Shown here piece after piece: positions 1-64,000 of a DNA stretch of 64,000 bases. A program made the translations under genes and the position numbers. The stretch is from Raillietiella orientalis. Lineage: Eukaryota. Each line of letters begins with the position of its first letter. Within the stretch, counting starts at the first letter, position 1. Below the pieces are notes generated by a model. That model worked only from the letters and a program-made list of their open reading frames with translations. It made no database searches and was not told the origin of the DNA. The stretch lies in NCBI GenBank assembly GCA_036172245.1, contig JAYWIR010000111.1, positions 62,001 to 126,000 of the forward strand. The letters run 5' to 3'.

Positions 1-3000
1 GTGCAGAGGACAACAAATGGACTGACAACTGGTCCACGGAGGAAGCTTGGCGTATCTTGTTTCTCAACTGTCACGCGATGCAACTCGTGCTTGCGGTTAA
101 AGCTACCATGTGACTCACTTCATGGAAGACTCCGTCCCATTCAGTGAACGCTTCCCTCCACAGCTTCTGCATTTAAACAGCGATCGCAGTTCAAAAAGCG
201 TAATCCCGTAATTCCCGCAAATTCTGCTTGAAAGTTGACGGCCTTCATGTAAGTTCCGTGCACTTCCACTCTCTACATAATCATCCTACTTGCAAGAGAA
301 ATTCCGCATACTTGTGTTGGATAGCAGACGACGCAGCTGAGAAGGATGCACCTTATTATTGATATGAATTTTCCGAGAATTCCGAGAAGCGAACTCAACT
401 CGTTTGGGACGTACGTATTGGGAACTTTGCGAAAGTCTGATAGTATGTCTTCGTTCAAGAAAATCTTCTCTCGTGCATCGCTCAGTCGACTAGCATCATT
501 CACGCATCGCAGCCCCAGTAAGCAGCAAAACGGCTGCGATTTCCCATTGCTGTTTGTTGGTCTTTCAATTTCCCTTGTTCCTGTGGACATGTAGTTGTCG
601 ATCCCGACATGCCAGGTCCTTTTTTCCTACGATACGGAGATCGTTCGCTTTGCATCATTTGATTTGCAGGTATTTCTTGTGAGTAGCAACTGTGGCAACA
701 GCAATCGGTGGTAGAATTTTCGGTTGACCGCAAGTGTTTCTTTGCCGTTTTGCCGCGCGGATCGGTAGGCCGCATTGATCCGTGCCTTTATACAGCGTTT
801 TGCCGATCATCGTAAACGGAGCTTTGTAGCGCTGCTTCGCTGCTCTGAGTTGCAGCTAACGTTCGTGCAGCTGTTCGTCCTTTAGGATTGCATCACCGAT
901 ACTGCGATGCGATGCTTCCCAGAGCGATGAGTGTTCTACACATTTGACTCGCGCCGTTCCAAGTGTTCACCCTGGCTGGTATTGGTTGGCAATGTGCGTA
1001 AGTCGGTATAAATGCTGGAGAAGGTTCGAGCCTCTCTTGAGTGCAGCGCTCCAGAAACGACTCGCCCAGTGTGAAGTTCTGGAAGGCAGCAGCATGCTGT
1101 GGCGCATCGTTTTCACCATCGTAAGCAGCATTCTTTGAGACAGGCATTGCATCCCTGGTCGGAGCACGTTTCCTCCTCATGCGTGCGGCTTCTTGTATCG
1201 GGCGTCGCACTGTCTACTTTCATCGTGCAACTTAGGGAAATGGAGCGTTTCTTTAGCTCTCGGTTCGTTGGCATGCCGATTGCGGAAGGATGTAGTCTGG
1301 TTGCCTGTAGGTCGCGCGCGTTGCTTCTCCGTGGATGCTTCCGTCGAAGCGCAACATCGTTTCCGCGTGCGTTCATCGCGCCGCATAACAGAATTTTTCC
1401 AATCTGTGCTGAGTTTCTCGATGGAGTTGAGCTTCGTGGTACGTTCTAAAGAAGTGATTGCTTCTTTACGCGTCTGGAACGTGGAGTTGCGTGTTTGTTG
1501 CAGTTACGTGTGCTCCGAAGTTCAGACATGGTCAACTTACTCTTTGCGGAATCTGCGTGACTGCGCAGTGTCCCTTTTCTGACCATGCTCGTTTCCGCGG
1601 CAACCCTGCTTGCAGGTCACTGAAGGCTTTTTGCGTTGACTTGAATAAATTTGGATGCGGAGTCGCGGATCCAGTGAACGTAAGCTGCGACCCTGAGAGG
1701 GGCAAGAGCCTGCTTGGCATTGTTCCGTCTATCGATCGCGCTTGCATACGGGTGGTGAGTCTGCATACTTGAAAAGTAATGCTTTCGTCCTCCCTTTTTA
1801 AGTTTCTATGCATTTAATGTCGCATTGCTTTCGTGTGTTGTCTCCTTTTCAAATGAAGGCATCCGGGTTTTTTTTTCCTGTCGTTTTCTGCGAATTTCGA
1901 CGACGTTCAACGAATGTTTTCGTGTTTCTCATGTTCAATGAGGTTCCCGATGGAATGCCCATTGGATGTTTACAGTTGCATGGAATGCGCTCAACCGAAA
2001 TATCACGTGATCCTTTGTGGGTTCGTGCCGCTCGTGGAAGTGCTGTTGATTGAGTTGCGTCGACCTTTCGCCGTCCTATCAATCTTTGCTGTGCTCCAAG
2101 ATGCTCTGGCCTAGCGTTGCGCAAACTGCTTGCTCATTGCTGCGTAATCTTATTGTTTTCATTTGCCGTCTCGCATACGTTATTAATTCACTCATTGCTT
2201 ATTTTTCGTAGGTGATTCCTGGATCTATATGCTATAACCAGATTGGTTCTGAGTTTTCTCAGATTCGAAATTCCACTGTTGCTTTGGATAGAGTTTTCAC
2301 AGATATAATCGGCTTTGAAGATGTACGCGGACCTTGTGTTCCTTTGTTTACCAACCGTGCAGGTGTATGCGAGTTTGCTGTGACTAATTCACGTTCCACT
2401 TTAAGAAGTGGTGTTTGCACTATGACTACATTTGTAAGATGATTCCTCATAGTGACGGATCTTATTAGCATTTTAGCTTCTGCATACCCAAGCTTCTTTG
2501 TCAGTTACTTTATTTCTATCACAGTTTAGTGGCGAGTGTTATCTTGAATTAGGAGGCGTAAGTCGCAGGTATGTTCTAGTTGTGCTGACAGCATGTATGT
2601 GTGATGGAGGTTCCTGTGAAAGGTTGTTTTGATTTTCGCTCGTTTTTCTGTTGATTCCTGCTCTCGTGTAAACTGTTTTTGGATGTCCGTGGATTTGGAG
2701 CTGGTTTTTTTGTCCTTTGTATTCTAGGGAATTTGTGTACGTACTTTTCTCTTTGTGAGTACATATAACGTTTGTTTCGCCATAGTATACATCCCAAACT
2801 TTTTTTTAAAGTTCTCTGTATTTTTTTATTTGTCTCGGATTTCCTATTTTTCAGTTGTTCTCGATATCCAGAACGTGCACTTCTGAGTGTCTGTGTTTAT
2901 GAACTATTGCTTAATTTGTCTATTACTTTTTTGCATTTTCTAATTTCGTGTTTACCTTTGAATATGCTTAAGGCTGCTGCCTGGGCCAAATCCTGGATCC

Positions 3001-3769
3001 TTTCCAAGCACGTTGAGGTGTGATTGGCGCAATCTTAGAGGAAGCCATTTCAAAGTTACGTTCAGACCTACACTTGGTTGATCAGAAGGTTTTCCACAGT
3101 ACCTCTCAAAATCTTCTCGGATAATGCGCGTTTGAAAATAAAAACGTTCAGCACATTAGTTTGGATTTTTTTATGTGTTGCTTTGTTACAGCTGGATAAA
3201 TAGACAATTAGAGTCCTTAATTCGTGACTTGATCATTAAGAGACAGTGTGACCTCTGGAAATAAAATGCTTGCAATGAACTTTCGACGGATATTAGAAAT
3301 TTGTTTTTAAAAACGAATGCTGCAGAAGGAATCATCTGAGCCCGATTTGGCGTATCTGAACTTCGTTCGAAGCACAGGAAATAGCAGCTAGATCCGGCAA
3401 TCATGTATTTCCCTAAACAAGGAGTCTTTCTCACTCACTATGTTGCTGACTACCTTTTCTCCTTCTCGCAAACTCTGTCGTTTGCTCTCTTCGCGATATC
3501 CAGGTTTTCCAAGGAAAAATCAATATTAATTATAAGGTTTTGTGTTCGCTCTTCCTGATATTCTGCCATGGATAATGAGGATATCGTACCGTTGGATACG
3601 TGCAGAATGTCTCGCATGAATATCAAACATCCTTCTACAGGTGCAGAATTATCATAGAAGCAAAGCAGTGCACTTGGTCAGCAATTGGGACATTGAGAGT
3701 TTCTGGCACACCAAAATGGTCATCCTTTTGAGCAGATTCACTCGATTAACCAGGAGCAGCAACGGTCGG

Positions 3770-4915
3770 GACTTCAACGGACGGCAAAAGAGCTGACAGC
3801 CACGCTCCAGCAACCACCCAATGACGAGAAGAAGGCCTTGAGGCGTTCTGTTCAGGTGTAAGAACCAGAAACTTCGCAGTTTGAACCCGAAGCCGGCAAG
3901 GCTCCTGATGTCAATTTGCCGAAACCAAAAGCGAGCAGGAAAGGAGGCAACCAGCGACGCACCGTTTCTTTACAGGCGGGGGAGGAAATCCGCTCGGACC
4001 ACGACGACAAGCATGCGATGTCCGCGGGATTTCGCGACTACTCGCAGGAAGCGGTACAGTGAAAGCGGGATCCGTCAACCTCCTCCGACGGTTCGCCTCC
4101 ATGCAAGGATCAACACATCGCCATCGAAATACATCGACCGCAGGCTAAACAGGAGTCGAAAGACGCCACACAATCAACATAAGCACATCCACGCGTAGAC
4201 TGTCCTCCTGCCGTCGACTGCACGTAATCTGTTGGAACGTCAACGGGATGCGTCCGCAACAGGAAAGAAGTGGCCGCCAGCTACCGGGACATCGATCAGG
4301 CGCTTCTGCAGTAGACGCACGTGCTCCACGCAGGGGAGACCAAGGAAACAGAACGGATCGCAGGCGGGCGGCTACTATACGAAAACGGAAAAGACTGCAT
4401 TCGCGGTGTGGCTTTCATTCTCAAACCAGCCGTCGTTGATGCGTAGCGCGTCGTGCACTTTGACGAAGAAGGTCAAGTCAGCCATCCTGTGATCAAGTGG
4501 TCCGATGCGATCGACCTCGTCATAACCAACGTGTTCACGCCCTGCACGAGATACAGACTCGCAAAACGCAGTGCGTTCTTTCGAAGCATGCGGCGAGACT
4601 GGCTGGCTGAAGCACACCTACGAAGGGCACACCTGCTTGCCGGGGACATTAACGTCCCCATGCTGGTAGGTTCGTTCAACATACGACCACAGCTGGACAA
4701 CGAGATGTGCGCTGCAATGCATGAGAGAAACTTGTTGACCGCTGATGCCGGGAAGGAAACAAGGATCAACCACATGTTCCTCGACAAACACCTGTGTTCA
4801 CAGAAGAGAAATAGAAAGGCAGTGACTTCAGAATTTTTCGACAACCCCAGGCTTGTGCTGGAGATACATCAGCGCAGTAAAGGTCCACCCTGACAGCGTG
4901 ATGTCTGCCAGGAAA
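3770..4915 (+). mobile_element. Degenerate L1/Tx1-type fragment (family H): probable ORF1 tail plus ORF2 APE endonuclease
   Basis: Translation gives CWNVNG (~4230), VITNVFTP, AGDINV and INHMFLD, homologous to the endonucleases of the other elements here. Frameshifted; left boundary approximate. Confidence 0.75.
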
Positions 4916-4919
4916 CCGG

Positions 4920-7045
4920 TTTCAAAGGGATCACTTATCACTGAAAGAAGGGCCCATCGTTTGGAAGAAGCCTTCGAGGTCCATCCGCATATGTCCCAGT
5001 TGTGGCCATCGGGCAGCTCTTCCTATAAAGATACTGAATGCAGGATGACGTTGCTCTCTTTGAAATTCGGTTCTTTAAAGGCAGCATCGCTCCAAGCCAC
5101 CACGATGCCTCGAGTGCAGCAAATTGCTGCGAAGGCTTGCGGCTGACTGTAGGGCGTCCCATACGAAGAGAAATTAAAGAACGTTTCTTGGCTAGCTGCC
5201 CACCAATAGCCCAATGGCCGTAGGAAATCGTTCCCCTAGGTTTCGAAGGGCAGCACAATCAACAAGAAGATGAAAGAGCGATTCCACACCTGGCGCACTT
5301 AGGATTCACAGCTACCCTTTTCCAGTGAAAGCGGCATGCGCTGCAGGGTAACCCTGAGTGTAACAGTAGCAGCTACAACTCTTGTCACTTAAGGGACAGG
5401 AACCTCGATTCCTTTAATACTGCGGACCTCTTCAGCTAATTCATCAAGATGCCGAACAGCTCGCCCCAAGTTAATAGCCATCGCGCATAAACGCACAGGG
5501 TCGTGGCATCGGCGAGCTCTCCCATGGTCCTTCCGCTGATGAACCTCTCTCGTCCTACTTTGCGGCAGGAAACTTTCCACCTTTGCATCCACCTGCTCTG
5601 AGGTGCCCCCAAAAGGAAAGGCACCACCGTCGCTATGCAGGCCATCTCTGCCTACGTGCCCATATCGGGAAAATCCAGTAGGTACCACACCATGCAGCGT
5701 GCGCAGAGACCGCGTAACAGGCGTATCCACTTCTCTTGGCTCCTCTGGTATATTGCTCCCTCCTCCTGTCGATAGTCTCCTCCAGTCAGGCGGGGGAATT
5801 AACGGGGTAGCAAGCCATCCAGCTGTTTTCCTGCGAGAGCGTTGCCATGTTTGCGAGCACTAGGCCGCATCTGCGAATTATCCGGCCGCGGCACCAACGA
5901 AAAGACGCGAGTCCATCGCACCGAGACACACGGCTGGCGAGGAGGCGGGCCGGAATGCACCAAGGGGTGCTGCACAGCTTCGCTGCGATGGCCATGGTGC
6001 GCCATCGCAGCTGAAGATGGACGCGCTACAGCGTCAAGAGGCTAAGAGAGCCCTACTGACGCGTTGCGTACAAGTATTTCAAAGAGACTCGGGGCCTTCC
6101 CTTGCCCAGAAGGGCCATGCGCTGCAAATACTTCGTTCTCTTCTTTCCTTCTACAGGGACAAACCAAGAAAAATTAGGGGGAGGAGGAGGACGTAACCGA
6201 ACCCGTTCCATACCGCGGCTCATTCCGGCAAGAGAAACTTGCCTTTCAGAAACGGGCCGCACGCTAACTCCACATTCAGAAGACTTTTTGACCACAATTC
6301 TGTTGGACAAACCTGCCCCATCAATACGCGTAGGGTACCTGGCCGTGGCAATCCCCAATCGGATCCTATCAGGCCGTTCTGCCCACGTCGCAACAATTGG
6401 CTCCACCGACGACTTTGCCTTGTTCTATTGCAGTCCGGTCCAGCGGCTAAGCAAATCGAATCAATCCGCGACTCCTGCTGCCGGGGTGGACATGGGCAAT
6501 AAGAGCACAATATCGTCGACATAAGCTGCTACTGCGGGCGTTCCGGGGCACGAGCTCGGCAAAGCAGACTGAGTGGCCCTACACGCACTCAGCACCAACG
6601 GAAGGTGGGTGCTTAAGTGCAGGGGACTCAGACTGTCCACCTTCCGTATGCCGCGCAGCAATGGCCCGCTGTACGCTACTTGACTACTGAAGGAAACGTT
6701 GAATAGAGATTTCCGCCAGCAGGAGCGCAATGCGAAGTGTAGTGAGGCTGGGAAGCCAATGCTACTCAGAAATACTAACGGAAGATCCTGGTTCATCCAA
6801 TTGAATGCCTTGTGGATATCTACCGCGATCGCTACGGCACCCTTTTTGGCCCGGATTTCTTTTCCCTGTCCGGCTGGAGGCCTTAAAGTGGGGCTGCCGA
6901 TCTACTCCATTTTTTTTCTTCTCACACCACTGCAGATGAAACCATGTGCTCGCAAAGAAAAGTTTGGCCTCCATAATTCGCTCGAGAAGAGCGTAGGTCT
7001 GCCACATACCCCAAACGCGACGCCCACAGTCCGGCAAGGAGCTTG
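4920..7045 (-). mobile_element. Degenerate 3' half of an A/C-type ORF2 (RT and C-terminus)
   Basis: Minus-strand KLLAGLWASRLG, PSSCPGTPAVAAYVDD, WGKGRPRVSLK and STPWCIPARLL. Ends in GPSFSDK* near 4927. Many indels. Confidence 0.85.
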
Positions 7046-9518
7046 ACGTGCGAATGTGTTTTTTCAGCGCACGTCTGCGCCTGTTGCGGAGCCTTTATTC
7101 GATTGAGCTTCTGTGTGTGCGGCATCGCCGCTGTCCTATTGCAGCAATGCCTGAGGACACCGAGATGGATGTCGGAGGGGGAGAGGCTTGTTCCTCTCTT
7201 CAGCCCATGGGGGTGGAGGCCACCGCCCCCACGAAGGCGAGGGCAACCGACCCCTTGAAAAAGGGGGCAACCGCGTCCTCGGATTTGTCTTCTGCAACGA
7301 CGGAGACCTGAAGGGCCGTGGCTGCAGCGCCTTCTCCTGCAGCTATAGCACAGAAAAATGCCTACCTTGAATAAGGATACAAGCCGTCCTTGATTTATAA
7401 GGTAGGGAACTTGTTTTTCGGCAAACACGCCCGCAACTCCGAAAAAGAGTTGCAGCGACTGCACGTTAAAGAGGAGGGACTGGAAAATCTTCCCGTGATG
7501 AGTGGGGGTCATCGGGTGGACTTGACTTGCAAAGATGCAAGCCTGGCTCAGCGCCTGCTCAATACACCCATCACGCTGGAAGGCCGAAAGGTTTTCCCGG
7601 TTACGGAGGATCGCTTTATTGCGGCGCACTCCACTAAGGTAACTCTGCGCATAACGAAAACTGGCGTGCAGGAGGAGTTCAAAAAATACGGTACGGTGCA
7701 CGCGCTGTGGACCAAGCCCAACGTCTTCCAAACCTATGGAAGAATGTTCAGTAGCATGAACGCAGCGCGACTGAACGTCCACGAAAACGGTGGGCTACCC
7801 CACGTACTGAACGTTGGCAACGAGATGGTCGAATTCTGGTACGTGGGAGAGCCCAAGTACTGTGGAAACTGCGATGCCACAGGACACCTGAAAAAACGGT
7901 GCCCTTACATCCAGTGCTTTCACTGCGGGGTGAAGGACCACCTTTGTAAAGTGTGTCCACAGCAGGAACCTCCAGCGCAATCTGCTTTGAAAAAACCTGA
8001 AGCCAAACGCTTGGAGAAAGTGAATAAATACAAAGAGGTGAGGGATAGACATAACCAAAAGCCAGAGCCCGAACCCTCTTAGCAGACATCGGTCGAGAAT
8101 ACTCCCGACGACGCTGGCGAGAACAAGTGTTGGCGGATGGCGAAGCCAAAACCCCCAAAAAAAAGAAAACCGAAGGCCTGACAGCGGAACCCGCGACATC
8201 TCCTCTAAATAGGAGACAACTACGCGGATTGCTTCGCGAATGTTCGGTTGCCTTGCAGCGCGTGAGGGTCCCAGAGACTGCGAACGGGGGAGATATCTTT
8301 AGCCTCGTTGCCGACAAAGACGCGACCGCGGAAGGCGAACTCTCTGTGCAAACAGATGGGGAACCGCGCTAAGCGCTCGAAGCAATCGAGTAGGCCGCCT
8401 TCCAACAACCGGCGGAAGATCTCGCGGCCAAAGTCGCCGACCATGAGAACGGCTTGCGAAAGTCCTTGCAAAGGCCGCACGCGAGCAAGGCACCTCCGAC
8501 AGGTGACCGCGATCCGGGTGCCGGAAGTTCGTTCTCCTCTGCGGAGGCACTTCCGAAGAAGACTGGACGGAAGTATAATAATCCGCAGAGGCGCATCCCG
8601 ACGAAGGAGAGGGACGTACCGGCAGCTTAATGGGAAGCCGGCTGCGTGGGAACGAAAGAAGGGATTTTTCCACCCTTTACGACCGAGCAGCTGGTCTCCT
8701 CCATGAAGGAGTGGGAGCAGGTGGGTAATTGCCGTTCCCTTCCACCGATGGGCCTTGCGGAGGAGATAGTGTTGGAGGAGGGGGAGCAGACAGTTCACAA
8801 CCGCTCCCCCCCGCCGTCCGTCCCAGCCGACGAATCGGTGTCCCTGGAATAGAGGGAGCAGGTGCGTGAAACCCGCCCTTTTCCACCGATGCGTCCTGCC
8901 GAGGAATCGGTTCCTATAGAGAAGGGAGTACCGGAGCGCGATGCTCTTGCCCCTCCTCAAGCCGTCCTGCCTGACCAGGTGGAGGGAGCCCCACTGTCGG
9001 TTTCCCGGTAATAACACCTGGGCTCTCCTGACGCCGTCGGATACGCGTGGCCTGCTGGAAAGTGAACCGGCTGCGCGACGACGGCAACAGACGGGACACG
9101 GCCGCCACGCTGCTTGACTTCGACCTGACACACCTGCAGGAGATCCAAATGATCATCGCGGAGAACGCCCAGGAGATCAAGAGGATTGCAGGGGGACGGT
9201 TGCTGTGGCAATGAGGCACCAAATACACCTGAGGCGTCGGGGTTTTCATGAAGCCGGCGGTCGACGCTGCCTTCAAGAGCGTGCGCTTCGACTTAGCCTG
9301 GTCGCGTCGGCCAGCTGATTCTCAGGTGGTCCGACACGATCGACCTCCACGTAACAAACGCCTCGGCTTGCTTGAATGAAAACGTCGGAACAAACCTGTA
9401 CGGCCCCAGCGGTGCGGCCAGGTATCAGGAACGTATACCGTTTCTGGAAAGCCTGAAGCGCGACTGGCTGGTGGAAGCGAACGTGCGTAGGGCTCACTTG
9501 ATTTCGGGAGACTTCAGT
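7046..9518 (+). mobile_element. Family D (A-related) element, 5' part: 5'UTR, ORF1 and N-terminal endonuclease, cut at GDF by element B0
   Basis: ORF1 starts MPEDTEMDVG at 7147 and has knuckles CGNCDATGHLKKRC and CFHCGVKDHLCKVC. Endonuclease runs to RRAHLISGDFS. Confidence 0.85.
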
Positions 9519-11234
9519 CGAGTGGGGACGTGTTTTTTCGTCGCTATTGTGTCTTGGCTGTCTTCTGCTTTATGTTGGTGTCGTGCATTTCGACGACGAT
9601 GTCGTGCCAAAAGGAAGCCACTGAAGTTGGGGGACCAGCGTTTGGATCTGCAACCGTGGAACCGACGTCCGCTTTCTCTTCGTCTTCCACGCCAGCTGCG
9701 AGAACCTTTGCTGACGTTGCTGCTGCCGCAGCTGTCAGAAGGGTACCACTCCAAGAGGCGGAGGTGCAGGCCTACGTAGGCCAGGGCTACAATCCCTCAC
9801 TTTGCTACCAGGTCACTGGATTTCTTTCTGTTCGCGACGGTATTCAGTTCAACGATGAACTGACCAGTGTTGGCGTGCAGGAGGAAGACCTTTTGGCTAT
9901 TATGCCCATCAAAAGCTTTAGATATTTCAAAGTGCGCTGGATAGTCGCGGCTGTTTTGCAACGCTTGCTGCGCAATCCTTTGTTTATCCGTGTTAAGACG
10001 GTCTTCCCATCTAATGGATGAGTCGTTCGTGGACAAGCTTTACGGCATCGAATCGGAAACTTCCGACCGTGAATTGCGGACTGTGTTAGCGAAATTCGCC
10101 ACGGTTTAAGCTCTGTAAAAGGTTGGAAGCACCTCAAGGATATAGCGTTCATCGTCAGCTATAGCGCCGTGGTTCGACTAATTATGCCGGACCTCCGGTT
10201 CCTGCCTTAGAAGCTGTAGGTGAACGATACAGTTGTTCACCTATGGCATGCAGGCAAGCCTCACGTATGTGAGGAATGCGGAGAAGAAGGGCATTATTCA
10301 CAAAAGTGCCCTTCTAATAAATGCCGCTACTGCAAGCAATCTGGACACAAATTAAAGAATTTTCCGGACCTTGCTAGGAAAAAGGCAACCGCAGAGCATC
10401 AACGTACGAAATCCGTCGCGAAAAAAATAAACGAGGCAAAAAAAAAACAGTGCGCACGGGCGAATTCTCGTTACGATGCGAAGTAGAATGCTAACCATCT
10501 GCAAAGGTCCTTACCGTTGAAGCCCCTCGCGCCACACTTAGCGGCAAGGAATCTGCAATAGAAGGGGCGGGAGAGCTCAAAGGTCGACTGCAGAGCTCCT
10601 GTCATCGATGCAGAATCCCGGTTTTAAGCCTAAAGAACAAAGAATCCCAAAAGAAAAAAACCGCTGAATGCTGAATGCTGAATGGCGGTCGCCGTAAAAT
10701 GGAAAGTAAACATTCCACCACCTTGCCCCTTTCAAAGCCGAAGAAGCCCAATGGCCAAAGAAGGAAGGAAGTAGGTTAGGTTAGGTAGGTTAGGTTAGGT
10801 TAGGTTTGGCTACCCTTACTTTTTGAGCTGCAGAGCCACTGGCTCAACAACCCTTGCCCCCAAGCTGCGCACCTCTTCGCGGAAGACTTCAACGTCCGAC
10901 TGTTGTCCGACGATTGCAGCCGCCCCAGGAAGCGCGCGCTGCCCATCGAGAATTGGGCGTCGGTGCACGCCGCCAACTTGATGGTCAGCGAACCTGGAAT
11001 AGAAATATCGCCCGATCAAGTTTTCCTTGATGCAAACCTGCATTACGGTGTGGGTAAAAGAGGAAGATTGTTGACTGGGCTTTCTAAGCTCCACACGTTG
11101 GAGTTTGAACTCCTTCCGCCAGCCAAGGGGCCTCCGTTGCAAAACAGGAGGATGTAGGCGGATTGGCTTAGCCACCCGGAGGCTGCGGAGCATCTCCGTG
11201 AACCCCTCCGAGGCTTCGCCATTCAAGAACTCGG
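9519..11234 (+). mobile_element. Family B copy B0 (old, internally deleted, 3'-interrupted)
   Basis: Starts CGAGTGGGGACGTG like B1-B3. ORF1 is homologous to MSSQLEATEVGG, with knuckle CEECGEEGHYSQKC. Endonuclease piece at 10815-11234. Confidence 0.85.
10772..10804 (+). repeat. (TTAGG)n tract, about 6-7 units
   Basis: taggttaggttaggtaggttaggttaggttagg read directly. Confidence 0.9.
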
Positions 11235-12900
11235 TTCTCACCCGGCTGCGCCGGGGCGTTAATTCTTTCGAATAAAACAAGCGTTGGTGGCTGAACTGGT
11301 GGTCCGGCTACCCACTGGGAAACAAAATTAAGCATGCCGGGTCACCGTTTTGCATTCTAGTACGGTCCACCACGACAGCAGAAGAGGCAAGGACAAAACA
11401 AAAAATTAAAGAAAAAAAAGAAATATATGAAAACAAGATTTGGGAGGCTCGGGAAGGGATCACAGTCTGCTGTGGGGCCGTTACATCATTTGCAGGATGC
11501 CGGCAAGCTTATTTTGGAATTTTGAAAACAGATGGGTCTTTTCTGTGGCCGTCCTCATAAATTCGGCTGCGCACTGGACGGCAACTTTATCCCCCGGTCC
11601 TCTTGTTGCCTTGCTGCATGCACCGACAATCCCGTGAAAGCTGCACAGAGCTGCTAACGAGGCTAATGCCGAAGGGCGAAGCAAACGAAGAGCGATCTAA
11701 CTGGGTCTCTGGGGTTGCCAAAGGGGATACCGATTGGTGCGGCAAAACGGTTCCAAAGGGGTCGAAGAGTCACACAATCCAAAAAGAGGTGAAAGAGGGA
11801 CTCCCATTCTCCCCACCTCGCACAGTTAGGGATCACAGCTCCTCAGGTGCAATGGTGTCGGCGGGCGTTGCAGAGGTGTCCACAATGCAGCAACAGTAGC
11901 GCCGACTCCAGCCATTTTAAGGGGAGGAGTGTAGTGTTCATCAGCACATAAGACGACTTTTACTCTACCTACGGAACATTTAGCAGCTCGCTCTAGCGCA
12001 CGAGTCCAACAGAGGTGGTAATCCGGGCCGCAGTTTAACAAAGAATCCCCGTTTTATATTTCCTGATTTTTTTGTCCGTACCAGAGATTTCAACTTCCCA
12101 TAGCGCCGCAGTGTTGCTGTCCAGATATTCCTTTAGGGAAAATGGCATTGCAGCGAGGAAAGTTCTTCTTGCCCACGCTCGTTTTTGGGGGTTCTTCAGG
12201 ACCTCCCTGAGCGTCAGGCGGTCATTACGGACGTAGAATTGTCTCTGCCCTTCTTGGGTGCGTTGCTAATTGCTCTTTGCCCACGTCTCAACCGTTTCTT
12301 GCAGCCATGCAGGTCCATTAACGCAACGACAGCAGAGCCATCCCGCGTTCTTTTACATCATGTCAGGTAATCTCCGCAGCTGCAACCCGTAGTGACCGAC
12401 TTGGCGGCGACGACGGAGCGCAAGGAAGGATGACAGTCCCACCTTGCATGCAGCCTGCTCGACGAGGAGAATGCGGGCTCGAACCAACTGCTGCTCCAAT
12501 ACTTCGCCACTAGGGAAAGTAGTCGAAACTGGAGTTGGAGCTCCAGCCGCCAAAGCATCAGGAGACCGAAACCGCCGTCCCGACGCTGAGCGTTCAAGTC
12601 CTCAAGACGGACTCGGGCCCTCCCATTACCACACAGGGCAATCCTAAGGAGGTCCTTCGTCCGCTTTTTAGTCTCTCTGATGGATGGAAAAACCAAAAGC
12701 AAAGAACGGAAAAGAAAGACCGCGAAACCCCCCCTCCTCCGTTTAGACGGCCATTAAGCTGGCGGATCCGGATTGCCACTCCTGCCTCTGGGCTCCAGCA
12801 CCGGATTCGGCTAGCCTGCGTACGTCTGCTGTTCGCGCGTAACATTGAGCTTGTAAATACGATCTCTAGTTACGCACGCCTTAGCCAACCAATCTTGTGG
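11235..12900 (-). mobile_element. Family F (C-like) element, 3' end plus deleted ORF2 remnants
   Basis: Terminal AATTAA-CGCCCCGG-CGCAG-CCGGGTG-AGAA on the minus strand at 11235-11264. ORF2 remnants include LRIALCGNGRARVRLEDL and VRRLAESGAGAQRQEWQSGSA. Confidence 0.8.
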
Positions 12901-14974
12901 TGAGCGGACGTGTTTTTCCGTCGTTCCACCTGCGTGGCAAGAGGAGTGTTCTCTATTTGAGTGTTCTGTGCGTTCACATCGTCGGTGTTAGATGGCATCG
13001 CTGCCAGAGGACACTACGATAGAGGTAGGCGTGGGGGAGGCTAGCTTCTCCTCACGGCCTACAGAATCAGGGGCATCTGCACCGGAATCCTCTTCGGCGA
13101 CGCCGAGGACGTGGAGCGCCATGGTTGCCGCGTCTAGCGCGGAAACCATGCCGGAGCAAGCGGCCTACAGGGCCTCTGGATATGAACCATCACTGGTTTA
13201 TAAGGTAGGACCCTTGTTTAATGGTCGCACCTCCCAGGCCTTCAGCAAGGCATCACAGGATCTTCCTGTTCGCGAGGAGGATCTCGACGGCCTTTCCATA
13301 CTCAGCGGGGGCAGGGCGTGGAGTTCGTCAGCAAAGACGTAGCCATAGCAAAGCGCTTGATGAACACATCGCTGAATGTGGATTGCAGGAAGATCTTACC
13401 GGTTTGCATGGATTGCTCGGTAGTTGTCCATCTAACCGGAATTACGAACCGCGTTACGCGCTCTGCAGTGAATGATGAATTAAGAAAGTACGGCGAGGTA
13501 CACGCGCTCTGGCCAAAGCCAACCATCTTTAATGGCTTTAATAGTTATTTCAAAGGGCGGGCAGCAGCGCGTGTCACTGTAAATAAGGTTGCTGGGTTAA
13601 CCCGCAAACTGGAGGTCGCGAAGGAATCCGTCGACCTCTGGCACGTGGGAAAACATCGCTATTGTAACTACTGCAATGCAGTAGGGCACTTGTGCAAGCG
13701 GTGCCCGAACATTGTATGCCACCTATGCGGAAAGAAGAAGCACGTTCGACGCGTGTGATCTAAGCGCCCCATCCCGGTGCCCGCTGCTGCCAAAAAGGCA
13801 CAGGAAAGAAGCAGAAAGCTGGTCGAAAGGCGAAAAGTTGAAAATGGCCGCTCCCATCTGCCAGCCTCCCTTCCTACCACACAGGCGTTCGGAGGAAAAA
13901 CTCCCAAAGACGCAGGAGTGGAGGATGGCTGGCAGCTGGTTAAGGCCAGGAAAGAAAAGTAGATTCTGAGGAAACAAAAGTCGGAAAAGAAAACTGCCCG
14001 CAAAATTGAAAAAGCCGTTCCGCTTTCAAAAAAACTTCGCGAGTGCTCCGTGGCATCGGAACCCTTAGCCGTTCCTGTGGAGGTCGCCTGCGGAAATGTT
14101 CAGCGAACAACTGATGGAGTCGCGATTGAAAATCGAGTGGACGAGCTTACTCTAGGCTTAGAGTGTGAGACGCGCGACTCGTGCTCCGAAAGAGAGGACG
14201 CCGCGTTCGATAAGGTCGCGGAGGAAACCGCGGCGACGTTCGCCGGCAACGAAGACGCGGCCTTCGAGAAGGCCTCGCAGGAGCTCGCAGCAACGCTTGC
14301 CAAGCGCGAAACCCCGTTTTGCAAGGGCGTCCGCAGCCCGGCTCCGAAGAAAATGTCTGCCGCAGGTGAGTCCGACTAGGAGGCCGGAAACTCATCCTCC
14401 TCCGCGGAGGCACCACCTCGAAAAGCAGGACGTAAGTTCCGAAAGCTCAAGGAGTGCCCTCTTGTTTCGAAGAAAGAAGAAAAACAAGACGACGACTGCA
14501 GCGTGGCACCCCGGAGGGGAATCTCTCACGCTCGGAAGCCGGCGCACAGGCTTCGCCCACTGAGGAAGGTGAGCAGGGTAACGAAGCCAACCCTGCATGC
14601 GACGAACCAAAAAAGCCCGCCCCTATGGAGGAGGGCGATCAGGTAGGCGCGACCACACCTTCGGGCGATCCGCTTGACACGCCGACACCAATGGAGGAAG
14701 GGGATCAGGTGCTCGACGCACCAACCCGTCCGCCTCCAAGCGCCCCGCCTCAACAGGTGGCGTACGCCGCACTGCCACTTTCGCAGGATTAACACCTGGG
14801 CTCGCCTGTCGCCGTCAAAAACGCGTAGCCTGTTGTTGTGTCAACGGGCTGCGCGACGACGGCAACAGACGAGATACGGCCTGCGTGAGTTCGACCTGTC
14901 CCTGCTGTAGGAGTTCCACGTGAACACCGCGGCAGACGTCGAGGAGAACGAGACGATCGCGGGGTGTCGGCTGT
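12901..14974 (+). mobile_element. Family A copy A0: 5'UTR, ORF1 and start of endonuclease, interrupted by E
   Basis: Starts TGAGCGGACGTGTTTTT. ORF1 begins MASLPEDTTIEVGVGEA at 12992, with knuckles CNYCNAVGHLCKRC and CHLCGKKKHVRRV* and PMEEG repeats. Confidence 0.88.
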
Positions 14975-17900
14975 TTATCGCCCGGGTGCGCCGGGGCGTT
15001 TATTACAAACTATACGGGAACAAAGTTCCCGGACAAAGGACATAGAGTAACGAAGAGGGTGCGAACCCCGACACGCAGGTCGGTAAGACGTAAGTCCGGA
15101 ACGGGAGGGAGGGGACCACAAATACACCGTATAGGAAAAATAAAAATAAACATATGCAGGGCAGGGGACAGGGATCTTTGGTACGGCCGTTCCTTTCTTT
15201 CAGAACCGGCGATGGATGCCGGGGATCTCTCTCCTCACGCTCTCTGGTAGAAGGGTCCACACGGCAGCCGACGACATGCTGGCGCTGGCTAAGCCGGTGG
15301 GCTGACGAAGGATGGCCATCTTTTCCACTTGTTGGTGGGCTTTGTCGATGGCACGAATGCAACACACGGTTACAACAACAGCACCAAAGAGCAGGCCGCC
15401 TGGCGTGAAGAAGCGTCGCATCAAATTTCTCGCGCTTTCCCCCTGGTGCAGGAGAGCTGAGGCCAGCCTCCGCCACAGTCCTAGGAGGGCACCGCAGTCC
15501 AAGAGCAGGTGCGGGAGCTTTTCCACTTCTCGCACCGCTCACAGTTTGGGGAGACAACTCCCCCGATAACAAGGTTCGTGCGCTGGTTGGAGCGAAAACC
15601 CCAATGCAACAGCATAATCACGTCCTGCTTCCACGGAAGGGGGAACACAGAAGTGTTCAAATACGAGGGAGGAACCACAAGTTCTTCGGAGGGCACCCTC
15701 ACGTGTTCGCTTAACCGAAGGAGTCCCTTCGGAACGTGGCGAGGCGTGACGTCTTCCGCCAGCTCGCATGTCCTCCAGACGAAGATAGGTCTCGTTGTTC
15801 CTGCGATGGTGCAGGCGACCTCCCATCTCGCCCGTTCGCAGCGGTCATCTTTTACCCTGAGGGCTGACAGTGCGTTAACGAGGTGGGTGACGGCCAGGCG
15901 GGTCGACTTCTCCTGGCTGTTGCACACCTCATCCACCATGCAGTACGGGGAGAGGAGAGCGCAACGGAGTTCCAGGACGGAAACATTCTGGTGGTTTGCA
16001 CAGCCATGCAACGGTTCCTGCCGTCAGGCTTGAAAGTTCGTTGGGCGGCAGGAGATCCATTCCTGGGCTTCCAGGAGCCGGTAGAGAGGTTTCAAGAGGA
16101 AAGCGAAGCTTCTCGTGGCGCGCTCCGCGTACGGCCGCAGCGAGAGAAGTCCATCGCTGCCTGTGCAGCGCAGCAGAAGCAGACGCGCGGGTGCGCACCA
16201 AGGAGTGGAACAAAGGTTGGCGCACAGAACCAACATCCGAAGCTGCACCTGCAGCTCGATTCTCTCCAGAGGCAGGATGCCTAAGCCAGCTCCCCGACGC
16301 GGAGGCGCCAAGCCTTTGAGGCGGATCCTGGACCTCGCATGTCCCCACAAAGCGTTCTTCAACAGGCTGTGCGCCTGAAGCTTGGCCGAGTAGGGGAGCG
16401 GGGAAACAAAAAGCAGAAGACGCAAGAGGGGGGAAACGAAGGTGTTCCATATCGTGGCCCGCTCCGGCAGGACGAATCTGCCATGGTGTATCGGGCTCAG
16501 GACATTCGAAGCCTTCCGAAGGCATTCCGTCCACACTTCCACTGGGCTGATGTTCCCCAGCGGAACGCCCAGATATTGCATGGAGGAAGCGGTCGGGATC
16601 CCCAGGCGGATCCAGTCGGACTGCCCCTCCCACGAAGCACCAATAGGTACGACCACTCTCTTGCTCCGGTTTACGCTCATGCCCGCTCTCCGCCGAATCA
16701 GCTCGAAGAAATCCTCGAGACTGGACGCCGGGGTGGTGATGGGAAAGAGGAGAAGCAATCGTCAGCTCAGGCCGCCACAGACGACGTTCCTGGACAAGAG
16801 CTCGGCAGGTTGGCCACCGTCAGCCTGTACGCCCTCAGCACCAACTCAAAGAAGATGCTGGAGAGCCACGGGCTTAAGCTGTCGCTCTGCCTGATGCCTC
16901 GACGAACCGGCACGCCGTACACGTGGCAGCCGCTAAAAGAGATGGAAATGCGCGCGTGGCGCCAACAAGCGCGCAAATGTGCCACGAGTTGCACCGGGAG
17001 ACCGACACGTTCCAAGAGCTCCAGCAGGAGATCCTGATTTACGCAATCGAACTCCTTCCGGAGATCGACCGCTACCGCGAAGGCACACGGCGCTTTCCCA
17101 GGTCGAATGCAGCGACTCCTAGCCTCGGCAACCGCAGATGCGGTTGCCTGGCTGTCGTGCGCTACGCAACGTTGCAGCTCGAGCCACGTACGCGCCAATC
17201 ACAGATTCGCCTGTATGGACCGCCTAAGAACAGCGTGAGACTGCTCCGGACATACCACGAATCCAGCGATCCTGCCTAGGCGCGCTACTCACAGCCTGGA
17301 GAACAACTTGACGTTCGCATTCACCAAGGTAATGGGACGCCAGTTGCTTAAACGGCGCATGTCTCCGCTTTCCGGCAAGAGACGCTCCCTTGCTAAGCGA
17401 AACGAGGCCGGTACATTGCCCGTCACTTGCTTCCGCAAAGGAAGCCTCAGCACCAGAAAGATGAGTTCCGCCGCGAAGCACTGGAAGAAGTCCACAGGCA
17501 GATCATCCTCACCTGTCCCCTTACACTTCTTGAAGCCCGCTATAGCGGAAGACATTTCTTCCGCCGTGAAGGGCAAGTGAAGTGTGGTGCGTTCTTCCTC
17601 GTCGACCGCCGGGGAATCCGCCTGCAGGAGCAGCTCCGAGAGAAGGCGTTCCGTCGTCTCCCTAGCATACAACGAGGAATAGTAGCGCTTTACGAGGCAG
17701 CAAACTTTAGCCGCGCCCGAGCACTCCAGGCCCTAGTCGTCGAGCAGACAAGCTGCTCCCGACTGCCAGACCTGACGCTCGGCCTTGGCCTTGTACTCCG
17801 CAAGGTACCGTACGTCCGAGCATCGGGAGAATTGGCGGGCCTGCAGAAACTCTCTGCAGTTGGCTGCGCCTTCTTGGAAGCCACGGGGAAGCACGCGCAA

Positions 17901-20123
17901 GGGTAACCGGCTGCAGAACTCGCGGACCAATCTTTTCAGATCGTCCCAGTACACGAGCTCTCCAACGGCAAAGGTCTGGAGATGCTGGCGGAGGTGCTCC
18001 GCAGCCACTGGATTTCTCAACCAGTCGGCCGGCAACCTCCAGACGTGCGTCGAAGGGCCCTTGCCAGGAGGGAGTAGCTCAAACTCCAGCCTGTAGTGGT
18101 CGGAAAGCTTGGACGGCTCGGGACCTCTTCGACACACCGGGCAATGCAGTTGATCGTCGAGGAACAGATGGTCCGGCCAAGCACGCATCCCGGGATCGTC
18201 GGCCAGCAAATTCGAGGCGTCCACCGACGCGCACATCTCGTTCACCAGCCGTTTCTCCCGGCGACTGTGAGACTCCTCCGATAGCGCGTGGACGTTGAAG
18301 TCCCCGGCTTCGAGGTGAGCCACGTCGGGGCCGGAGTTGCTGAGACAGCGGTCGCGCAGCCTCTCGAAAAACTCCAGTTTCTCGGTGTGACGCGCGGAGC
18401 CGCTTGGCGCGTACACGTTCGTGACGACAAGGTTGATCGATTCGGACCACTTGAGAACAAGTTGGCCCACACGACCTTCCTTGTCGAAACAAACGCTCCG
18501 CACTGCACTTGCCACACTGCGCTGGACAAGGAATGCGACTCCGCAGGTATTCTGAGAGCCTGACATCCAATGGAGCGTCCCGCCTGCGCAAACTTGCAGA
18601 TGGGCCGCTTGCTGCTCGGAGAGTGCGTGAATCTCCTTCAGCATGGCCAGATCGATGTCGCGCAAGACGTTGGCAACCAATCGCCTCTTCTCGTTGTCCT
18701 GCAGCCCGTTGACCTTCCAACAGGCCACTCGGACGCGACGGGAAGAAGCGAGACCGCTTATTGCTGCTACGGACATGGAGGTGCGTTCCTCGCCCCGTCC
18801 GGCGAGGCATCCGCCGGGAGCACGGCGGATGACGTAGCGCAAGCGCTTCCTGTCCTCGCCGAGCCGCTCACGGCCGGCTCGGTCGAGTCGAGGACCATTG
18901 CCTATGGCTCCGAGGAGCATCGGGAACCGTTCCCGACATCAGGCTCTTGCCTGGCAAGTTTTAGCTTGCGCGCAGCCCTGGCCTTTACCGGGGCTTGAAG
19001 AGCCTTAGCGCTGCCCCCGGACTATTCCTCGGAGTCCAAATTCCGCGCGCGTGCCGCGCGTTTCGTCTGCCTCTTTTTTTGCTGGCAGCCCGGAGCTGGT
19101 CCAGCACTCTTAGAGGGTGCCTTCGTCGCCGATCCCCCTTCCTGGGTCATGGCATCGGCGGCTCTTCTCTCGCAGCGGGTGTTTGCGACGGCGCGCCCGG
19201 CGGCAGCAGTGGCTTTTCCTTGCGCCTTCCTTGGCGTGTGGGGCTGCCTCTTCAGCCCGCCTACCTTTCTGATCGGGAAGTGGGAAGGATCGCGCGGTTT
19301 GCTCTCCTTCTTTTCCCGACGAAGGTCCAGGCATCATCACCGCCTTCCACTTTGCCTCGGTTGGGCGCGAGGGCTTCCAAGATCCTTCCCAACCTTTCCA
19401 ATGCCTCGGATACGGCGATGGAAGCCAGTGTCTCCTTCGTCACGTCTGCCTTCTGCACCTCCTTACAGGAAGGTGTGAGCAGAGTGGCGGGATTCTCGTG
19501 GGTTGCGCGAGGCTTTTCAGCCTTTGCTGGCATTCGGCCCGCCGTGGCCGGCTTTCCTGTCGCGGGCAAAGGGGCGCGCGACCCCTTTCTCGACGCTACG
19601 GCGGACTTCCCGGGCGTGCCACCGCTATTTTACTATGTAGCGAGAGCGGACGCAAGCGGCGGTTTTGCAGTCTGCCCCAGGTTTTTTCCAGACTGCTTTG
19701 CCCGGGGCTTGTTTTTAGCAGCTTGGAGAAGCTTTTTGCCCTTTTGTGCGGGCATTTGAGAAGCATTGCTCCCAAACACGCCCGCGCAATCGGACTTTGT
19801 GCTTGTCCGCTGCGAAACCTCGTTCGCGCCGGATTTCTTCCCCGAAGACGGAGCGGATGGAGTCGGCGCGAACGGCGATGTTGCAAGGAGGTTACTTGTC
19901 CTTCTCTTTAGTTTTAGATCGGCGCACTCCTTAATCAAGTTACTGAGCAGCTTACAGTATCGGCAACTGCGTGTTGGGCACTTCCATGGACGGTGACCCT
20001 TCTTCCCGCAGTTGTCGGAAGCTGGGGTTTGCCCGGCAAACCGAAGATAGACGACAAAGTCACCGAGGAGGATCTGCGGAAGCATGAGCTTCCGATCGTC
20101 CATAGTGACGCGCGCCGTCGCGA
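14975..20123 (-). mobile_element. Family E element (nearly complete ORF2, 3' part of ORF1)
   Basis: 3' hairpin terminus at 14975-15004. ORF2 motifs are CWKVNG, TNVYAP, AGDFN, SDH, DLRKEFD and RQSDSLSP, with C-terminal CERC..HLLLDC. Confidence 0.9.
15200..18776 (-). pseudogene. Family E ORF2 (APE endonuclease-reverse transcriptase)
   Basis: ORF pieces 17733-18920, 17289-17672, 16767-17198, 16024-16758, 15481-16011 and 15200-15535 join into one EN-RT-CCHC protein with frameshifts and stops. Confidence 0.88.
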
Positions 20124-23068
20124 TTCACACCCGCATGTGCCGGGGCATTTATTTCATTGAAATAAAATTACATAGAAATGTCGCGTGGCGAACCCTAAGG
20201 TACACCACTCCAAAACATTTTGCTGGTTACCGGCTCCATGCCGGAGAGGTCCTTCCGATGCGCGGAGATGGAAAATAAAGAAAAACAAAAAGAAACAAAA
20301 AGTTCAAATGTGGGGGGGAACAAATGTTGTAGGGGTGGGAGGGCAGGGAAGGGAAGACGGTGCGCTTGGAAAGGTCCTCTAGATCCTACTCAGGATCCGC
20401 ACAAGCTGAGTCCTTTCAGCACCCAAGTGGCGCCACTTGCGTACACTGCGCGCGGAAAGGCGAGTCCAGTGTAAGGCGTTGCCGGTTGGCTGACGCCTTC
20501 TTCTGGTGGCGTTCCAAGCCGCCACTATTCCTCTGATGCAACAGAGGACTGCTACACTAGCCAACAGGGACAAGGCGTCACCACAGAAGAGGCGCATTAA
20601 AACGTCCTTTGGGCCGCATCCGCGCAAGTACAGGATCGCCGCGAGACGATCACACAAAGGGCGGAGGGCGCTACACTCAAGGAGAAGGTGGGGAATGTTT
20701 CTTTTTCCCCAGTCCGGTCACAATTAGGATCCACAGACCCCCGGGTTTTGTGGTGCAGGCGTGCTATGAATGAAAATCCCCTGAGAACCACAAGAAACGC
20801 CACATCCTGCCATTTCAGGGGGAGGGATGCACTGTTCCAGGACGCTGTGGGCCACTTTATCTCTTTCGGAGATAGTCCGAGTAGCTCGCCCCAGCGTCGA
20901 ATTCCGTTGAGCGAAACACTCGGCGTCGCAGCGTCAGCTAGCTGCCGAGATGTCCACGCCTTTATCGATTGTGTCCTGCCGCCTATAGTGCAGGACACGG
21001 TCCATTTCCCCTGCTCGCTACTGTCCCTGGCATTCACAAAGAAGGGCAGCACTGGGGCGAGGGGCGTTATCAAGGCCCCCAGAAGCTTGTCGTGGGACTG
21101 CACGATCTCCTGCAGCTTCCTGCGGGCGTGCCTTCTCATACAAGTGTTCCTTGTGCCAGCCGGAACGTGGATCTTTACCCAGGTGGAGACTGACTCGTAC
21201 AACCAGGCGGAGTAGTTCCCTGGGAGGCAGGAGATCCAGGCGTTCTCCCGAACAGCAACGAAGATGCGTCGCAGCATAGAGCCACAGTATGGTCTTCTGC
21301 AGACGCGTGCAGATGGAAACGACAAACGTCCGCCGATTCCGCAGGCTCGTTGAGCTAGCAGGCGTGCTGGAACGCACCAAGTCGTGTCCCACAATTCGGC
21401 CGCGAGGGCGAGAGTCCTGAATCCAAGTTGCAGTTCCATGCGCTCCAGCGTAAGTACGCCAAGTCCACCGTCCTTACGTGGAGCGCACAAGTCTTTGAGC
21501 CTCACACGGGACCTCCCTTTGCCCCAAAGACTGTCCTCAGAAGGCCCGCTGCTCGTTTCCGAATAAAATAAGGAAAGGGGCAAAGAAAAAGTAGGGGGCG
21601 AAGGAGGGGAACCGCAAGCGCGTTCCACACCGCGGCCCGTTCCGGGAAGTAAAACCCTCCTTGCAGGAACGGACCGATCGCCGTATCGACTTTTTGGAGG
21701 CAGCTGTACCACGCTTCCGCAGGGGAAAAGTCCCCCGACGGCACACCGAGGTACTTAATGCAGCTCACCGTGAGGATCCCCAGACGGACCCAGTCCTGCT
21801 GGCCTGCCCACGTCGCTCCAACTGGCAACACTGACGACTTCGCCCTGTTAAGCTGTAATCAGGCCCCACGGCTAAGCAGGTCGAAGAAATCGCCGAACGC
21901 CTTTGCCGGGGTGGACATAGGTAAGAGGAGAAGAAGATCGTCGACATAGGTTGCTACGGCTGGCGTACCGGGGCACGAGCTCGGCAAGGGGGCCAAAGTC
22001 ACCTTGTACGCTCTCAGCACCAACACAGCGTAGGTGCTAAAAAGCAGGGAGCTGAGTCTGTCGCCCTGCCTTATGCCCCGCCGCACCGGCACGCCATACA
22101 CCTTTTGTCTAGTAAAAGTAATCGAGATTATCGCAATCCGCCAGCAAGAGCGCAGGTAAGTAATCAAGGAGGGAGGGAAGCCCATGCGACCCAGCAGCTC
22201 CAAGAGGAGTTCCTGGTCAACACAGTCGAATGCCTTATGGAGGTTTACTGCGATCGCTAGGGCCCCTTTCCCGCATGAGGGTCCTTACCCTGTCCCAGTT
22301 TCGGCCTTAAAGTAGGGTTGCAAATTTTCCCTTTCCCTTCGTTCTTACTCCGCTGCGCGTGCATCCATGTGCTCGCGAAGATGAGGTTGTCCTCCATACT
22401 TCGCCCGGCAACAGCGTAAGTGTGCTCTTGGCTAATTATGGAATTGGACAGCTGCCCCAATCGCGACGCTCACAGCCCGGCAACCAACTTGGCGTCCGTG
22501 TTCACAATCGTGATCGGACGCCAGTTGCAAAGTTTCCTGAGGTCTCCTCCCTTCGGGAGGAGCCTCACCCTGGCTGACCGAAACGAGGCGGGAACATCGC
22601 CTTCGTCTCGGATTCGCCTTGTCAACTAGAGCACCAGTTGATACAGCTCTTCCGCGAAACTCTGAAAGAACTCCGCAAGAAAGCCGTCATCCCCTGCCGA
22701 CTTACGCCTCTTGAGCCTTTTGATACCGGCAAAAATATCAACGGTCGTGAAAGGCTCATCTAGGTTTTCTCTCTCCTCCTCCTCTATCGCCATGGAACCA
22801 CTCATGAGCAATCGCCGCGAGGCGTCTTGTTCGGATGGTGTTTTGGCGTAAACGGAGGAATAAAAACACCGCACGAGATTGCGTACCGCTGACGGGGACG
22901 AACGTTCCCGGACCAGGTCATTCAGCATGCTGGCTGACCCGGATTGCCAGGCTTGACGATCAGCTGCGGCGCGGTATTCGGCCAGGCGACGGACATTGGG
23001 GTTCCTCTCGTGAAGACGCGCGTGCAAATACGCGCGTTCTTTGCGAGCCCCGTCGCCGAATCCCTTGG
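20124..23068 (-). mobile_element. Family C element, 3' half (RT, C-terminus, 3'UTR); host of the A array
   Basis: 3' terminus AATAAA-TGCCCCGG..GCGGGTG at 20124-20153. ORF2 has RQGDRLS and PAVATYVDD, and is cut at PKGFGDG by A1. Confidence 0.88.
23054..23068 (+). repeat. 15-bp target-site duplication of family A (CGCCGAATCCCTTGG), copy 1
   Basis: Same 15-mer at 34634-34648 and, with one mismatch, at 40291-40305. Each copy lies immediately before an A 5' end. Confidence 0.9.
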
Positions 23069-23159
23069 CGAGTAGACGTGTGTTTCCCTCGCTCCCGAGT
23101 GAGTCGACAGGAAGCGGTTTTTTCTATTGTTGTTTGGTGTGGAACATCGTTGGTGTCCG

Positions 23160-24914
23160 ATGGCAGCGATGCCTGAGGACACCACGATGAATATAGGTGT
23201 GGGGGAGGCTTGCCCACCCCCACAGCCTACAGAATCAGGGGCGTCCGCCCCGGAATCGCCCTCGCCGCTCAAGGCGAGGAGCTGGAGCGCCATGGTGGCC
23301 GCGCCGAGCGCGGAAACCATGGCCGAGATGGCGGCCTACCGGGCAGCTGGGTAAAAGCCCAGCTTGGTTTACCAGGTAGGCAATCTCTTTGACGGGCGAA
23401 CTGCACGCGCTTTTTCGAAAGCGCTGCAGAACGCCAACGTGTTAGAAAAGGACCTTGACGGTCTATCCGTGCTAAGCGGGGGTCAGCGCGTTGAGGTTGT
23501 CTGCAAGGACATCACCTTGGCGCAAAGCTTGTTAACCACCCCGCTGAACGTGGACGGACGCAAGATCCTACCAGTCACGATGGACCGCTCCGTAGTGGTC
23601 CATCTGACAGGGATCACCAGCCGCATGACGCGGTCTGCGGTTGGTGATCAGTTAAGAAAGCACGGGGATGTTCCCGCGCTTTGGCCAAAGGCCACAATCT
23701 TCGATGGCTACGATAGCCTTTTCGGAGGGCAGGCCGCCGCGCGCGTGACGGTGAACGAGAGTGGGCTTCCCCACAAACTAGAGGTCAATGGCGAAGTCGT
23801 AGACCTCTGGTACGTGGGGAAACCCTGCTTTTGTGGCTACTGCAATGCAGTAGGACACTTGCGCAAGCGGTGCCCGAACATTGTGTGCCACTTATGCGGG
23901 GAGAAGGGCCACGTACGCCGCGTATGCCCTAAACGCCCCACTCCGGTGCCGCCTGCTGCAAAAAAAGCACAGGCAAAACGCAGTAAACTGGTCGAAAGAC
24001 CAAAAAGAGATACTGGCCGGCAGCAGCCGCTAGCCCCTGTTCCTCCCACACAGGCGTCGGAAGAAAAACCCTCCGAAGACGCAGGAGTCCAAGACGGCTG
24101 GCAGCTGGTCAAGGCCAGGAAGGAGAAAAAGGTGCACCCCGCGGAACCCGCGAAAGCGGTAAAAAAGACAGCCGGCAAGGCGAAAAAACCTGGGCCGCGC
24201 TCTAAGACCATGCGGGAATGTACGGTAGCACTGGAGCGCATAGCCGTTCCCGAGATTGCCACCCGGGGCGACGAGCCTTCCCTCGCCGTGTCCGCCGCGC
24301 CCGAGGTTCGCGACGACGAACCCTCTGTTTACACAGAGGGTGAGCCGCGCGACGCGCCGGTCGACACTGCGGACGCCGCGTTCGCAAAGGCGGCGGAGGA
24401 GCTCGCGGCCACGCTGGCGGAGCGTGAGAACCCCTCACGCAAGGCCGTGCGAAGGCCGGCTCCCGCGAAAAAGGCCCCCACAGGTTAGTCGGACCTGGGG
24501 GCCGGAAGTGCATCCTCCTCCTCGGAGGCACCCCCCAGGAAGTCGGGACGCAAGTCCCAGAAACCCAGGAGGCGCCTCCCCTCCACCAGCGAGGAGGAGA
24601 AGCAGGAAGGTAGCGGTAGCGTGGGAATCCCGGAGGGGGAACTCCCACGCGCGGAAGCCGTCGAGCCGGCCACCCCCATGGAGGAGGGTGAGCAGGGGGG
24701 CGAAGTCCTCCCTGCAGTCGCCGAGCCTGAACAGCCCGCCCCCATGGAGGAGGGCCAACAGGTAGGCGCCACCCCACTTAAGGGTGACCCCCTCGACGCG
24801 CCGTTACCCATGGAGGAGGGGGACCAGGTGCACGCAGCGCCTGACCCTCCTCCTCCACCTAGCGTCCCGCCCCAACAGGTGGCGGACGCCGCATCGCCAT
24901 CTTCCCAGGAATAA
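23160..24914 (+). pseudogene. A1 ORF1, zinc-knuckle nucleic-acid-binding protein (~584 codons, two premature stops)
   Basis: One reading frame with stops at 23352-23354 and 24486-24488. Knuckles CGYCNAVGHLRKRC and CHLCGEKGHVRRVC. Confidence 0.9.
24671..24830 (+). repeat. Three degenerate PMEEG(E/Q/D)Q peptide repeats in the A ORF1 C-terminus
   Basis: CCCATGGAGGAGGG recurs at a spacing of ~66-69 nt. Also seen in A0, A2, A3 and D. Confidence 0.8.
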
Positions 24915-25380
24915 CACCTGGGCTCGCCAGTCGCCGTCGGATTCGCGCCGCCTGGTGGAACGTCAACGGGCTGCGCGACGACGGTAACAGGCGAGATACG
25001 GCCGACACCCTGCGTGAGCTCGACCTGGCCCTGCTGCAGGAGATCCACGTGATCACCGCGGCAGACGCCCAAGAGATCGAGACGATCGCGGGGGTCGGCT
25101 GTATTGGCGGTGCGGCCTCTGCAACACCTGCGGGGTCGCGTTCTTCGTGAAGCCGGCCATCGACGCGGCCGTGAAGGGCGTGCGCTTCGATGACGACGGT
25201 CGGGTCGGTCAGATGATTCTCAGCTGGTCCGACTCGATCGAATTGATCGTCACGAATGTGTACGCCCCCAGCGGTAAACAGGGATACAGCGACCGTACCA
25301 GGCTGCTGGATTCCCTGAAGCGCGACTGGCTGGCGGACACGAACGTGCGGAAGGCTCACCTGATAGCGGGAGATTTCAAT
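24911..25380 (+). pseudogene. A1 ORF2, N-terminal endonuclease up to GDFN
   Basis: WNVNG, LLQEIH, TNVYAP and LIAGDFN, with a 1-nt frameshift near 25095. Confidence 0.9.
25373..25380 (+). repeat. 8-bp target-site duplication of B1 (ATTTCAAT), left copy
   Basis: Repeated at 31291-31298; single copy at the empty site in A2 (36945-36952). Confidence 0.92.
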
Positions 25381-25459
25381 CGAGTGCGGACGTGTTTTTC
25401 TTCGCTCTCGTCTCCGTGCTTTCATCCGCTTCATCTTGGCGTCGTACATTTTGACGACG

Positions 25460-27383
25460 ATGTCGTCCCAACTTGAAGCTACTGAAGTTGGAGGAACAGC
25501 ATCCGGATCTGCAATCGCGGAACCGACGGCCGCCTCCACTTCGTCTTTCTCGCCAATGGAGAGAAGTTTTGCTGACGTTGCTGCCACAGCAGCCGTCAAA
25601 GGGAAACCACTCGACGAGTCGGAGTTGCGGGCATACGTAGCCCAAGGCTATAGACCTGCTCTCCGATATAAGGTGAGTGGTTTTCTTTCTGCGCGCGACG
25701 GGAATCCGTTCAACGATGAACTGACCCGTGTTGGCGTGCGGGAGGAGGACCTTCTCGCCATTATGCCCGTAAAAGACATGGGCTATTTCAAGGTGCGTTG
25801 CAAAGACGCTGCACTTGTGCAACGCTTGCTGCGCACCCCGTTGTCGATCCGTGGCCAGAAGGTCTTCCCGGCCGCCATGGACGACTTATTTTTGGTGGAG
25901 ATTTTCGACATCGAGTCGGAAATCTCCGATACTGATATACGGAACGCGTTGGCGAAATTCGCCACGGTCCATGCGCTGTGGAGGGTGCGTAGCAACCTCA
26001 AGGACTTCCCGTCCATACACAGCGGAGTCGCTGGAGTCCGGCTTACAATGCCGGACCGCTGTCTGCTGCCCACCAAACTACAGGTGAAAGACACGGTCGT
26101 TCACCTGTGGTTCGTGGGCAAAGTAAAAACGTGCGAGCAATGCGGGAAGGAGGGGCATTGTTTGGATAAATGCCCCTCTGGAAAATGCCGTTATTGCAAA
26201 CTATCCGGGCACCAATTGAAAAATTGCCCGGATCTTTTGCGAAAAAAGGCAGCCGCGGAGCTCCATTTTAAAAAACAAAGCGCGGATAAAAAGAAAAAAT
26301 CTGCGAAAACCCTGGAGACCCCACGGCAGAAATTCGGTAAAAACGCGAGGCGGAATGTCGCCCCAAAGCAGCAGGAAACCTCGCACGCGAAGCCCTGCGC
26401 ACCCCCTCTCGCGGCAGGGGAGCCGCAAAAGAAAGGGTGCGGGGAATCCGGGGCAATGGTAAGTCACCCTAGGCGCAATAGCTGTCCTTCCCAAGCACGC
26501 CCGGCTCTCTCGGAGTTCGAGCAACCGGCGGGGACGCCAATGGACAACGGCGGTAAGGACACTTCCAGTACCGTCAGATCCATCCCTTCACCTCCTGCAG
26601 TGGCTGAGAAGCCCAAATCGGGTAAGAAGGTTTGTGCCGTGTCGACTTCGAAAGTCGGCAAAAAAAAAATCCGCGTCGCGATCCAACACCGCGAAAGCGG
26701 AGAAAAATCTCACGCCGTCGCAGTCGGAGAGCAAGCTCTGGACTGGCGCGGATGCCATGCCAACGGAGGGATTAAAAGCCCTTCCGAAAGCAGCGTCCAT
26801 GACGAGCGTGTCGGAGTCATCGAAAGTGCTCCCGTCCAAAGACGCGGATGGCTTCAAAGATGGCAATGGAGCACAATCTCCATTTACGGCGCCACGCAAA
26901 GTGAGGAACCGTAATGAAGTAAAGAAGACTTCAGCAAAGGTCCCTCGGGCAACTGCGCGTGAGCACGCTGAAAACGCGCGCGCAGGGAAAGCAGCCGTCA
27001 CCAAAAGCGATGCTCTGGAGACGGAAAAAGACAACAGGACAGCTGTCAATCCAGCAGAACCTGTCACTGCTTCGCGGAAGGCCGAAACCCGATCGAACAT
27101 GCGCCGGTCGGACTCCGAAATGGATGCCGTTCCGATCACCGAGACGAGGACAACTCGTTCGAAAGCGTGTGCGTGCCGATCAAAAGTAGGCAGCCAGGCA
27201 ACGCTCGCCGCGAAGCAACGCGAAGTCTCCACGAAACCCGACGGGGTTCAGCCTGGCGTGGAGGCATTACATGCATGCAGCACGACAGAGGACGGTGGCG
27301 ACCGTCCCCTCCAGCCAGTCGTGCTGCTCGCCGTCTGCTCGCCGGATAAAGAGAGCAAAAAGCCGCCACCTTCCCAGCAGTAA
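25460..27383 (+). pseudogene. B1 ORF1 (two zinc knuckles), frameshift in the A-run at ~26660
   Basis: Knuckles CEQCGKEGHCLDKC and CRYCKLSGHQLKNC. ORFs 25436-26914 and 26634-27383 join. Confidence 0.9.
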
Positions 27384-30300
27384 TGCGGGGAATCGCGTCT
27401 TCTCGTCGTCTGTCCGTAACGTGTTGGAACGTGAACGGACTGCAGAACGACGAGAAGAGGCGATTAGTAGCCAACGCCCTGCGCCCCTTCGACCTCGCGC
27501 TCCTGCAGGAGATTCACGTAATCTCCGACAAGCAGACAGCCGAAATGGAGCAGCGCGCAGGCAGAACGCTATATTGGCGGTGCGGCGGCGCACACACGTG
27601 CGGCGTCGCGTTCCTCATCAGAGAAAAAATGGCGGAAGCGATGCATAGTGTTCGTTTCGATGACAACGGACGGATAGGCCAACTTGTCATTAAGTGATCC
27701 GAATCCATCGTTCTCGTTGTTACAAACGTCTACGCGCCGAGTGGCTCTCGCTACCTTGAAGAAGGAGTAGCTTTCTTTGGTGAGGTGCAGAGCCACTAGC
27801 TCAACAACTCCGCCTTCCCAGTGGCGCACATCGTCGCTGGGGACTTCAACGTCCGCCTGCTCTCCGACCCTTGGAGCCGCCCGAGGGAGCGCGCGCTGCC
27901 CATCGAGATGTGCGCGTCCGTGCACGCCGCCAACTTGATGGTCAGCGAACCTGGAATGGAAAGATCGCTCGATCACGTTTTCCTCGATGAAAACCTGCAT
28001 TCGCGTGTGGGTAGGAGAGGAAGATTGTTGACTGAGCTTTCTGACCACCACAGATTGGAGTTTGAGATCCTTCCGCCAAGCAGGGGACCTCCGTTGCAAA
28101 GCTGGAGGATGCAAGCGGATTGGCTTAGCCAACCGGAGGCTGCGGAGCATCTACGTGGATACCTCCGGGGCTTTGCCATTCAAGAACTTGCGGACTGGGA
28201 CGATCTCAAAAGATCTGTCCGCGAGTTCTGTTGCCAATTCCCCTTGCACCGGCTTCCACGCGGTTTCGGAGAGGGCGTGGCCAACAGTAGAGACTTTCTG
28301 CAGGCCTGCACGTTTTCGAGACGCGCGGATGTCGGGCGTCTCGCAGAGTACAAGGCGAGGGCCGAGCGCCAGGTCTGGCAGTCCGGAGCAGCATGCCTGT
28401 TGGACGACAAGGGCCAGGAATGTTCGGCCCCAGCCGAAGTACGCCGCATTGTGTGACGCTACTACTCCTCGCTCTACGCGGAATCCCCGACGGAGGATAT
28501 TCTTTCTGAGATACTCCTGTCTCAGGATGCTCGTGTTGTCGGCGAGGAGGAACGCGAACGTCTCGACGAGCCCTTCACGGCGGATGAATTTTCGTCCGCC
28601 ATCGCTGGGCTGAAGAGACGAAAGGCGCCAGGCGAGGATGGGCTGCCTGCAGAGTTTTATCAGTGCTTTGCAGTGGAGCTCATTCCCTTGATGCTGAAAC
28701 TCGCGACGCTGATGAGTGAATCCGGGAATGTCCCGGATTCCTTCCGCTCAGCGAAGGTGCGTCTCCTGCCGAAAGGCGGAGACTTGCGTCAACTTAACAA
28801 CTGGCGTCCGATCACCTTGGTGAACTCGGACGTCAAGTTGTTTTCCAAGCTGTGGGTCGCGCGGTTAGGAAGAATCGCGGAATCTGTGGTGAGCCCGGAA
28901 CAAACCTACGCGGTTCCGGGACGATCCATGGAGGCGAACATCCTTTTCGCGCGTACATGGATGCAGCTGCAGGACGTTGTGGCGCAGCAAAGCCAGGCTG
29001 CTGCGAAAGTCACTGCCGCAGGCAAAAAGAACAGGCGCCGACGGCAGGAGGGAACGCCAGGTGCCTTGGCGGTCGCGGTCGATCTCCACAAGGCGTTCGA
29101 CTGCGTAAACCAGAAGCTGCTTTTGGAGCTTATGGAACGCCTTGGGGTCCCGGCGCAACTCCTGCTGTATTTGCGCGCGTGCTGGCGCCACGCGCTAACC
29201 TGCATCACTTTTAGCGGCTGCCGCGTGTATGGTATTCCCGTTCGTAGGGGCATCCGACAGGGCGACAGCTTCAGCCCGTTGCTCTTCAGCATCTTCTTTG
29301 AGTTGGTGCTAAGAGCATACAGGCTGACGCTGTCTCACTTGCCAAGCTCCTGCCCGGGAACGCCTGCCGTGGCCGCCTACGCTGATGACCTGCTTCTTCT
29401 GCTCCCCATGTCCACCCCGGCGTCCAGTGTCGAGGATTTCTTCGACCTGATTCGTCGGTGAGCGGGCGTGAGCGTGAACAGAGAGAAGAGCGTGGTCGTT
29501 CCTGTGGGTACGTCGTGGGAGGGGCAGTCCGACTGGATCCGCCTGGGGATCCCCACGGGCGGGTACTTTAAGGACCTTGGCGTTCCGTTGGGCGCTTTCG
29601 GCGCAGCCGAAGCGTGGGCGGACTGTCTTCAGAAAGCAGAGTTGGCCATCAGCCCGTTCTTTAACGGCAAGTTTACCTTGCAGGAACGGGCGACTATTTG
29701 AAACACCTTTGTGGCCCCCCTCCTCCGTCCCCTGTTTTTTGTTTTGGTCCCTCCCTATGCGGCGAAACAGCGGGCTGAGCGCCTGCTCAGGAACGCACTC
29801 TGGGGTCCGGCGAGATCCAAAATCCGCCTTAAAGATTTGTCAGCTTCGCGTCGGGATGCTGGTTTGAGTATCCTGACAATGGAGCGACTCGGACTGCAGG
29901 TGCAGTTCCGACTGCTGGCACTGTGTGCCCAGCTATGGACATCCCCCCTGTGTGTGCCAGCTCGCATTCTCCTGCGGAGATGCGCCGGCAGCGGAGGATT
30001 TCTCTCGCTTTTGCCGGGCACTCAATACAGGAAGCAAGGTTTCGGGTTTCCATTGCGGCAGTTGACCGCACTTCTGGAAGCACACTCTTGGATCTCCTGC
30101 CGCCCAATGAACTTTGAAGCTTGGCGGCAGGAGTCTGTTGAATCCTGGGTGGCGTTCCAAGGAATACGCCCTGAAGATCTTCGCCCCCTGCGCCAATTTT
30201 TTCCACGATCCTTGGAAGAAGTACTGCAGGACGAGGTGAAGTTTTCTACCCTGGCTGCCACGCCTCTTGCCGCAGCGCTGTCTGCCCTCAGGGCAAGAAA

Positions 30301-30977
30301 CGACAGTTACCAAACGGCGAGGTGGGAGGTTTCCTGCACGATAGCGGGAAGAACCAAACTCCTTGGCACCTGGAAGACAAGTGAGTTGGCGGACGCCTCC
30401 ACTCCTCGTTTAAACTGCAATGGAACTCCTCCGGTGGGCAGAAGAACTTGCTGTCACCCCCGAAGAACTTGTAGTCCCTCCACAGTGTATTGACGGTTCG
30501 CTGCTCTCCCTTGCTTGAAAACAAGCCATGGTGCTTTTCGTTCACTGGTGTTTTCATTGCAACGAGCGTTGGCATCCTGACTCCTTGGGACTTGCGTCTG
30601 CGAACTGATTTCGTAGCGGATCGACGGAGTCGATTCTGCACCTACTTCTGGACTGCGGTGTCCTACAAGGACTGTGGCGTAGGCTGGCAACAGCACTAAG
30701 GCATCCCGTGGACACCGCAAGAGACTTGCTGCGACGATTCTTCACGCCGAGCGGGCTGTCACTAAGCTCACGAATTGCAACCATCGGTTGCATACGCGCG
30801 TTAGTTTCCGTCCGCCAGGCGTTGGTAATCAACGGACAGCACCAAGAGGTAATCAGCAAAGCATCCTTCTACATGGGAGCATCCGCTAGATGGCCTCATT
30901 TGACAGAGGAGACAAAGAGGAATCTCGCCGCAATACAACGCCGGTTTACACACCCTCATCAGCGGCCAACCCGGTGA
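27383..30977 (+). pseudogene. B1 ORF2 (APE endonuclease-RT-CCHC), several stops
   Basis: CWNVNG, AGDFN, LDHVF, SDH, KAPGEDG, NWRPITL, DLHKAFD, RQGD and AYADD. Confidence 0.92.
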
Positions 30978-31298
30978 TCATTGCCCTACCCTCCATAAAC
31001 TAAATTTGTATTTTCTTTTTACACCCGCGTCCCCATAGGCTCCGGAACATTTGAGGTGCTCATCGTTTAAATCCCCGTGAGTACGGAGCCTAACCAAAAA
31101 CCCTTTTCCCTTCCCTCCAGTTTTTGATTTTTGTTTGTTTCCCCTCATTCCCCCCACGCTGCGAGCGGTTTGTTTACCAGGCCTGCGTGGCGGTAATTTT
31201 TCTATGTTCTCTGTCGTTCTGTTGGTTGGGGACATTGTCCCTGACCAGTTTATTATTATTAATAAACGCCCCGGCGTGACCGGGTGATAAATTTCAAT

Positions 31299-34200
31299 CT
31301 CCGTCTGCTAACAGGTGAGCCAGAAACACAAGAGAACGCGATGAACGAGTTGTGCGCCGCCATGCGTGCGCGCAACTTGTTCGCGGGTGAGAGGGGGATG
31401 GTCCGCAGCATCGACCACGTCTTCCTCGACGCTGACCTGTGTTCACGGGTCGGCAAACGGGGGAGGGTTGCGTCGACGTTGTCGGACCATTCCCGGTTAA
31501 TTTTCGATATGCGGCCTCGTGACAAGGGACCGCCATCCAGGGATTGGCGTCTGCCGGGGGACTGGACGCGACTCTCAGGTGCGAAGGAATACCTTCGCGA
31601 ATACCTGAGAGGTGTCACGCTCCGGAATCTCCAGGACTGGGACCTTTTTAAGGAATCGGTCCGCGAGTTCTGTGAGCAGTTCCCCCTGGATCGCCTGCAC
31701 CCCGGATTCGGCGAGGGTGCTCGCAACCATCGGGCCTATTTACAGGCTCGTAGGTACGAGAGAACCCCTAATGTCCGTCGCCTGGCCGAGTACCGCGCCG
31801 GGGCCGAACGCCAAGCCTGGCAATCCGGGTCGGCCAGCTTGCTGGACGACCAGGGCCGGGAATGTTCGTCCCCGGCGTCGGTACGGCATCTCGTGCGGAG
31901 TTTCTATTCCTCCCTTTACGACAGGCAGCCCCCGGATCGAAACGCCTCTCGGCGCTTGCTTCCGGATGGCGCCCCGGCAATAGGGGAGGAGGAGATGGAA
32001 AGCCTCGACGAGCCTTTTACCACCGGCGAAATTCTCGCCGGTATCAAAAGGCTCAAGAGGCGTAAAGCTCCAGGGGAAGACGGCTTGCCCGCGGAGTTCT
32101 TTCAGAGCTTCGCGGAAGAGCTGGCACCCCTGCTGCTTACGTTGATCAGGCTGATCCGAGACGAAGGCGATGTTCCCGCCTCGTTTCGGTCAGCCAGAGT
32201 GAGGCTCCTGCCGAAAGGGGGAGACCTCAGGGATTTAAAGAACTGGCGTCCGATCACGATCGTGAATACGGACGCCAAGTTGATCGCAGGGCTATGGGCT
32301 TCGCGTCTGGGGCAGGTGGCAGAATCCGTAATTAGCCCGGAGCAGACTTATGCTGTTCCCGGGCGAAGTATGGATGCCAACCTCTTCTTTGCAAGCACAT
32401 GGGTGCACCTGCAGAGAAGAGAGAAGAAAGGGATAGGGAAAGTCGGCAACCCCACATTGGGGCCGCCAGCCGGGCTGGGAAGGGAACCCCGGGCGGGGAA
32501 GGGGGCCCTAGCGCTCGCAGTCGATCTCCACAAGGCGTTCGACTGTGTAGACCAGGAACTTCTCTTGGAGCTCCTGGGTCGCATGGGCTTTCCACCCTCC
32601 CTGATTTCCTACCTGCGCTCTTGCTGGCGGAACGCGATAATTACCGTCTCTTTCAGCGGTCAAAAGGTGTATGGCGTGCCGGTGCGGCGGGGCATAAGGC
32701 AGGGAGATAGCCTCAGCCCCCTGCTCTTCAGCACCTACTTTGAGTTGGTGCTGAGAGCGTACAGGGTGACTTTGGCCCCATTGCCGAGCTCGTGCCCCGG
32801 CACGCCCGCCGTAGCAGCGTACGCCGACGATCTTCTGCTTTTGTTGCCAATGTCCACCCCGGCAAAGGCGGTCGGAGACTTCTTCGATCTGCTCAGCCGC
32901 GGGACCGGACTGCAGGTTAACAGGGCGAAGTCGTCGGTTGTGCCAATAGGTGCGGCGTGGGCAGGGCAGCAGGACTGTGTCCGTCTGGGGATCCCCACGG
33001 CGAGGTGCTTCAAGTACCTTGGTGTGCCGTTGGGGGACTACTCCCCTGCGGAAGCGTGGTCCAGCTGCCTCCAAAAAGTCGAGACGGCGATCTGCCCGTT
33101 CCTGGAAGGCAAGTTTCACTTGCCGGAACGGGCCGCGGTTTGGAACGCCTTCGCGGCCCCCATCCTCCGCCCCTTGCTTTTTGTTTGCCCCCCCACCGTG
33201 GAATCCAAGAAGACGACGAAGGACCTCCTCCGTATCGCCCTTTGGGGCAAGGGGAGGCCCCGAGTCCCACTGAAGGACTTGTGCGCTCCGCGTCGGGACG
33301 GCGGTCTTGGCCTCCTGACGCTGGAGCGCGTGGAAAAGCAGCTGCGGTGGCGAACCCTCGCCATCGCAGCGAAGATGTGGAGCACCCCTTGGTGCACTCC
33401 GGCCCGCCTCCTGGCCAGCCGTGTGTCCCGGTGCGATGGACTCGCGTCTTTTCTTCTGAGCCGTGACCGGAAGATGCGAAGATGCGGCCTACTGCTCGGG
33501 CGCATGGCAACATTGGCCAAGGAGAACAGCTGGTAGGTTTGCTGCCCCGCCAACTCCCCCGCCTGGCTGGAGGAGAATATCGGAACGTGGGCAGTAGTCA
33601 ACCAGAGAAGCCACGAAACGTGGAATCGTCTCCGATGCAGCCCCTACGCCCGCTGCACGCTGCGGAATCTCCTGGAGAGTTCAGCAAGATGCACGTGGGC
33701 AGAGACGACCTGCCTAGCTACGGCGCTACCCTTTTTAAGGAGGGCACTTCACAGCACCCGGACGCCAAGGTGGCAAGTCTCCTGCTGCATCGAGGGACGG
33801 GAGAAGTTGATCAGCGGCTGGACAACAGGAGAACTGGCCGACGCCTCGACCCCGAGCGTCCAGCCGCGAGGATTATTAAGATGGGGCGAGCTGCTCGCCA
33901 TCCCCAGGGATGAGCTGAAGGGGCCCCCGGTGATGAAGGAATCCAGGATCCTGCCCCTCAAGTGGCAAGAGTCGGCGTTGCTTTTGTTGCACTGGGGTCT
34001 ACCCTGCAACGCGCGCCGCTTCCACTGGACGAGGGGAGCTGTGGATCCTGCGTGTGCCAGGTGCGGGGAGCGGGAGTCGCTTCCACACCTTATTGTGGAT
34101 TGTGCTGCCCTCCGACCCCTTTGGGAACGGTTCGGGACGACCCTCGGGCTCCCTACGGGCAGCACCCCCAGAGACGTTCTTCGGCCCCTCTTCGTGAAGG

Positions 34201-34427
34201 ACGCACTGCAGCCAGCCGCAGCCATCGCAGCCTTGTGCTGCGTCCGTGGCATCGTGGGGGCATGGAGCGACGCCAACAACGAAGGAGTGGGTCCACAGGC
34301 GAGGGATGTCATCCCGTATGCCCAACGCTTCTTGCGAAGAGCTGCCGGATGGCCCCAACTGGGGAATATGCAGGCTGACCTCGAGGGCTTCGTTCGACGG
34401 ATGGGCCCTCCCCACAGCGACCAGTGA
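31299..34427 (+). pseudogene. A1 ORF2 remainder (C-terminal endonuclease, RT, CCHC)
   Basis: Open from 31299 to a stop at 33534-33536, then continues to 34427. Motifs IDHVF, SDH, DLHKAFD, RQGDSLSP, AYADD and CARCGERESLPHLIVDC. Confidence 0.93.
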
Positions 34428-34602
34428 TCCCGTCCCTGCCCTCCAACTTCTTTTTGTTTGTTTCTTTTTTATTTTACTTTTTGTCTCATCCCCATCCCCC
34501 TTCGCTGTCGGGGAGTGCCACGCCGGGCTGCGTCCCGGTGTCCCGACAGGTCCTGTGTTTACGGCCGTGGTGGGGCCTTGTACCACGCATGTAAAGTTTA
34601 TC

Positions 34603-34633
34603 AATAAACGCCCCGGGCGTACCCGGGTGGCAA
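34603..34633 (+). other. Conserved 3' terminus: AATAAA, GC hairpin, terminal AA
   Basis: AATAAA CGCCCCGG GCGTAC CCGGGTG GCAA. Equivalents occur at 31261, 40260, 48642 and 55388 (+) and at 11235, 14975 and 20124 (-). Confidence 0.85.
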
Positions 34634-34739
34634 CGCCGAATCCCTTGGCGAGTGGACGTGTTTTTCCTTCGCTCCCGAGTGAGTCGACAGGAAGCGGTTT
34701 TTTCTATTGTTGTTTGGTGTGGAACATCGTTGGTGTCCG

Positions 34740-36485
34740 ATGGCAGCAATGCCTGAGTACACCACGATGGAGGTAGGTGTGAGGGAGGCTTGCCCACCCC
34801 CACAGCCTAGAGAATCAGGGGCGTCCGCCCCGGAATCGCCCTCGCCGCCCAAGGCGAGGAGCTGGAGCGCCATGGTGGCCTCGCCGAACGCGGAAACCGT
34901 GGACGAGATGGCGGCTTACCGGGCAGCTGGGTACAAGCCCAGCTTGGTGTATCAGGTAGGCCCCTTATTTGACGGAAAAACGGCACGCGCGTTTTCGAAA
35001 GCGCTGCAAAACGCCGGAGTTAGAGAACAAGATCTTGACGGTTTGTCCGTTCTCAGCGGAGGTCAGCGAGTCGAGGTGGTGTGCAAGGAGATCACCTTGG
35101 CTCAGACTCTGATCACCAACCCGTTGAACGTCGACGGCCGCAAGATCTTGCCGGTGACGATGGACCGCTCCGTGGTGGTCCATCTCACTGGAATAACTAG
35201 CCGTATGATTCGCTCTGCGGTAGCACAAGAACTTCGGAAGTTCGGCGAGGTGCACGCTCTGTGGCCTAAGCCAACAATCTTTGAAGGCTTCAATAGCCAT
35301 TTCGGAGGTCAGGCTGCAGCGCGGGTAACCGTGAGTAAGGATTGTGGGCTTCCCCACAAGCTGGAGGTCGCGCAAGGGAGCGTGGACCTCTGGTACGTGG
35401 GAAAGCTCCGGTATTGCGGCTACTGCGATACCGTAGGACACCTTCGCAAGAGGTGTCCTAACATCCAATGCTACATGTGCGGGGAGAAGGGCCACGTTCG
35501 ACGTGTGTGCCCAAAACGCCCCACCCCGGTTCCTCCTGCAGCGAAAAAGGCGCAGGGGAAACGCGCACTAAAGGTCGCAAAACCTATGGCGGACGATGGC
35601 CGGCTGAAACTGCCAGATCCTCAACCTCCAAAAGAAAAGACGGAGGGTAAACCTTCCCAAGAGGCGGAAGGTGAAGAGGGCTGGCAACTTGTAGCAGCCA
35701 GAAAAGAGAAAAAATCTCCTTTAAAGGAGAAGAAAGAGAAGCCGGCCGGTAAGGCAAAAAAATCCGGGCCGCGTTCGAAAACTTTACGCGAGTGCACGGT
35801 GGCACTGGAACGTATCATCGTTCCGGAAGATGCCACCCGGGTCGACGGGCCTCCCCTCGCCGTTTTCGTCGCGCCCGAAGTTCGCGACTGCGAACCCTCT
35901 GTGCAAACAGAGGGTGCGCCGCGCGACGCGTCGGTCGACACCGAGGACGCCGCGCTCGCAAAGGTGGCGGAGGAGCTCGCGGCCACGCTGGCGGAGCGTG
36001 AGAACCCCTCGCGCAAGGCCGTGCGAAGGCCGGCACCCGAGAAAAAGGCCCCCACAGGTGAGTCGGACCTGGGGGCCGGAAGTGCATCCTCCTCCTCGGA
36101 GGCACCCCTCAAGAAGTCAGGACGCAAGTCCTAGAAACCCAGGAGGCGCCTCCCTTCCACCAGTGTGGAGAAGCAGGAAGGTAGCGGTAGCGTGGGAATC
36201 CCGGAGGGGGAACTCCCACGCTCGGAAGCCGTCGAGCCGGCCACCCCCATGGAGGAGGGTGAGCAGGGGGGCGAAGTCCTCCCTGCAGTCACCGAGCCTG
36301 AACAGCCCGCCCCCTTGGAGGAGGGCCAACAGGAAGGCGCGACCCCACCTAAGGGTGACCCGCTCGAGGCGCCGTTACCCATGGAAGAGGGGGACCAGGT
36401 GCACGCAGCGCCTGACCCTCCTCCTCCACCTAGCGTCCCGCACCAACAGGTGGCGGACGCCGCATCGCCATCTTCCCAGGAATAA
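34740..36485 (+). pseudogene. A2 ORF1 (one premature stop at 36132-36134)
   Basis: ORFs 34707-36134 and 36165-36485 are in the same frame; two CCHC knuckles. Confidence 0.9.
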
Positions 36486-39400
36486 CACCTGCGCTCGCCA
36501 ATCGCCGTCGGATTCGCGCCGCGTGTTGGAACGTCAACGGGCTGCGCGACGACGGTAACAGGCGAGATACGGCCTACACCCTGCGTGAGCTTGACCTGGC
36601 CCTGCTGCAGGAGATCCACGTGATCACCGCAGCAGACGCCCAGGAGATCGAGACGATCACGGGGGGTCGGTTGTATTGGCGGTGCGGCCACCGCAAGACC
36701 TGCGGGGTCGCGTTCTTCGTGAAGCCGGCCATCGACGCGGCCGTGAAGGGCGTGCGCTTCGATGACGACGGTCGGGTCGGTCAGCTGATTCTCAGTTGGT
36801 CCTAGTCGATCGAATTGATCGTCACGAATGTGTACGCTCCCAGCGGTAAACAGGGATACAGCGACCGTACCAGGCTGCTGGATTCCCTGAGGCGCGATTG
36901 GCTGACGGACACGAACGTGGGGAAGGCTCTCCTGATAGCGGGAGATTTCAATCTCCGTCTGCTAACAGGTGAGCCAGAAACACAAGAGAACGCGATGAAC
37001 GAGTTGTGCGCCGCCATGCGTGCGCGCAACTTGTTCGCGGGAGAGAGGGGAATGGTCCGCAGCATCGACCACGTCTTCCTGGACGCTGACCTGTGTTCAC
37101 GGGTCGGCAAACGGGGGAGGGTTGTGTCGACGTTGTCGGACCATTCCCGGTTAATTTCCGAGATGCGGCCTCGCGACATAGGACCGCCATCCAGGGATTG
37201 GCGTCTGCCGGGGGACCGGACGCGACTCTCAGGAGCGAAGGAACACCTTCGCGAATCTCTGAGAGGCGTAACGCTCCGGAATCTCCAGGACTGGGACCTT
37301 TTTAGGAATCGGTCCGCGAGTTCTGTGAGCAGTTCCCCCTGGATAGCCTGCCCCCCGGATTCGGCGAGGGTGCTCGCAACCATCGGGCCTATTTACAGGC
37401 TCGTAGGTACGAGAGAACCCCTAATGTCCGTCGCCTGGCCGAGTTCCGCGCCGGGGCCGAACGCCAAGCCTGGCAATCCGGGTCGGCTAGCTTGCTGGAC
37501 GACCAGGGCCGGGAATGATCGTCGCCAGCGTCCGTACGGCATCTCGTGCGGAGTTTCTATTCCTCCCTTTACGCCAGGGAGCCCCCGGATCGGAACGACT
37601 CTCGGTGCTTGCTTCCGGATGGTTCCCCGGCAATAAGGGAGGAGGAGATGGAAAGCCTCGACGAGCCTTTTACCACCGGCGAAATTCTTGCCGGTATCAA
37701 AAGGCTCAAGAGGCGTAAAGCTCCAGGGGAAGACGGCTTGCCCGCGGAGTTCTTTCAGAGCTTCGCGGAAGAGCTGGCACCCCTGCTGCTTAAGTTGATC
37801 AGGCTGATCCGAGACGAAGGCGATGTTCCCGCCTCGTTTCGGTCAGCCAGAGTGAGGCTCCTTCCGAAAGGGGGAGACCTCAGGGATTTAAAGAACTGGC
37901 GTCCGATCACGATCGTGAATACGGACGCCAAGTTGATCGCAGGGCTATGGGCTTCGCGTCTGTGGCAGGTGGCAGAATCCGTAATTAGCCCGGAGCAGAC
38001 TTATGCTGTTCCCGGGCGAAGTATGGATGCCAACCTCTTCTTCGCAAGCACATGGGTGCACCTGCAGAGAAGAGAAAAGAAAGGGATAGGGAAAGTCGGC
38101 AACCCCACATTGGGGCCGCCAGCAGTGCTGGGAAGGGACACCCGGGCAGGGAAGGGGGCCCTAGCGCTCGCAGTCGATCTCCACAAGGCGTTCGACTGTG
38201 TAGACCAGGAACTGCTCTTGGAGCTCCTGTGTCGCATGTTCTTTCCACCCTCCCTGATTTCCTACCTGCGCTCTTGCTGGCGGAATGCGATAATTACCGT
38301 TTCTTTCAGCGGTCAAAAGGTGTATGCCGTGCCGGTGCGGCGGGGCATAATGCAGGGAGATAGCCTTAACCCCCTGCTCTTCAGCACCTACTTTGAGTTG
38401 GTGCTGAGAGCGTACAGGGTGACTTTGGCCCCATTTCCGAGCTCGTGCCCCGGCACGCCCGCCGCAGCAGCGTACGCCAACGATCTTCTGCTTTTGTTGC
38501 CAATGTCCACCCCGGCATAGGCGGTCAGAGACTTCTTCGATCTGCTCAGCCGCGGGACCGGAATGCAGGTTAACAGGGCGAAGTCGTCGGTTGTGCCAAT
38601 AGGTGCGGCGTGGGCAGGGCAGCAGGACTGGGTCCGTCTTGGGATCCCCACGGCGAGGTGCTTCAAGTACCTTGGTGTGCCGTGGAGGGACTACTCCCCT
38701 GCGGAAGCGTGGTCCAGCTGCCTCCAAAAAGTCGAGACGGCGCTCGGCCCGTTCCTGGAAGGCAAGTTTCACTTGCCGGAACGGGCCGCGGTTTGGAACG
38801 CCTTCGCGGCCCCCATTCTCGGCCCCTTGCTTTTTGTTTGCACCCCCACCGTGGAATCCAAGAAGAGGATGAAGGAACTCCTCCGTATCGCCCTTTGGGG
38901 CAAGGGGAGGATCCGAGTCCCACTGAAGGACTTGTGCGCTCCGCATCGGGACGGCGGTCTTGGCCCCCTGACGCTGGAGAGCGTAGGGAAGCAGCTGTGG
39001 TGGCGAACCCTCGCCATCGCATTGAAGATGTGGAGCACCCCTTGGTGCACTCCGGCCCGCCTCCTGGCCAGCCGTGTGTCCCGGTGCGATGGACTCGTGT
39101 CTTTTCTTCTTAGCCGTGGCCGGAAGATGCGAAGATGCGGCCTACTGCTCGGGCGCATGGCAACATTGGCCAAGGAGAACAGCTGGATGGTTTGCTGTCC
39201 CGCCAACTACCCCGCCTGGCTGGAGGAGAATATTGGAACGTGGGCAGTGGTTAACCAGAGAGGCCACGAGACGTGGAATCGTCTCCGATGCAGCCCCTAC
39301 GCCCGCTGCACGCTGCGGAATCTCCTGGAGAGTCCAGCAAGATGCACGTGAGCGGAGACGATCTGCTTAACTACGGCGCTGCCCTTTCTCAGGAGGGCAC

Positions 39401-40080
39401 TTCATAGTAGACGGACGCCAAGGTGGCAAGTCTCCTGCTGCATCGAGGGACGCGAAAAATTGATCAGCGGCTGGACAACAGGAGAACTGGCCGACGCCAC
39501 GACCCGGAGCGTCCAGCCGCGAGGACTAAGAAGATGGGGCGAGCTGCTGGCCATCCCTATGGATGTGCTGAAGTGGCCCTCGCTTCTTCAGGAATTCAGG
39601 ATCCTGCCCCTCAAGTGGAAAGAGTCGGCGTTGCTGTTGTTGCATTGGGGTTTACCATGCAACGCACGCCGCTCTCACTGGACAAGAGGAGTTGTCGATC
39701 CTGCGTGTGTCAGGTGCGGAGAGCGGTTATCGCTCTCCCACCTTATTGTGAACTGTGCTGCCCTTCGTCCTCTTTAGGAACGGTTTGGGACGATCCTCGG
39801 TCTCCCTACGGGCAGTTCCCCTAGAGTCGCTCTTCAACCCCTCTTCGTGTAGGGCGCCCTGCAGCCAACCGCAGCCCTTGCAGCCTTGTGCTGCGTCCGA
39901 GGCATCGTGGCGGCATAAAGCGACACCAACAAGGAAGGAGTGGGTCAACACGCGAGGGATGTCATCCCATATGCCCAACGCTTCTTGCGGAAAGCTGCTG
40001 GATGGCCCCAACTGGGGAATATACGGATGGACCTCGAGGGCTTCCTCCAACGGTTCGGCCTTCCTCTCAGCGAACAGTGA
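36482..40080 (+). pseudogene. A2 ORF2 (APE-RT-CCHC), with stops, a frameshift and YADD changed to YAND
   Basis: Collinear with A1 ORF2; pieces 36620-36805, 36815-~37300, 37546-38520, 38563-39351 and 39460-39777. Confidence 0.92.
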
Positions 40081-40305
40081 TCCCTTCCCTGCCCCTCAAC
40101 CTCATTTGTTTGTTTGCTTTTTTGTTCTTATTTTTGTTTTTTCCCCATCCCCTTTCGCTGCCGGGGAGTGCCACGGCGGGCTGCGTCCCGGCGTCGCGTT
40201 AGGTCCCGTGCATGAGGCCGTGAGAAGGGGCCTGGTACCGCAATTGTAGAGTTTTTATAAATAAACGCCCCGGGCGTACCCGGGTGGCAACGTCGAATCC
40301 CTTGG

Positions 40306-42762
40306 CGAGTGGACGTGTGTTTCCTTCGCTCCCAAGTGAGTCGACAGGAAGCGGTTTTTTCTTGTGTTGTTTGGTGTGGAATATCGTTGGTGCCCGATGG
40401 CAGCGATGCCTGAGGACACCACGATGGAGGTAGGTGTGGAGGAGGCTTGCCCACCCCTACAGCCTACAGAATCAGGGGCGTCCGCCCCGGAATCGTCCCC
40501 GGCGACGCCGTGGTCATGGAGCGTCATGGTGGCCGCGCCTACCGTGGAAGCCATGGCCGAGACGGAAGCCTACAAGAAAGCGGGGTATAAACCCTCGCTA
40601 GTCTACAAGGTAGGCAACCTTTTCGATTGGCGAAGTGTCCGCGCCTTTACGAAGGCGCTGCAGAACGCCAATATTTTCGAAAAAGATCTGGACGGCCTCT
40701 GCGACCTCAGCGGCGGGCAGCGGGTCGATGAGGTATGCAAGGATATCACCTTGGCCCGACACCTGATCACCGATCCGCTGATCGTTGATGGTCGGAAGAT
40801 CTTGCCGATAACGATGGACCGCTCGGTGGTGGTCCACCTCACTGGGATCTCCAGTGGCATTACTAGGTCAGCGGTTCGAGAACAGCTACAAAAGCACGGA
40901 GAAGTGCACGCGTTGTGGCCGAAGTCCACGATTTTCCAAGGCTACAATAGCCTTTTCGGAGGTCAAGCTGCGGCGCGTATCACAGTAAAAGAGGGTGGTG
41001 CGCTTTCCCACAAGCTGGAGCTCTGCTAAGCAGCGGTGGACCTCTGGTACGTGGGGAAACGCCAATTTTCTGGCTACTGCAATGCAGTAGGGCATCTACG
41101 AAAAAGGTGCCGGAACATTGTGTGCCACCTATGCGGCGAAAAGGGTCAGTTTCGGCGCGTGTGTCCCAAGCGCCTTACCCCGGTGCCCACTGCGGCCAAA
41201 AAGGCGCAGGGAAAACGTGGAAAGCTGGTAGAAACACCAGCTCGCGAAAATGGCCGTTCCCAACTGCCAGCCTCCCTTCCTCTCGTACAGACGTCGGAGG
41301 AAAGAGCTTCCGTGAACGCGGAAATGGAGGAGGGTTGGCAGCTGGTTCAGGCCAAAAAAGAAAAAAAAAAGAAATTAATGCCAGAAGAAAAGTGGGAGTA
41401 GAAAACTGCCGGTAAAAAGAAAAAAGCCGCGCAGCTTTAAAAAAAAAAAGCAACTCCGCGAATGCTCGGTGGCACTGGAACGCTTAGCCGTTCCTGCCGA
41501 GTCCGCTTGCGGCAATGTTCGCGGAACAGCTTATGGGGACTCGATGAATAACCGCGTGGACGAGCCCATTCTACGTTTAGAGGGTGAGACGCGAGACACG
41601 CGCACCGACAGCCAGGACGACGCGCTCGATAAAGTCGCGGAGGAACCCGCGGCAACGTTCGCCGTCAGCGATGACTCCGCGCTCGATAAGGTCGCGGAGC
41701 AGCCCGCGGCAACGGAGGCCGCTGGCGAAGACGCGGCCCTCGAGAAAGCGGCGCAGGTGCTCGAGAAAGCGCGGAGGAGCTCGCAGCAACGCTCGCCGAG
41801 CGCGAAACCCCGTCGCGAAAGGGCGTACGCAGGTCGGCTCCGACTAAGAAGGCCCCCGCTGGTGGATGCGACCTGGGGGCCGGAAGCGGATATTCCTCTT
41901 CGGAGGCACACTCCAGGAAGTCGGGACGGAAGTCCCAGAAATCCAGGAGGCGCGTCCCATCCACCAGCGAGAAGGAGAAACCGGAAGGAAGCGGCAGCAT
42001 GGAAATCCCGGAGGGGGAATACCCACGCCCGGAAGCCGTCGAGTCAGCCACCCCCATGGAGGAGGGAGAGCAGGGGGGTGAAGTCCTCCCAGCAATCGCG
42101 AAACCTGAGCAGCCCGAACCCATGGAGGAAGGCGAAAAGGTAGGCGCGACTCCACCTGCGGGTGATCCGGACGACGCGCCGGCACCGATGGAGGAGGAGG
42201 AACAGGAGCCTTCAGTACCTGTCCCCCCTACCCCTCCACCTAGCGTCCCACCCCAGCAGGTGGCGGACGCCGCATCGCCGTTTTCCCTGGACTATCACCT
42301 GAACTCGCCAGTCGCCTTCGGATTAGCGCGGCCTGTTGGAACGTCAACGGGCTGCGCGACGACGGCAACAGGCGAGATACGGCCGACACTATGCGTGAGC
42401 TCGACCTTGCGCTGCTGCAGGAGATCCACGTGATCACCGCGGCAGACGCCCAGGAGAGGGAGACGATCGCTAGGGGTCGGTTGTATTGGCGTTGTGGCCT
42501 CCGCAACACATGCGGGGTCGCGTTCTTCGTGATGCCGGCCATCGACGGTCTCGTAAAGGGCGTGCGGTTTGATGACGACAGTCAGATCGGTAAGCTGATT
42601 CTCAGCTGGTCCGACTCGATCGACCCAATCGTCACAAACGTGTATGGCTCCAGCGGCAAACAGGGGTACCGCGACCGCACCAGGCTGCTGGAAACCCTCA
42701 AACGCGACTGGCTGGCAGATACCAAAGTGCGAAAGGCTCACCTGATAGCGGGAGATTTCAAT
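40306..42762 (+). mobile_element. Family A copy A3 (A0-like ORF1 variant), 5' part, cut at GDFN by B2
   Basis: A-type 5'UTR follows the TSD at 40291-40305. ORF1 starts at 40397; endonuclease runs to LIAGDFN. Confidence 0.92.
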
Positions 42763-42841
42763 CGAGTGCGGACGTGTTTTTCTTCGCTCTCGTCTCCGTG
42801 CTTTCATCCGCTTCATCTTGGCGTCGTACATTTTGACGACG

Positions 42842-44766
42842 ATGTCGACCCAACTTGAAGCTACTGAAGTTGGAGGAACAGCATCCGGATCTGCAATCGC
42901 GGAACCTACGGCCGCCTCCACTTCGTCTTTCTCGCCAATGGAGAGGAGTTTTGCTGACGTTGCTGCCACAGCAGCCGTCAAAGGGAAACCACTCGACGAG
43001 TCGGAGTTGCGGGCATACGTAGCCCAAGGCTATAGACCTGCTCTCCGTTATAGGGTGAGTGGCTTTCTTTCTGCGCGCGACGGGAATCAGTTCAACGATG
43101 AACTGACTCGTGTTGGCGTGCGGGAGGATGACCTTTTCGCCATTATGTTCGTAAAAGACATGGGCTATTTCAAGGTGCGTTGCAAAGACGCTGCACTTGT
43201 GCAACGCTTGCTGCACACCCCGTTGTCGATCCGTGGCCAGAAGGTCTTCCCGGCCGCCATGGACGACTCGTTTGTGGCGGAGATTTTCGACATCCAGTCG
43301 GAAATTTCCGATATTGATATTCGGAACGCGTTGGCGAAATTCGCCACGGTTCATGCGCTGTGGAGGATGCGTAGCAACCTCAAGGACTTCCCGTCCATAC
43401 ACAGCGGAGTCGCTGGAGTCCGGCTTACAATGCCGAACCGCCGTCTGCTGCCCACGAAACTACAGGTGAAGGACACGGTCGTTCACCTGTGGTTCGTGGG
43501 CAAAGTAAGAACGTGCGAGCAATGCGGGAAGAAGCGGCATTGTTTCGATAAATGCCCGTCTGGAAAATGCCGTTATTGCAAACTATCCGGGCACCAATTA
43601 AAAAATTGCCCGGATCTTTTGCGAAAAAAGGCAGCCGCGGAGCTCCATTTTAAAAAACAAAGCGCGGATAAAAAGAAAAAATCTGCGAAAAACCTGGACA
43701 CCCCACGGCAGAAATTCCGAAAAATCGCGAGGCGGAATGTCGCCCCAAAGCAGCAGGAAACCTCGCACGCGATGCCCTACGCGCCCCCTCTCGCGGCAGA
43801 GGAGCCGCAAAAGAAAGGGTGCGGGGAATCCGGGGCAATGGTAAGTCCCCCTAGGCGCAATAGCTGTCCTTCCCAAGCACGCCCGGCTCTTTCGGAGTTC
43901 GAGCAACCGGCGGGGACGTCACTGGACAACGGCGGTAAGGACACTTCCAGTACCGTCAGATCCATCCCTTCACCTCCTGCAGTGGCTGAGAAGCCCCAAT
44001 CGAATAAGAAGGGTTGTGCCGTGTCCACTTCGGAAGTCGGCAGGAAAAAAAAACCCGCGTCGCGATCCAACACCGCGAAAGCGGAGAAAAATCTCACGCC
44101 GTCGCAGTCGGAGAGCAAGCTTTCGACTGGCGCGGATGCGATGCCAACGAAGGGATTAAAAGCCCTTTCGAAGGCAGCGTCCATGACGAGCGTTTCGGAG
44201 CCATCGATACTGCTCCCTTCAAAGACGCTGATGGCTTCAAAGATGGCAATATAGCACAATATCCATTTACTGCGCCACGCGAAGTGAGGAACCGTAATGA
44301 AGTTAAGAAGACTTCAGCAAAGGTCCCTCGTGCAACTGCGCGTGAGCACGCTGAAAACGCGAGCGCCGGAAAAGCAGCCGTAACAAAAAGCGATGCTCTG
44401 GTGACGGAAAACGAAAACAGGACAGCTGTCAATCCAGCAGAACCTGTCACTGCTTCGCGGAAGGCCGAAACCCGATCGAACATGCGCCGGTCGGACTCCG
44501 AAATGGATGCCGTTCCGATCACCGAGACGAGGACAACTCGCTCGAAAGCGTGTGCGCGCCGATCAAAAGTAGGCAGCCAGGCAACTGTAGCCGCGAAGCC
44601 ACGCGAAGTCTCCACGAAACCCGACGGGGATCATCCTGGCGTGGAGGCATTACATGCATGCAGCACGACAGAGGACGGTGGCGACCGCCCCCTCCAGCCA
44701 GTCTTGCTGCTCGCCGTCTGCTCGCCGGATAAAGCGAGCAAAAAGCCGCCACCTTCCCAGCAGTAA
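42842..44766 (+). pseudogene. B2 ORF1, 1-nt deletion near 44220
   Basis: ORFs 42818-44254 and 44014-44766 join; two knuckles. Confidence 0.9.
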
Positions 44767-47700
44767 TGCGGGGAATCGCGTCTTCTCGTCGTCTGTCCGT
44801 AACGTGTTGGAACGAGAACGGTCTACAGAACGACGAGAAGAGGCGATTAGTAGCCAACGCCCTGCGCCCCTTCGACCTCGCGCTCCTGCAGGAGATTCAC
44901 GTAATCTCCGACGAGCAGGCAGCCGAAATCGAGGAGCGCGCAGGCGGAACGCTACATTGGCGTTGCGGCGGCGCACACACGTGCGGCGTCGCGTTCCTCG
45001 TAAGAGGAAAAATGGAGTAAGCGGTGCGTAGTGTTCGTTTCGATGACGACGGACGGATACGCCAGATTGTCATCAAGTGGTCCGAGTCCATCGATCTCGT
45101 CGTTACGAACGTCTACGCGCCGAGTGGCTCTCGCTACCTCGAATAAAGAGTAGCTTTCTTTGGTGAGGTGCAGAGCCACTGGCTCAACAACTCCGGTTTC
45201 CAGGTGGCGCACCTCGTCGCTGGGGACTTCAACGTCCGCCTGCTCTCCGACGATTGGAGCCGCCCGAGGGAACGCGCGCTGCCCATCGAGATGTGCGCGT
45301 CCGTGCACGCCGCCAACTTGATGGTCAGCGAACCTGGAATGGAAAGATCGCTCGATCACGTTTTCCTCGATGAAAACTTGCATTCGCGTGTGGGTAGGAG
45401 AGGAAGATTGTTGACTAGGCTTTCTGACCACCACAGGTTGGAGTTTGAGATCCTTCCGCCAGGGAGGGGGCCTCCGTTGCAAAAGTGGAGGATGCAAGCG
45501 GAAAAGATTAGCCAACCGGAGGCTGCGGAGCTTCTACGTGGATACCTGCGAGGCTTTGCCATTCAAGAACTTGCGGACTGGGACGATCTCAAAAGATCTG
45601 TCCGCGAGTTGTGATGCCAATTCCCCTTGCACCGGCTTCCACGCGGTTTCGGAGAGGGCGTGGCCAACAGTAGAGACTTTCTGCAGGCCCGCACGTTTTC
45701 GAGACGCGCGGATGTCGGGCGTCTCGCAGAGTACAAGGCGAGGGCCGAGCGCCAGGTCTGGCAGTCCGGAGCAGCATGCCTGTTGGACGACAAGGGCCAG
45801 GAATGTTGGGCCCCAGCCGGAGTACGCCGCATTGTGAGACGCTACAACTCCTCGCTCTACGCGGAATCCCCGACGGAGGATATTCTTTCTAAGATACTCC
45901 TGTCTCAGGATGCTCGTGTTGTCGGCGAGGAGGAACGCGAACGTCTCGACGAGCCCTTCACAGCGGATGAATTTTCGTCCGCCATCGCTGGGCTGAAGAG
46001 ACGAAAGGCGCCAGGCGAGGATGTGCTCCCTGCAGAGTTTTATCAGTGCTTTGCAGTATAGCTCATTCCCTTGATGCTTAAACTCGCGACGCTGATGACT
46101 GAATCCGGGAATGTCCCTGATTCCTTCCGCTCAGCGAAGGTGCGTCTCCTGCCGAAAGGCGGAGACTTGCGCCAACTTAACAACTGGCGTCCGATCACCT
46201 TGGTGAACTCGGACGTCAAGTTGTTTTCCAAGCTGTGGGTCGCGCGGTTAGGAAGAATCGCGGAATCTGTGGTGAGCCCGGAACAAACCTACGCGGTTCC
46301 GGGACGATCCATCGAGGCGAACATCCTTTTCGCGCGTACATGGATGCAGCTGCAGGAAGTTGTGGCGCAGCAAAGCCAGGCTGCTGCGAAAGTCACTGCC
46401 GCAGGCAAGAAGAACAGGCGCCGACGGCAGAAGGGAACGCCAGGTGCCTTGGCGGTCGCGGTCGATCTCCACAAGGCGTTCGACTGCGTAAACCAGAAGC
46501 TGCTTTTGGAGCTTATGGAACGCCTTGGGTTCCCGGCGCAACTCCTGCTGTATTTGCGCGCGTGCTGGCGCCACGCGCTAACCTGCATCACTTTCAGCGG
46601 CTGCCGCGTGTATGGTATTCCCGTGCGTAGGGGCATCCGACAGGGCGACAGCTTAAGCCCGTTGCTCTTCAGCATCTTCTTTGAGTTGGTGCTAAGAGCA
46701 TACAGGCTGACGCTGTCTCACTTGCCAAGCTCCTGCCCGGGAACGCCTGCCGTGGCTGCCTACGCTGATGACCTGCTTCTTCTGCTCCCCATGTCCACCC
46801 CGGCGTCCAGTGTCGAGGATTTCTTCGACCTGATTCGTCGGGGAGCGGGCGTGAGCGTGAACAGAGAGAAGAGCGTGGTCGTTCCTGTGGGTAGGTCGTG
46901 GGAGGGGCAGTCCGACTGGATCCGCCTGGGGATCCCCACGGGCGGGTACTTTAAGTACCTTGGCGTTCCGTTGGGCGCTTTCGGCGCAGCCGAAGCGTGG
47001 GCGGACTGTCTTCAGAAAGCAGAGTTGCCCATCAGCCCGTTCTTTAACGGCAAGTTTACCTTGCAGGAACGGGCGACTATTTGGAACACCTTTGTGGCCC
47101 CGCTCCTCCGTCCCCTGTTTTTTGTTTTGGACTTCCCCTATGCGGCGAAAGAGAGGGCTCAACGCCTGCTCAGGAACGCTCTCTGGGGTCCGGGAAGATC
47201 CAGGTTCGGCCTTAAAGATTTGTTTGCTCCGCGTCGAGATGCTGGTTTGAATATCTTGACAATGGAGCGAATCGAACTGCAGGTGCAGTTCGGACTGCTG
47301 GCACTGTGTGCCCAGCTATGGACATCCCCCTTGTGTGTGCCAGCCCGCATTCTCCTTCGGAGATGCGCCCGCAGCGGAGGATTTCTCTCGCTTTTGCAGG
47401 GCACTCAATACAGGAAGCGGGGTTTCGGGTTTCCATTGCGGCAGTTGACCGCACTTCTGGAAGCTCACTCGTGGATCTCCTGCCGCCCAATGAACTTTGA
47501 AGCTTGGCGGCAGGAGTCTGTTGAATCCTGGGCGGCGTTCCAAGGAATACGCTCTGAAGATCTTCGCCCCCTGCGTCAATTTTTTCCACGATCCTTGGAA
47601 GAAGTACTGCAGGACGAGGTGAAGTTTTCTACCCTGGCTGCCACGCCTCTTGCCGCAGCGGTGTCTGCCCTCAGGGCAAGAAACGACAGTTACCAACCGG

Positions 47701-48358
47701 CGAGGTGGGAGGTTTCCTGCACGATAGCGGGAAAAACCAAAATCCTTGGCGCCTGGAAGACGAGTGAGTTGGCGGACGCTGCCACTCCTCGTGTTACTGC
47801 AAAGGGACTTCTCCGGTGGGCAGAAGAACTTGCTGTCACCCCCGAAGAACTTGTAGTCCCTCCACAGTGTATGGACAGTTCGCTGCTCCCCCTTGCTTGG
47901 AAACAAGCCGTGCTGCTTTTCGTTCACTGGGGTTTTCAGTGCAACGAGCGTTGGCATCGTGACTCCGGGGACTTGCGTCTGCGAACTGCGTTCGGTGCGG
48001 ATCGACGGAGTCGATTCCGCACCTACTTCTGGACTGCGGTGTCCTACAAGGACTGTGGCGTAGGCTGGCAACAGCACTAATGCATCCCGTGGACACCGCA
48101 AGAGACTTGCTTCGGCGATTCTTCGCGCCAAGCGGGCTATCTACAAGCGCAAGGATTGCAACCATCGGTTGCATACGCGCGATAGTTTCCGTCCGCCAGG
48201 CGTTGGTAATCAACGGACAGCACCAAGAGGTAATCAGCAAAGCATCCTTCTACATGGGAGCATCCGCTAGATGGCCTCATTTGACAGAGGAGACAAAAAG
48301 GACTCTCGCCGCAATACACCGCCGGTTTACACACCCTCAGCAGCGGCCAACCCGGTGA
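44766..48358 (+). pseudogene. B2 ORF2 (APE-RT-CCHC)
   Basis: 669-aa open RT segment at 46071-48080 with AYADD; stops in the endonuclease region. Confidence 0.92.
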
Positions 48359-48679
48359 TCATTGCCCTACCCTCCATAAACTAATTTTGTATTTTCTTTT
48401 TACACCCGCGTCCCCATAGGCTCCGGAACATTTGAGGTGCTCATCGTTTAAATCCCCGTGAGTACGGAGCCTAACCAAAAACCCTTTTCCCTTCCCTCCA
48501 GTTTTTGATTTTTGTTTGTTTCCCCTCATTCCCCCCACGCTGCGAGCGGTTTGTTTACCAGGCCTGCGTGCCGGTAATTTTTCTATGTTCTCTGTCGTTC
48601 TGTTGGTTGGGGACATTGTCCCTCACCAGTTTATTATTATTAATAAACGCCCCGGCGTGACCGGGTGATAAATTTCAAT

Positions 48680-50850
48680 CGAGTGCGGACGTGTTTTTCT
48701 TCGCTTTCGTCTCTGTGCTTTCATCCGGTTCATCTTGGCGTCGTACATTTTGACGACGATGTCGACCCAACCCGAAGCTACCCAAGTTGTAGGAACAGCA
48801 TTCGGATCTGCAATCGCGGAACCGACGGCCGCCTCCACTTCGTCTTTCTCGACACTGGAGAGGAGTTTTGCTGACGTTGCTGCCACAGCAGCCGTCAAAG
48901 GGAAACCACTCGACGAGTCGGAGTTGCGGGCATACGTAGCCCAAGGCTATAGACCTGCTCTCCGTTATAGGGTGAGTGGCTTTCTTTCTGCGCGCGACGG
49001 GAATCAGTTCAACGATGAACTGACTCGTGTTGGCGTGCGGGAGGATGACCTTCTCGCCATTATGCCCGTAAAAGACATGGGCTATTTCAAGGTGCGTTGC
49101 AAAGACGCTGCACTTGTGCAACGCTTGCTGCACACCCCGTTGTCGATCCGTGGCCAGAAGGTCTTCCCGGCCGCCATGGACGACTCGTTTGTGGCGGAGA
49201 TTTTCGACATCGAGTCGGAAATCTCCGATATTGATATTCGGAACGCGTTGGCGAAATTCGCCACGGTCCATGCGCTGTGGAGGGTGCGTAGCAACCTGAA
49301 GGACTTCCCGTCCATACACAGCGGAGTCGCTGGAGTCCGGCTTACAATGCCGGACCGCCGTCTGCTGCCCACGAAACTACAGGTGAAAGACACGGTCGTT
49401 CACCTGTGGTTCGTGGGCAAAGTAAGAACGTGCGAGCAATGCGGGAAGGAGGGGCATTGTTTGGATAAATGCCCCTCTGGAAAATGCCGTTATTGCAAAC
49501 TATCCGGGCACCAATTGAAAAATTGCCCGGATCTTTTGCGAAAAAAGGCAGCCGCGGAGCTTCATTTTAAAAAACAAAGCGCGGATAAAAAGAAAAAATC
49601 TGCGAAAAACCTGGAGACCCCACGGCAGAAATTCCGAAAGAACGCGAGGCGGAATGTCGCCCCAAAGCAGCAGGAAACCTCGCACGCGAAGCCCTGCGCT
49701 CCCCCTCTCGCGGCAGGGGAGCCGCAAAAGAAAGGGTGCGGGGAATCTGGGGCAATGGTAAGTCACCCTAGGCGCAATAGCTGTTCTAACCAAGCACGCC
49801 CGGCTCTTTCGGAGTCCGAGCAACCGGCGGGGACGTCAATGGACAACGGCGGTAAGGACACTTCCAGTACCGTCAGATCCATCCCTTCACCTCCTGCAGT
49901 GGCTGAGAAGCCCCAATCGAATAAGAAGGGTTGTGCCGTGTCCACTTCGGAAGTCGGCAGGAAAAAAAAACCCGCGTCGCGATCCAACACCGCGAAAGCG
50001 GAGAAAAATCTCACGCCGTCGCAGTCGGAGAGCAAGCTGTCGACTGGCGCGGATGCCATGCCAACGAAGGGATTAAAAGCCCTTTCGAAGGCAGCGTCCA
50101 TGACGAGCGTGTCGGAGCCATCGATACTGCTCCCTTCAAAGACGCTGATGGCTTCAAAGATGGCAATGGAGCACAATCTCCATTTACTGCGCCACGCGAA
50201 GTGAGGAACCGTAATGAAGTAAAGAAGACTTCAGCAAAGGTCCCTCGTGCAACTGCGCGTGAGCACGCTGAAAACGAGAGCGCCGGGAAAGCAGCCGTCA
50301 CCAAAAGCGATGCTCTTGTGACGGAAAACGAAAACAGGACAGCTGTCAATCCAGCAGAACCTGACACTGCTTCGCGGAAGGCCGAAACCCGATCGAACAT
50401 GCGCCGGTCGGACTCCGAAATGGATGCCCTTCCGATCACCGAGACGAGGACAACTCGTTCAAAAGCGTGTGCGCGCCGATCAAAAGTAGGTAGCCTGGCA
50501 ACGCTCGCCGCGAAGCAACGCGAAGTCTCCACGAAACCCGACGGGGATAAGCCTGGCGTGGAGGCATTACATGCATGCAGCACGACAGAGGACGGTGGCG
50601 ACCGTCTCCTCCAGCCAGTCGTGCTGCTCGCCGTCTGCTCGCCGGATAAAGCGAGCAAAAAGCCGCCACCTTCCCAGCAGTAATGCGGGGAATCGCGTCT
50701 TCTCGTCGTCTGTCCGTAACGTGTTGGAACGTGAACGGATTACAGGACTACGAGAAGAGGCGATTAGTAGCCAACGCCCTGCGCCCCTTCGATCTTACGC
50801 TCCTTCAGGAGATTCACGTAATCTCCGACGAGCAGGCAGCCGAAATCTAG
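48680..50850 (+). mobile_element. Family B copy B3, head-to-tail after B2, broken early in ORF2
   Basis: B 5' end lies directly after ATTTCAAT. ORF1 spans 48759-50683, followed by TAATG and the first ~55 codons of the endonuclease. Confidence 0.92.
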
Positions 50851-51920
50851 GATGGTCTCCCAGTATGGCGGCTACGTCTCGTCTCTTACCGTCGTCGCGC
50901 AACCCGTTGACGTTCCAACAGGTGATGCGCAAGCGGCGGCAGGAGGCGAGCCCACGCATTGGTGTGTTTATTGTGGGGTGGAGGCGGCCTCCTCCCTTTC
51001 GGGAGGCGGCTCGTTGGCGGCCGTGACAACGGTCGGCTGCTCACACGGGAGCACGTCTTCCACGGCGACATCCATCGGGCTGTCTTCCGAGACACGGATC
51101 GGAGAGGGGTCGCGTGGCGCGACGCACACTGCCTCCTCCTCCGTGCTCGAGGACATGGCCTCCCCATTCGCGGAGGGGCACACGTCTCGGGCAACCGGTC
51201 TTCTTGCCAGCCCTCCTCTTCTGCACGGCTGCGGAAGTAGAACAACAGGCTTCGGTTTCGGACTCGGAATTTTCCGGGCGATGTGGAGGCACTCGGGTTT
51301 CGCGCGCCTCCACATCGCGTGCAGTGTGGGGAACGCCTCGAGTGCAACAATGATGTCGCCGGTCCGTTATTCTCTGCCAAATGCCGGATAGGTGGACCAC
51401 GAACGATTGGTCCAGGGCCGAGGGGACGACCTCCTTACCCCTGATTTTCAAGGGGGTTCGCAGTAGGCGCTGGACGAGGGCTGCATCCTTGCAGTGGACA
51501 TCCCAAGGGCCTACCGCGCTCACTTGCATAATTGCCAGGAGATCGTCCTCTCGGACCCCTACGCGTTCCAGCTCGCTCCAGAGCTGGTTGCCCGTCCCAT
51601 CCCGGTACGCGGCACTGACCTTGTAGGCCAGAGGGGGTTGAAGCCGCTAGCGGCGTACGCCCGCAGCTCTGCCTCGTCGAGTGAGGCTCCGTGAGCCGCC
51701 GCTGCCTTAGCAACGGCGCCAAAACTTCTCGCTGGAGGCTAGGAACGATCGATGGAGGCTTCCACTCCTCCCGAAGAAGGTCCTGCGACGCAGTGAGATT
51801 CCTCCACCTCCATTTGTGCGGGCACTGGCTTCATTTTCAAATGAAAAATCGCACCACACCCAAAAGAAACAGCCGCAAAGAAGCACCAAAGACGAAGCGC
51901 AAGAATGCACGTCGGAACAA
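50851..51920 (-). mobile_element. Family G 5' fragment (5'UTR, internally deleted ORF1, start of endonuclease), inverted against B3
   Basis: Minus-strand MKPVPAQMEVEE (ATG at 51834), LDEAELRAYAASG and CKDAALVQRLLRTPL, then MRGLASCRRLRITCWNVNG. Confidence 0.8.
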
Positions 51921-52043
51921 TGGAAAGGAATCGGCTGTTTATCCTGCATCCAGGCGGAGAAGTTGGAGAAGCTACAAGCAATTTAGCTTTTTGCCGAGCT
52001 GGATGGCTCGTAGCTTTCTTCACGTTGTAGCTTTCTTCAAGTT

Positions 52044-55000
52044 GCCGTGAAGGGCGTGCGCTTCGATGACGACGGTCGGGTCGGTCAGCTGATTCTCAGC
52101 TGGTCCGATTCGATCGAACTGATTGTCACGAATGTGTACGCCCCGAGCGGAAAAAAAAGATACAGCGACCGTACCAGGCTGTTGGAAACCCTTAAGCGCG
52201 AATGGCTGGCCGATATGAACGTGCGGAAGGCAAAACTGATAGCTGGGGACTTTAATCTCCGTCTGCTGTCAGGTGAGCCCGAAGCACATGAACGCACAGC
52301 CAACGAGTTGTGCGCTGCCATGCGCACGCGCAACTTGCTGGCGGACGTGGAGGGCATGGACCGCAGCATAGACCACGTCTTCCTGGATGCCGACCTGTGC
52401 TCGCGGTTCGGCAAACGGGGGAGAGTTGGGTCGACGCTGTCGAACCATTCACGGTTAATCGCAGAGGTAAGCCCGCGCGACCAAGGACACCGTCCAGGGC
52501 CTGGCGGCTGCCTGGGGACTGAACGCGGCTTTCAGGTGAGAAGGAACACCTTCGTTAATTCCTGAGAGCAGTTCTCCGCCTCCAAAAGCGCTACTACTGC
52601 TCGTTGTATGCTAGGGAGCCGGCGGAACGCAGTCTCTCGGAGCTGCTTCTGAAGGCGGATTCCCCTGCGGTCGACGAGGAGGAACGCGCCACTCTTGACT
52701 TGCCGTTCACGGCGGAAGAAGTGTCTTCCAACATAGCGGGCCTCAAGAAGCGCAAGGCGACAGGTGAGGATGGTCTGCCTGTGGACTTCTTCCAGTGCTT
52801 CGCGGCGGAACTGATCCCCCTGGTGTTGAGGCTTTCTGCGCGGATGCGAGTGACGGGCAATGTACCTGCCTCGTTTTGCTCAGCAAGGGTGCGTCTGTTG
52901 CCGAAAGGCGAAAACATGCGCCTTTAAAGCAACTAGCGTCCCATCACCTTGGTGAATGCGGACGTCAAGATGTTCTCCAGGCTGTGGGTAGCGCGCCTAG
53001 GCAGGATCACTGGATTCGTGGTAAGTCCGGAGCAGTCTTACGCTGTTCTTGGGCGGTCCATGGAGGCGAACCTGTGATTGGCGCGCACGTGGCTCGAGCT
53101 GCAACTTTGCGTGGCGCACGACAGCCAGGCTACCGCATCTGCGGCTGCCGAGGCTAGCAGTCGCTGCATTCGACCTAAGAAAGCGCCGTGTGCCTTCGCG
53201 GTCGCGGTCGATCTCCACAAGGCGTTCGACTGCGTAAACCAGAAGCTGCTTTTGGAGCTTATGGAACGCCTTGGGTTCCCGGCGCAACTCCTGCTCTATT
53301 TGTGCGCGTGCTGGCGCAACGCGCTAACCTGCATTACTTTCAGCGGCTGCCGCGTGTATGGTATTCCCGTTCGTAGGGGCATCCGACAGGGCGACACCTT
53401 AAGCCCGTTGCTCTTCAGCATCTTCTTTGAGTTGGTGCTAAGTGCATACAGGCTGACGCTGTCTCATTTGCCAAGCTTCTGCCCGGGAACGCCTGCCGTG
53501 GCTGCCTACGCTGATGACCTGCTTCTTCTGCTCCCCATGTCCACCCCGGCGTCCAGTGTCGTGGATTTCTTCGACCTGATTCGTCGGGGAGCGGGCGTGA
53601 GCGTGAACAGAGAGAAGAGCGTGGTCGTTCCTGTGAGTACGTCGTGGGAGGGGCAGTCCGACTGGATCCGCCTGGGGATCCGCACGGGCGGGTACTTTAA
53701 GTACCTTGGCGTTCCGTTGGGCGCTTTTGGCGCAGCCAAAGAGTGGGCGCACTGCCTTCAGAAAGCAGAGTTGGCCATCAGCCCGTTCTTTAACGGCAAG
53801 TTTACCTTGCAGGAACGGGCGACTATTTGGAACACCTTTGTGGCCCCCTCCTTCGTCCCCTGTTTTTTGTTTTGGACCCCCCTATGTGGCAAAACCGCGG
53901 GCTAAACGCCTGCTCAGGAACGCTCTCTGGGGTCCGGCGAGATCCAGGATCCGCCTTAAAGATTTGTCAGCTCCGCGTCGGGATGCTGGTTTGGGTATCC
54001 TAACAATGGAGGGAATCGGACTGCAGGTGCAGTTCCGACTGCTGGCACTGTGTGCCCAGCTATGGACATCCTCCCTGTGTGTGCCAGCCCGCATTCTCCT
54101 GCGGAGATGCGCCGGCAGCGGAGGATTTCTCTCGCTTTTGCCGGGCACTCAATACAGGAAGCGGGGTTTCGGGTTTCCATTGCGGCAGTTGACCGCACTT
54201 CTGGAAGCTCACTCGTGGATCTCCTGCCGCCCAATGAACTTTGAAGCTTGGCGGCAGGAGTCTGTTGAATCCTGGGCGGCGTTCCAAGGAATACGCCCTG
54301 AAGATCTTCGCCCCCTGCGTCAATTTTTTCCACGATCCTTGGAAGAAGTACTGCAGGACGAGGTGAAGTTTTCTACCCTGGCTGCCACGCCTCTTGCCGC
54401 AGCGCTGTCTGCCCTCAGGGCAAGAAACGACAGTTACGAACCGGCGAGGTGGGAGGTTTCCTGCACGATAGCGGGAAAAACCAAACTCCTTGGCGCCTGG
54501 AAGACGAGTGAGTTGGCGGACGCCGCCACTCCTCGTGTTACTGCAAAGGGACTCCTCCGGTGGGCAGAAGAACTTGCTGTCACCCCCGAAGAACTTGTAG
54601 TGCCTCAACAGTGTATTGACAGTTCGCTGCTCCCCCTTGCTTGGAAACAAGCCGTGCTGCTTTTCGTTCACTGGGGTTTTCAGTGCAACGAGCGTTGGCA
54701 TCGTGACTCCGGGGGACTTGCGTCTGCGAACTGCGTTCGGTGCGGATCGACGGAGTCGATTCCGCACCTACTTCTGGACTGCGGTGTCCTACAAGGACTG
54801 TGGCGTAGGCTGGCAACAGCACTAATGCATCCCGTGGACACCGCAAGAGAGTTGCTGCGACGATTCTTCACGCCGAGGGGGCTGTCACTAAGCGCAAGGT
54901 TTGCAACCATCGGTTGCATACGCGCGATAGTTTCCGTCCGCCAGGCGTTGGTAATCAACGGACAGCTCTAAGAGGTAATCAGCAAAGCATCCTTCTACAT

Positions 55001-55417
55001 GGGAGCATCCGCTAGATGGCCTCATTTGACAGAGGAGACAAAAAGGAATCTCCCCGCAATACACCGCCGGTTTACACACCCTCAGCAGCGGCCAACCCGG
55101 TGATCATTGCCCTACCCTCCATAAACTAGTTTTGTATTTCCTTTTTACACCCGCGTCCCCATAGGCTCCGGAACATTTTAGGTGCTCATCGTTTAAATCC
55201 CCGTGAGTACGGAGCCTAACCAAAAACCCTTTTTGCCTTCCCTCCAGTTTTTGATTTTTGTTTGTTTCCCCTCATTCCCCCCACGCTGCGAGCGGTTTGT
55301 TTACCAGGCCTGCGTTTCGGTAATTTTTCTATGTTCGCTGTCGTTCTGTTGGTTGAAGACATTGTCCCTGACCAGTTTATTATTATTAATAAACGCCCCG
55401 GCGTGACCGGGTGATAA
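52044..55417 (+). mobile_element. Chimeric ORF2 remnant: A-type endonuclease, E-type RT N-terminus, B-type RT and 3' end
   Basis: 52044-~52570 matches the A endonuclease. ~52590-53200 matches E (YAREP..LLLKADSPAVDEEER; ARTWLELQ). ~53240-55417 matches B, including its 3'UTR and hairpin. Confidence 0.88.
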
Positions 55418-58400
55418 ATTTCGACGGGCTGCTGCATCCGCGGCATCGTCGGCACAGCCCGCTCCGTGATGACGGCTCTCTCTCTCAACGACGGACGGAC
55501 ACTCTGACAGCGGCATCATGGCGAGGACGGTTGCAACGTAGCCTTACGCAGTTCAGAAAACAGATATCCGCTGCAATTATGTTTCCATTCACAACGATTA
55601 TCTCAGAAGAAAAGATTTCAATTTCTTCAAAATTCATAGCGATCCTCGAGACTCCAGTATCAATAACATTTCCATTGTACGCTTTTAATGACAAACCACC
55701 AAAAAAAGAAAACAAAACAGGTTTATGAGGCCCGAATTCTGAATTCATTGCATCTGCTCCACGTGTTTTTTTCTTTTTACGGCCCCGAAAATTTTAGACT
55801 ACAATCCAGACCTCTATTTCCAGACTGTAATCTAAAAATTCTCGAAATCAGAATATAGAATAACGGGAGAGCATATGGCTGTGTTCAAATGAAAGCCAAT
55901 TATTTTGCGTCTTGTATGCGTGCTCATGCTTGCATCTGCGTCACAGTCCTGCAGAATTGCCAGCTCTACATCCCTCAGTGTTTGCGCAACTACGAGCAAG
56001 TGTGGTTGCTATAACTATTGCTCTCATGTATGCCTTCATACTAAAGACTTAAGATTAAAACGCTTTTTCAAAATGAAATTACTGTTACTCAACTAAAATG
56101 ATGTTGATAATGGGATGAACTTGGTGTCTCGGCGTCCCGAGCTCCCTTTTCGAGATGTGTTTCAGCATGGCACGCATACCGGTGGAGTCTCTGTTACTTT
56201 AATCACACACGCAATAGCAGTCATGAACGTCCAAAGTTCGTTTGCTGTGCTGCACATATTGAGTTAATATGACAGTAACAGGATTGCTTGCAAGTAAAAA
56301 TAAAAAGGAAAAAGACATCTTTGTGATTTCCTCTCCAGGAAAGTCTAGCAGACGGCTAAAGTGGTACTTACAAAATTCGGTTTTCCGAAGCCGAACACCA
56401 CCGTACTGTGTTCAAAGATTCCATGATGTCAAAGTGGTAGACTATTTCAGAAAAAAGCGGATTCACAAAGCTAGAAATTTACATTCCAGTAGTTGTATTT
56501 TGCTAAAGTTACATGACTTCGCTTACCGTAGATCATTTGTGTGAGCTTTCTGTTTGAGAGCACCTATGTATTTCCTAAACGGCACCTCTGCTCCACAAAG
56601 AAGGCGATCGCTGGGAAATCAGGAATTCACACGAAATAAAGCGAAAGATATTGTTTGCCAAATCTGCACCGCAAAGCATCGTTCCAGATTTAGCGAATGA
56701 TGAAGTGTGGACAAGCCGCAGAATCAGCATTTCACAGTCCAGTGAATACCCTGGGTACATTGATATATATCCTCAAAATCTGTACGAATCATTGTTTCCT
56801 CGCCTCTGTGGCAATTACCGTGTGTGCGCCGCTGACAACCAATCAAGTCAACCTAGTCATTTTTGGAAGAAGTATCCCAGGAGTCAACTGACTGGACCGT
56901 TAAATGGACCAGGAACGAGAGCAAGGACTAAAGCCTACAAAGTAAAAAGTACAATTATGAGGATCCGATGACAATAGAAATGTATGGTGAATTGCTTCTG
57001 AATCATCACGTCAGGTAGCACATCAATTGGGTCTTTTCAATATTCTTGTGCCATCCCATATTATGGTATCTCAGTTGAATCGCTCGTCCACACAGCCAAT
57101 TCACTTGTGCGCTAGGAACAGCCTTTCGTTTAGTCGACTGTCCTTCTTTAAGTGTCTCACTGTCCCTGGTCGATTCCTGCAGACATGTTCGGCAAATCTA
57201 ATTCCCAGAAGGCTGTTGGCCTACATATGCATAATGTCATTTAATTCCAGTACAGATTTCCGATTCGTTCCCAAATCAGCGAAATAATGGAAGTGTATCT
57301 TATAAACGCAGCTGTCTGCATCGACCTCACATTTCTTTGATTAATCTAAATGCTACGACGATCTACAAAAAGGTCAGGCGATTGCAAAAATTAAAAGTAG
57401 CTATTCACGAATGAACCTAATTTCATATGTAGAACTGACCATTACAAAAGAAGAATGGAAACCTTCAAATTTGCAATGCTCCTAAGTATTATCTCTGAAA
57501 TGTTTTCGATTTGTTCCCTCCCTTGGATTGTTCTTCCATGCTAGATTAAGAGTCAATTCACAATTCAGATTTTTCTGAGCTCTTCTAAGCTTTCCTTACT
57601 ATCCGCTATTAAAGTATCTCTATTTGATACAATTCTTCAATTAAAATCAGGTATCTCAGTGACATTGCAAGTGTATGAATTGTTTACTGCGATTTCTCAC
57701 AACAGTTGTGTGTATCTGTGTACGAACACAATTTCTTGCTCGAAACCCTCTAGTCAGTGACAATACATTGACTCAGATACCAAATGAATTTGTGAACAAT
57801 CAGCAATTTTCCCAATAATTGCTGCTAATTTTCGATGTTTGCGGTCCTCATAAGTACTCGGAACAAAAATGGCAGCGCAGAAGGTGCACAGAATTCACTG
57901 TCGTTTCCAACGTAATCTTGCTTGGAAATCTATGACTAGGACTACACCTTATTGATTGCCATATTGTGTTGATATTCGTAGGTTTCCTTTTTTTCCCTTC
58001 CGAGAAGATGTTAACAAGGAAAGGTAAGCTTTCTTTCTCACTCATATCTTCATGTGTATAATTAAATAGCAACTTTTCTGTTGAGAAGGAAGACTTCCCT
58101 TTGTCACAGGTACACGTTTTTCTTTAAAATAGTCCGATGTCACTAGGACTCAGAGATAAGCATGAAAATTCCGATAAATATCGAAAGTGCTCACATCAGT
58201 CCATAGGAATGTTGCTCGTTTAGCATATAAGAGTATGAATTCCGGTGAGAAATCACTGGTATTCGTGGCTTCCAAAACTGTATAAATCAGGCTTCTTGGG
58301 AAAACTCTTTAATAATGATGAAAACCGTGCAAGTCAAGAAATGACTTTTCCACATTGTTGTTCTCTTGTGCCTCTATTTTTGTTTCCAATAACTACGTCT

Positions 58401-59619
58401 GAAAGCACCAATTGTCATCCTGTATAGGATGAGATGGTATGCTCTTTTACCTAGTGTTTTTATTCGAAGTGTTTCGCTGAGAAAAAGTGAGGCAAAAGTT
58501 GGTGTGTAAAGAACACCTCAATTCCGTTTCCAAAAAAGTGGCACTTGCGTTTCCCAGTAGCTCGACACTCTCGCAGCACCCCCACACGCACCATTCCGGA
58601 AATGTTCCTTGCTAAGTAGAGCGCTCTGCTTTTCTTTTGCCAAGCAAATCCTCCGTCAGCAGCAGGGGAGCTTGCTAGCACGACGTGCATCAGCGAACAT
58701 CCAACACCGTTCTGCTGCGCTGGCAGCCCGTCAGCAGGGCTACCCGACTTGACAATGTGTTCGCCCGGCGCGGGGATGAACACCACTTGACGGTGAAGTA
58801 AGGGGATCGTCCCGCCTGAGCAAACAGTCCCTTGCGGGGGTACACGAGCCCACACTGACTTCTTGTATATGTTTTTTATGGTGAAGCAGCTAGATGGGAG
58901 CAGCGAGCCCGAGAAAAAAAGCCCTGACACTAGGAGCGGAAGAGCAACCAAGGATGGGGAACCGTTTCGAAACGTGTCGGAGAGAAGTGACGTTGGCGAA
59001 CACTCCAAACTTAACTAGAGCAGCGATGGCAAGCGATTGACCTCGCTGCGAATCTGCTTACAAGGGGATGGGGATTCCACTTCTCCGTTTAGCCTGCATC
59101 TTGGAAAGAGCCTTGTGTAGGAAACTACAATATTTGCGTCGGGTTCGCAGGCTAGGATAGGGTCCATCGCTACCCTTACCAGTCCACTGTTTCATAGGGA
59201 AGTTCCTCCATGTGCTGAATCCAAGAACTCTTCCTTACACATGTCCTCAGCGCTGTATACGCTTCACTGCCATAAATGTCATGCGGACGTTTTCTCGTTT
59301 GCATGACCTTACTTGCGCCTGCAACGTCAACTAGTAGTGCCCTTAAAAGAAAGTGTCTCGTTGCGTGCACAGCGCAATTTCCACGCTTGCATCTGGCATT
59401 GCTGACACCTCCCTGTTCCCAAGAAGCAAGCAGATCCTGGAATGGGGATCACTACAGCTACTCCCGAAACCGCATTGCAGAAGGCGTGAAGAAAAAGTGG
59501 TACGTGCATTTATCCCAATTTTCCCACAAGAATTTCCTTTGTACCGCGCCGATTGCGAAAATGGTAAACAGCCTCTTTCCTCTTCAGCTTCTTCCTAAAA
59601 GCGCTTTTTCCGCTTTTCT

Positions 59620-62160
59620 CGTCAGTGACCATTCTTACGGATGCACTTGTCTCCCCTTCTCACGCCATTGGTTCGCGCGTTACATGGAGCTTGTAAATAC
59701 CAGCTCTCGTTACGCACGCTTTCACCAAACCCGGCAGGCAGGAGGTTCATAGGTAACTCGTCGGAAAACTCCCGGACCGAGCGTTTTAGCGGTCCCAGTT
59801 CAGAAGCGTCTGCAAGCTGAAACCTCGTATGAATTCGCGGAGATACTTCGCGGCTTCCGGAATTTTCAGCCAGTTCCCCGTTAAGCGCCACGGAGATGAC
59901 GAGGGCACCCTATCGCGTAGGCGCACATCGAGTACGATCTAGTCATGGTCCGACAGTTCCGACGGTAACTTGCCGCGCCTGTCCACGCGTGAGCATAGGT
60001 GATGGTGAAAAAACACGTGATCTATGCTGTCGGCCATTTCCGGATCTCCCACGAACAAGTTGCGCGTGTGCATCTCTGCGTACAGCTCGTTCAGGCGGTC
60101 CCGAAGTGTAACGGACGCACCTGACAGCAGGCGAAGGTTAAAGTCACCTTTGATTAGGTGCGCTTTGCGCACTCTTGCTTCGTCCTGATATTCGGGCCTT
60201 AGGGGAAGTTAGAAATCTTTTCTTGCTTTTGCCCTTAGCGCTTCGCTGCCGCTTGGTGAGTACAGGTTGATAATGAACAGATCGATGGAGTCGGACTACC
60301 TGATGGTCAACTGCCCGACGCGACCGGCACTATCGAACCGTACGCCCTTATACGCAGCCTCGACAGCTGGACGAAGCAGGAACGCGACACCGCAAGGTTA
60401 GAGGTGCCGTAACGTCACAGCAGCCGTCCACCCTAGATACGCTCGATCTCCGTTGCTTGTTCTGCGGGTATCACGTGGATCTTCTGCAGCTGTATCAGGT
60501 CGAAGGATGCCAGGGTGAAGGCCACGTTTCGTCTCTTGCCGTCGGCGCTTAGCCCGTTGACGTTCCAACAGGCAATTCGCAGACGGCGGCAAGAGGCGAT
60601 TCCAAACATTATTGCTGGGAAAGTGGCGTTGCAGCACCTATTGCGATGCAGGTGTTGGGGATGTCCAAGGGGACGGTGGCATCTCCAGGCACCTGGGGAA
60701 GCAGTTCATCGTCCACCACCTTTATGCCCCCGTGCCGGAGCGCGGGATGATCTCGGGAGACGGGTCCCGGGAGTTACCCACGCTTATGGCACTCTCGCTG
60801 CTGGAAGGCATGTCTTCCCCTTCGCCGGGAGAGACGATATTCCGGGGCTTTGTGGACTTTCTTCCAGCCTTTTTGCGGGTTGCGGTGGAGATGGTAGCTC
60901 TCCTTCCGGCCTCCTCCTCGGGGTCGGAAGTGGGCGACTCCTGAAACGAAGCCTGACGCCTGACTGCCTTCCTGGCAGCCTAGGGAGCGGCCAGATGCAA
61001 CGAGGCAGGCAGCTCCTCCGCAGCGCGCTCGAAGTCGACGTCATCGAGCGTGGGCTCGATGACGAACGCCGCCGCCTCGCTCCCCACCTTGTTGACTTTG
61101 TGAACGGAGGGTTGAGCAGTGGCAGCAGCGAGTGCTTTAGCGCCGTATTCGTCGTTGGCGGGAATTCGCTCTACGACGACGCAGCAGCTTTTGTTTTTTC
61201 GCAGCAGGTAGCGGTTTTGCTCCGTTTCGCGATTTTTTGTGCCTGTATGGCACTTTTTTTTTCAAGGTTCACCTCCTGCCAACCCGACTCTTGGCTGACT
61301 CCCTCGAACTTTCCGACGCTTTTAGCCGTGGTCTCGGGGCTGGCCTTCGCCTTGGTGTCAAAGGTTATCTTTTTAGATGTAGCTCGCTTTTGCGGCTTCT
61401 TTCTTTTCTTTGCCATGTGCTTCCTCGCAATTTTCGAGGACGCGTCGCGGACTGAGTTTTCGGGTAGAGCAGACGGGTGTGCCCGGCTTGTTTACAATGC
61501 TGGCACTGCACACTCGGACATCTCATTTTGAGGTGACCAAAGCTGCTGCGACAGCCTCAGAACTTGGGTTTTCTCACGTACCACACGTCAGAGGATTCAC
61601 CGTGGACGGTGAGTATGTGGAGAAACTCCCACCCTTCGCGAACCGTTACTTGCGCTGCACCCAGGCCGCCCAGCACCCCGTCGTAATCAACAAAAGGTAT
61701 AGGCTTTCCCCACAGCGCGTGAACAGTTGCAACTTGATATAGTTCATTCCGGACGGCCTCCTTCGTCATCCGGAACGTAATACCGGTCAGGTGAATAATC
61801 ACCGACAAGTCTTCTGTAACTGGGAGAAGCCTCCGTCTGCCCGTAATTACGGGGATTCGCAGAAGTGTGTGCGCAACAGTTGCCTCCTTGCAGATAACTT
61901 CAACAAATTGACCCTCGCTTCTGATAGACATGGCCAGAAGCTCCTCCTTTTGTACGCCGAGAGCAAGCATCGCTAGTGGGAAGGCACCCGCGCTCTCTGG
62001 AGAATACAAATTCCCTACCTTGTATAGAAGGGGTAGGTTATACCCCTCTTCCTGGTAGGCGCGCATCTCCGCTATAGCCGCTGGCGTAGGTGCCGTAGCC
62101 ACGGCGTTCCAAGCCCTTAGCAGGGCCGGAAGCGTATCACTGGTGGCGGGAGCACCCACT
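59620..62160 (-). mobile_element. F/C-type element, 5' half (ORF1 plus endonuclease), degenerate
   Basis: ORF1 contains AEMRAYQEEGYNLPLLYKVGN. TAATG overlap at 60607-60611. Endonuclease motifs CWNVNG, KGDFNL, SIDHVF and SDH, then PAGFGESVRN. Confidence 0.85.
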
Positions 62161-64000
62161 GATGCGGATTTTTTATTCGTCTCTTTACGCCAGGGCGCCC
62201 CCGGATCAAGATGCTTCTCTGCGCTTGCTTCCGGAAGGTGTTTTAGCAATAGGAGAGGAAATGAGGTTAAGCATCGACGATCCTTTTGCCACTAGCGAAA
62301 TCCTCGCCGGAATCAAAAGACTCAATAGACGAAAAGCTCCAAAGAAAGACGGCCTGCCCGCGGAGTTCTTTCAGAGCTTCGCGAAAGAGCTGGCAACCCT
62401 GCTGCTTCAGGTGATCAGGCTGATCCGAGACGAAGGCGATGCTCCCGCCTTGTTTCGGTCAGCCAGAGTGAGGCTTCTTCGGAAAGGCCGAGACCTCAGG
62501 GATTTAAAGAACTGGCGTCCGATTACGTTTGTGAATACGGCCACGAAGTTACTATCAGGGCTATGAATTACGCGTCTGGGGCAGATGGCAGAATCCATAA
62601 TTAGCCCGGAGCAGACTTCTGCTGTTTCCGGGCGAAATATGAATGCCAACCTCTTCGCAAGCACATGGATGCACCTGCAGAGGAGGCGGAAGAAAGGGAA
62701 AGGGAAAATCGGCAACCCCACATTGGGGGCGCCAGCCGGGATGAAAAGGGAACCTCGGGCAAGGGAGTTGGCCCTAGCACTTGCAGTCGATCTCCATAAA
62801 GCGTTCGACTGTGTGGAGCAGGAACTCCTCTTAAAGCTCCTGGGTCGCACGGGCTTTTCACCCTTCTTGATTTCCTACCTGCGCTCTTCCAGGCGGAACG
62901 CAATACTCTCGATCTGTTTCAGCGGTCAAAAGCTGTATGGCGTGCCGGAGCCACAGAACAGAAAGCAGGGCAATAGTCTCAGTCCCCTGCTCTTTGGAAC
63001 CTACTTTGAGTTGGTGCTAAGAGCATATAAAGTGACTTTGGCTTCCTTGCCCAGCTCGTGCCCCGGCACGACCGCCGTAGCAGCCTATGCCGGCGACCGT
63101 CTACTCCTGTTACCAATGTCCATTTCGGCTAAGGCGGTCGAGGATTTCTTCGATCTGCTTGGCGGCGGGACCGGACTTCAGCTCAACAGGGCGAAGTCGT
63201 CGGTGGTGCCAATAGGTGCGGAGTGGGCAGGGCAGCAGTACTGAATCCGTTCGACGATCTCCACGGCCAGGTGCTTGAAATACCTTGGTGTGTCGTTAAA
63301 GGACTACTTTTATGCGGAAGCGTGGTCCAGCTGCCTCCAAAAGGTCGAATCGGCGATCGGCCCGTTCATGGAAGGCAGGTCTCAATTGCCGGAACGGGCC
63401 GCGGTTTGAAACCCCTTCGCGGCCTCTATCTTCCGCCTCTTGCTTTTTGTTTGCCACGCCCCCGGGAAATGCAAGAAGCGCACGAAGGACCTCCTCCGCA
63501 GAGCCTTTTGGGGCAAGGGGAGGCCCCGAGTGCCTCTGAAGGACTTGTGGGCTCCTCGTCGGGACGCCGTTCTTACCATCTGATTCTGAAGTGCGTGGTA
63601 AAACAGCGTCGTTAATGCAACTTTGCCATCGCAGCAAATATGTGGAGGATTTCTTGGTGCATCCCGCTCCGCCTCTTCGCCAGCCGTGTTCCCCGGTGCG
63701 AAGATCTGGCGTCTTTTTTTCTGTGCTCTGGCCGGAAGACTCGTTGATGTGGCCAGCTGCTACTGCGCATTGCAACCCTGTCGAAGGCGAAGAGCTGGAT
63801 GGCTCGTAGCTTCTCCAACTCCTCCGCCTGGATGCAGGAGAATGTCGGCACCTGGGCTAAGCTGAATCAGAGGTGCAATAACAATTCTAACTGCCTCCGA
63901 TACTGCATTTACATCTCTCGAGCTCTGCGAGAAATACTTGGATTTCCCGCGAGTTGCTCTTGGGCGGAGAGGACACCCCTCGCAACGACTATGCTTTTCT
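62161..64000 (+). mobile_element. A/C-type ORF2 RT fragment, degenerate, running off the window
   Basis: KAPKKDG, NWRPITF, DLHKAFD, PSSCPGTTAVAAYAGD and WGKGRPRVPLKDL. Confidence 0.88.

Follow-up and report, generated by a model that had tools for sequence, protein, structure and literature searches.

In the window, the whole 64-kb stretch of DNA that was analysed, L1-group LINEs form a cluster of nested and tandem copies. At least two of the lineages probably insert into conserved coding motifs of sister LINEs in a sequence-specific manner (Table 1). We propose that the endonuclease nicks the site and that target-primed reverse transcription follows. Within this one window, independent copies occupy the same nucleotide and orientation of a repeated target, and empty targets are present as well, as is characteristic of a target-specific LINE. 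The independent events are few (three for the B lineage and two for the AC lineage, plus tandem copies), since they come from a single 64-kb window.

The elements are L1-group, APE-type non-LTR retrotransposons with a putative zinc knuckle in ORF1 and with APE and RT domains in ORF2. A Pfam search of the window detected APE (PF03372, E = 4.2e-09) and RT (PF00078, lowest E = 2.3e-23) in the elements, together with weak zf-CCHC matches in ORF1 (19.7 and 18.8 bits; cut-off 20.8), and no Pfam family scored above cut-off in the low-GC flanks (1-4200; 55423-59650). Strings of the form CxxC..H..C are present in the ORF1 translations. The nearest solved relative of ORF2 in the PDB is human LINE-1 ORF2p (RT region E = 1.2e-43, APE region E = 1e-4). 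Both termini are conserved: the 5′ start ..GAGYGGACGTGTTTTTC is matched 8 times in the window against 0.65 expected, and the 3′ end AATAAACGCCCCGG..CCGGGTGnnAA 9 times against 0.44 expected, with eight of the nine 3′ matches being element ends and the match at 9353 being none. Although a poly(A) or A-rich 3′ tail is typical of L1 proper and Zepp, all eight 3′ ends lack poly(A) and close with ..CCGGGTGnnAA(C) past a conserved hairpin. We treat this hairpin as a conserved motif only, because the covariation check found compensatory changes in none of seven pairs. Target-site duplications measure 9 bp for B1 and for the AC tandems, and 8 bp for E.

Table 1 Elements and element fragments in the window, with strands and the sites discussed in the text.
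Feature	Position	Strand	Description
S1	4934..7044	(-)	3′ part, A/C-like, RT from the DAK/LLAGLW break to ORF2 end; host of D; 54% aa identity to AC1 ORF2 (tblastn)
D	7045..9519	(+)	A-like, 5′ end to GDF(S) codons; final 9 nt ACTTCAGTC = B target
B0	9520..11233	(+)	Old B-type, 5′ end to ..FAIQEL (ORF2 linker, aa 110)
F	11234..12894	(-)	A/C-like, 3′ end to PGFGEG-equivalent codons (aa 137); internal deletion aa 183-616
A0 5′ part	12895..14974	(+)	5′ end to GCRL in APE
E 3′ part	14975..20123	(-)	B-like, ORF1 IATARVT to 3′ end
C 3′ part	20124..23063	(-)	A/C-like, aa 136 (PGFG) to 3′ end; final 9 nt on + strand GCCGAATCC = AC target
AC1	23064..34634	(+)	Full-length A/C element, interrupted by B1; ORF2 open bar one stop
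B1	25382..31290	(+)	Full-length B; flanks ATTTCAATC at 25373-25381 and 31291-31299
AC2	34644..40291	(+)	Full-length, uninterrupted; GCCGAATCC upstream at 34635-34643
AC2 empty sites	GDFN 36945-36953; PGFGEG 37355-37370		Both unoccupied
AC3 5′ part	40301..42763	(+)	GTCGAATCC upstream at 40292-40300; cut at GDFN by B2
B2	42764..48671	(+)	Full-length B element inside AC3
B3	48681..50846	(+)	Tandem B behind B2, spacer ATTTCAATC (48672-48680); ends in its APE region
Probable C remnant	50847..51282	(-)	5′-truncated; ORF1 tail and ORF2 N-terminus ..CWNVNGLRDDGKRRDV; abuts B3 break
E 5′ part (G)	51283..51930	(-)	5′ end and ORF1 to ..ECLH; rejoins E ORF1
A0 remainder (S15)	51931..52585	(+)	Second copy of TCGGCTGT to ORF2 linker aa 111; GDFN site empty
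S16/B4	52586..55417	(+)	B-like 3′ part, ..KRYYCSLY (aa 198) to 3′ end; then ATTTC, then AT-rich non-LINE DNA; left boundary anywhere within 52570 to 52586
S17	59655..62160	(-)	A-like, 5′ end to ORF2 aa 161; 5′ end abuts S18
S18	62159-64000	(+)	A/C-like, from aa 198

All eight element-into-element junctions of the original prediction are real and lie within 5 nt of the predicted positions (given in brackets), each setting a genuine 5′ or 3′ end of one APE and RT element against an internal break in another. D starts at ~7045 (7045) next to S1(-), which is broken between DAK and LLAGLW, and B0 starts at 9520 (9518) directly past ACTTCAGTC in D. The 3′ end of F(-) at 11232-11235 (11234) adjoins ..FAIQEL of B0, and A0 starts inside F(-) at 12895-12898 (12900). 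The 3′ ends of E(-), at 14975 (14974), and C(-), at 20124 (20123), follow ..GCRL of A0 and lie at IATARVT of E ORF1, respectively, while AC1 starts inside C(-) at 23064 (23068) and B1 inside AC1 at 25382 (25380). The families predicted as A and C are not distinct, being the 5′ and 3′ halves of a single family (AC): the segment 23064-25381, predicted as element A1, and the segment 31300-34634 form one element, AC1, split by B1 with a duplication of ATTTCAATC and with the ORF2 frame maintained across the split. The ORF2 of F is also A/C-like (tblastn).

With the eight junctions as left edges, the order of insertion would run S1 > D > B0 > F > A0 > E > C > AC1-3 > B1-3, and a single later deletion would have removed the middle of C along with the 3′ parts of both B3 and AC3. 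Three right-hand closures fall inside the window. B1 in AC1 is closed by a 9-bp duplication, and E in A0 by the 8-bp duplication TCGGCTGT at 14967-74 and 51931-38, with A0 and its remainder S15 showing an identical ranking of identity to AC1, AC2, AC3 and D. For C in E, the halves of E ORF1 rejoin over a 31-kb insert (score 207 versus 51 for the read-on control); only ~5 nt are duplicated there, and that C sits in E ORF1 although its RT is A/C-like counts against a fixed AC site. The fragment abutting B3 is a probable 5′-truncated remnant of C: across just 78-91 nt, its nucleotide identity is 81% to AC1 versus 70% to B1. For S1, D, B0 and F, the 64-kb window yielded no right halves.

These closures also bear on whether the chain could consist of chimeric cDNAs, formed when the RT switched templates, leaving the 5′ end of one LINE RNA for a position within another, with 3′-truncated elements followed by full-length 5′ ends as the product. 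On the plus strand D, B0, A0 and AC3 are indeed 5′ parts followed by the 5′ end of the next element, the families are mosaic (AC1 versus AC2 dS is 0.82 in ORF1 and only 0.055 in ORF2), and the junction between S15 and S16, which is in frame, could be such a jump. However, beyond B1, E and C the host sequence resumes and the target is duplicated, which is the signature of insertion, and the mixed orientations in the chain do not suit a single cDNA, making this origin very unlikely.

The B lineage appears to be sequence-specific. A GDF(N/S) 9-mer in sense orientation precedes all four B-type 5′ ends, three of which lie in diverged A-type hosts (D, AC1 and AC3) and the fourth behind the B2 3′ end and the same 9-mer. 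Both flanks of B1 are present, with the host continuing in frame, and the same GDFN site is empty in AC2 and S15. Among the three B-type 3′ ends in the window two are on target and one (S16, 55417) is off any recognisable site, retaining only 5 of 9 target letters (ATTTC) before DNA without recognisable APE coding. By eye this 3′ flank was suspected to be the remainder of D at its GDFN site, a candidate that we rejected as none of seven alignments beat shuffles. We propose that B-type elements insert in sense orientation at the APE GDFN codons, within the target ..GGGAG^ATTTCAATC^TCCGTC.., with a 9-bp duplication and a predicted bottom-strand nick at GATTGAAAT^CTCCC. The GDFN region of the B-type elements themselves reads GACTTCAAC GTCCGCC.

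In principle, segmental duplication or gene conversion, in place of repeated insertion, could have spread the shared junctions through the cluster. Such copying would account for a single 94% BLAST hit that pairs 24393-31299 with 41771-48680 across the junction of A-type host and B insert, and for the equal divergence on either side of the D-B0 and AC1-B1 junctions (76.5% and 76.2%). We nevertheless consider it unlikely, since AC1 and AC3 are 86.5% identical over the final 600 bp of host and identity rises precisely at the junction to 96% in the inserts (95-96% for B1 versus B2), and AC1 is nearest to the empty AC2 (95.4% identity). Moreover, D and B0 diverged under purifying selection, with Ka/Ks of 0.29 for D versus AC1 ORF1 and 0.37 for B0 versus B1 ORF1, compared with 0.56-0.79 in the dead young B copies. 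The divergence of hosts versus inserts and the Ka/Ks ratios indicate that the B events were independent insertions.

The AC lineage appears to use a second site. A host 9-mer at ORF2 aa 134-136, in antisense orientation, precedes all four AC-type 5′ ends (A0, AC1, AC2 and AC3), which comprise two insertions in hosts (A0 in F, AC1 in C) and two further copies in tandem, each with the same 9-mer as spacer. A0 and AC1 differ at a dS of 1.16 (Ka/Ks 0.24), with both hosts and inserts being different. The AC tandem units are not local duplications, because dS between their ORF1s is 0.8-1.1; these very different ORF1s also argue against junction copying. The AC site is occupied in F and C and empty in AC1, AC2, B1 and B2. 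Other A-like 5′ ends lie elsewhere, that of D at aa ~325 and that of S17 at aa 198. S17 was considered as the remainder of C or F and rejected, as it runs through the PGFGEG site and its likeness to AC2 is just 67%. For AC-type elements, the proposed target is the PGFGEG codons, which lie between APE and RT; insertion would be in antisense orientation, with the 9 bp GCCGAATCC duplicated after a predicted bottom-strand nick at GGATTCGGC^GA. For both lineages we infer from the sequence that specificity resides in the element's own endonuclease. As the duplication regenerates the site, repeated hits give head-to-tail arrays with 9-mer spacers.

Alternatively, elements might be steered to the cluster, for instance by chromatin, and nest at random positions as Zepp-style insertion without sequence specificity, so that the recurrent sites would be chance. 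Zepp is reported to target existing copies and build arrays (PMC8226300), and random nesting would fit the single sites of D, E, F and C as well as the off-site S16 end. Yet three independent B and two independent AC insertions share the same nucleotide and orientation in hosts of ~5.65 kb, each extra coincidence having a chance of ~1 in 11,000 by simple arithmetic, and the exact 9-mer is retained at four tandem junctions. We therefore regard purely positional nesting as highly improbable and retain sequence-specific integration as the probable explanation.

The original prediction went further in giving every family from A to F its own fixed site in another, with a cycle in which B hits A, A hits F and F hits B. 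Fixed sites do exist, re-used in independent events by two lineages (B-type at GDFN codons in sense, A/AC-type at PGFGEG codons in antisense). The two clades are also nested in each other (B0, E and B1-3 in A-type hosts; F and C in B-type hosts), and breaks recur at ORF2 aa 110/111 (B0, S15) and aa 198 (S16, S18). However, A and C form one family, and F is A/C-like. A0 in F and AC1 in C do lie at the PGFGEG codons, but because A and C are one family the arm in which A hits C amounts to an element targeting itself or a sibling. Furthermore, the sites of D, E, F and C were each observed once in the 64-kb window: F in B, E in A, C in E and D in S1 are single cases, with the F-hits-B arm being the one junction of F in B0, and C and AC differ in their sites despite being close in RT. 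On balance, the full cycle is improbable.

By description, the cluster resembles those of Zepp and ZeppL, L1-group LINEs of green algae (Chlorella/Coccomyxa, Chlamydomonas) that form nested and tandem, GC-rich clusters by insertion into existing copies (PMC3446292, PMC8226300), and its own nested and tandem structure likewise reflects insertion into existing copies. Zepp arrays are described as consisting mostly of 5′-truncated 3′ ends (PMC8226300), whereas the present cluster contains 8 full-length 5′ ends. Fixed nucleotide sites in coding motifs are not mentioned in the portions of the Zepp/ZeppL literature used here (PMC3446292, PMC8226300), and the primary Zepp papers may say more. Unlike Zepp/ZeppL, the present elements lack poly(A), and several diverged lineages share one cluster. 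Zepp/ZeppL elements form one cluster per chromosome, at the centromere.

The use of one position and orientation in a multicopy target recalls, by description, the target-specific APE-type LINEs of the Tx1 and R1 clades, for which the introduction of one study lists transposons among the targets (PMC4640811). Unlike in those clades, what is targeted here is conserved codons of autonomous sister LINEs, the antisense strand of the element's own family among them, and at least two specificities occur together in the cluster. Documented targets of such LINEs comprise rDNA, snRNA genes, telomeres, microsatellites and a DNA transposon; Tx1L targets the DNA transposon Tx1D. Human LINE-1 belongs to the same mechanism class, target-primed reverse transcription with target-site duplications, but combines a loose TTTT/A nick preference with a poly(A) tail, whereas the present elements end in a conserved 3′ hairpin and tail, occupy defined sites and are flanked by duplications of a fixed 8-9 bp.

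To our knowledge, how Zepp-like LINEs come to accumulate in their own clusters is not understood. The nesting described here is legible at nucleotide resolution: two diverged lineages each return to the same codons, and the fixed duplications restore the site and yield tandem arrays; B and AC thus appear to aim at the genes of sister elements. If true genome-wide, this would explain in concrete sequence terms how LINE clusters assemble themselves. It would also offer a natural example of transposons specialised on conserved coding motifs of other transposons, together with a series of APE endonucleases whose specificities are distinct and readable. More tentatively, the elements could form a guild with endonuclease specificities for one another's most constrained codons (the GDFN catalytic motif and their own antisense strand), kept across lineage divergence at a dS of ~1. 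Its members would be mutual parasites in a self-renewing, possibly centromeric cluster, each lineage with its own sites and the A and B clades possibly targeting each other; we consider this picture less likely than not.

A metagenome scan with the 3′ motif gave 74 loci, none of them related (blastn), a GTDB genome scan with AC1 ORF2 gave 58 pattern matches and no relatives, and a protein atlas returned generic RT clusters only. A public sequencing run from a relative (X1) shares 0.20 of words with the window, and 437 of its contigs map to 6800-26799 at 80% likeness, 11 of them at least 99% alike; the joints listed were cross-mappings between homologous families. One X1 contig of 3755 nt, 99% like B1, begins in A-type flank, 21 nt before the 9-mer, and was not counted as support because it may be the same locus in the relative. 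Protein searches gave hits of at most 35% identity, none named Zepp, apart from one relative at 70%. The old B-type element B0 carries an internal deletion near a (TAGGT)n repeat.

All eight junctions between elements that the original prediction listed were found, at most 5 nt from their first placement, and at each of them the left-hand element is broken internally and meets the true terminus of the right-hand element. The likely explanation is a cluster of nested LINEs that arose largely through sequence-specific integration, at least two lineages having conserved coding motifs in sister LINEs as their targets. Related retroelements, of an A clade (A/C-like) and a B clade, fill ~4.2-55.4 kb and 59.6 kb to the window end at a GC content of 54-62%. 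Pfam searches of their long frames detected reverse transcriptase (RT; E down to 2.3e-23) and the Exo_endo_phos endonuclease (E = 4.2e-09), together with weak CCHC knuckles scoring just below the cut-off. Among proteins of known structure, human LINE-1 ORF2p (E = 1.2e-43) and the L1 endonuclease come closest. A search of 5.8 billion proteins returned a single 70% relative, all remaining matches having ≤35% identity.

Positions of elements, remnants and repeats in the window
Feature	Position	Strand	Remark
S0	4179-4930	+	APE fragment
(TAGGT)7 tandem repeat	10772-10806		at internal deletion of B0
AC1	23064-34634	+	A clade
B1	25382-31290	+	B clade
AC2	34644-40291	+	A clade
AC3	from 40301	+	A clade
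57-bp repeat, 2.5 copies	41605-41748		AC3 ORF1 tail
B2	42764-48671	+	B clade
B3	48681-50846	+	B clade
G	51283-51930	-	5' part of E
S15	51931-52585	+	A0 remainder
17-bp duplication	52010-52044		A0 remainder

All four B-type 5' ends follow, in sense, a 9-mer encoding part of the endonuclease (APE) motif GDFN: three of these ends lie within D (ACTTCAGTC), AC1 and AC3, and the fourth comes behind the B2 3' end and the same 9-mer. The hosts AC1 and AC3 share 86.5% identity over the last 600 bp versus 95-96% between the inserts B1 and B2, so that identity jumps exactly at the junction; the nearest copy of AC1 is AC2 (95.4%), whose site is empty. Ka/Ks values of 0.29 (D versus AC1) and 0.37 (B0 versus B1), at dS 0.9-1.5, compared with 0.56-0.79 in young B copy pairs, indicate that most of the divergence of D and B0 accrued in living lineages rather than in a dead composite that had been duplicated. 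Taken together, these observations argue that the B insertions were independent events, and by our own arithmetic each further insertion has a chance of ~1 in 11,000 of hitting that nucleotide on that strand in a host of 5.65 kb. The full 9-mer comes after two of three B-type 3' ends; beyond the third (S16, 55417) there is ATTTC and AT-rich DNA, and none of seven comparisons for APE coding in this flank beat shuffles. The GDFN regions of B-type elements and E themselves (27839-27860, 45222-45243, 18294-18305) read GGGGACTTCAAC GTCC.., versus GGAGATTTCAAT CTCC.. in occupied hosts, and all three are empty; judging by these three sites, such elements may be self-immune.

AC-type 5' ends lie at the PGFGEG codons, between APE and RT in ORF2, in 4/4 cases and two hosts. 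AC1 begins after GCCGAATCC in C(-), these last host bases being antisense to the HPGFGEG codons (ORF2 aa 134-136 after GDFN), with the boundary set by alignment with empty copies in AC1 and AC2. The AC1/AC2 boundary is again GCCGAATCC and that of AC2/AC3 is GTCGAATCC, each between a 3' end ..GGCAAC and a 5' start CTTGGCGAG. Since their ORF1s are dS 0.8-1.1 apart, AC1-3 represent separate insertions into one regenerated site rather than local duplication. A0, a different lineage (dS 1.16, Ka/Ks 0.24 against AC1), adjoins F(-) at homologous codons, F aligning from aa 137 on with an internal deletion.

The distinction between A and C as separate families was not borne out, as alignment of AC1 and AC2 makes them halves of one family. 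Positions 23064-25381 match AC2 as far as 36953 and 31291-34643 match it from 36945 on (93%); AC1 is thus a single element into which the full-length B1 has inserted. B1 has ATTTCAATC on either side, the ORF2 frame is kept across the split, and the target site is unoccupied in AC2 and S15. Apart from B1, AC1 ORF2 (31299-34424) is near-intact, with frames of 745 and 296 aa and one stop between, and AC1 was therefore probably young when hit. AC1 and AC2 differ by dS 0.82 in ORF1 (76% aa identity; 23355-24485 versus 34935-36059) and by just 0.055 in ORF2 (31299-33533 versus 36953-39186), which makes them mosaic relatives and suggests module exchange between subfamilies.

The junction chain is a nest that closes in part within the window. 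The E(-) end at 14975 adjoins A0 ..TCGGCTGT, an 8-mer found again at 51931-51938 with the 5' end of the minus-strand element G before it and APE sequence after it. Identities to AC1/AC2/AC3/D are 0.87/0.84/0.82/0.77 for A0 before the E site and 0.85/0.82/0.79/0.72 for S15 after it, in the same ranking. G ORF1 stops at ..ECLH and E ORF1 starts at IATARVT; joined by script, they align unbroken to B1 ORF1 aa 189-346 (score 207), whereas in a control with G read on into its real neighbour the alignment halts at aa 206 (score 51). Thus, 20124-51282 is an insertion complex within E ORF1. On the left it is bounded by the C(-) 3' end; its right edge (50847-51282) carries an A/C-like ORF2 N-terminus (81% identical to AC1 and 70% identical to B1 across 78-91 nt), which would fit a C truncated at its 5' end. 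B3 breaks off abruptly, and on the simplest reading a single later deletion would have removed what is missing of B3 and AC3 along with the middle of C. The boundary of B3(+) with the C remnant(-), at 50846/50847, lies in the endonuclease N-terminal region of both, at near mirror-image positions, suggesting that sequence between inverted homologous arms was deleted.

The elements also share termini. The 5' start ..GAGYGGACGTGTTTTTC has eight matches in the window, all on the plus strand (0.65 expected), and the 3' end AATAAACGCCCCGG..CCGGGTGnnAA has nine (0.44 expected), eight of them element ends. Element 3' ends in the window lack poly(A); the 3' motif folds into a short hairpin, in which 0/7 pairs covary.

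The chain had been read as a cyclic targeting network with an own site for each family, an interpretation that is supported in part. Own-site targeting is supported for the B (4/4 GDFN) and AC (4/4 PGFGEG) lineages; the sites of D in S1, E in A0, F in B0 and C in E are single observations, and the proposed cycle depends on the one F-in-B0 junction and on counting A and C as different families. Traffic does run both ways: B-clade hosts contain A-clade elements (F in B0, C in E), and A-clade hosts contain B0, E and B1-3 of the B clade. In a cluster of LINEs only, however, any insertion necessarily hits a LINE.

In green algae, Zepp and Zepp-like L1 elements are described in excerpts as forming nested, GC-rich clusters, one per chromosome (PMC3446292, PMC8226300); the excerpted ZeppL accounts from the Chlamydomonas literature make no mention of fixed sites. 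The likeness to the window cluster is one of arrangement. Site-specific integration would be shared with the target-specific LINEs of the Tx1 and R1 clades, which carry APE endonucleases and, in the excerpted account, have transposons among their targets (PMC4640811). No description of LINE lineages that target conserved codons of their sister lineages turned up in the limited library searched, and the cluster would be a variation on two known themes, the target-specific LINE and nesting of the Zepp type.

Several elements depart from these sites. The A-like D and S17 have 5' ends away from PGFGEG, at a DAK/LLAGLW break (aa ~325) and at aa 198, respectively, and C has an RT resembling AC yet lies in E ORF1, with only ~5 bases duplicated. 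For S1, D, B0 and F, no right half was found in the window. B0 (break 11231) and S15 (52585) share an ORF2 linker endpoint (aa 110/111), S16 (52586) and S18 (62159) share the start ..(F/Y)YSSLY (aa 198), with S15 running in frame into S16 (52585/52586). Possible causes of these recurrent breaks are a third specificity that deletes 261 bp of target, a mosaic with a naturally short linker, or template jumping.

S0 is strongly diverged (~40% aa identity to A and B clades alike) and its GDFN-equivalent site is empty; it adjoins the ORF2 C-terminus of S1(-), the host of D, in a non-canonical junction, since the S1 3' UTR is missing. Positions 55423-59650 and 1-~4100 are AT-richer (GC 40-49%), without LINE similarity or any Pfam family above cut-off, and are either cluster edges or other inserted DNA.

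Follow-up and report, generated by a model that had tools for sequence, protein, structure and literature searches.

Putative site-specific insertion and stacking of a LINE family in the ORF2 of sibling LINEs in Raillietiella orientalis

A 64,000-nt stretch of the Raillietiella orientalis genome (contig JAYWIR010000111.1, positions 62,001–126,000, forward strand; hereafter the window) was analyzed, and one of its LINE families, family A, probably has a defined insertion target of about 15–16 bp in the ORF2 of sibling LINEs and stacks there by repeated insertion into the duplicated target. Read in antisense, the target would be the A-K-G-F-G codons ~70 residues past the endonuclease in the ORF2 of the sibling family C and of an older relative, F. 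A may be specific for this site genome-wide.

Results

The 15-mer preceding family A elements is host coding sequence

The 15-mer CGCCGAATCCCTTGG occurs exactly at 23054–23068 (T1) and 34634–34648 (T2) on the plus strand, and with one mismatch (CGT for CGC, a C-to-T change in a CG) at 40291–40305 (T3, CGTCGAATCCCTTGG), while no further match with up to two mismatches was found on either strand of the 64-kb window. In the shuffle control, none of 100 shuffles had three or more matches (mean 0.22). Directly 3′ of all three copies lies the same family A 5′ end, CGAGT(G/A)GACGTGT..., with GAGTGGACG as its start and GAGTGGACGTGT... as the 5′ end sequence, and directly 5′ of the second and third copies lies the same family A 3′ end, ...AATAAACGCCCCGGGCGTACCCGGGTGGCAA, T2 sitting between the 3′ end of A1 and the 5′ end of A2. 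The sequence before the first copy is unrelated. In self-BLAST, the similarity among the A copies starts exactly at base 1 of the 15-mer (23054 with 34634 and 40291).

The sequence to the left of A1 is the 3′ part of a host LINE, element C (20124–23068, minus strand), which comprises ORF2 residues ~254–1156 (A numbering, by the tblastn map) and a 3′ UTR ending ...GCGGGTGTGAA. On the minus strand, the 15-mer before A1 is in frame and gives the A-K-G-F-G codons of the C ORF2, T1 covering (A)KGFG(D). In detail, the minus strand from 23081 to 23034 reads TRLLAKGFGDGARKER; in the alignment this corresponds to the conserved (P/R/A)GFGEG stretch that all ORF2s of the window have, ~70 residues past the end of the Pfam endonuclease match. 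The original prediction, that the 15-mer precedes A1, A2 and, with one mismatch, A3, and that it forms part of the minus-strand codons of element C past its endonuclease, was borne out on both points, with two exact copies and one mismatched copy each abutting an A 5′ end. These results support that the 15-mer is coding sequence of the host C and not a random flank. The target copy may also be 16 nt long, as a C at 23069, 34649 and 40306 completes the GCC codon of C.

At ten bases, the target is identical to the codons that A itself has at this ORF2 position. Beyond the targets, this 10-mer, CGCCGAATCC, occurs in the window only in A1's own GFG codons (31704–31713, minus strand; unoccupied, with 10 of 16 target bases) and in those of A2 (37357–37366), giving four matches vs. 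0.19 expected. Two of the eight GFG regions in the window are filled and six are empty, all six empty ones differing from the target at at least 4 of 15–16 bases; an empty cognate C-type site was not found in the 64-kb window.

It is rather unlikely that the 15-mer instead travels with A, as its true 5′ terminus or as a piece of an earlier host copied from an upstream start, and joined the C-type ORF2 by homology, or that A lacks target specificity across the genome, the window being a local hot spot. Travel with A would fit the observations that all A 5′ ends in the window have the 15-mer or a 9-of-15 relative ahead of them, and that the first 150 nt of A are 93–94% identical among copies whose ORF1 is only 62–79% identical, so that the 15-mer could belong to a conserved 5′ module; the right-hand copy needed to prove a duplication is also absent from the window. 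However, at A1 the reading frame of C needs the 15-mer, the GFG codons being exactly in place, at A0 the GFG-equivalent codons of F likewise lie inside the 15 nt ahead of the 5′ end, and the sister family B has a true duplication and an empty site. Even if the 15-mer had been brought by A, 15 bp of C would have been replaced precisely, and the insertion would thus still be site-specific.

Three A elements are arranged head to tail within element C

A1 is in two parts on the plus strand: the left part (23069–25381) carries the 5′ UTR, ORF1 with two stops, and ORF2 residues 1–121 up to the GDFN codons, while the right part (31300–34633) carries the remaining ORF2 (RT and putative C-terminal Cys motif) and a 3′ UTR ending ...CCCGGGTGGCAA. 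The two are split by a nested family B element at 25382–31290 (B1), and once B1 is taken out, only one stop remains in ORF2, which reads 866+296 codons. A2 (34649–40290, plus strand, 5642 nt) is uninterrupted, its ORF1 is open (483 aa), its ORF2 has one frame change between two matched pieces and eight stops, and it carries the B target ATTTCAATC as a single, empty site at 36945–36953. A3 is represented by its 5′ 2458 nt only (40306–42763, plus strand), which reach to the GDFN codons; two B copies and a rearrangement come next. Between element C and A1, the RT region is 83% identical at the amino acid level and the C-terminal region only 41%.

The 5′ part of element C, the 3′ half of A3 and the right-hand part of C are absent from the window, and the tblastn map revealed no minus-strand C-type ORF2 N-terminus or ORF1 in it. 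The 31-mer of the A 3′ end was found only twice in the window, with no target copy between the last A and C. The right boundary of the array thus lies outside the window, which makes the 15-mer duplication a probable rather than a proven one. A minus-strand piece at 50852–52034 was considered as the missing 5′ part of C, or of the B-like element E described below, and was ruled out as it carries its own ORF1 end and ORF2 start. Next to it, an A-like piece (52035–52573) could continue the older copy A0 only with ~70 nt missing, and is closer to A1/A2 than A0 is.

There is only a very small chance that the head-to-tail order is an artefact of assembling DNA so rich in repeats. Repeats of 62–97% similarity are densely nested here, and when contigs from one public run (X1, 24% of words) were compared with 21500–41400 at 90% likeness, they covered A2 and the 5′ part of A3 thinly, at a depth of 0.25–9 vs. 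8–38 on A1 and B1. Against an artefact, the three A copies are different enough for unique placement and the junctions are exact to the base and all of the same form; X1 contigs (1–3% different) also cross the B1 junctions, albeit by only 30 and 19 nt, which adds weak support. Among the 6 of 84 loose ends and 8 of 238 pieces listed for X1, none fell at 23054, 34634 or 40291.

An older A copy lies at about the same ORF2 position in a second host

An older copy of the A lineage, A0, was found on the plus strand at 12886–14974, with 5′ 2074 nt from 12901 preceded by CAACCAATCTTGTGG, which matches the target at 9 of 15 bases. At 14974, A0 is interrupted by element E, which is B-like and on the minus strand. 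Its host, element F (11235–12885, minus strand), is decayed and retains ORF2 residues 258–303 and 738–1161 and a 3′ end ...GCCGGGTGAGAA. On the minus strand, the left flank of A0 is G*GVRN*RSYLQA, and A0 joins F within ~3 nt of where A1 joins C, again in antisense, flank decay preventing finer placement. This agrees with the predicted location of A0 (12901) at about the homologous position of F.

The C-terminal ORF2 regions of F and C are only 33% identical, and ORF1 of A0 vs. A2 has a dS of 1.09 and a dN/dS of 0.27; the two host-plus-insert pairs are therefore not decayed duplicates of one event. By a rough estimate, the odds of two random insertions falling within 7 positions in one orientation in a host of ~5.6 kb are ~6 in 10,000. 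These results support that A-lineage insertions occurred at about the same ORF2 position, antisense, in the two hosts C and F, the independent host contexts numbering two, both in one 64-kb window. Insertion of F itself at the same GFG site was rejected, as F's own site lies ~24 codons upstream, after ...FAIQEL.

An F-type copy at 59671–59740 had been proposed to display the uninterrupted region. An ORF2 N-terminal part (59655–60502, minus strand, residues 2–282) indeed has its GFG region uninterrupted, with the GFG codons at 59724–59732 and the region intact (PAGFGESVRNESWYLQA, in 59655–59786), though only 8 of 16 target bases are matched there.

The A copies are mosaics from different source elements

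As originally noted, A1, A2 and A3 differ substantially in central ORF1, where they are 62–79% identical, while A1 and A2 are 94–97% identical over most other parts. In central ORF1, A1 vs. A2 has a dS of 1.27 with a dN/dS of 0.145, vs. a dS of 0.07–0.09 in the ORF1 parts flanking the center; in ORF2 their dS is 0.10, and 0.22 in the last third. Past the first 149 nt, the 5′ part of A3 is 53–90% identical to A1 and A2, segment by segment. A1, A2 and A3 are thus mosaic elements from different source elements, not DNA duplicates, and the dS pattern in ORF1 argues for separate integrations rather than one insertion copied. Of the earlier claim of independent integrations into a regenerated target, the separate integrations are hence supported, while the 15-mer is not a proven target-site duplication, the right boundary of the array being outside the window.

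Multiplication of a single A insertion as DNA, by unequal crossing-over or slippage between target copies and with subsequent divergence or gene-conversion patching, is decidedly improbable. Expansion of R1 dimers through unequal exchange has been described (bioRxiv 10.1101/158386), the cluster is clearly rearranged, and the near identity of A1 and A2 over most of their length would also fit. Such a history is opposed by the strongly mosaic divergence, since the central-ORF1 dS together with its low dN/dS indicates old divergence under selection and not post-duplication decay, by the segmental divergence of A3 from both other copies, and by the presence of B in A1 and A3 but not in A2.

Stops and frame changes, counted over estimated coding lengths, amounted to 3 in ~4.9 kb for A1, 9 in ~4.9 kb for A2, 5 in ~2.0 kb for A3 and 5 in ~1.5 kb for A0. 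The lesion density increases from A1 to A3, a gradient based on few lesions.

Family B uses a different target, in the endonuclease codons of A

The target of family B is the 9-nt ATTTCAATC, in the GDFN codons of A's endonuclease and in sense orientation. B1 (5909 nt, plus strand) is flanked by this 9-mer at 25373–25381 and 31291–31299, and a B2–B3 tandem resides inside A3 (42764–50846, plus strand), in which B2 (42764–48671) and the 5′ 2.2 kb of B3 (48681–50846), ending at the rearrangement, sandwich the 9-mer at 48672–48680. With the site filled in A1 and A3 and empty in A2, and with the B–B tandem, the 9-nt target duplication of family B is proven. The homologous GDF(S) codons of an A-like element, 41% identical, also hold an older B-like copy. 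The 5′ start and 3′ stem-loop of B are similar to those of A, and the endonucleases of the two families are ~50% identical by a rough estimate. These results support the proposed distinctness of A's specificity from that of B. In the public run X1, a B-type 3′ terminus is present in two contigs, with a flank after it that does not occur in the window, indicating that elements with this terminus are not confined to the site seen here and advising caution on strict specificity in this group.

Family A has an L1-like build

Family A is an APE-type non-LTR retrotransposon of L1-like build. The A1 RT matched PF00078 at 31266–33536 (E 2.3e-23, 83.4 bits, cut-off 29.6). Three further matches were below their cut-offs: the ORF2 endonuclease to PF03372 (A2 36806–37636; E 5.9e-4, 20.1 bits, cut-off 24.5), the putative C-terminal Cys motif of A1 to PF13966 at 33537–34427 (E 0.013, 16.5 bits, cut-off 27.5) and the putative ORF1 zinc knuckle to zf-CCHC (E 8.6e-4, 19.7 bits, cut-off 20.8). 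The endonuclease of sibling element E matched PF03372 at 36.9 bits, above the cut-off of 24.5, and the GDFN motif of the A endonuclease reads LLIAGDFNLRLL. PF03372, PF00078 and PF13966 are all present in the top database relatives of A, of which the best is 70% identical and all others are at most 35% identical; the closest matches among named proteins include RT proteins of fish that have an endonuclease, RT and zf-RVT build.

A 3′ poly(A) tail is typical of L1, and none was found on A, which ends as given above. A 3′ stem-loop followed by TG-NN-AA, without an A run, is common to five families in the window; compensatory change was seen in 0 of 7 pairs of this stem, which is simply conserved, and an Rfam search of the entire window yielded no match. 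A metagenome scan with the 31-nt 3′ end of A gave 0 matches, a metagenome protein-pattern scan kept 80 loci, all 22–34% identical and too distant to inform on the target, and the Atlas search returned generic RT clusters only.

Proposed insertion mechanism

A would insert by target-primed reverse transcription, with the first nick on the coding strand of the host directly 3′ of ...GGATTCGGCG and the second nick 15–16 nt away on the other strand, which would leave the target duplicated on either side of the insert. If one duplicated target copy was then reused, three separate A elements of differing source lineage could have come to lie head to tail, with one target copy between each two neighbors. 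New A copies may enter at the left-most target copy, and the order of arrival proposed here is compatible with the lesion density rising from A1 to A3, the left-most target being the sole copy that still has the flank of C at the first nick. For B, the same model would put the nick at the left edge of ATTTCAATC, on the strand opposite to the host-sense strand. In R1, priming has been described to benefit from a target copy lying downstream in the transcript.

Discussion

Target-specific LINEs serve as models of how an endonuclease and RT machine locates one genomic address, and their adaptation to safe-harbour gene insertion is under way. The published accounts consulted name host multicopy genes, microsatellites, DNA transposons and LTR elements as targets of such LINEs. 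In a literature search on this question and on site-specific LINE tandems, no LINE targeting the ORF2 of another LINE was found, the search being limited and not proof of absence. Site-targeted stacking is known in other target-specific LINEs, while the coding sequence of a sibling LINE is an unusual target. If true, a LINE addressed to the conserved-motif codons of its sibling would be a clear case of a transposon living on a transposon, the second family, B, doing likewise one level down. It would also offer a concrete route by which LINE-only islands form and stay confined, and two related endonucleases, those of A and B, with different known targets, suited to the dissection of specificity.

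The Tx1 clade, reported from animals, offers the first comparison. Its LINEs are described to insert preferentially in particular DNA transposons or LTR retrotransposons, as Tx1 in Tx1D, the crocodilian Tx1-Mar in Mariner-N4_AMi, and Tx1-8_Crp and Tx1-4_AMi in LTR retrotransposons, and tandems sandwiching a 16-nt duplication were explained there through sequential insertion (PMC4494074). Like A, they are APE-type, prefer a defined site within another transposable element, and have a ~16-nt duplication, putative in A, with tandems sandwiching the target; this likeness is one of behavior and build. Unlike them, A targets sibling LINE coding sequence, at conserved-motif codons and in antisense, and at least two families are chained here, B into A and A into C/F.

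R1 of arthropods, a 28S rDNA-specific APE-type element, likewise combines sequence-specific insertion with head-to-tail arrays split by target copies; its tandems are separated by duplicated rDNA target and arise from double insertion (bioRxiv 10.1101/158386). However, the target of R1 is a host rRNA gene and not a LINE, and the R1 array was expanded by unequal exchange, while the array here consists of three distinct A elements.

The LINE island of the window spans ~51 kb at 54–62% GC between stretches of 40–49% GC, and by-eye inspection of the ORF listings recognized no host genes in the AT-richer flanks (1–4400 and 55400–59700). Tentatively, these LINEs might form a guild of sibling families, in which each endonuclease is specific for conserved-motif codons in another's ORF2 (B for GDFN of A, A for GFG of C/F), so that they parasitize one another and not the host genome, and together create and replenish a GC-rich island consisting only of LINEs, a type of island that is a putative centromere in some algae. 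Were this doubtful but possible reading true, the target would be unable to mutate away without crippling the host element, and nested insertion into existing copies would have a sequence-level mechanism. The Zepp and Zepp-like L1 LINE clusters of green algae, which are putative centromeres, are GC-rich islands of nested LINEs like that in the window, a likeness by arrangement; Zepp clusters measure 1.5–42 kb at 61% GC vs. 53% in the genome (PMC3446292). Unlike those clusters, the island here is shared by several diverged families that each have a site of their own, and while Zepp arrays are mostly 3′ ends owing to 5′ truncation, all four A-lineage copies in the window have a complete 5′ end.

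Family A Copies Follow a 15-mer That Is Host Coding Sequence at A1

Three family A LINE copies lie stacked on the plus strand: A1 (23069–25381 and 31300–34633), which is split by the 5909-nt family B element B1, the uninterrupted A2 (34649–40290, 5642 nt), and A3 (40306–42763), of which only the 5′ 2458 nt are present; after these come B2, the beginning of B3 and, at ~50850, a rearrangement. A2 starts with CGAGTGGACGTGT and ends with AATAAACGCCCCGGGCGTACCCGGGTGGCAA without a poly(A) tail, and the A1 ORF2, after removal of B1, reads as 866 + 296 codons with a single stop. As stated in the original prediction, the 15-mer CGCCGAATCCCTTGG precedes A1 and A2 (at 23054 and 34634) and, with one mismatch, A3 (at 40291); it had no further window match at ≤2 mismatches, and at least three matches were reached in 0 of 100 shuffles. 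The A 5′ end lies immediately 3′ of all three 15-mers, while upstream of them an A 3′ end is found at copies 2 and 3 and unrelated sequence at copy 1. The similarity among A copies in self-BLAST starts precisely at base 1 of the 15-mer.

On the minus strand, 15-mer copy 1 is in frame with element C (20124–23068), the host LINE of A1, and encodes its A-K-G-F-G codons; (P/R/A)GFGEG is present at the corresponding place, ~70 residues past the endonuclease, in every ORF2 of the window. The left ten bases of the 15-mer, CGCCGAATCC, occur elsewhere in the window only in the own GFG codons of A1 and A2. Ahead of A1, the 15-mer thus belongs to the coding sequence of the host, downstream of the endonuclease, as had been proposed. 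Since the next base (C) also suits the GCC codon of element C, the target copy may be 16 rather than 15 nt.

A third A 3′ end was not found, the A 3′ end being present only twice in the window, and the tblastn map of the window gave no C-type ORF2 N-terminus or ORF1 right of the array; a 15-mer between the last A and the remaining C is thus not visible. As for filled and empty sites, those in C and F are filled, and an empty C-type site does not occur in the window. Its six unoccupied GFG regions mismatch the target at 4 or more bases. A metagenome scan gave no match to the A 3′ end.

A Second Host Is Occupied at the Homologous Position

The older A-lineage copy A0 (12901–14974, plus strand) sits in the minus-strand host F, where the sequence before it matches the 15-mer at 9 of 15 bases and is itself preceded by the F frame G*GVRN*RSYLQA. 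This confirmed the anticipated homologous location: the A0/F junction was placed within ~3 nt of the A1/C position, a resolution limited by the decay of F. F and C are different families whose C-terminal ORF2 regions share 33% identity, and the ORF1s of A0 and A2 differ with a dS of 1.09 (dN/dS 0.27); the A0/F and A1/C pairs are therefore not decayed copies of one event. That a ~5.6 kb host is hit twice, independently, at one place and in one orientation is unlikely by chance (estimated as roughly 6 in 10,000). Within the window, targeting by A of the antisense GFG codons of C/F ORF2 is largely supported, with target duplication and genome-wide specificity unproven.

Stacked Copies Derive from Different Sources

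Duplication of one insert, as a rival origin of the stacked copies, does not fit their divergence. A1 and A2 are 94–97% identical over most of their length, but 62–79% in central ORF1, where the predicted substantial difference was measured, and 81–89% in the last 850 nt. The central ORF1 gave a dS of 1.27 (dN/dS 0.145), in contrast to 0.07–0.09 (dN/dS 0.84–0.91) at the ORF1 ends and a dS of 0.10 in ORF2. Past its first 149 nt, the A3 5′ part is 53–90% identical to A1 and A2, depending on the segment. This mosaic divergence means that the copies come from distinct source elements that were under selection and exchanged modules. Repeated independent integration into a regenerated target is thus supported as regards the distinct sources, but not as regards the 15-mer duplication, which is unproven. 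Stops plus frame changes number 3 in A1, 9 in A2 over a similar coding length, and 5 in ~2 kb of A3 (lengths estimated), and this rise from A1 to A3 is what would be seen if each new copy went into the target copy furthest to the left.

The first 150 nt (23069–23218, 34649–34798 and 40306–40455) are 93–94% identical in A1, A2 and A3 next to ORF1 at 62–79%, which fits a 5′ module under constraint, for instance an internal promoter or a signal for 5′ joining, or else a module shared recently. Module exchange between families is also indicated: C (20382–23072, minus strand) and A1 (31290–34424) are 83% identical in RT amino acids and only 41% in the C-terminal region. C-terminal regions are 20–53% identical between families, and ORF1 modules are likewise shuffled among A0–A3.

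Family B Duplicates a Different Target

Family B, which starts with GAGTGCGGACGTGT and ends with CCGGGTGATAA, served as an internal control. The 9-nt duplication ATTTCAATC stands on both flanks of B1 (25373–25381 and 31291–31299) and occurs once in A2 (36945–36953) as the empty site; it also precedes B2 (42755–42763) and stands between B2 and B3 (48672–48680). The B site is accordingly filled in A1 and, by the B2–B3 tandem, in A3, and empty in A2 and an A-like piece at 52146–52343; 3 of the 11 endonuclease copies with the B target region are filled. The duplication, the empty site and the tandem together show that this group of elements inserts precisely, duplicates its target and forms tandems sandwiching the duplication. 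ATTTCAATC is part of the AGDFN codons of the A endonuclease, in sense, so that the specificity of A is distinct from that of B, as foreseen.

An older B-like element (junction region 9470–9580) starts with CGAGTGGGGACGTGT directly after the GGA GAC TTC AGT (GDFS) codons of an A-like host. Its ORF1 is 52% identical to that of B and the host ORF1 41–44% to that of A; the site is the one that B uses, here in another host that has diverged strongly. The public sequencing run X1, contigs of a genome 1–3% different, covers A1 and B1. Among the contig pieces listed, none lies at an A junction, and two carry a B-type 3′ terminus with a flank absent from the window. Elements with this terminus also sit at other places.

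Possible Mechanism and Known Systems

A may insert by target-primed reverse transcription in which the first nick is specific for sequence and falls immediately 3′ of GGATTCGGCG on the host-sense strand. A second nick 15–16 nt from the first would produce the target duplication, and one of the two target copies would then be reused. R1 offers a model in which a read-through transcript pairs with the nicked target strand; by analogy, an A transcript reading through the downstream target copy could do so.

According to PMC4494074, certain DNA transposons or LTR retrotransposons are the preferred insertion targets of Tx1-clade LINEs, and their tandems sandwiching a 16-nt duplication are attributed to sequential insertion. 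For R1, bioRxiv 10.1101/158386 reports the duplicated target between tandem copies and describes how tandems can arise by double insertion. Given these precedents, target-specific, tandem-forming behaviour is already known in kind. Two points are unusual: the target of A, which unlike those of the Tx1 clade consists of antisense codons for a conserved motif in sibling LINEs, and the chain of two levels, in which B inserts into A while A inserts into C/F. A limited literature search found no such case.

The LINE Island and Its Other Junctions

Non-LTR retrotransposons of several families are densely nested on both strands (self-BLAST and tblastn map of the window), from ~4.3 to 55.5 kb and from 59.6 kb to the window end. 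The nest has a GC content of 54–62%, the bordering stretches 40–49%, and ORF listings of the latter, viewed by eye, revealed no recognised gene. At 55500–59600, ~4 kb at ~40% GC without a recognisable coding frame splits the island, and at its edge a minus-strand ORF2 (59655–60502) stops abruptly at residue 282. Long frames matched reverse transcriptase and APE-type endonuclease in Pfam, and zinc-knuckle and zf-RVT below threshold. Among database proteins, the closest is a fragment without a name at 70% identity; the remainder are ≤35% identical, most with the endonuclease, RT and zf-RVT build, and protein relatives in metagenomes reach only 22–34%.

Families A, B, C, E and F share a 3′-terminal stem-loop followed by TG-NN-AA (34584–34633 and 31241–31290, plus strand; 14975–15024, 11236–11285 and 20125–20174, minus strand), composed of AATAAACGCCCCGG, a loop, CCGGGTG, two variable bases and AA, with poly(A) absent. 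The stem is conserved, with covariation in 0 of 7 pairs, and looks like a candidate RT recognition hairpin of ‘stringent’ LINEs.

The F 3′ end lies in a B-like ORF2 (11200–11290) after the codons for FAIQEL, ~24 codons before GFG; that of E, a minus-strand B-like element, lies inside A0 near ORF2 residue 41 (14960–15010), and that of C (20124) adjoins a minus-strand ORF1 fragment. With one instance each, no specificity can be claimed for these sites.

In the region 50846–52034, B3 stops near ORF2 residue 20 and adjoins an element on the minus strand. This element has a 5′ UTR of its own, a short ORF1 and the beginning of an ORF2 (RITCWNVNGLRDD), which breaks off near residue 35. The inverted junction thus joins two different families at almost homologous points; it perhaps reflects an inversion or a deletion in which the A3 3′ half and the C 5′ half were lost as well. 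Further right, an element at 52035–55415 (plus strand) carries an A-like endonuclease (residues 48–227, 79% aa identity to A1) fused directly to a B-like RT (residues 315–1160, 80–91% to B2), without residues 228–314 and thus the GFG region. The element is a recombinant that has also suffered a deletion or, alternatively, a 5′-truncated B in an A-like copy, and its 3′ flank is ATTTC followed by unrelated sequence.

Follow-up and report, generated by a model that had tools for sequence, protein, structure and literature searches.

A LINE family probably inserts sequence-specifically at the GDFN codons of a related LINE's endonuclease gene

The window, by which we mean the whole 64-kb stretch of Raillietiella orientalis DNA that was analysed and from which all the junction evidence comes, is a Russian-doll nest of LINE-type elements that un-nests cleanly with matching duplications (Table 1). 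Family B is a 5.9-kb LINE, with putative CCHC knuckles in ORF1 and an APE-type nuclease and a reverse transcriptase (RT) in ORF2. ORF2 of B1 is interrupted by several stops, and none of the B copies in the window has an intact ORF2. Family A hosts two of these copies. The 3' ends of both families are devoid of poly(A): B ends in ...GGGTGATAA (also read as ...CCGGGTGATAA, and as ...AATAAACGCCCCGGCGTGACCGGGTGATAA in B1) and A in ...GGGTGGCAA, also read as ...CCCGGGTGGCAA. The three A copies, whose ORF1 regions are 53-83% alike, form an array within the minus-strand element C, which contributes the CGCCGAATCC found upstream of A1 (23054-23063) and has a 5' fragment at approximately 50847-51300. 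In A3 the N-terminal part of the nuclease is open up to GDFN, and the 3' part is missing. Element C with everything nested in it interrupts element E, which is itself flanked by CGGCTGTTTATC, repeated at 14968 and 51932. The older host D starts near 7035 and has also lost its 3' part; its insert, B', is interrupted at approximately 11234 by another minus-strand element, C'.

Table 1 Features of the nest in the window
Feature	Coordinates	Strand	Remarks
Host D, nuclease N-terminal part	8950..9518	+	ends in GGAGACTTCAGT; ~73-76% identity with A over last 530 bp
B', old, degenerate B relative	9519..11234	+	73% identity over 880 bp; stops, internal deletion
D2 5' part, A-like	12890..14974	+	in antisense site of minus-strand C' equivalent to that of A1 in C
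E 3' part, B-like family	14975..20123	-	69% nucleotide identity; 5' part at 51301-51931
C, A-like family	20124..23063	-	78% identity; GFGE codons host the A1-A2-A3 array
A1 5' part	23064..25380	+	leader, ORF1, nuclease N-terminal part up to GDFN
Left copy of 8-bp target-site duplication, ATTTCAAT	25373..25380	+	end of A1 GGA GAT TTC AAT (GDFN) codons
B1, full-length family B LINE	25381..31290	+	79-nt leader; ORF1 open from 25460, two putative CCHC knuckles
Right copy of duplication, ATTTCAAT	31291..31298	+	A1 ORF2 continues from here
A1 3' part	31291..34633	+	rest of nuclease, RT, weak zf-RVT match, 3' hairpins; 93% identity with A2
A2, full-length family A	34644..40290	+	after A1 3' end and 10-bp CGCCGAATCC (34634-34643)
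Empty B target in A2, GGAGATTTCAATCTCC	36941..36956	+	palindromic at 14/16 positions
A3 5' part	40301..42762	+	after A2 3' end and CGTCGAATCC (40291-40300)
B2, full length	42763..48671	+	95.5% identity with B1
ATTTCAAT between B2 and B3	48672..48679	+	target duplication within tandem junction
B3, B bases 1-2166	48680..50846	+	ends at 50846, then minus-strand C fragment
D2 continuation	51932..52568	+	GGGGACTTTAATCTCC at 52245-52260, the additional empty site of the original prediction
B4, 5'-truncated (B positions 3077-5910)	52589..55417	+	90% identity with B1 and B2

Protein domain searches gave RVT_1 matches in B1, B2 and A1 (E values of 7e-20 to 2e-23) and Exo_endo_phos matches in element E (36.9 bits) and in the N-terminal part of A3 (28.8 bits; cut-off, 24.5). 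In B, whose ORF2 has stops, the nuclease was read by eye as ...WNVNGL...QEIH...VAGDFNVRLL, and two CX2CX4HX4C motifs are visible in ORF1, which had no Pfam match. In family A, zf-CCHC scored 18.8-19.7 bits in ORF1, just below the cut-off of 20.8, and zf-RVT was weak (16.5 bits against a cut-off of 27.5). ORF2 of A had one close relative in the protein collection (70% identity), all others being at most 35% identical; its best named relatives are unclassified fish proteins (26-29% identity). ORF1 of B had no match in that collection at an E value of 0.001 or below, and none of its 148 pattern matches among metagenome contigs was confirmed by tblastn. The shared 3'-end pattern had no match in those contigs. 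An ORF2 with a nuclease followed by an RT is the layout of LINEs with an APE-type endonuclease, and the 8-bp duplication at B1 and the 5' truncation of B4 are those of target-primed reverse transcription; self-comparison of the window revealed no LTR-like terminal repeat within a copy. Family B also displays a preference for a target sequence, a trait that is typical of the Tx1 clade (within the L1 group) without defining it. It is probably autonomous, a LINE of L1/Tx1-like build whose nuclease is of the APE type, an assignment that forms part of the overall explanation given below.

The B copies begin at an identical base, immediately after GGAGAYTTCART, in A1, A3 and D. The original prediction had claimed this shared start; we re-read the junctions, and all coordinates hold. 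The A1/B1 junction (25380/25381) reads ...GCGGGAGATTTCAAT followed by CGAGTGCGGACG, the start of B, and the letters at the A3/B2 junction (42762/42763) are the same. The D/B' junction (9518/9519) reads ...TCGGGAGACTTCAGT followed by CGAGTGGGGACG. A fourth 5' junction, which the prediction did not list, belongs to B3 (48679/48680) and has the 3' end of B2 plus ATTTCAAT upstream. Thus, B-type 5' ends lie at one single base in four of four cases in the window, always in the same orientation, and three of the four young-subfamily copies begin with the first base of B. Assuming independent, uniform events in a host of ~5.65 kb, the odds of one base being shared are ~(1/5657)^3; the common position is not due to chance. 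At the other end, where the canonical 3' flank is ATTTCAATCTCC, two of three B 3' ends are followed by the full ATTTCAAT and the third, that of B4, by ATTTCGAC, which matches at 6 of 8 positions, the first five being identical.

The full 8-bp duplication is seen around B1, the 3' parts of A3 and D being missing at B2/B3 and B'. Downstream of its second ATTTCAAT, A1 continues with DFNLRLLTGEPETQE, identical to A2, so that ORF2 resumes after the insert, as the prediction had it. As the first base of B is C, which is also the first base past the duplication, the latter may be counted as 8 or 9 bp. It sits symmetrically within the 16-bp near-palindrome GGAGATTTCAATCTCC, and the predicted empty site in A2 is indeed an uninterrupted GGAGATTTCAATCTCC. 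Ten GDFN/S-type sites were identified in the window. All three that are occupied by B are GGAGAYTTCART, and one exact site of that type, in A2, is empty. The GGGGAC or GGTGAC sites are empty in six of six cases (D2, those of B1, B2 and E themselves, K, and G), and the nuclease gene of B itself carries the variant GGGGACTTCAACGTCC, empty in both copies. Another fragment with an empty site (52044-52568) had been taken for a separate host; we rejected this, as it belongs to D2 (12890-14974) and continues that element beyond a 37-kb insertion.

Assembled contigs of three public runs were compared with the window. Run X1, which may be the window's own sample, contains the stretch, and X2 and X3 matched low-complexity stretches only. 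Among the matches listed, which are the best-supported rows, X1 contigs span both B1 junctions (25352-29107 and 30269-31309) and one jumps from 25372 to 31291, which is the empty form. Also among them is a contig with a depth of 2 in which an A-type 3' end is followed by 16 other letters and then a B-like 5' start; if it is a true B, this is a second non-canonical flank. The first is that of B4, whose 5' side adjoins D2 at A position ~2632 via ~20 other bases, without duplication. Its 3' flank, ATTTCGACGGGCTG..., is non-LINE DNA that has only ATTTC in common with the target. Either B4 inserted off target, accompanied by a deletion, or the locus was rearranged afterwards.

The consequence for the host was as predicted: the insertion of B breaks the Exo_endo_phos domain at approximately profile position 155 of 225 and thereby splits the nuclease. 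The A2 nuclease fragment gave weak matches to L1 endonuclease structures in the PDB (E values of 0.15-0.46), and the longer, intact nuclease of the sister element E was used instead. In the alignment, its AGDFN falls opposite G144-D145-F146-N147 of the L1 endonuclease of humans, in which Asp145 is called essential for catalysis in a passage of PMC8565326, in agreement with the claim that GDFN holds a catalytic Asp. An in-frame A-B fusion protein was considered and rejected, with the A frame stopping 31 codons into B and B ORF1 lying in another frame. We also looked for a 5' ribozyme as the reason for the exact 5' ends; Rfam yielded no match at gathering score in the window, and a chance-level miRNA match (E value of 0.4) was the sole one in 25300-25800.

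We compared hosts and inserts to assess whether the insertions in A were independent. Over the 990-bp host 5' flank, A1 and A3 differ at 145 of 988 sites (14.7%), whereas B1 and B2 differ at 262 of 5,907 (4.4%; Fisher p = 7e-29). This threefold excess in the flank is at odds with a single ancestral insertion of B into A that was copied as a composite by segmental duplication or unequal exchange and followed by gene conversion of the host flanks. Similarly, among 176 variable flank sites, 132 join A1 to A2, 31 join A1 to A3, 10 join A2 to A3 and 3 differ in all, making the filled A1 sister to the empty A2. The A1/A3 difference closest to the junction is 31 bases away, at 25350. The single-insertion scenario does have points in its favor. 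The three A copies are head-to-tail neighbors in an array, an arrangement that allows gene conversion and unequal exchange, and they are mosaic, their identity reaching 94-100% in certain 150-bp bins and falling to 53-80% in other bins. A 6.9-kb BLAST alignment crosses the A/B junction (24393-31299 against 41771-48680; 94%), and conversion tracts would naturally end at the edge of a 5.9-kb heterology. Nevertheless, the entire 2.3-kb 5' part including ORF1 would need to have been replaced in at least one copy.

Two further junctions are left unexplained by that scenario, which we consider quite unlikely. The first is in host D, where B' occupies the same codons. K2P distances are 0.29-0.34 between D and A and 0.34 between B' and B, as against 0.047 between A1 and the empty A2 (4.5% divergence); D with B' thus cannot share one ancestral insertion with A1 and B1. 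These comparisons support B' in D as an older cognate pair, 27% diverged. The second is the B2-ATTTCAAT-B3 tandem. A target duplication between tandem copies is described as the signature of a double insertion at one site in a passage of PMC5932611, and the tandem carries this signature. Taken with the flank comparison and the pairing of filled A1 with empty A2, the sequences support, as the original prediction had proposed, repeated and independent insertions of B at one base of the family A GDFN codons within the window. A sequence-specific LINE is expected to have independent copies at a shared nucleotide of its target, with matching duplications and an available empty site, and family B shows these features there.

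A second alternative is that the near-palindrome is a structural hot spot, easily nicked or extruded and usable by any LINE of the group, the specificity not coming from the B nuclease. The target is palindromic at 14 of 16 positions, and the reading of DNA shape is a known property of L1-type nucleases (PMC1950540, PMC8565326). However, the site holds B-type elements only (4 of 4), in identical orientation in all cases, and E, C, C', D, D2 and A1 lie at other, different sites of the nest. The B target is therefore not a general hot spot, and we regard this alternative as very improbable. The least probable is an assembly artefact in which collapsed or mis-joined repeats display one real junction several times: the region is densely nested, its repeats being 65-96% identical, and has abrupt breaks at 50846 and near 52568-52589, but the copies differ by 4-27% and their flanks by 5-40%, so they are not the same reads placed twice, and both the X1 contigs and the clean un-nesting argue against it.

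Our preferred explanation, with a probability of roughly 0.8, is that B inserts sequence-specifically and in sense orientation into GGAGATTTCAATCTCC, which encodes G-D-F-N-L-(R) of the family A nuclease. From the duplication and the palindrome, we infer that the nuclease of B itself nicks both strands at 5'-AAT^CTCC-3'. The bottom strand would be nicked on the left side of ATTTCAAT and the top strand 8 bp further right. The bottom-strand 3'-OH would then prime reverse transcription of the B transcript, beginning at the 3' end of that RNA (...GGGUGAUAA, which follows two short hairpins), the full-length cDNA would be joined precisely at CGAGTG, and fill-in would yield the 8-bp duplication. Most of the site is restored by the duplication, so another B can insert next to the one already present; the B2-ATTTCAAT-B3 tandem is explained in this way. 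The A copy that is hit would lose its nuclease domain. To call B a hyperparasite, one that would exploit the constraint on the motif or harm a competitor as a strategy, is an interpretation, and any benefit that B would draw from this choice of target is presumptive.

Family A is itself site-specific, being found antisense after CGCCGAATCC, in the GFGE codons of a sister family's ORF2, a site occupied in two hosts and in the tandem array. We rejected one shared target for all A-like elements: D is inserted in element H, at RT codons (KLLAGLW), and a truncated element at 62159 has a different 5' flank. Tentatively, and at somewhat less than even odds, this group of LINEs might form a chain in which each family has a nuclease adapted to a conserved coding segment of some sister family. 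B would land in sense orientation in the GDFN (catalytic Asp) codons of A, and A would land antisense in C-like elements, at the GFGE codons that lie between nuclease and RT, the outcome being Russian-doll nests and tandem arrays. B and B' still use the same codons for landing, with both partners diverged by ~27%, and this would mean a long co-evolution of a transposon with its transposon host. Immunity or escape would be provided by synonymous site variants (GGGGACTTY...) such as those carried by D2 and by the nuclease gene of B itself.

B is probably a sequence-specific element that lands in another element and not in a host gene. For target-specific LINEs, the usual explanation is that they spare their host by inserting into RNA genes present in many copies, into microsatellites or into telomeres. 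In the window, B lands in codons for the catalytic motif of a LINE that is related and in competition with it, and that LINE does likewise to a third family. If this were true genome-wide, it would offer a clean system for transposon conflict, co-evolution and niche partitioning among sister families and a route by which LINE-only nests and arrays accumulate. It would also provide two APE-type nucleases that are close relatives and recognize different long sites, a 16-bp near-palindrome and a 10-bp staggered one, which could help to decode how such nucleases read sequence and be relevant to retargeting attempts.

The original prediction knew of no described case, which was an overstatement: LINEs of the Tx1 group that target transposons (PMC4494074) and Zepp LINEs that target their own copies (PMC8226300) have been published. 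A LINE targeted to the nuclease codons of another LINE was not described in the full-text literature searched, a coverage outside which many subscription papers and Repbase Reports fall. Passages of PMC4494074 describe Tx1-group LINEs that prefer DNA transposons and LTR retrotransposons as insertion sites. In Xenopus laevis, Tx1 (Tx1L) inserts in the piggyBac-type DNA transposon Tx1D; like B, it is a LINE with an APE-type nuclease and a specific site inside another transposable element, and composites result. Unlike that of B, its target is a non-autonomous DNA transposon and not the coding sequence of a related LINE, and the likeness concerns target choice, not clade placement. Among crocodilian families, Tx1-Mar targets Mariner-N4_AMi, Tx1-9_AMi inserts ~300 bp inside Harbinger elements, and groups of LTR retrotransposons are the target of both Tx1-8_Crp and Tx1-4_AMi. 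They resemble B in preferring a defined position in another transposon family; their targets in those passages are DNA transposons or LTR elements, with no LINE or catalytic motif among them. The dependent SINEU-3 forms tandem insertions that sandwich the duplication (PMC4494074), as do B2 and B3.

Zepp and Zepp-like (ZeppL) LINEs, L1 elements of green algae, insert in existing LINE copies and form nested clusters, as B does, according to passages of PMC8226300. Their targets are of their own kind, and their arrays consist mostly of 5'-truncated 3' ends. B differs from them in its full-length inserts at one base of a different family, and it has neither poly(A) tails nor arrays of 5'-truncated 3' ends in its own family. 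The R1 and R2 elements of arthropod 28S rDNA share with B a strict site specificity and a multicopy target, as portrayed in PMC5932611 and PMC1919474; their nuclease cuts both strands at defined positions, and their tandems arise via double insertion. They differ from B in that their target is a host gene and not a transposon, and the R2 nuclease is of a different kind.

Family B LINEs probably enter their hosts at a single base, within the GDFN codons of the nuclease gene of their sister family, A. The B 5' start, CGAGTG(C/G)GGACGTGT, directly follows GGAGATTTCAAT in the family A copies A1 and A3, and in D, an A-like element, the start of the old degenerate B relative B' directly follows GGAGACTTCAGT. 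The original prediction had placed B at the same nucleotide in these three hosts, and every coordinate was right. The 8-bp duplication that it reported was also recovered: the copy B1 is bracketed on both sides by ATTTCAAT, downstream of which A1 resumes as DFNLRLLTGEPETQE, identical to A2, whose uninterrupted target makes it the empty site, as had been proposed. A fourth B-type start had escaped notice, the 3' end of the copy B2 (...GGGTGATAA) being followed by ATTTCAAT and then by the start of B3 (48680). A passage of PMC5932611 treats a target duplication within a tandem junction as the trace of a double insertion at one site. We consider site-specific, repeated insertion of B into the GDFN codons of A to be the best explanation, with a probability of about 80%.

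The N-terminal part of the A3 nuclease, ending at GDFN, spans positions 3-155 of the 225 of the Exo_endo_phos profile. As it stops at position 155, B splits the nuclease domain. E, a B-like sister element on the minus strand, has an intact nuclease whose AGDFN aligns to G144-D145-F146-N147 of the human L1 endonuclease (E = 1e-4), and N147 is presumably catalytic in addition to the Asp. According to an excerpt of PMC8565326, Asp145 of that enzyme is essential for catalysis. The proposal that GDFN holds the catalytic Asp and that B disrupts the nuclease is thus borne out.

Independence of the insertions is the crux, because the hosts adjoin in one array. A single insertion of B into A followed by DNA duplication of the composite predicts equal divergence of host and insert. 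Instead, the 990-bp 5' flanks of A1 and A3 show 145 differences over 988 sites, against 262 over 5907 sites between the inserts B1 and B2 (Fisher p = 7e-29). It also predicts that A1 groups with A3, a pairing seen at 31 of the 176 variable ungapped flank sites, whereas 132 join the filled A1 with the empty A2 (10 join A2 with A3, and at 3 all differ). To rescue this reading, gene conversion would have to have replaced the entire 2.3-kb host 5' part up to ~31 bases (A1 versus A3) from the junction, and we regard it as very improbable. The ORF1s of A1, A2 and A3 show a mutual likeness of just 53-83%. A1 lies at a K2P distance of 0.047 from the empty A2, while D versus A and B' versus B are each ~27% diverged (K2P 0.29-0.34 and 0.34, respectively), so D with B' represents a further, older event, in which a diverged B entered a diverged host. 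We count no fewer than four events at this base, in all likelihood independent, as originally argued.

The empty target, GGAGATTTCAATCTCC, is palindromic at 14 of 16 positions, with the 8-bp duplication centred symmetrically within it. Judging from the junctions, nicking would begin on the bottom strand, to the left of ATTTCAAT, and the second nick would cut the top strand to its right. The two nicks would then lie in the same context, 5'-AAT^CTCC-3', and a single nuclease recognising this half-site once per strand would yield a fixed 8-bp stagger. Occupied and empty sites are too few to tell which target positions count. The variant GDFN codons GGGGACTTCAACGTCC in the B and E genes may act as self-immunity.

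Positions of the reference copies, B target sites and 3' ends in the window
Feature	Position	Strand	Sequence	State or remark
A2	34634-40290			full-length reference copy of A
B1	25381-31290			full-length reference copy of B
A1 site	25380/25381		GGAGATTTCAAT	occupied by B1
A3 site	42762/42763		GGAGATTTCAAT	occupied by B2 and B3
D site	9518/9519		GGAGACTTCAGT	occupied by B'
A2 site	36941-36956		GGAGATTTCAATCTCC	empty; exact target
D2 site (second A-like element)			GGGGACTTTAATCTCC	empty
B own nuclease gene, 2 copies	27839-27854, 45222-45237		GGGGACTTCAACGTCC	empty; 4/16 positions off target
E own nuclease gene	18305-18290	minus	GGGGACTTCAACGTCC	empty; 4/16 positions off target
K site (GDFN-type)			GGTGACTTTAACCTTC	empty
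G site (GDFN-type)			GGGGACATTAAC	empty
B4	52589-55417			5'-truncated; 10% diverged from B1 and B2
3' ends with hairpins and G-N-N-A-A	31246-31290, 34589-34633, 40246-40290, 48627-48671, 55373-55417	plus		
3' ends with hairpins and G-N-N-A-A	near 15019-14975, 20166-20124, 11279-11235	minus		

The copy B4 is counter-evidence to strict specificity of B. Its 3' flank, ATTTCGACGGGCTG..., begins with ATTTCGAC, shares 6 of 8 positions with the target (the first 5 bases being the same) and passes into AT-richer DNA without LINE homology. On its 5' side, B4 meets D2 at A position ~2632 via ~20 unrelated bases, without a duplication (52568-52589). It arose either by priming at a degenerate site with deletion of the remaining nest or as a canonical insertion that was later rearranged. 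In the nest expected at B4 (52568-52589, 55417-55440), D2, B' and D lack their 3' parts, and C', a minus-strand A-like element, lacks its 5' part. The data suggest a large deletion at or after B4 insertion. In one contig of the public sequencing run X1 (depth 2; joint 34633 -> 25380), an A-type 3' end is followed by 16 letters, CCCCAACTCCCTCTTT, and a B-like 5' start of uncertain family; this joint may mark a tandem junction in a further family whose target differs.

Family A likewise has a specific landing site, which lies in A-like elements, a point that the original prediction missed. A elements start with CTTGGCGAGTGGACGTGT and end with ...CCCGGGTGGCAA. Two hosts are seen: A1 sits antisense in C, a minus-strand A-like element (23063-20124), with CGCCGAATCC immediately before it (junction region 23054-23068), and D2 sits at the homologous position of C' (12880-12913). 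At the A1/A2 and A2/A3 junctions (34634-34648, 40291-40305), the A 3' end is followed by CGCCGAATCC or CGTCGAATCC and then by the A 5' start. The copies form a head-to-tail array in which these 10 bp separate neighbours, and B2/B3 shows the same kind of tandem signature. Read in sense, the 10 bp give GGA TTC GGC G and correspond to the GFGE codons, located between the nuclease and the RT. Homologous antisense sites inside A1 (~31700) and A2 (37352-37366), on the minus strand (...CCCTCGCCGAATCC|GGGGGG), are empty. One site common to all A-like families was ruled out, as D occupies the KLLAGLW stretch of RT codons in element H and the truncated LINE L (62159) has a different 5' flank.

The nest runs, outermost first, H > D > B' > C' > D2 > E > C > A1-A2-A3 array, where A1 carries B1 and A3 carries both B2 and B3. 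The 12-nt CGGCTGTTTATC is found at 14968-14979 and 51932-51943, on either side of E. Thus, D2 (12890-14974) continues at 51932-52568 as one element in two pieces, and the intervening 37 kb consist of E and its contents, nested LINEs. The last 5 nt of the repeat (GATAA, minus strand) equal the E 3' tail, and the repeat may combine a 7-bp duplication with 5-nt microhomology. Less clean are the C insertion in E ORF1 and the break at 50846, where B3 stops and adjoins a minus-strand C fragment (50846-51300; nuclease start ...CWNVNGLRDDGKRRD). A deletion there took the 3' parts of B3 and A3 and ~800 bp of C.

Self-comparison of the window revealed numerous related copies on both strands, with 65-96% identity. 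LINE sequence has 54-62% GC, versus ~40-49% in the surrounding DNA (1-4000, 56000-60000); the non-LINE DNA at 1-4000 and 55418-59600, far lower in GC (40-49%), is without LINE homology. A2 and B1 are alike in layout: ORF1 carries two putative CCHC-type knuckles, and ORF2 combines a nuclease of the APE type (Exo_endo_phos) with a reverse transcriptase (RVT_1). A and B share ~67% nucleotide and 57% protein identity in ORF2 and ~34% protein identity in ORF1. A protein-collection search returned a single close relative (70% identity, without context), the next best matches reaching at most 35% and including unclassified fish proteins. All LINE families of the window have the 5' start motif ...GAGTG.GGACGTGT... 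Their 3' ends consist of an AU-rich hairpin, then a GC hairpin (CCCGG...CCGGG) and lastly G-N-N-A-A, and lack poly(A); both hairpins are short, and their stem sequences vary between families. This end structure is probably the RT recognition element; an Rfam search matched no family, and hence no known ribozyme. The A copies are mosaics (23054-25380 versus 34634-36952 versus 40291-42762), their likeness being 92-95% over the opening 150 bp, 79-95% over the following 150 bp, 53-84% in ORF1 and 75-100% in the nuclease part. This pattern suggests swapping of ORF1 modules among subfamilies.

The remark that no described case was known went too far, as LINEs inside other mobile elements are known. 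Our literature search, with thin coverage of early LINE papers and of Repbase Reports, found no case in which a LINE targets a catalytic motif within the coding sequence of a sister LINE while a similar relation recurs at the next level up. To call B a hyperparasite by strategy is an interpretation. According to the parts of PMC4494074 available to us, target preference is frequent among Tx1-clade elements: Tx1 inserts into the Tx1D DNA transposon, Keno into U2 genes, and Kibi and Koshi into microsatellites, while crocodilian Tx1 families occupy Mariner and Harbinger elements, and two families occupy groups of LTR retrotransposons. Transposons are named among LINE targets (PMC4640811), and an excerpt of PMC8226300 reports that Zepp uses nested insertion to target copies already in place. 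With Tx1, its crocodilian relatives and Zepp as precedents, a LINE living in another mobile element was therefore already known.
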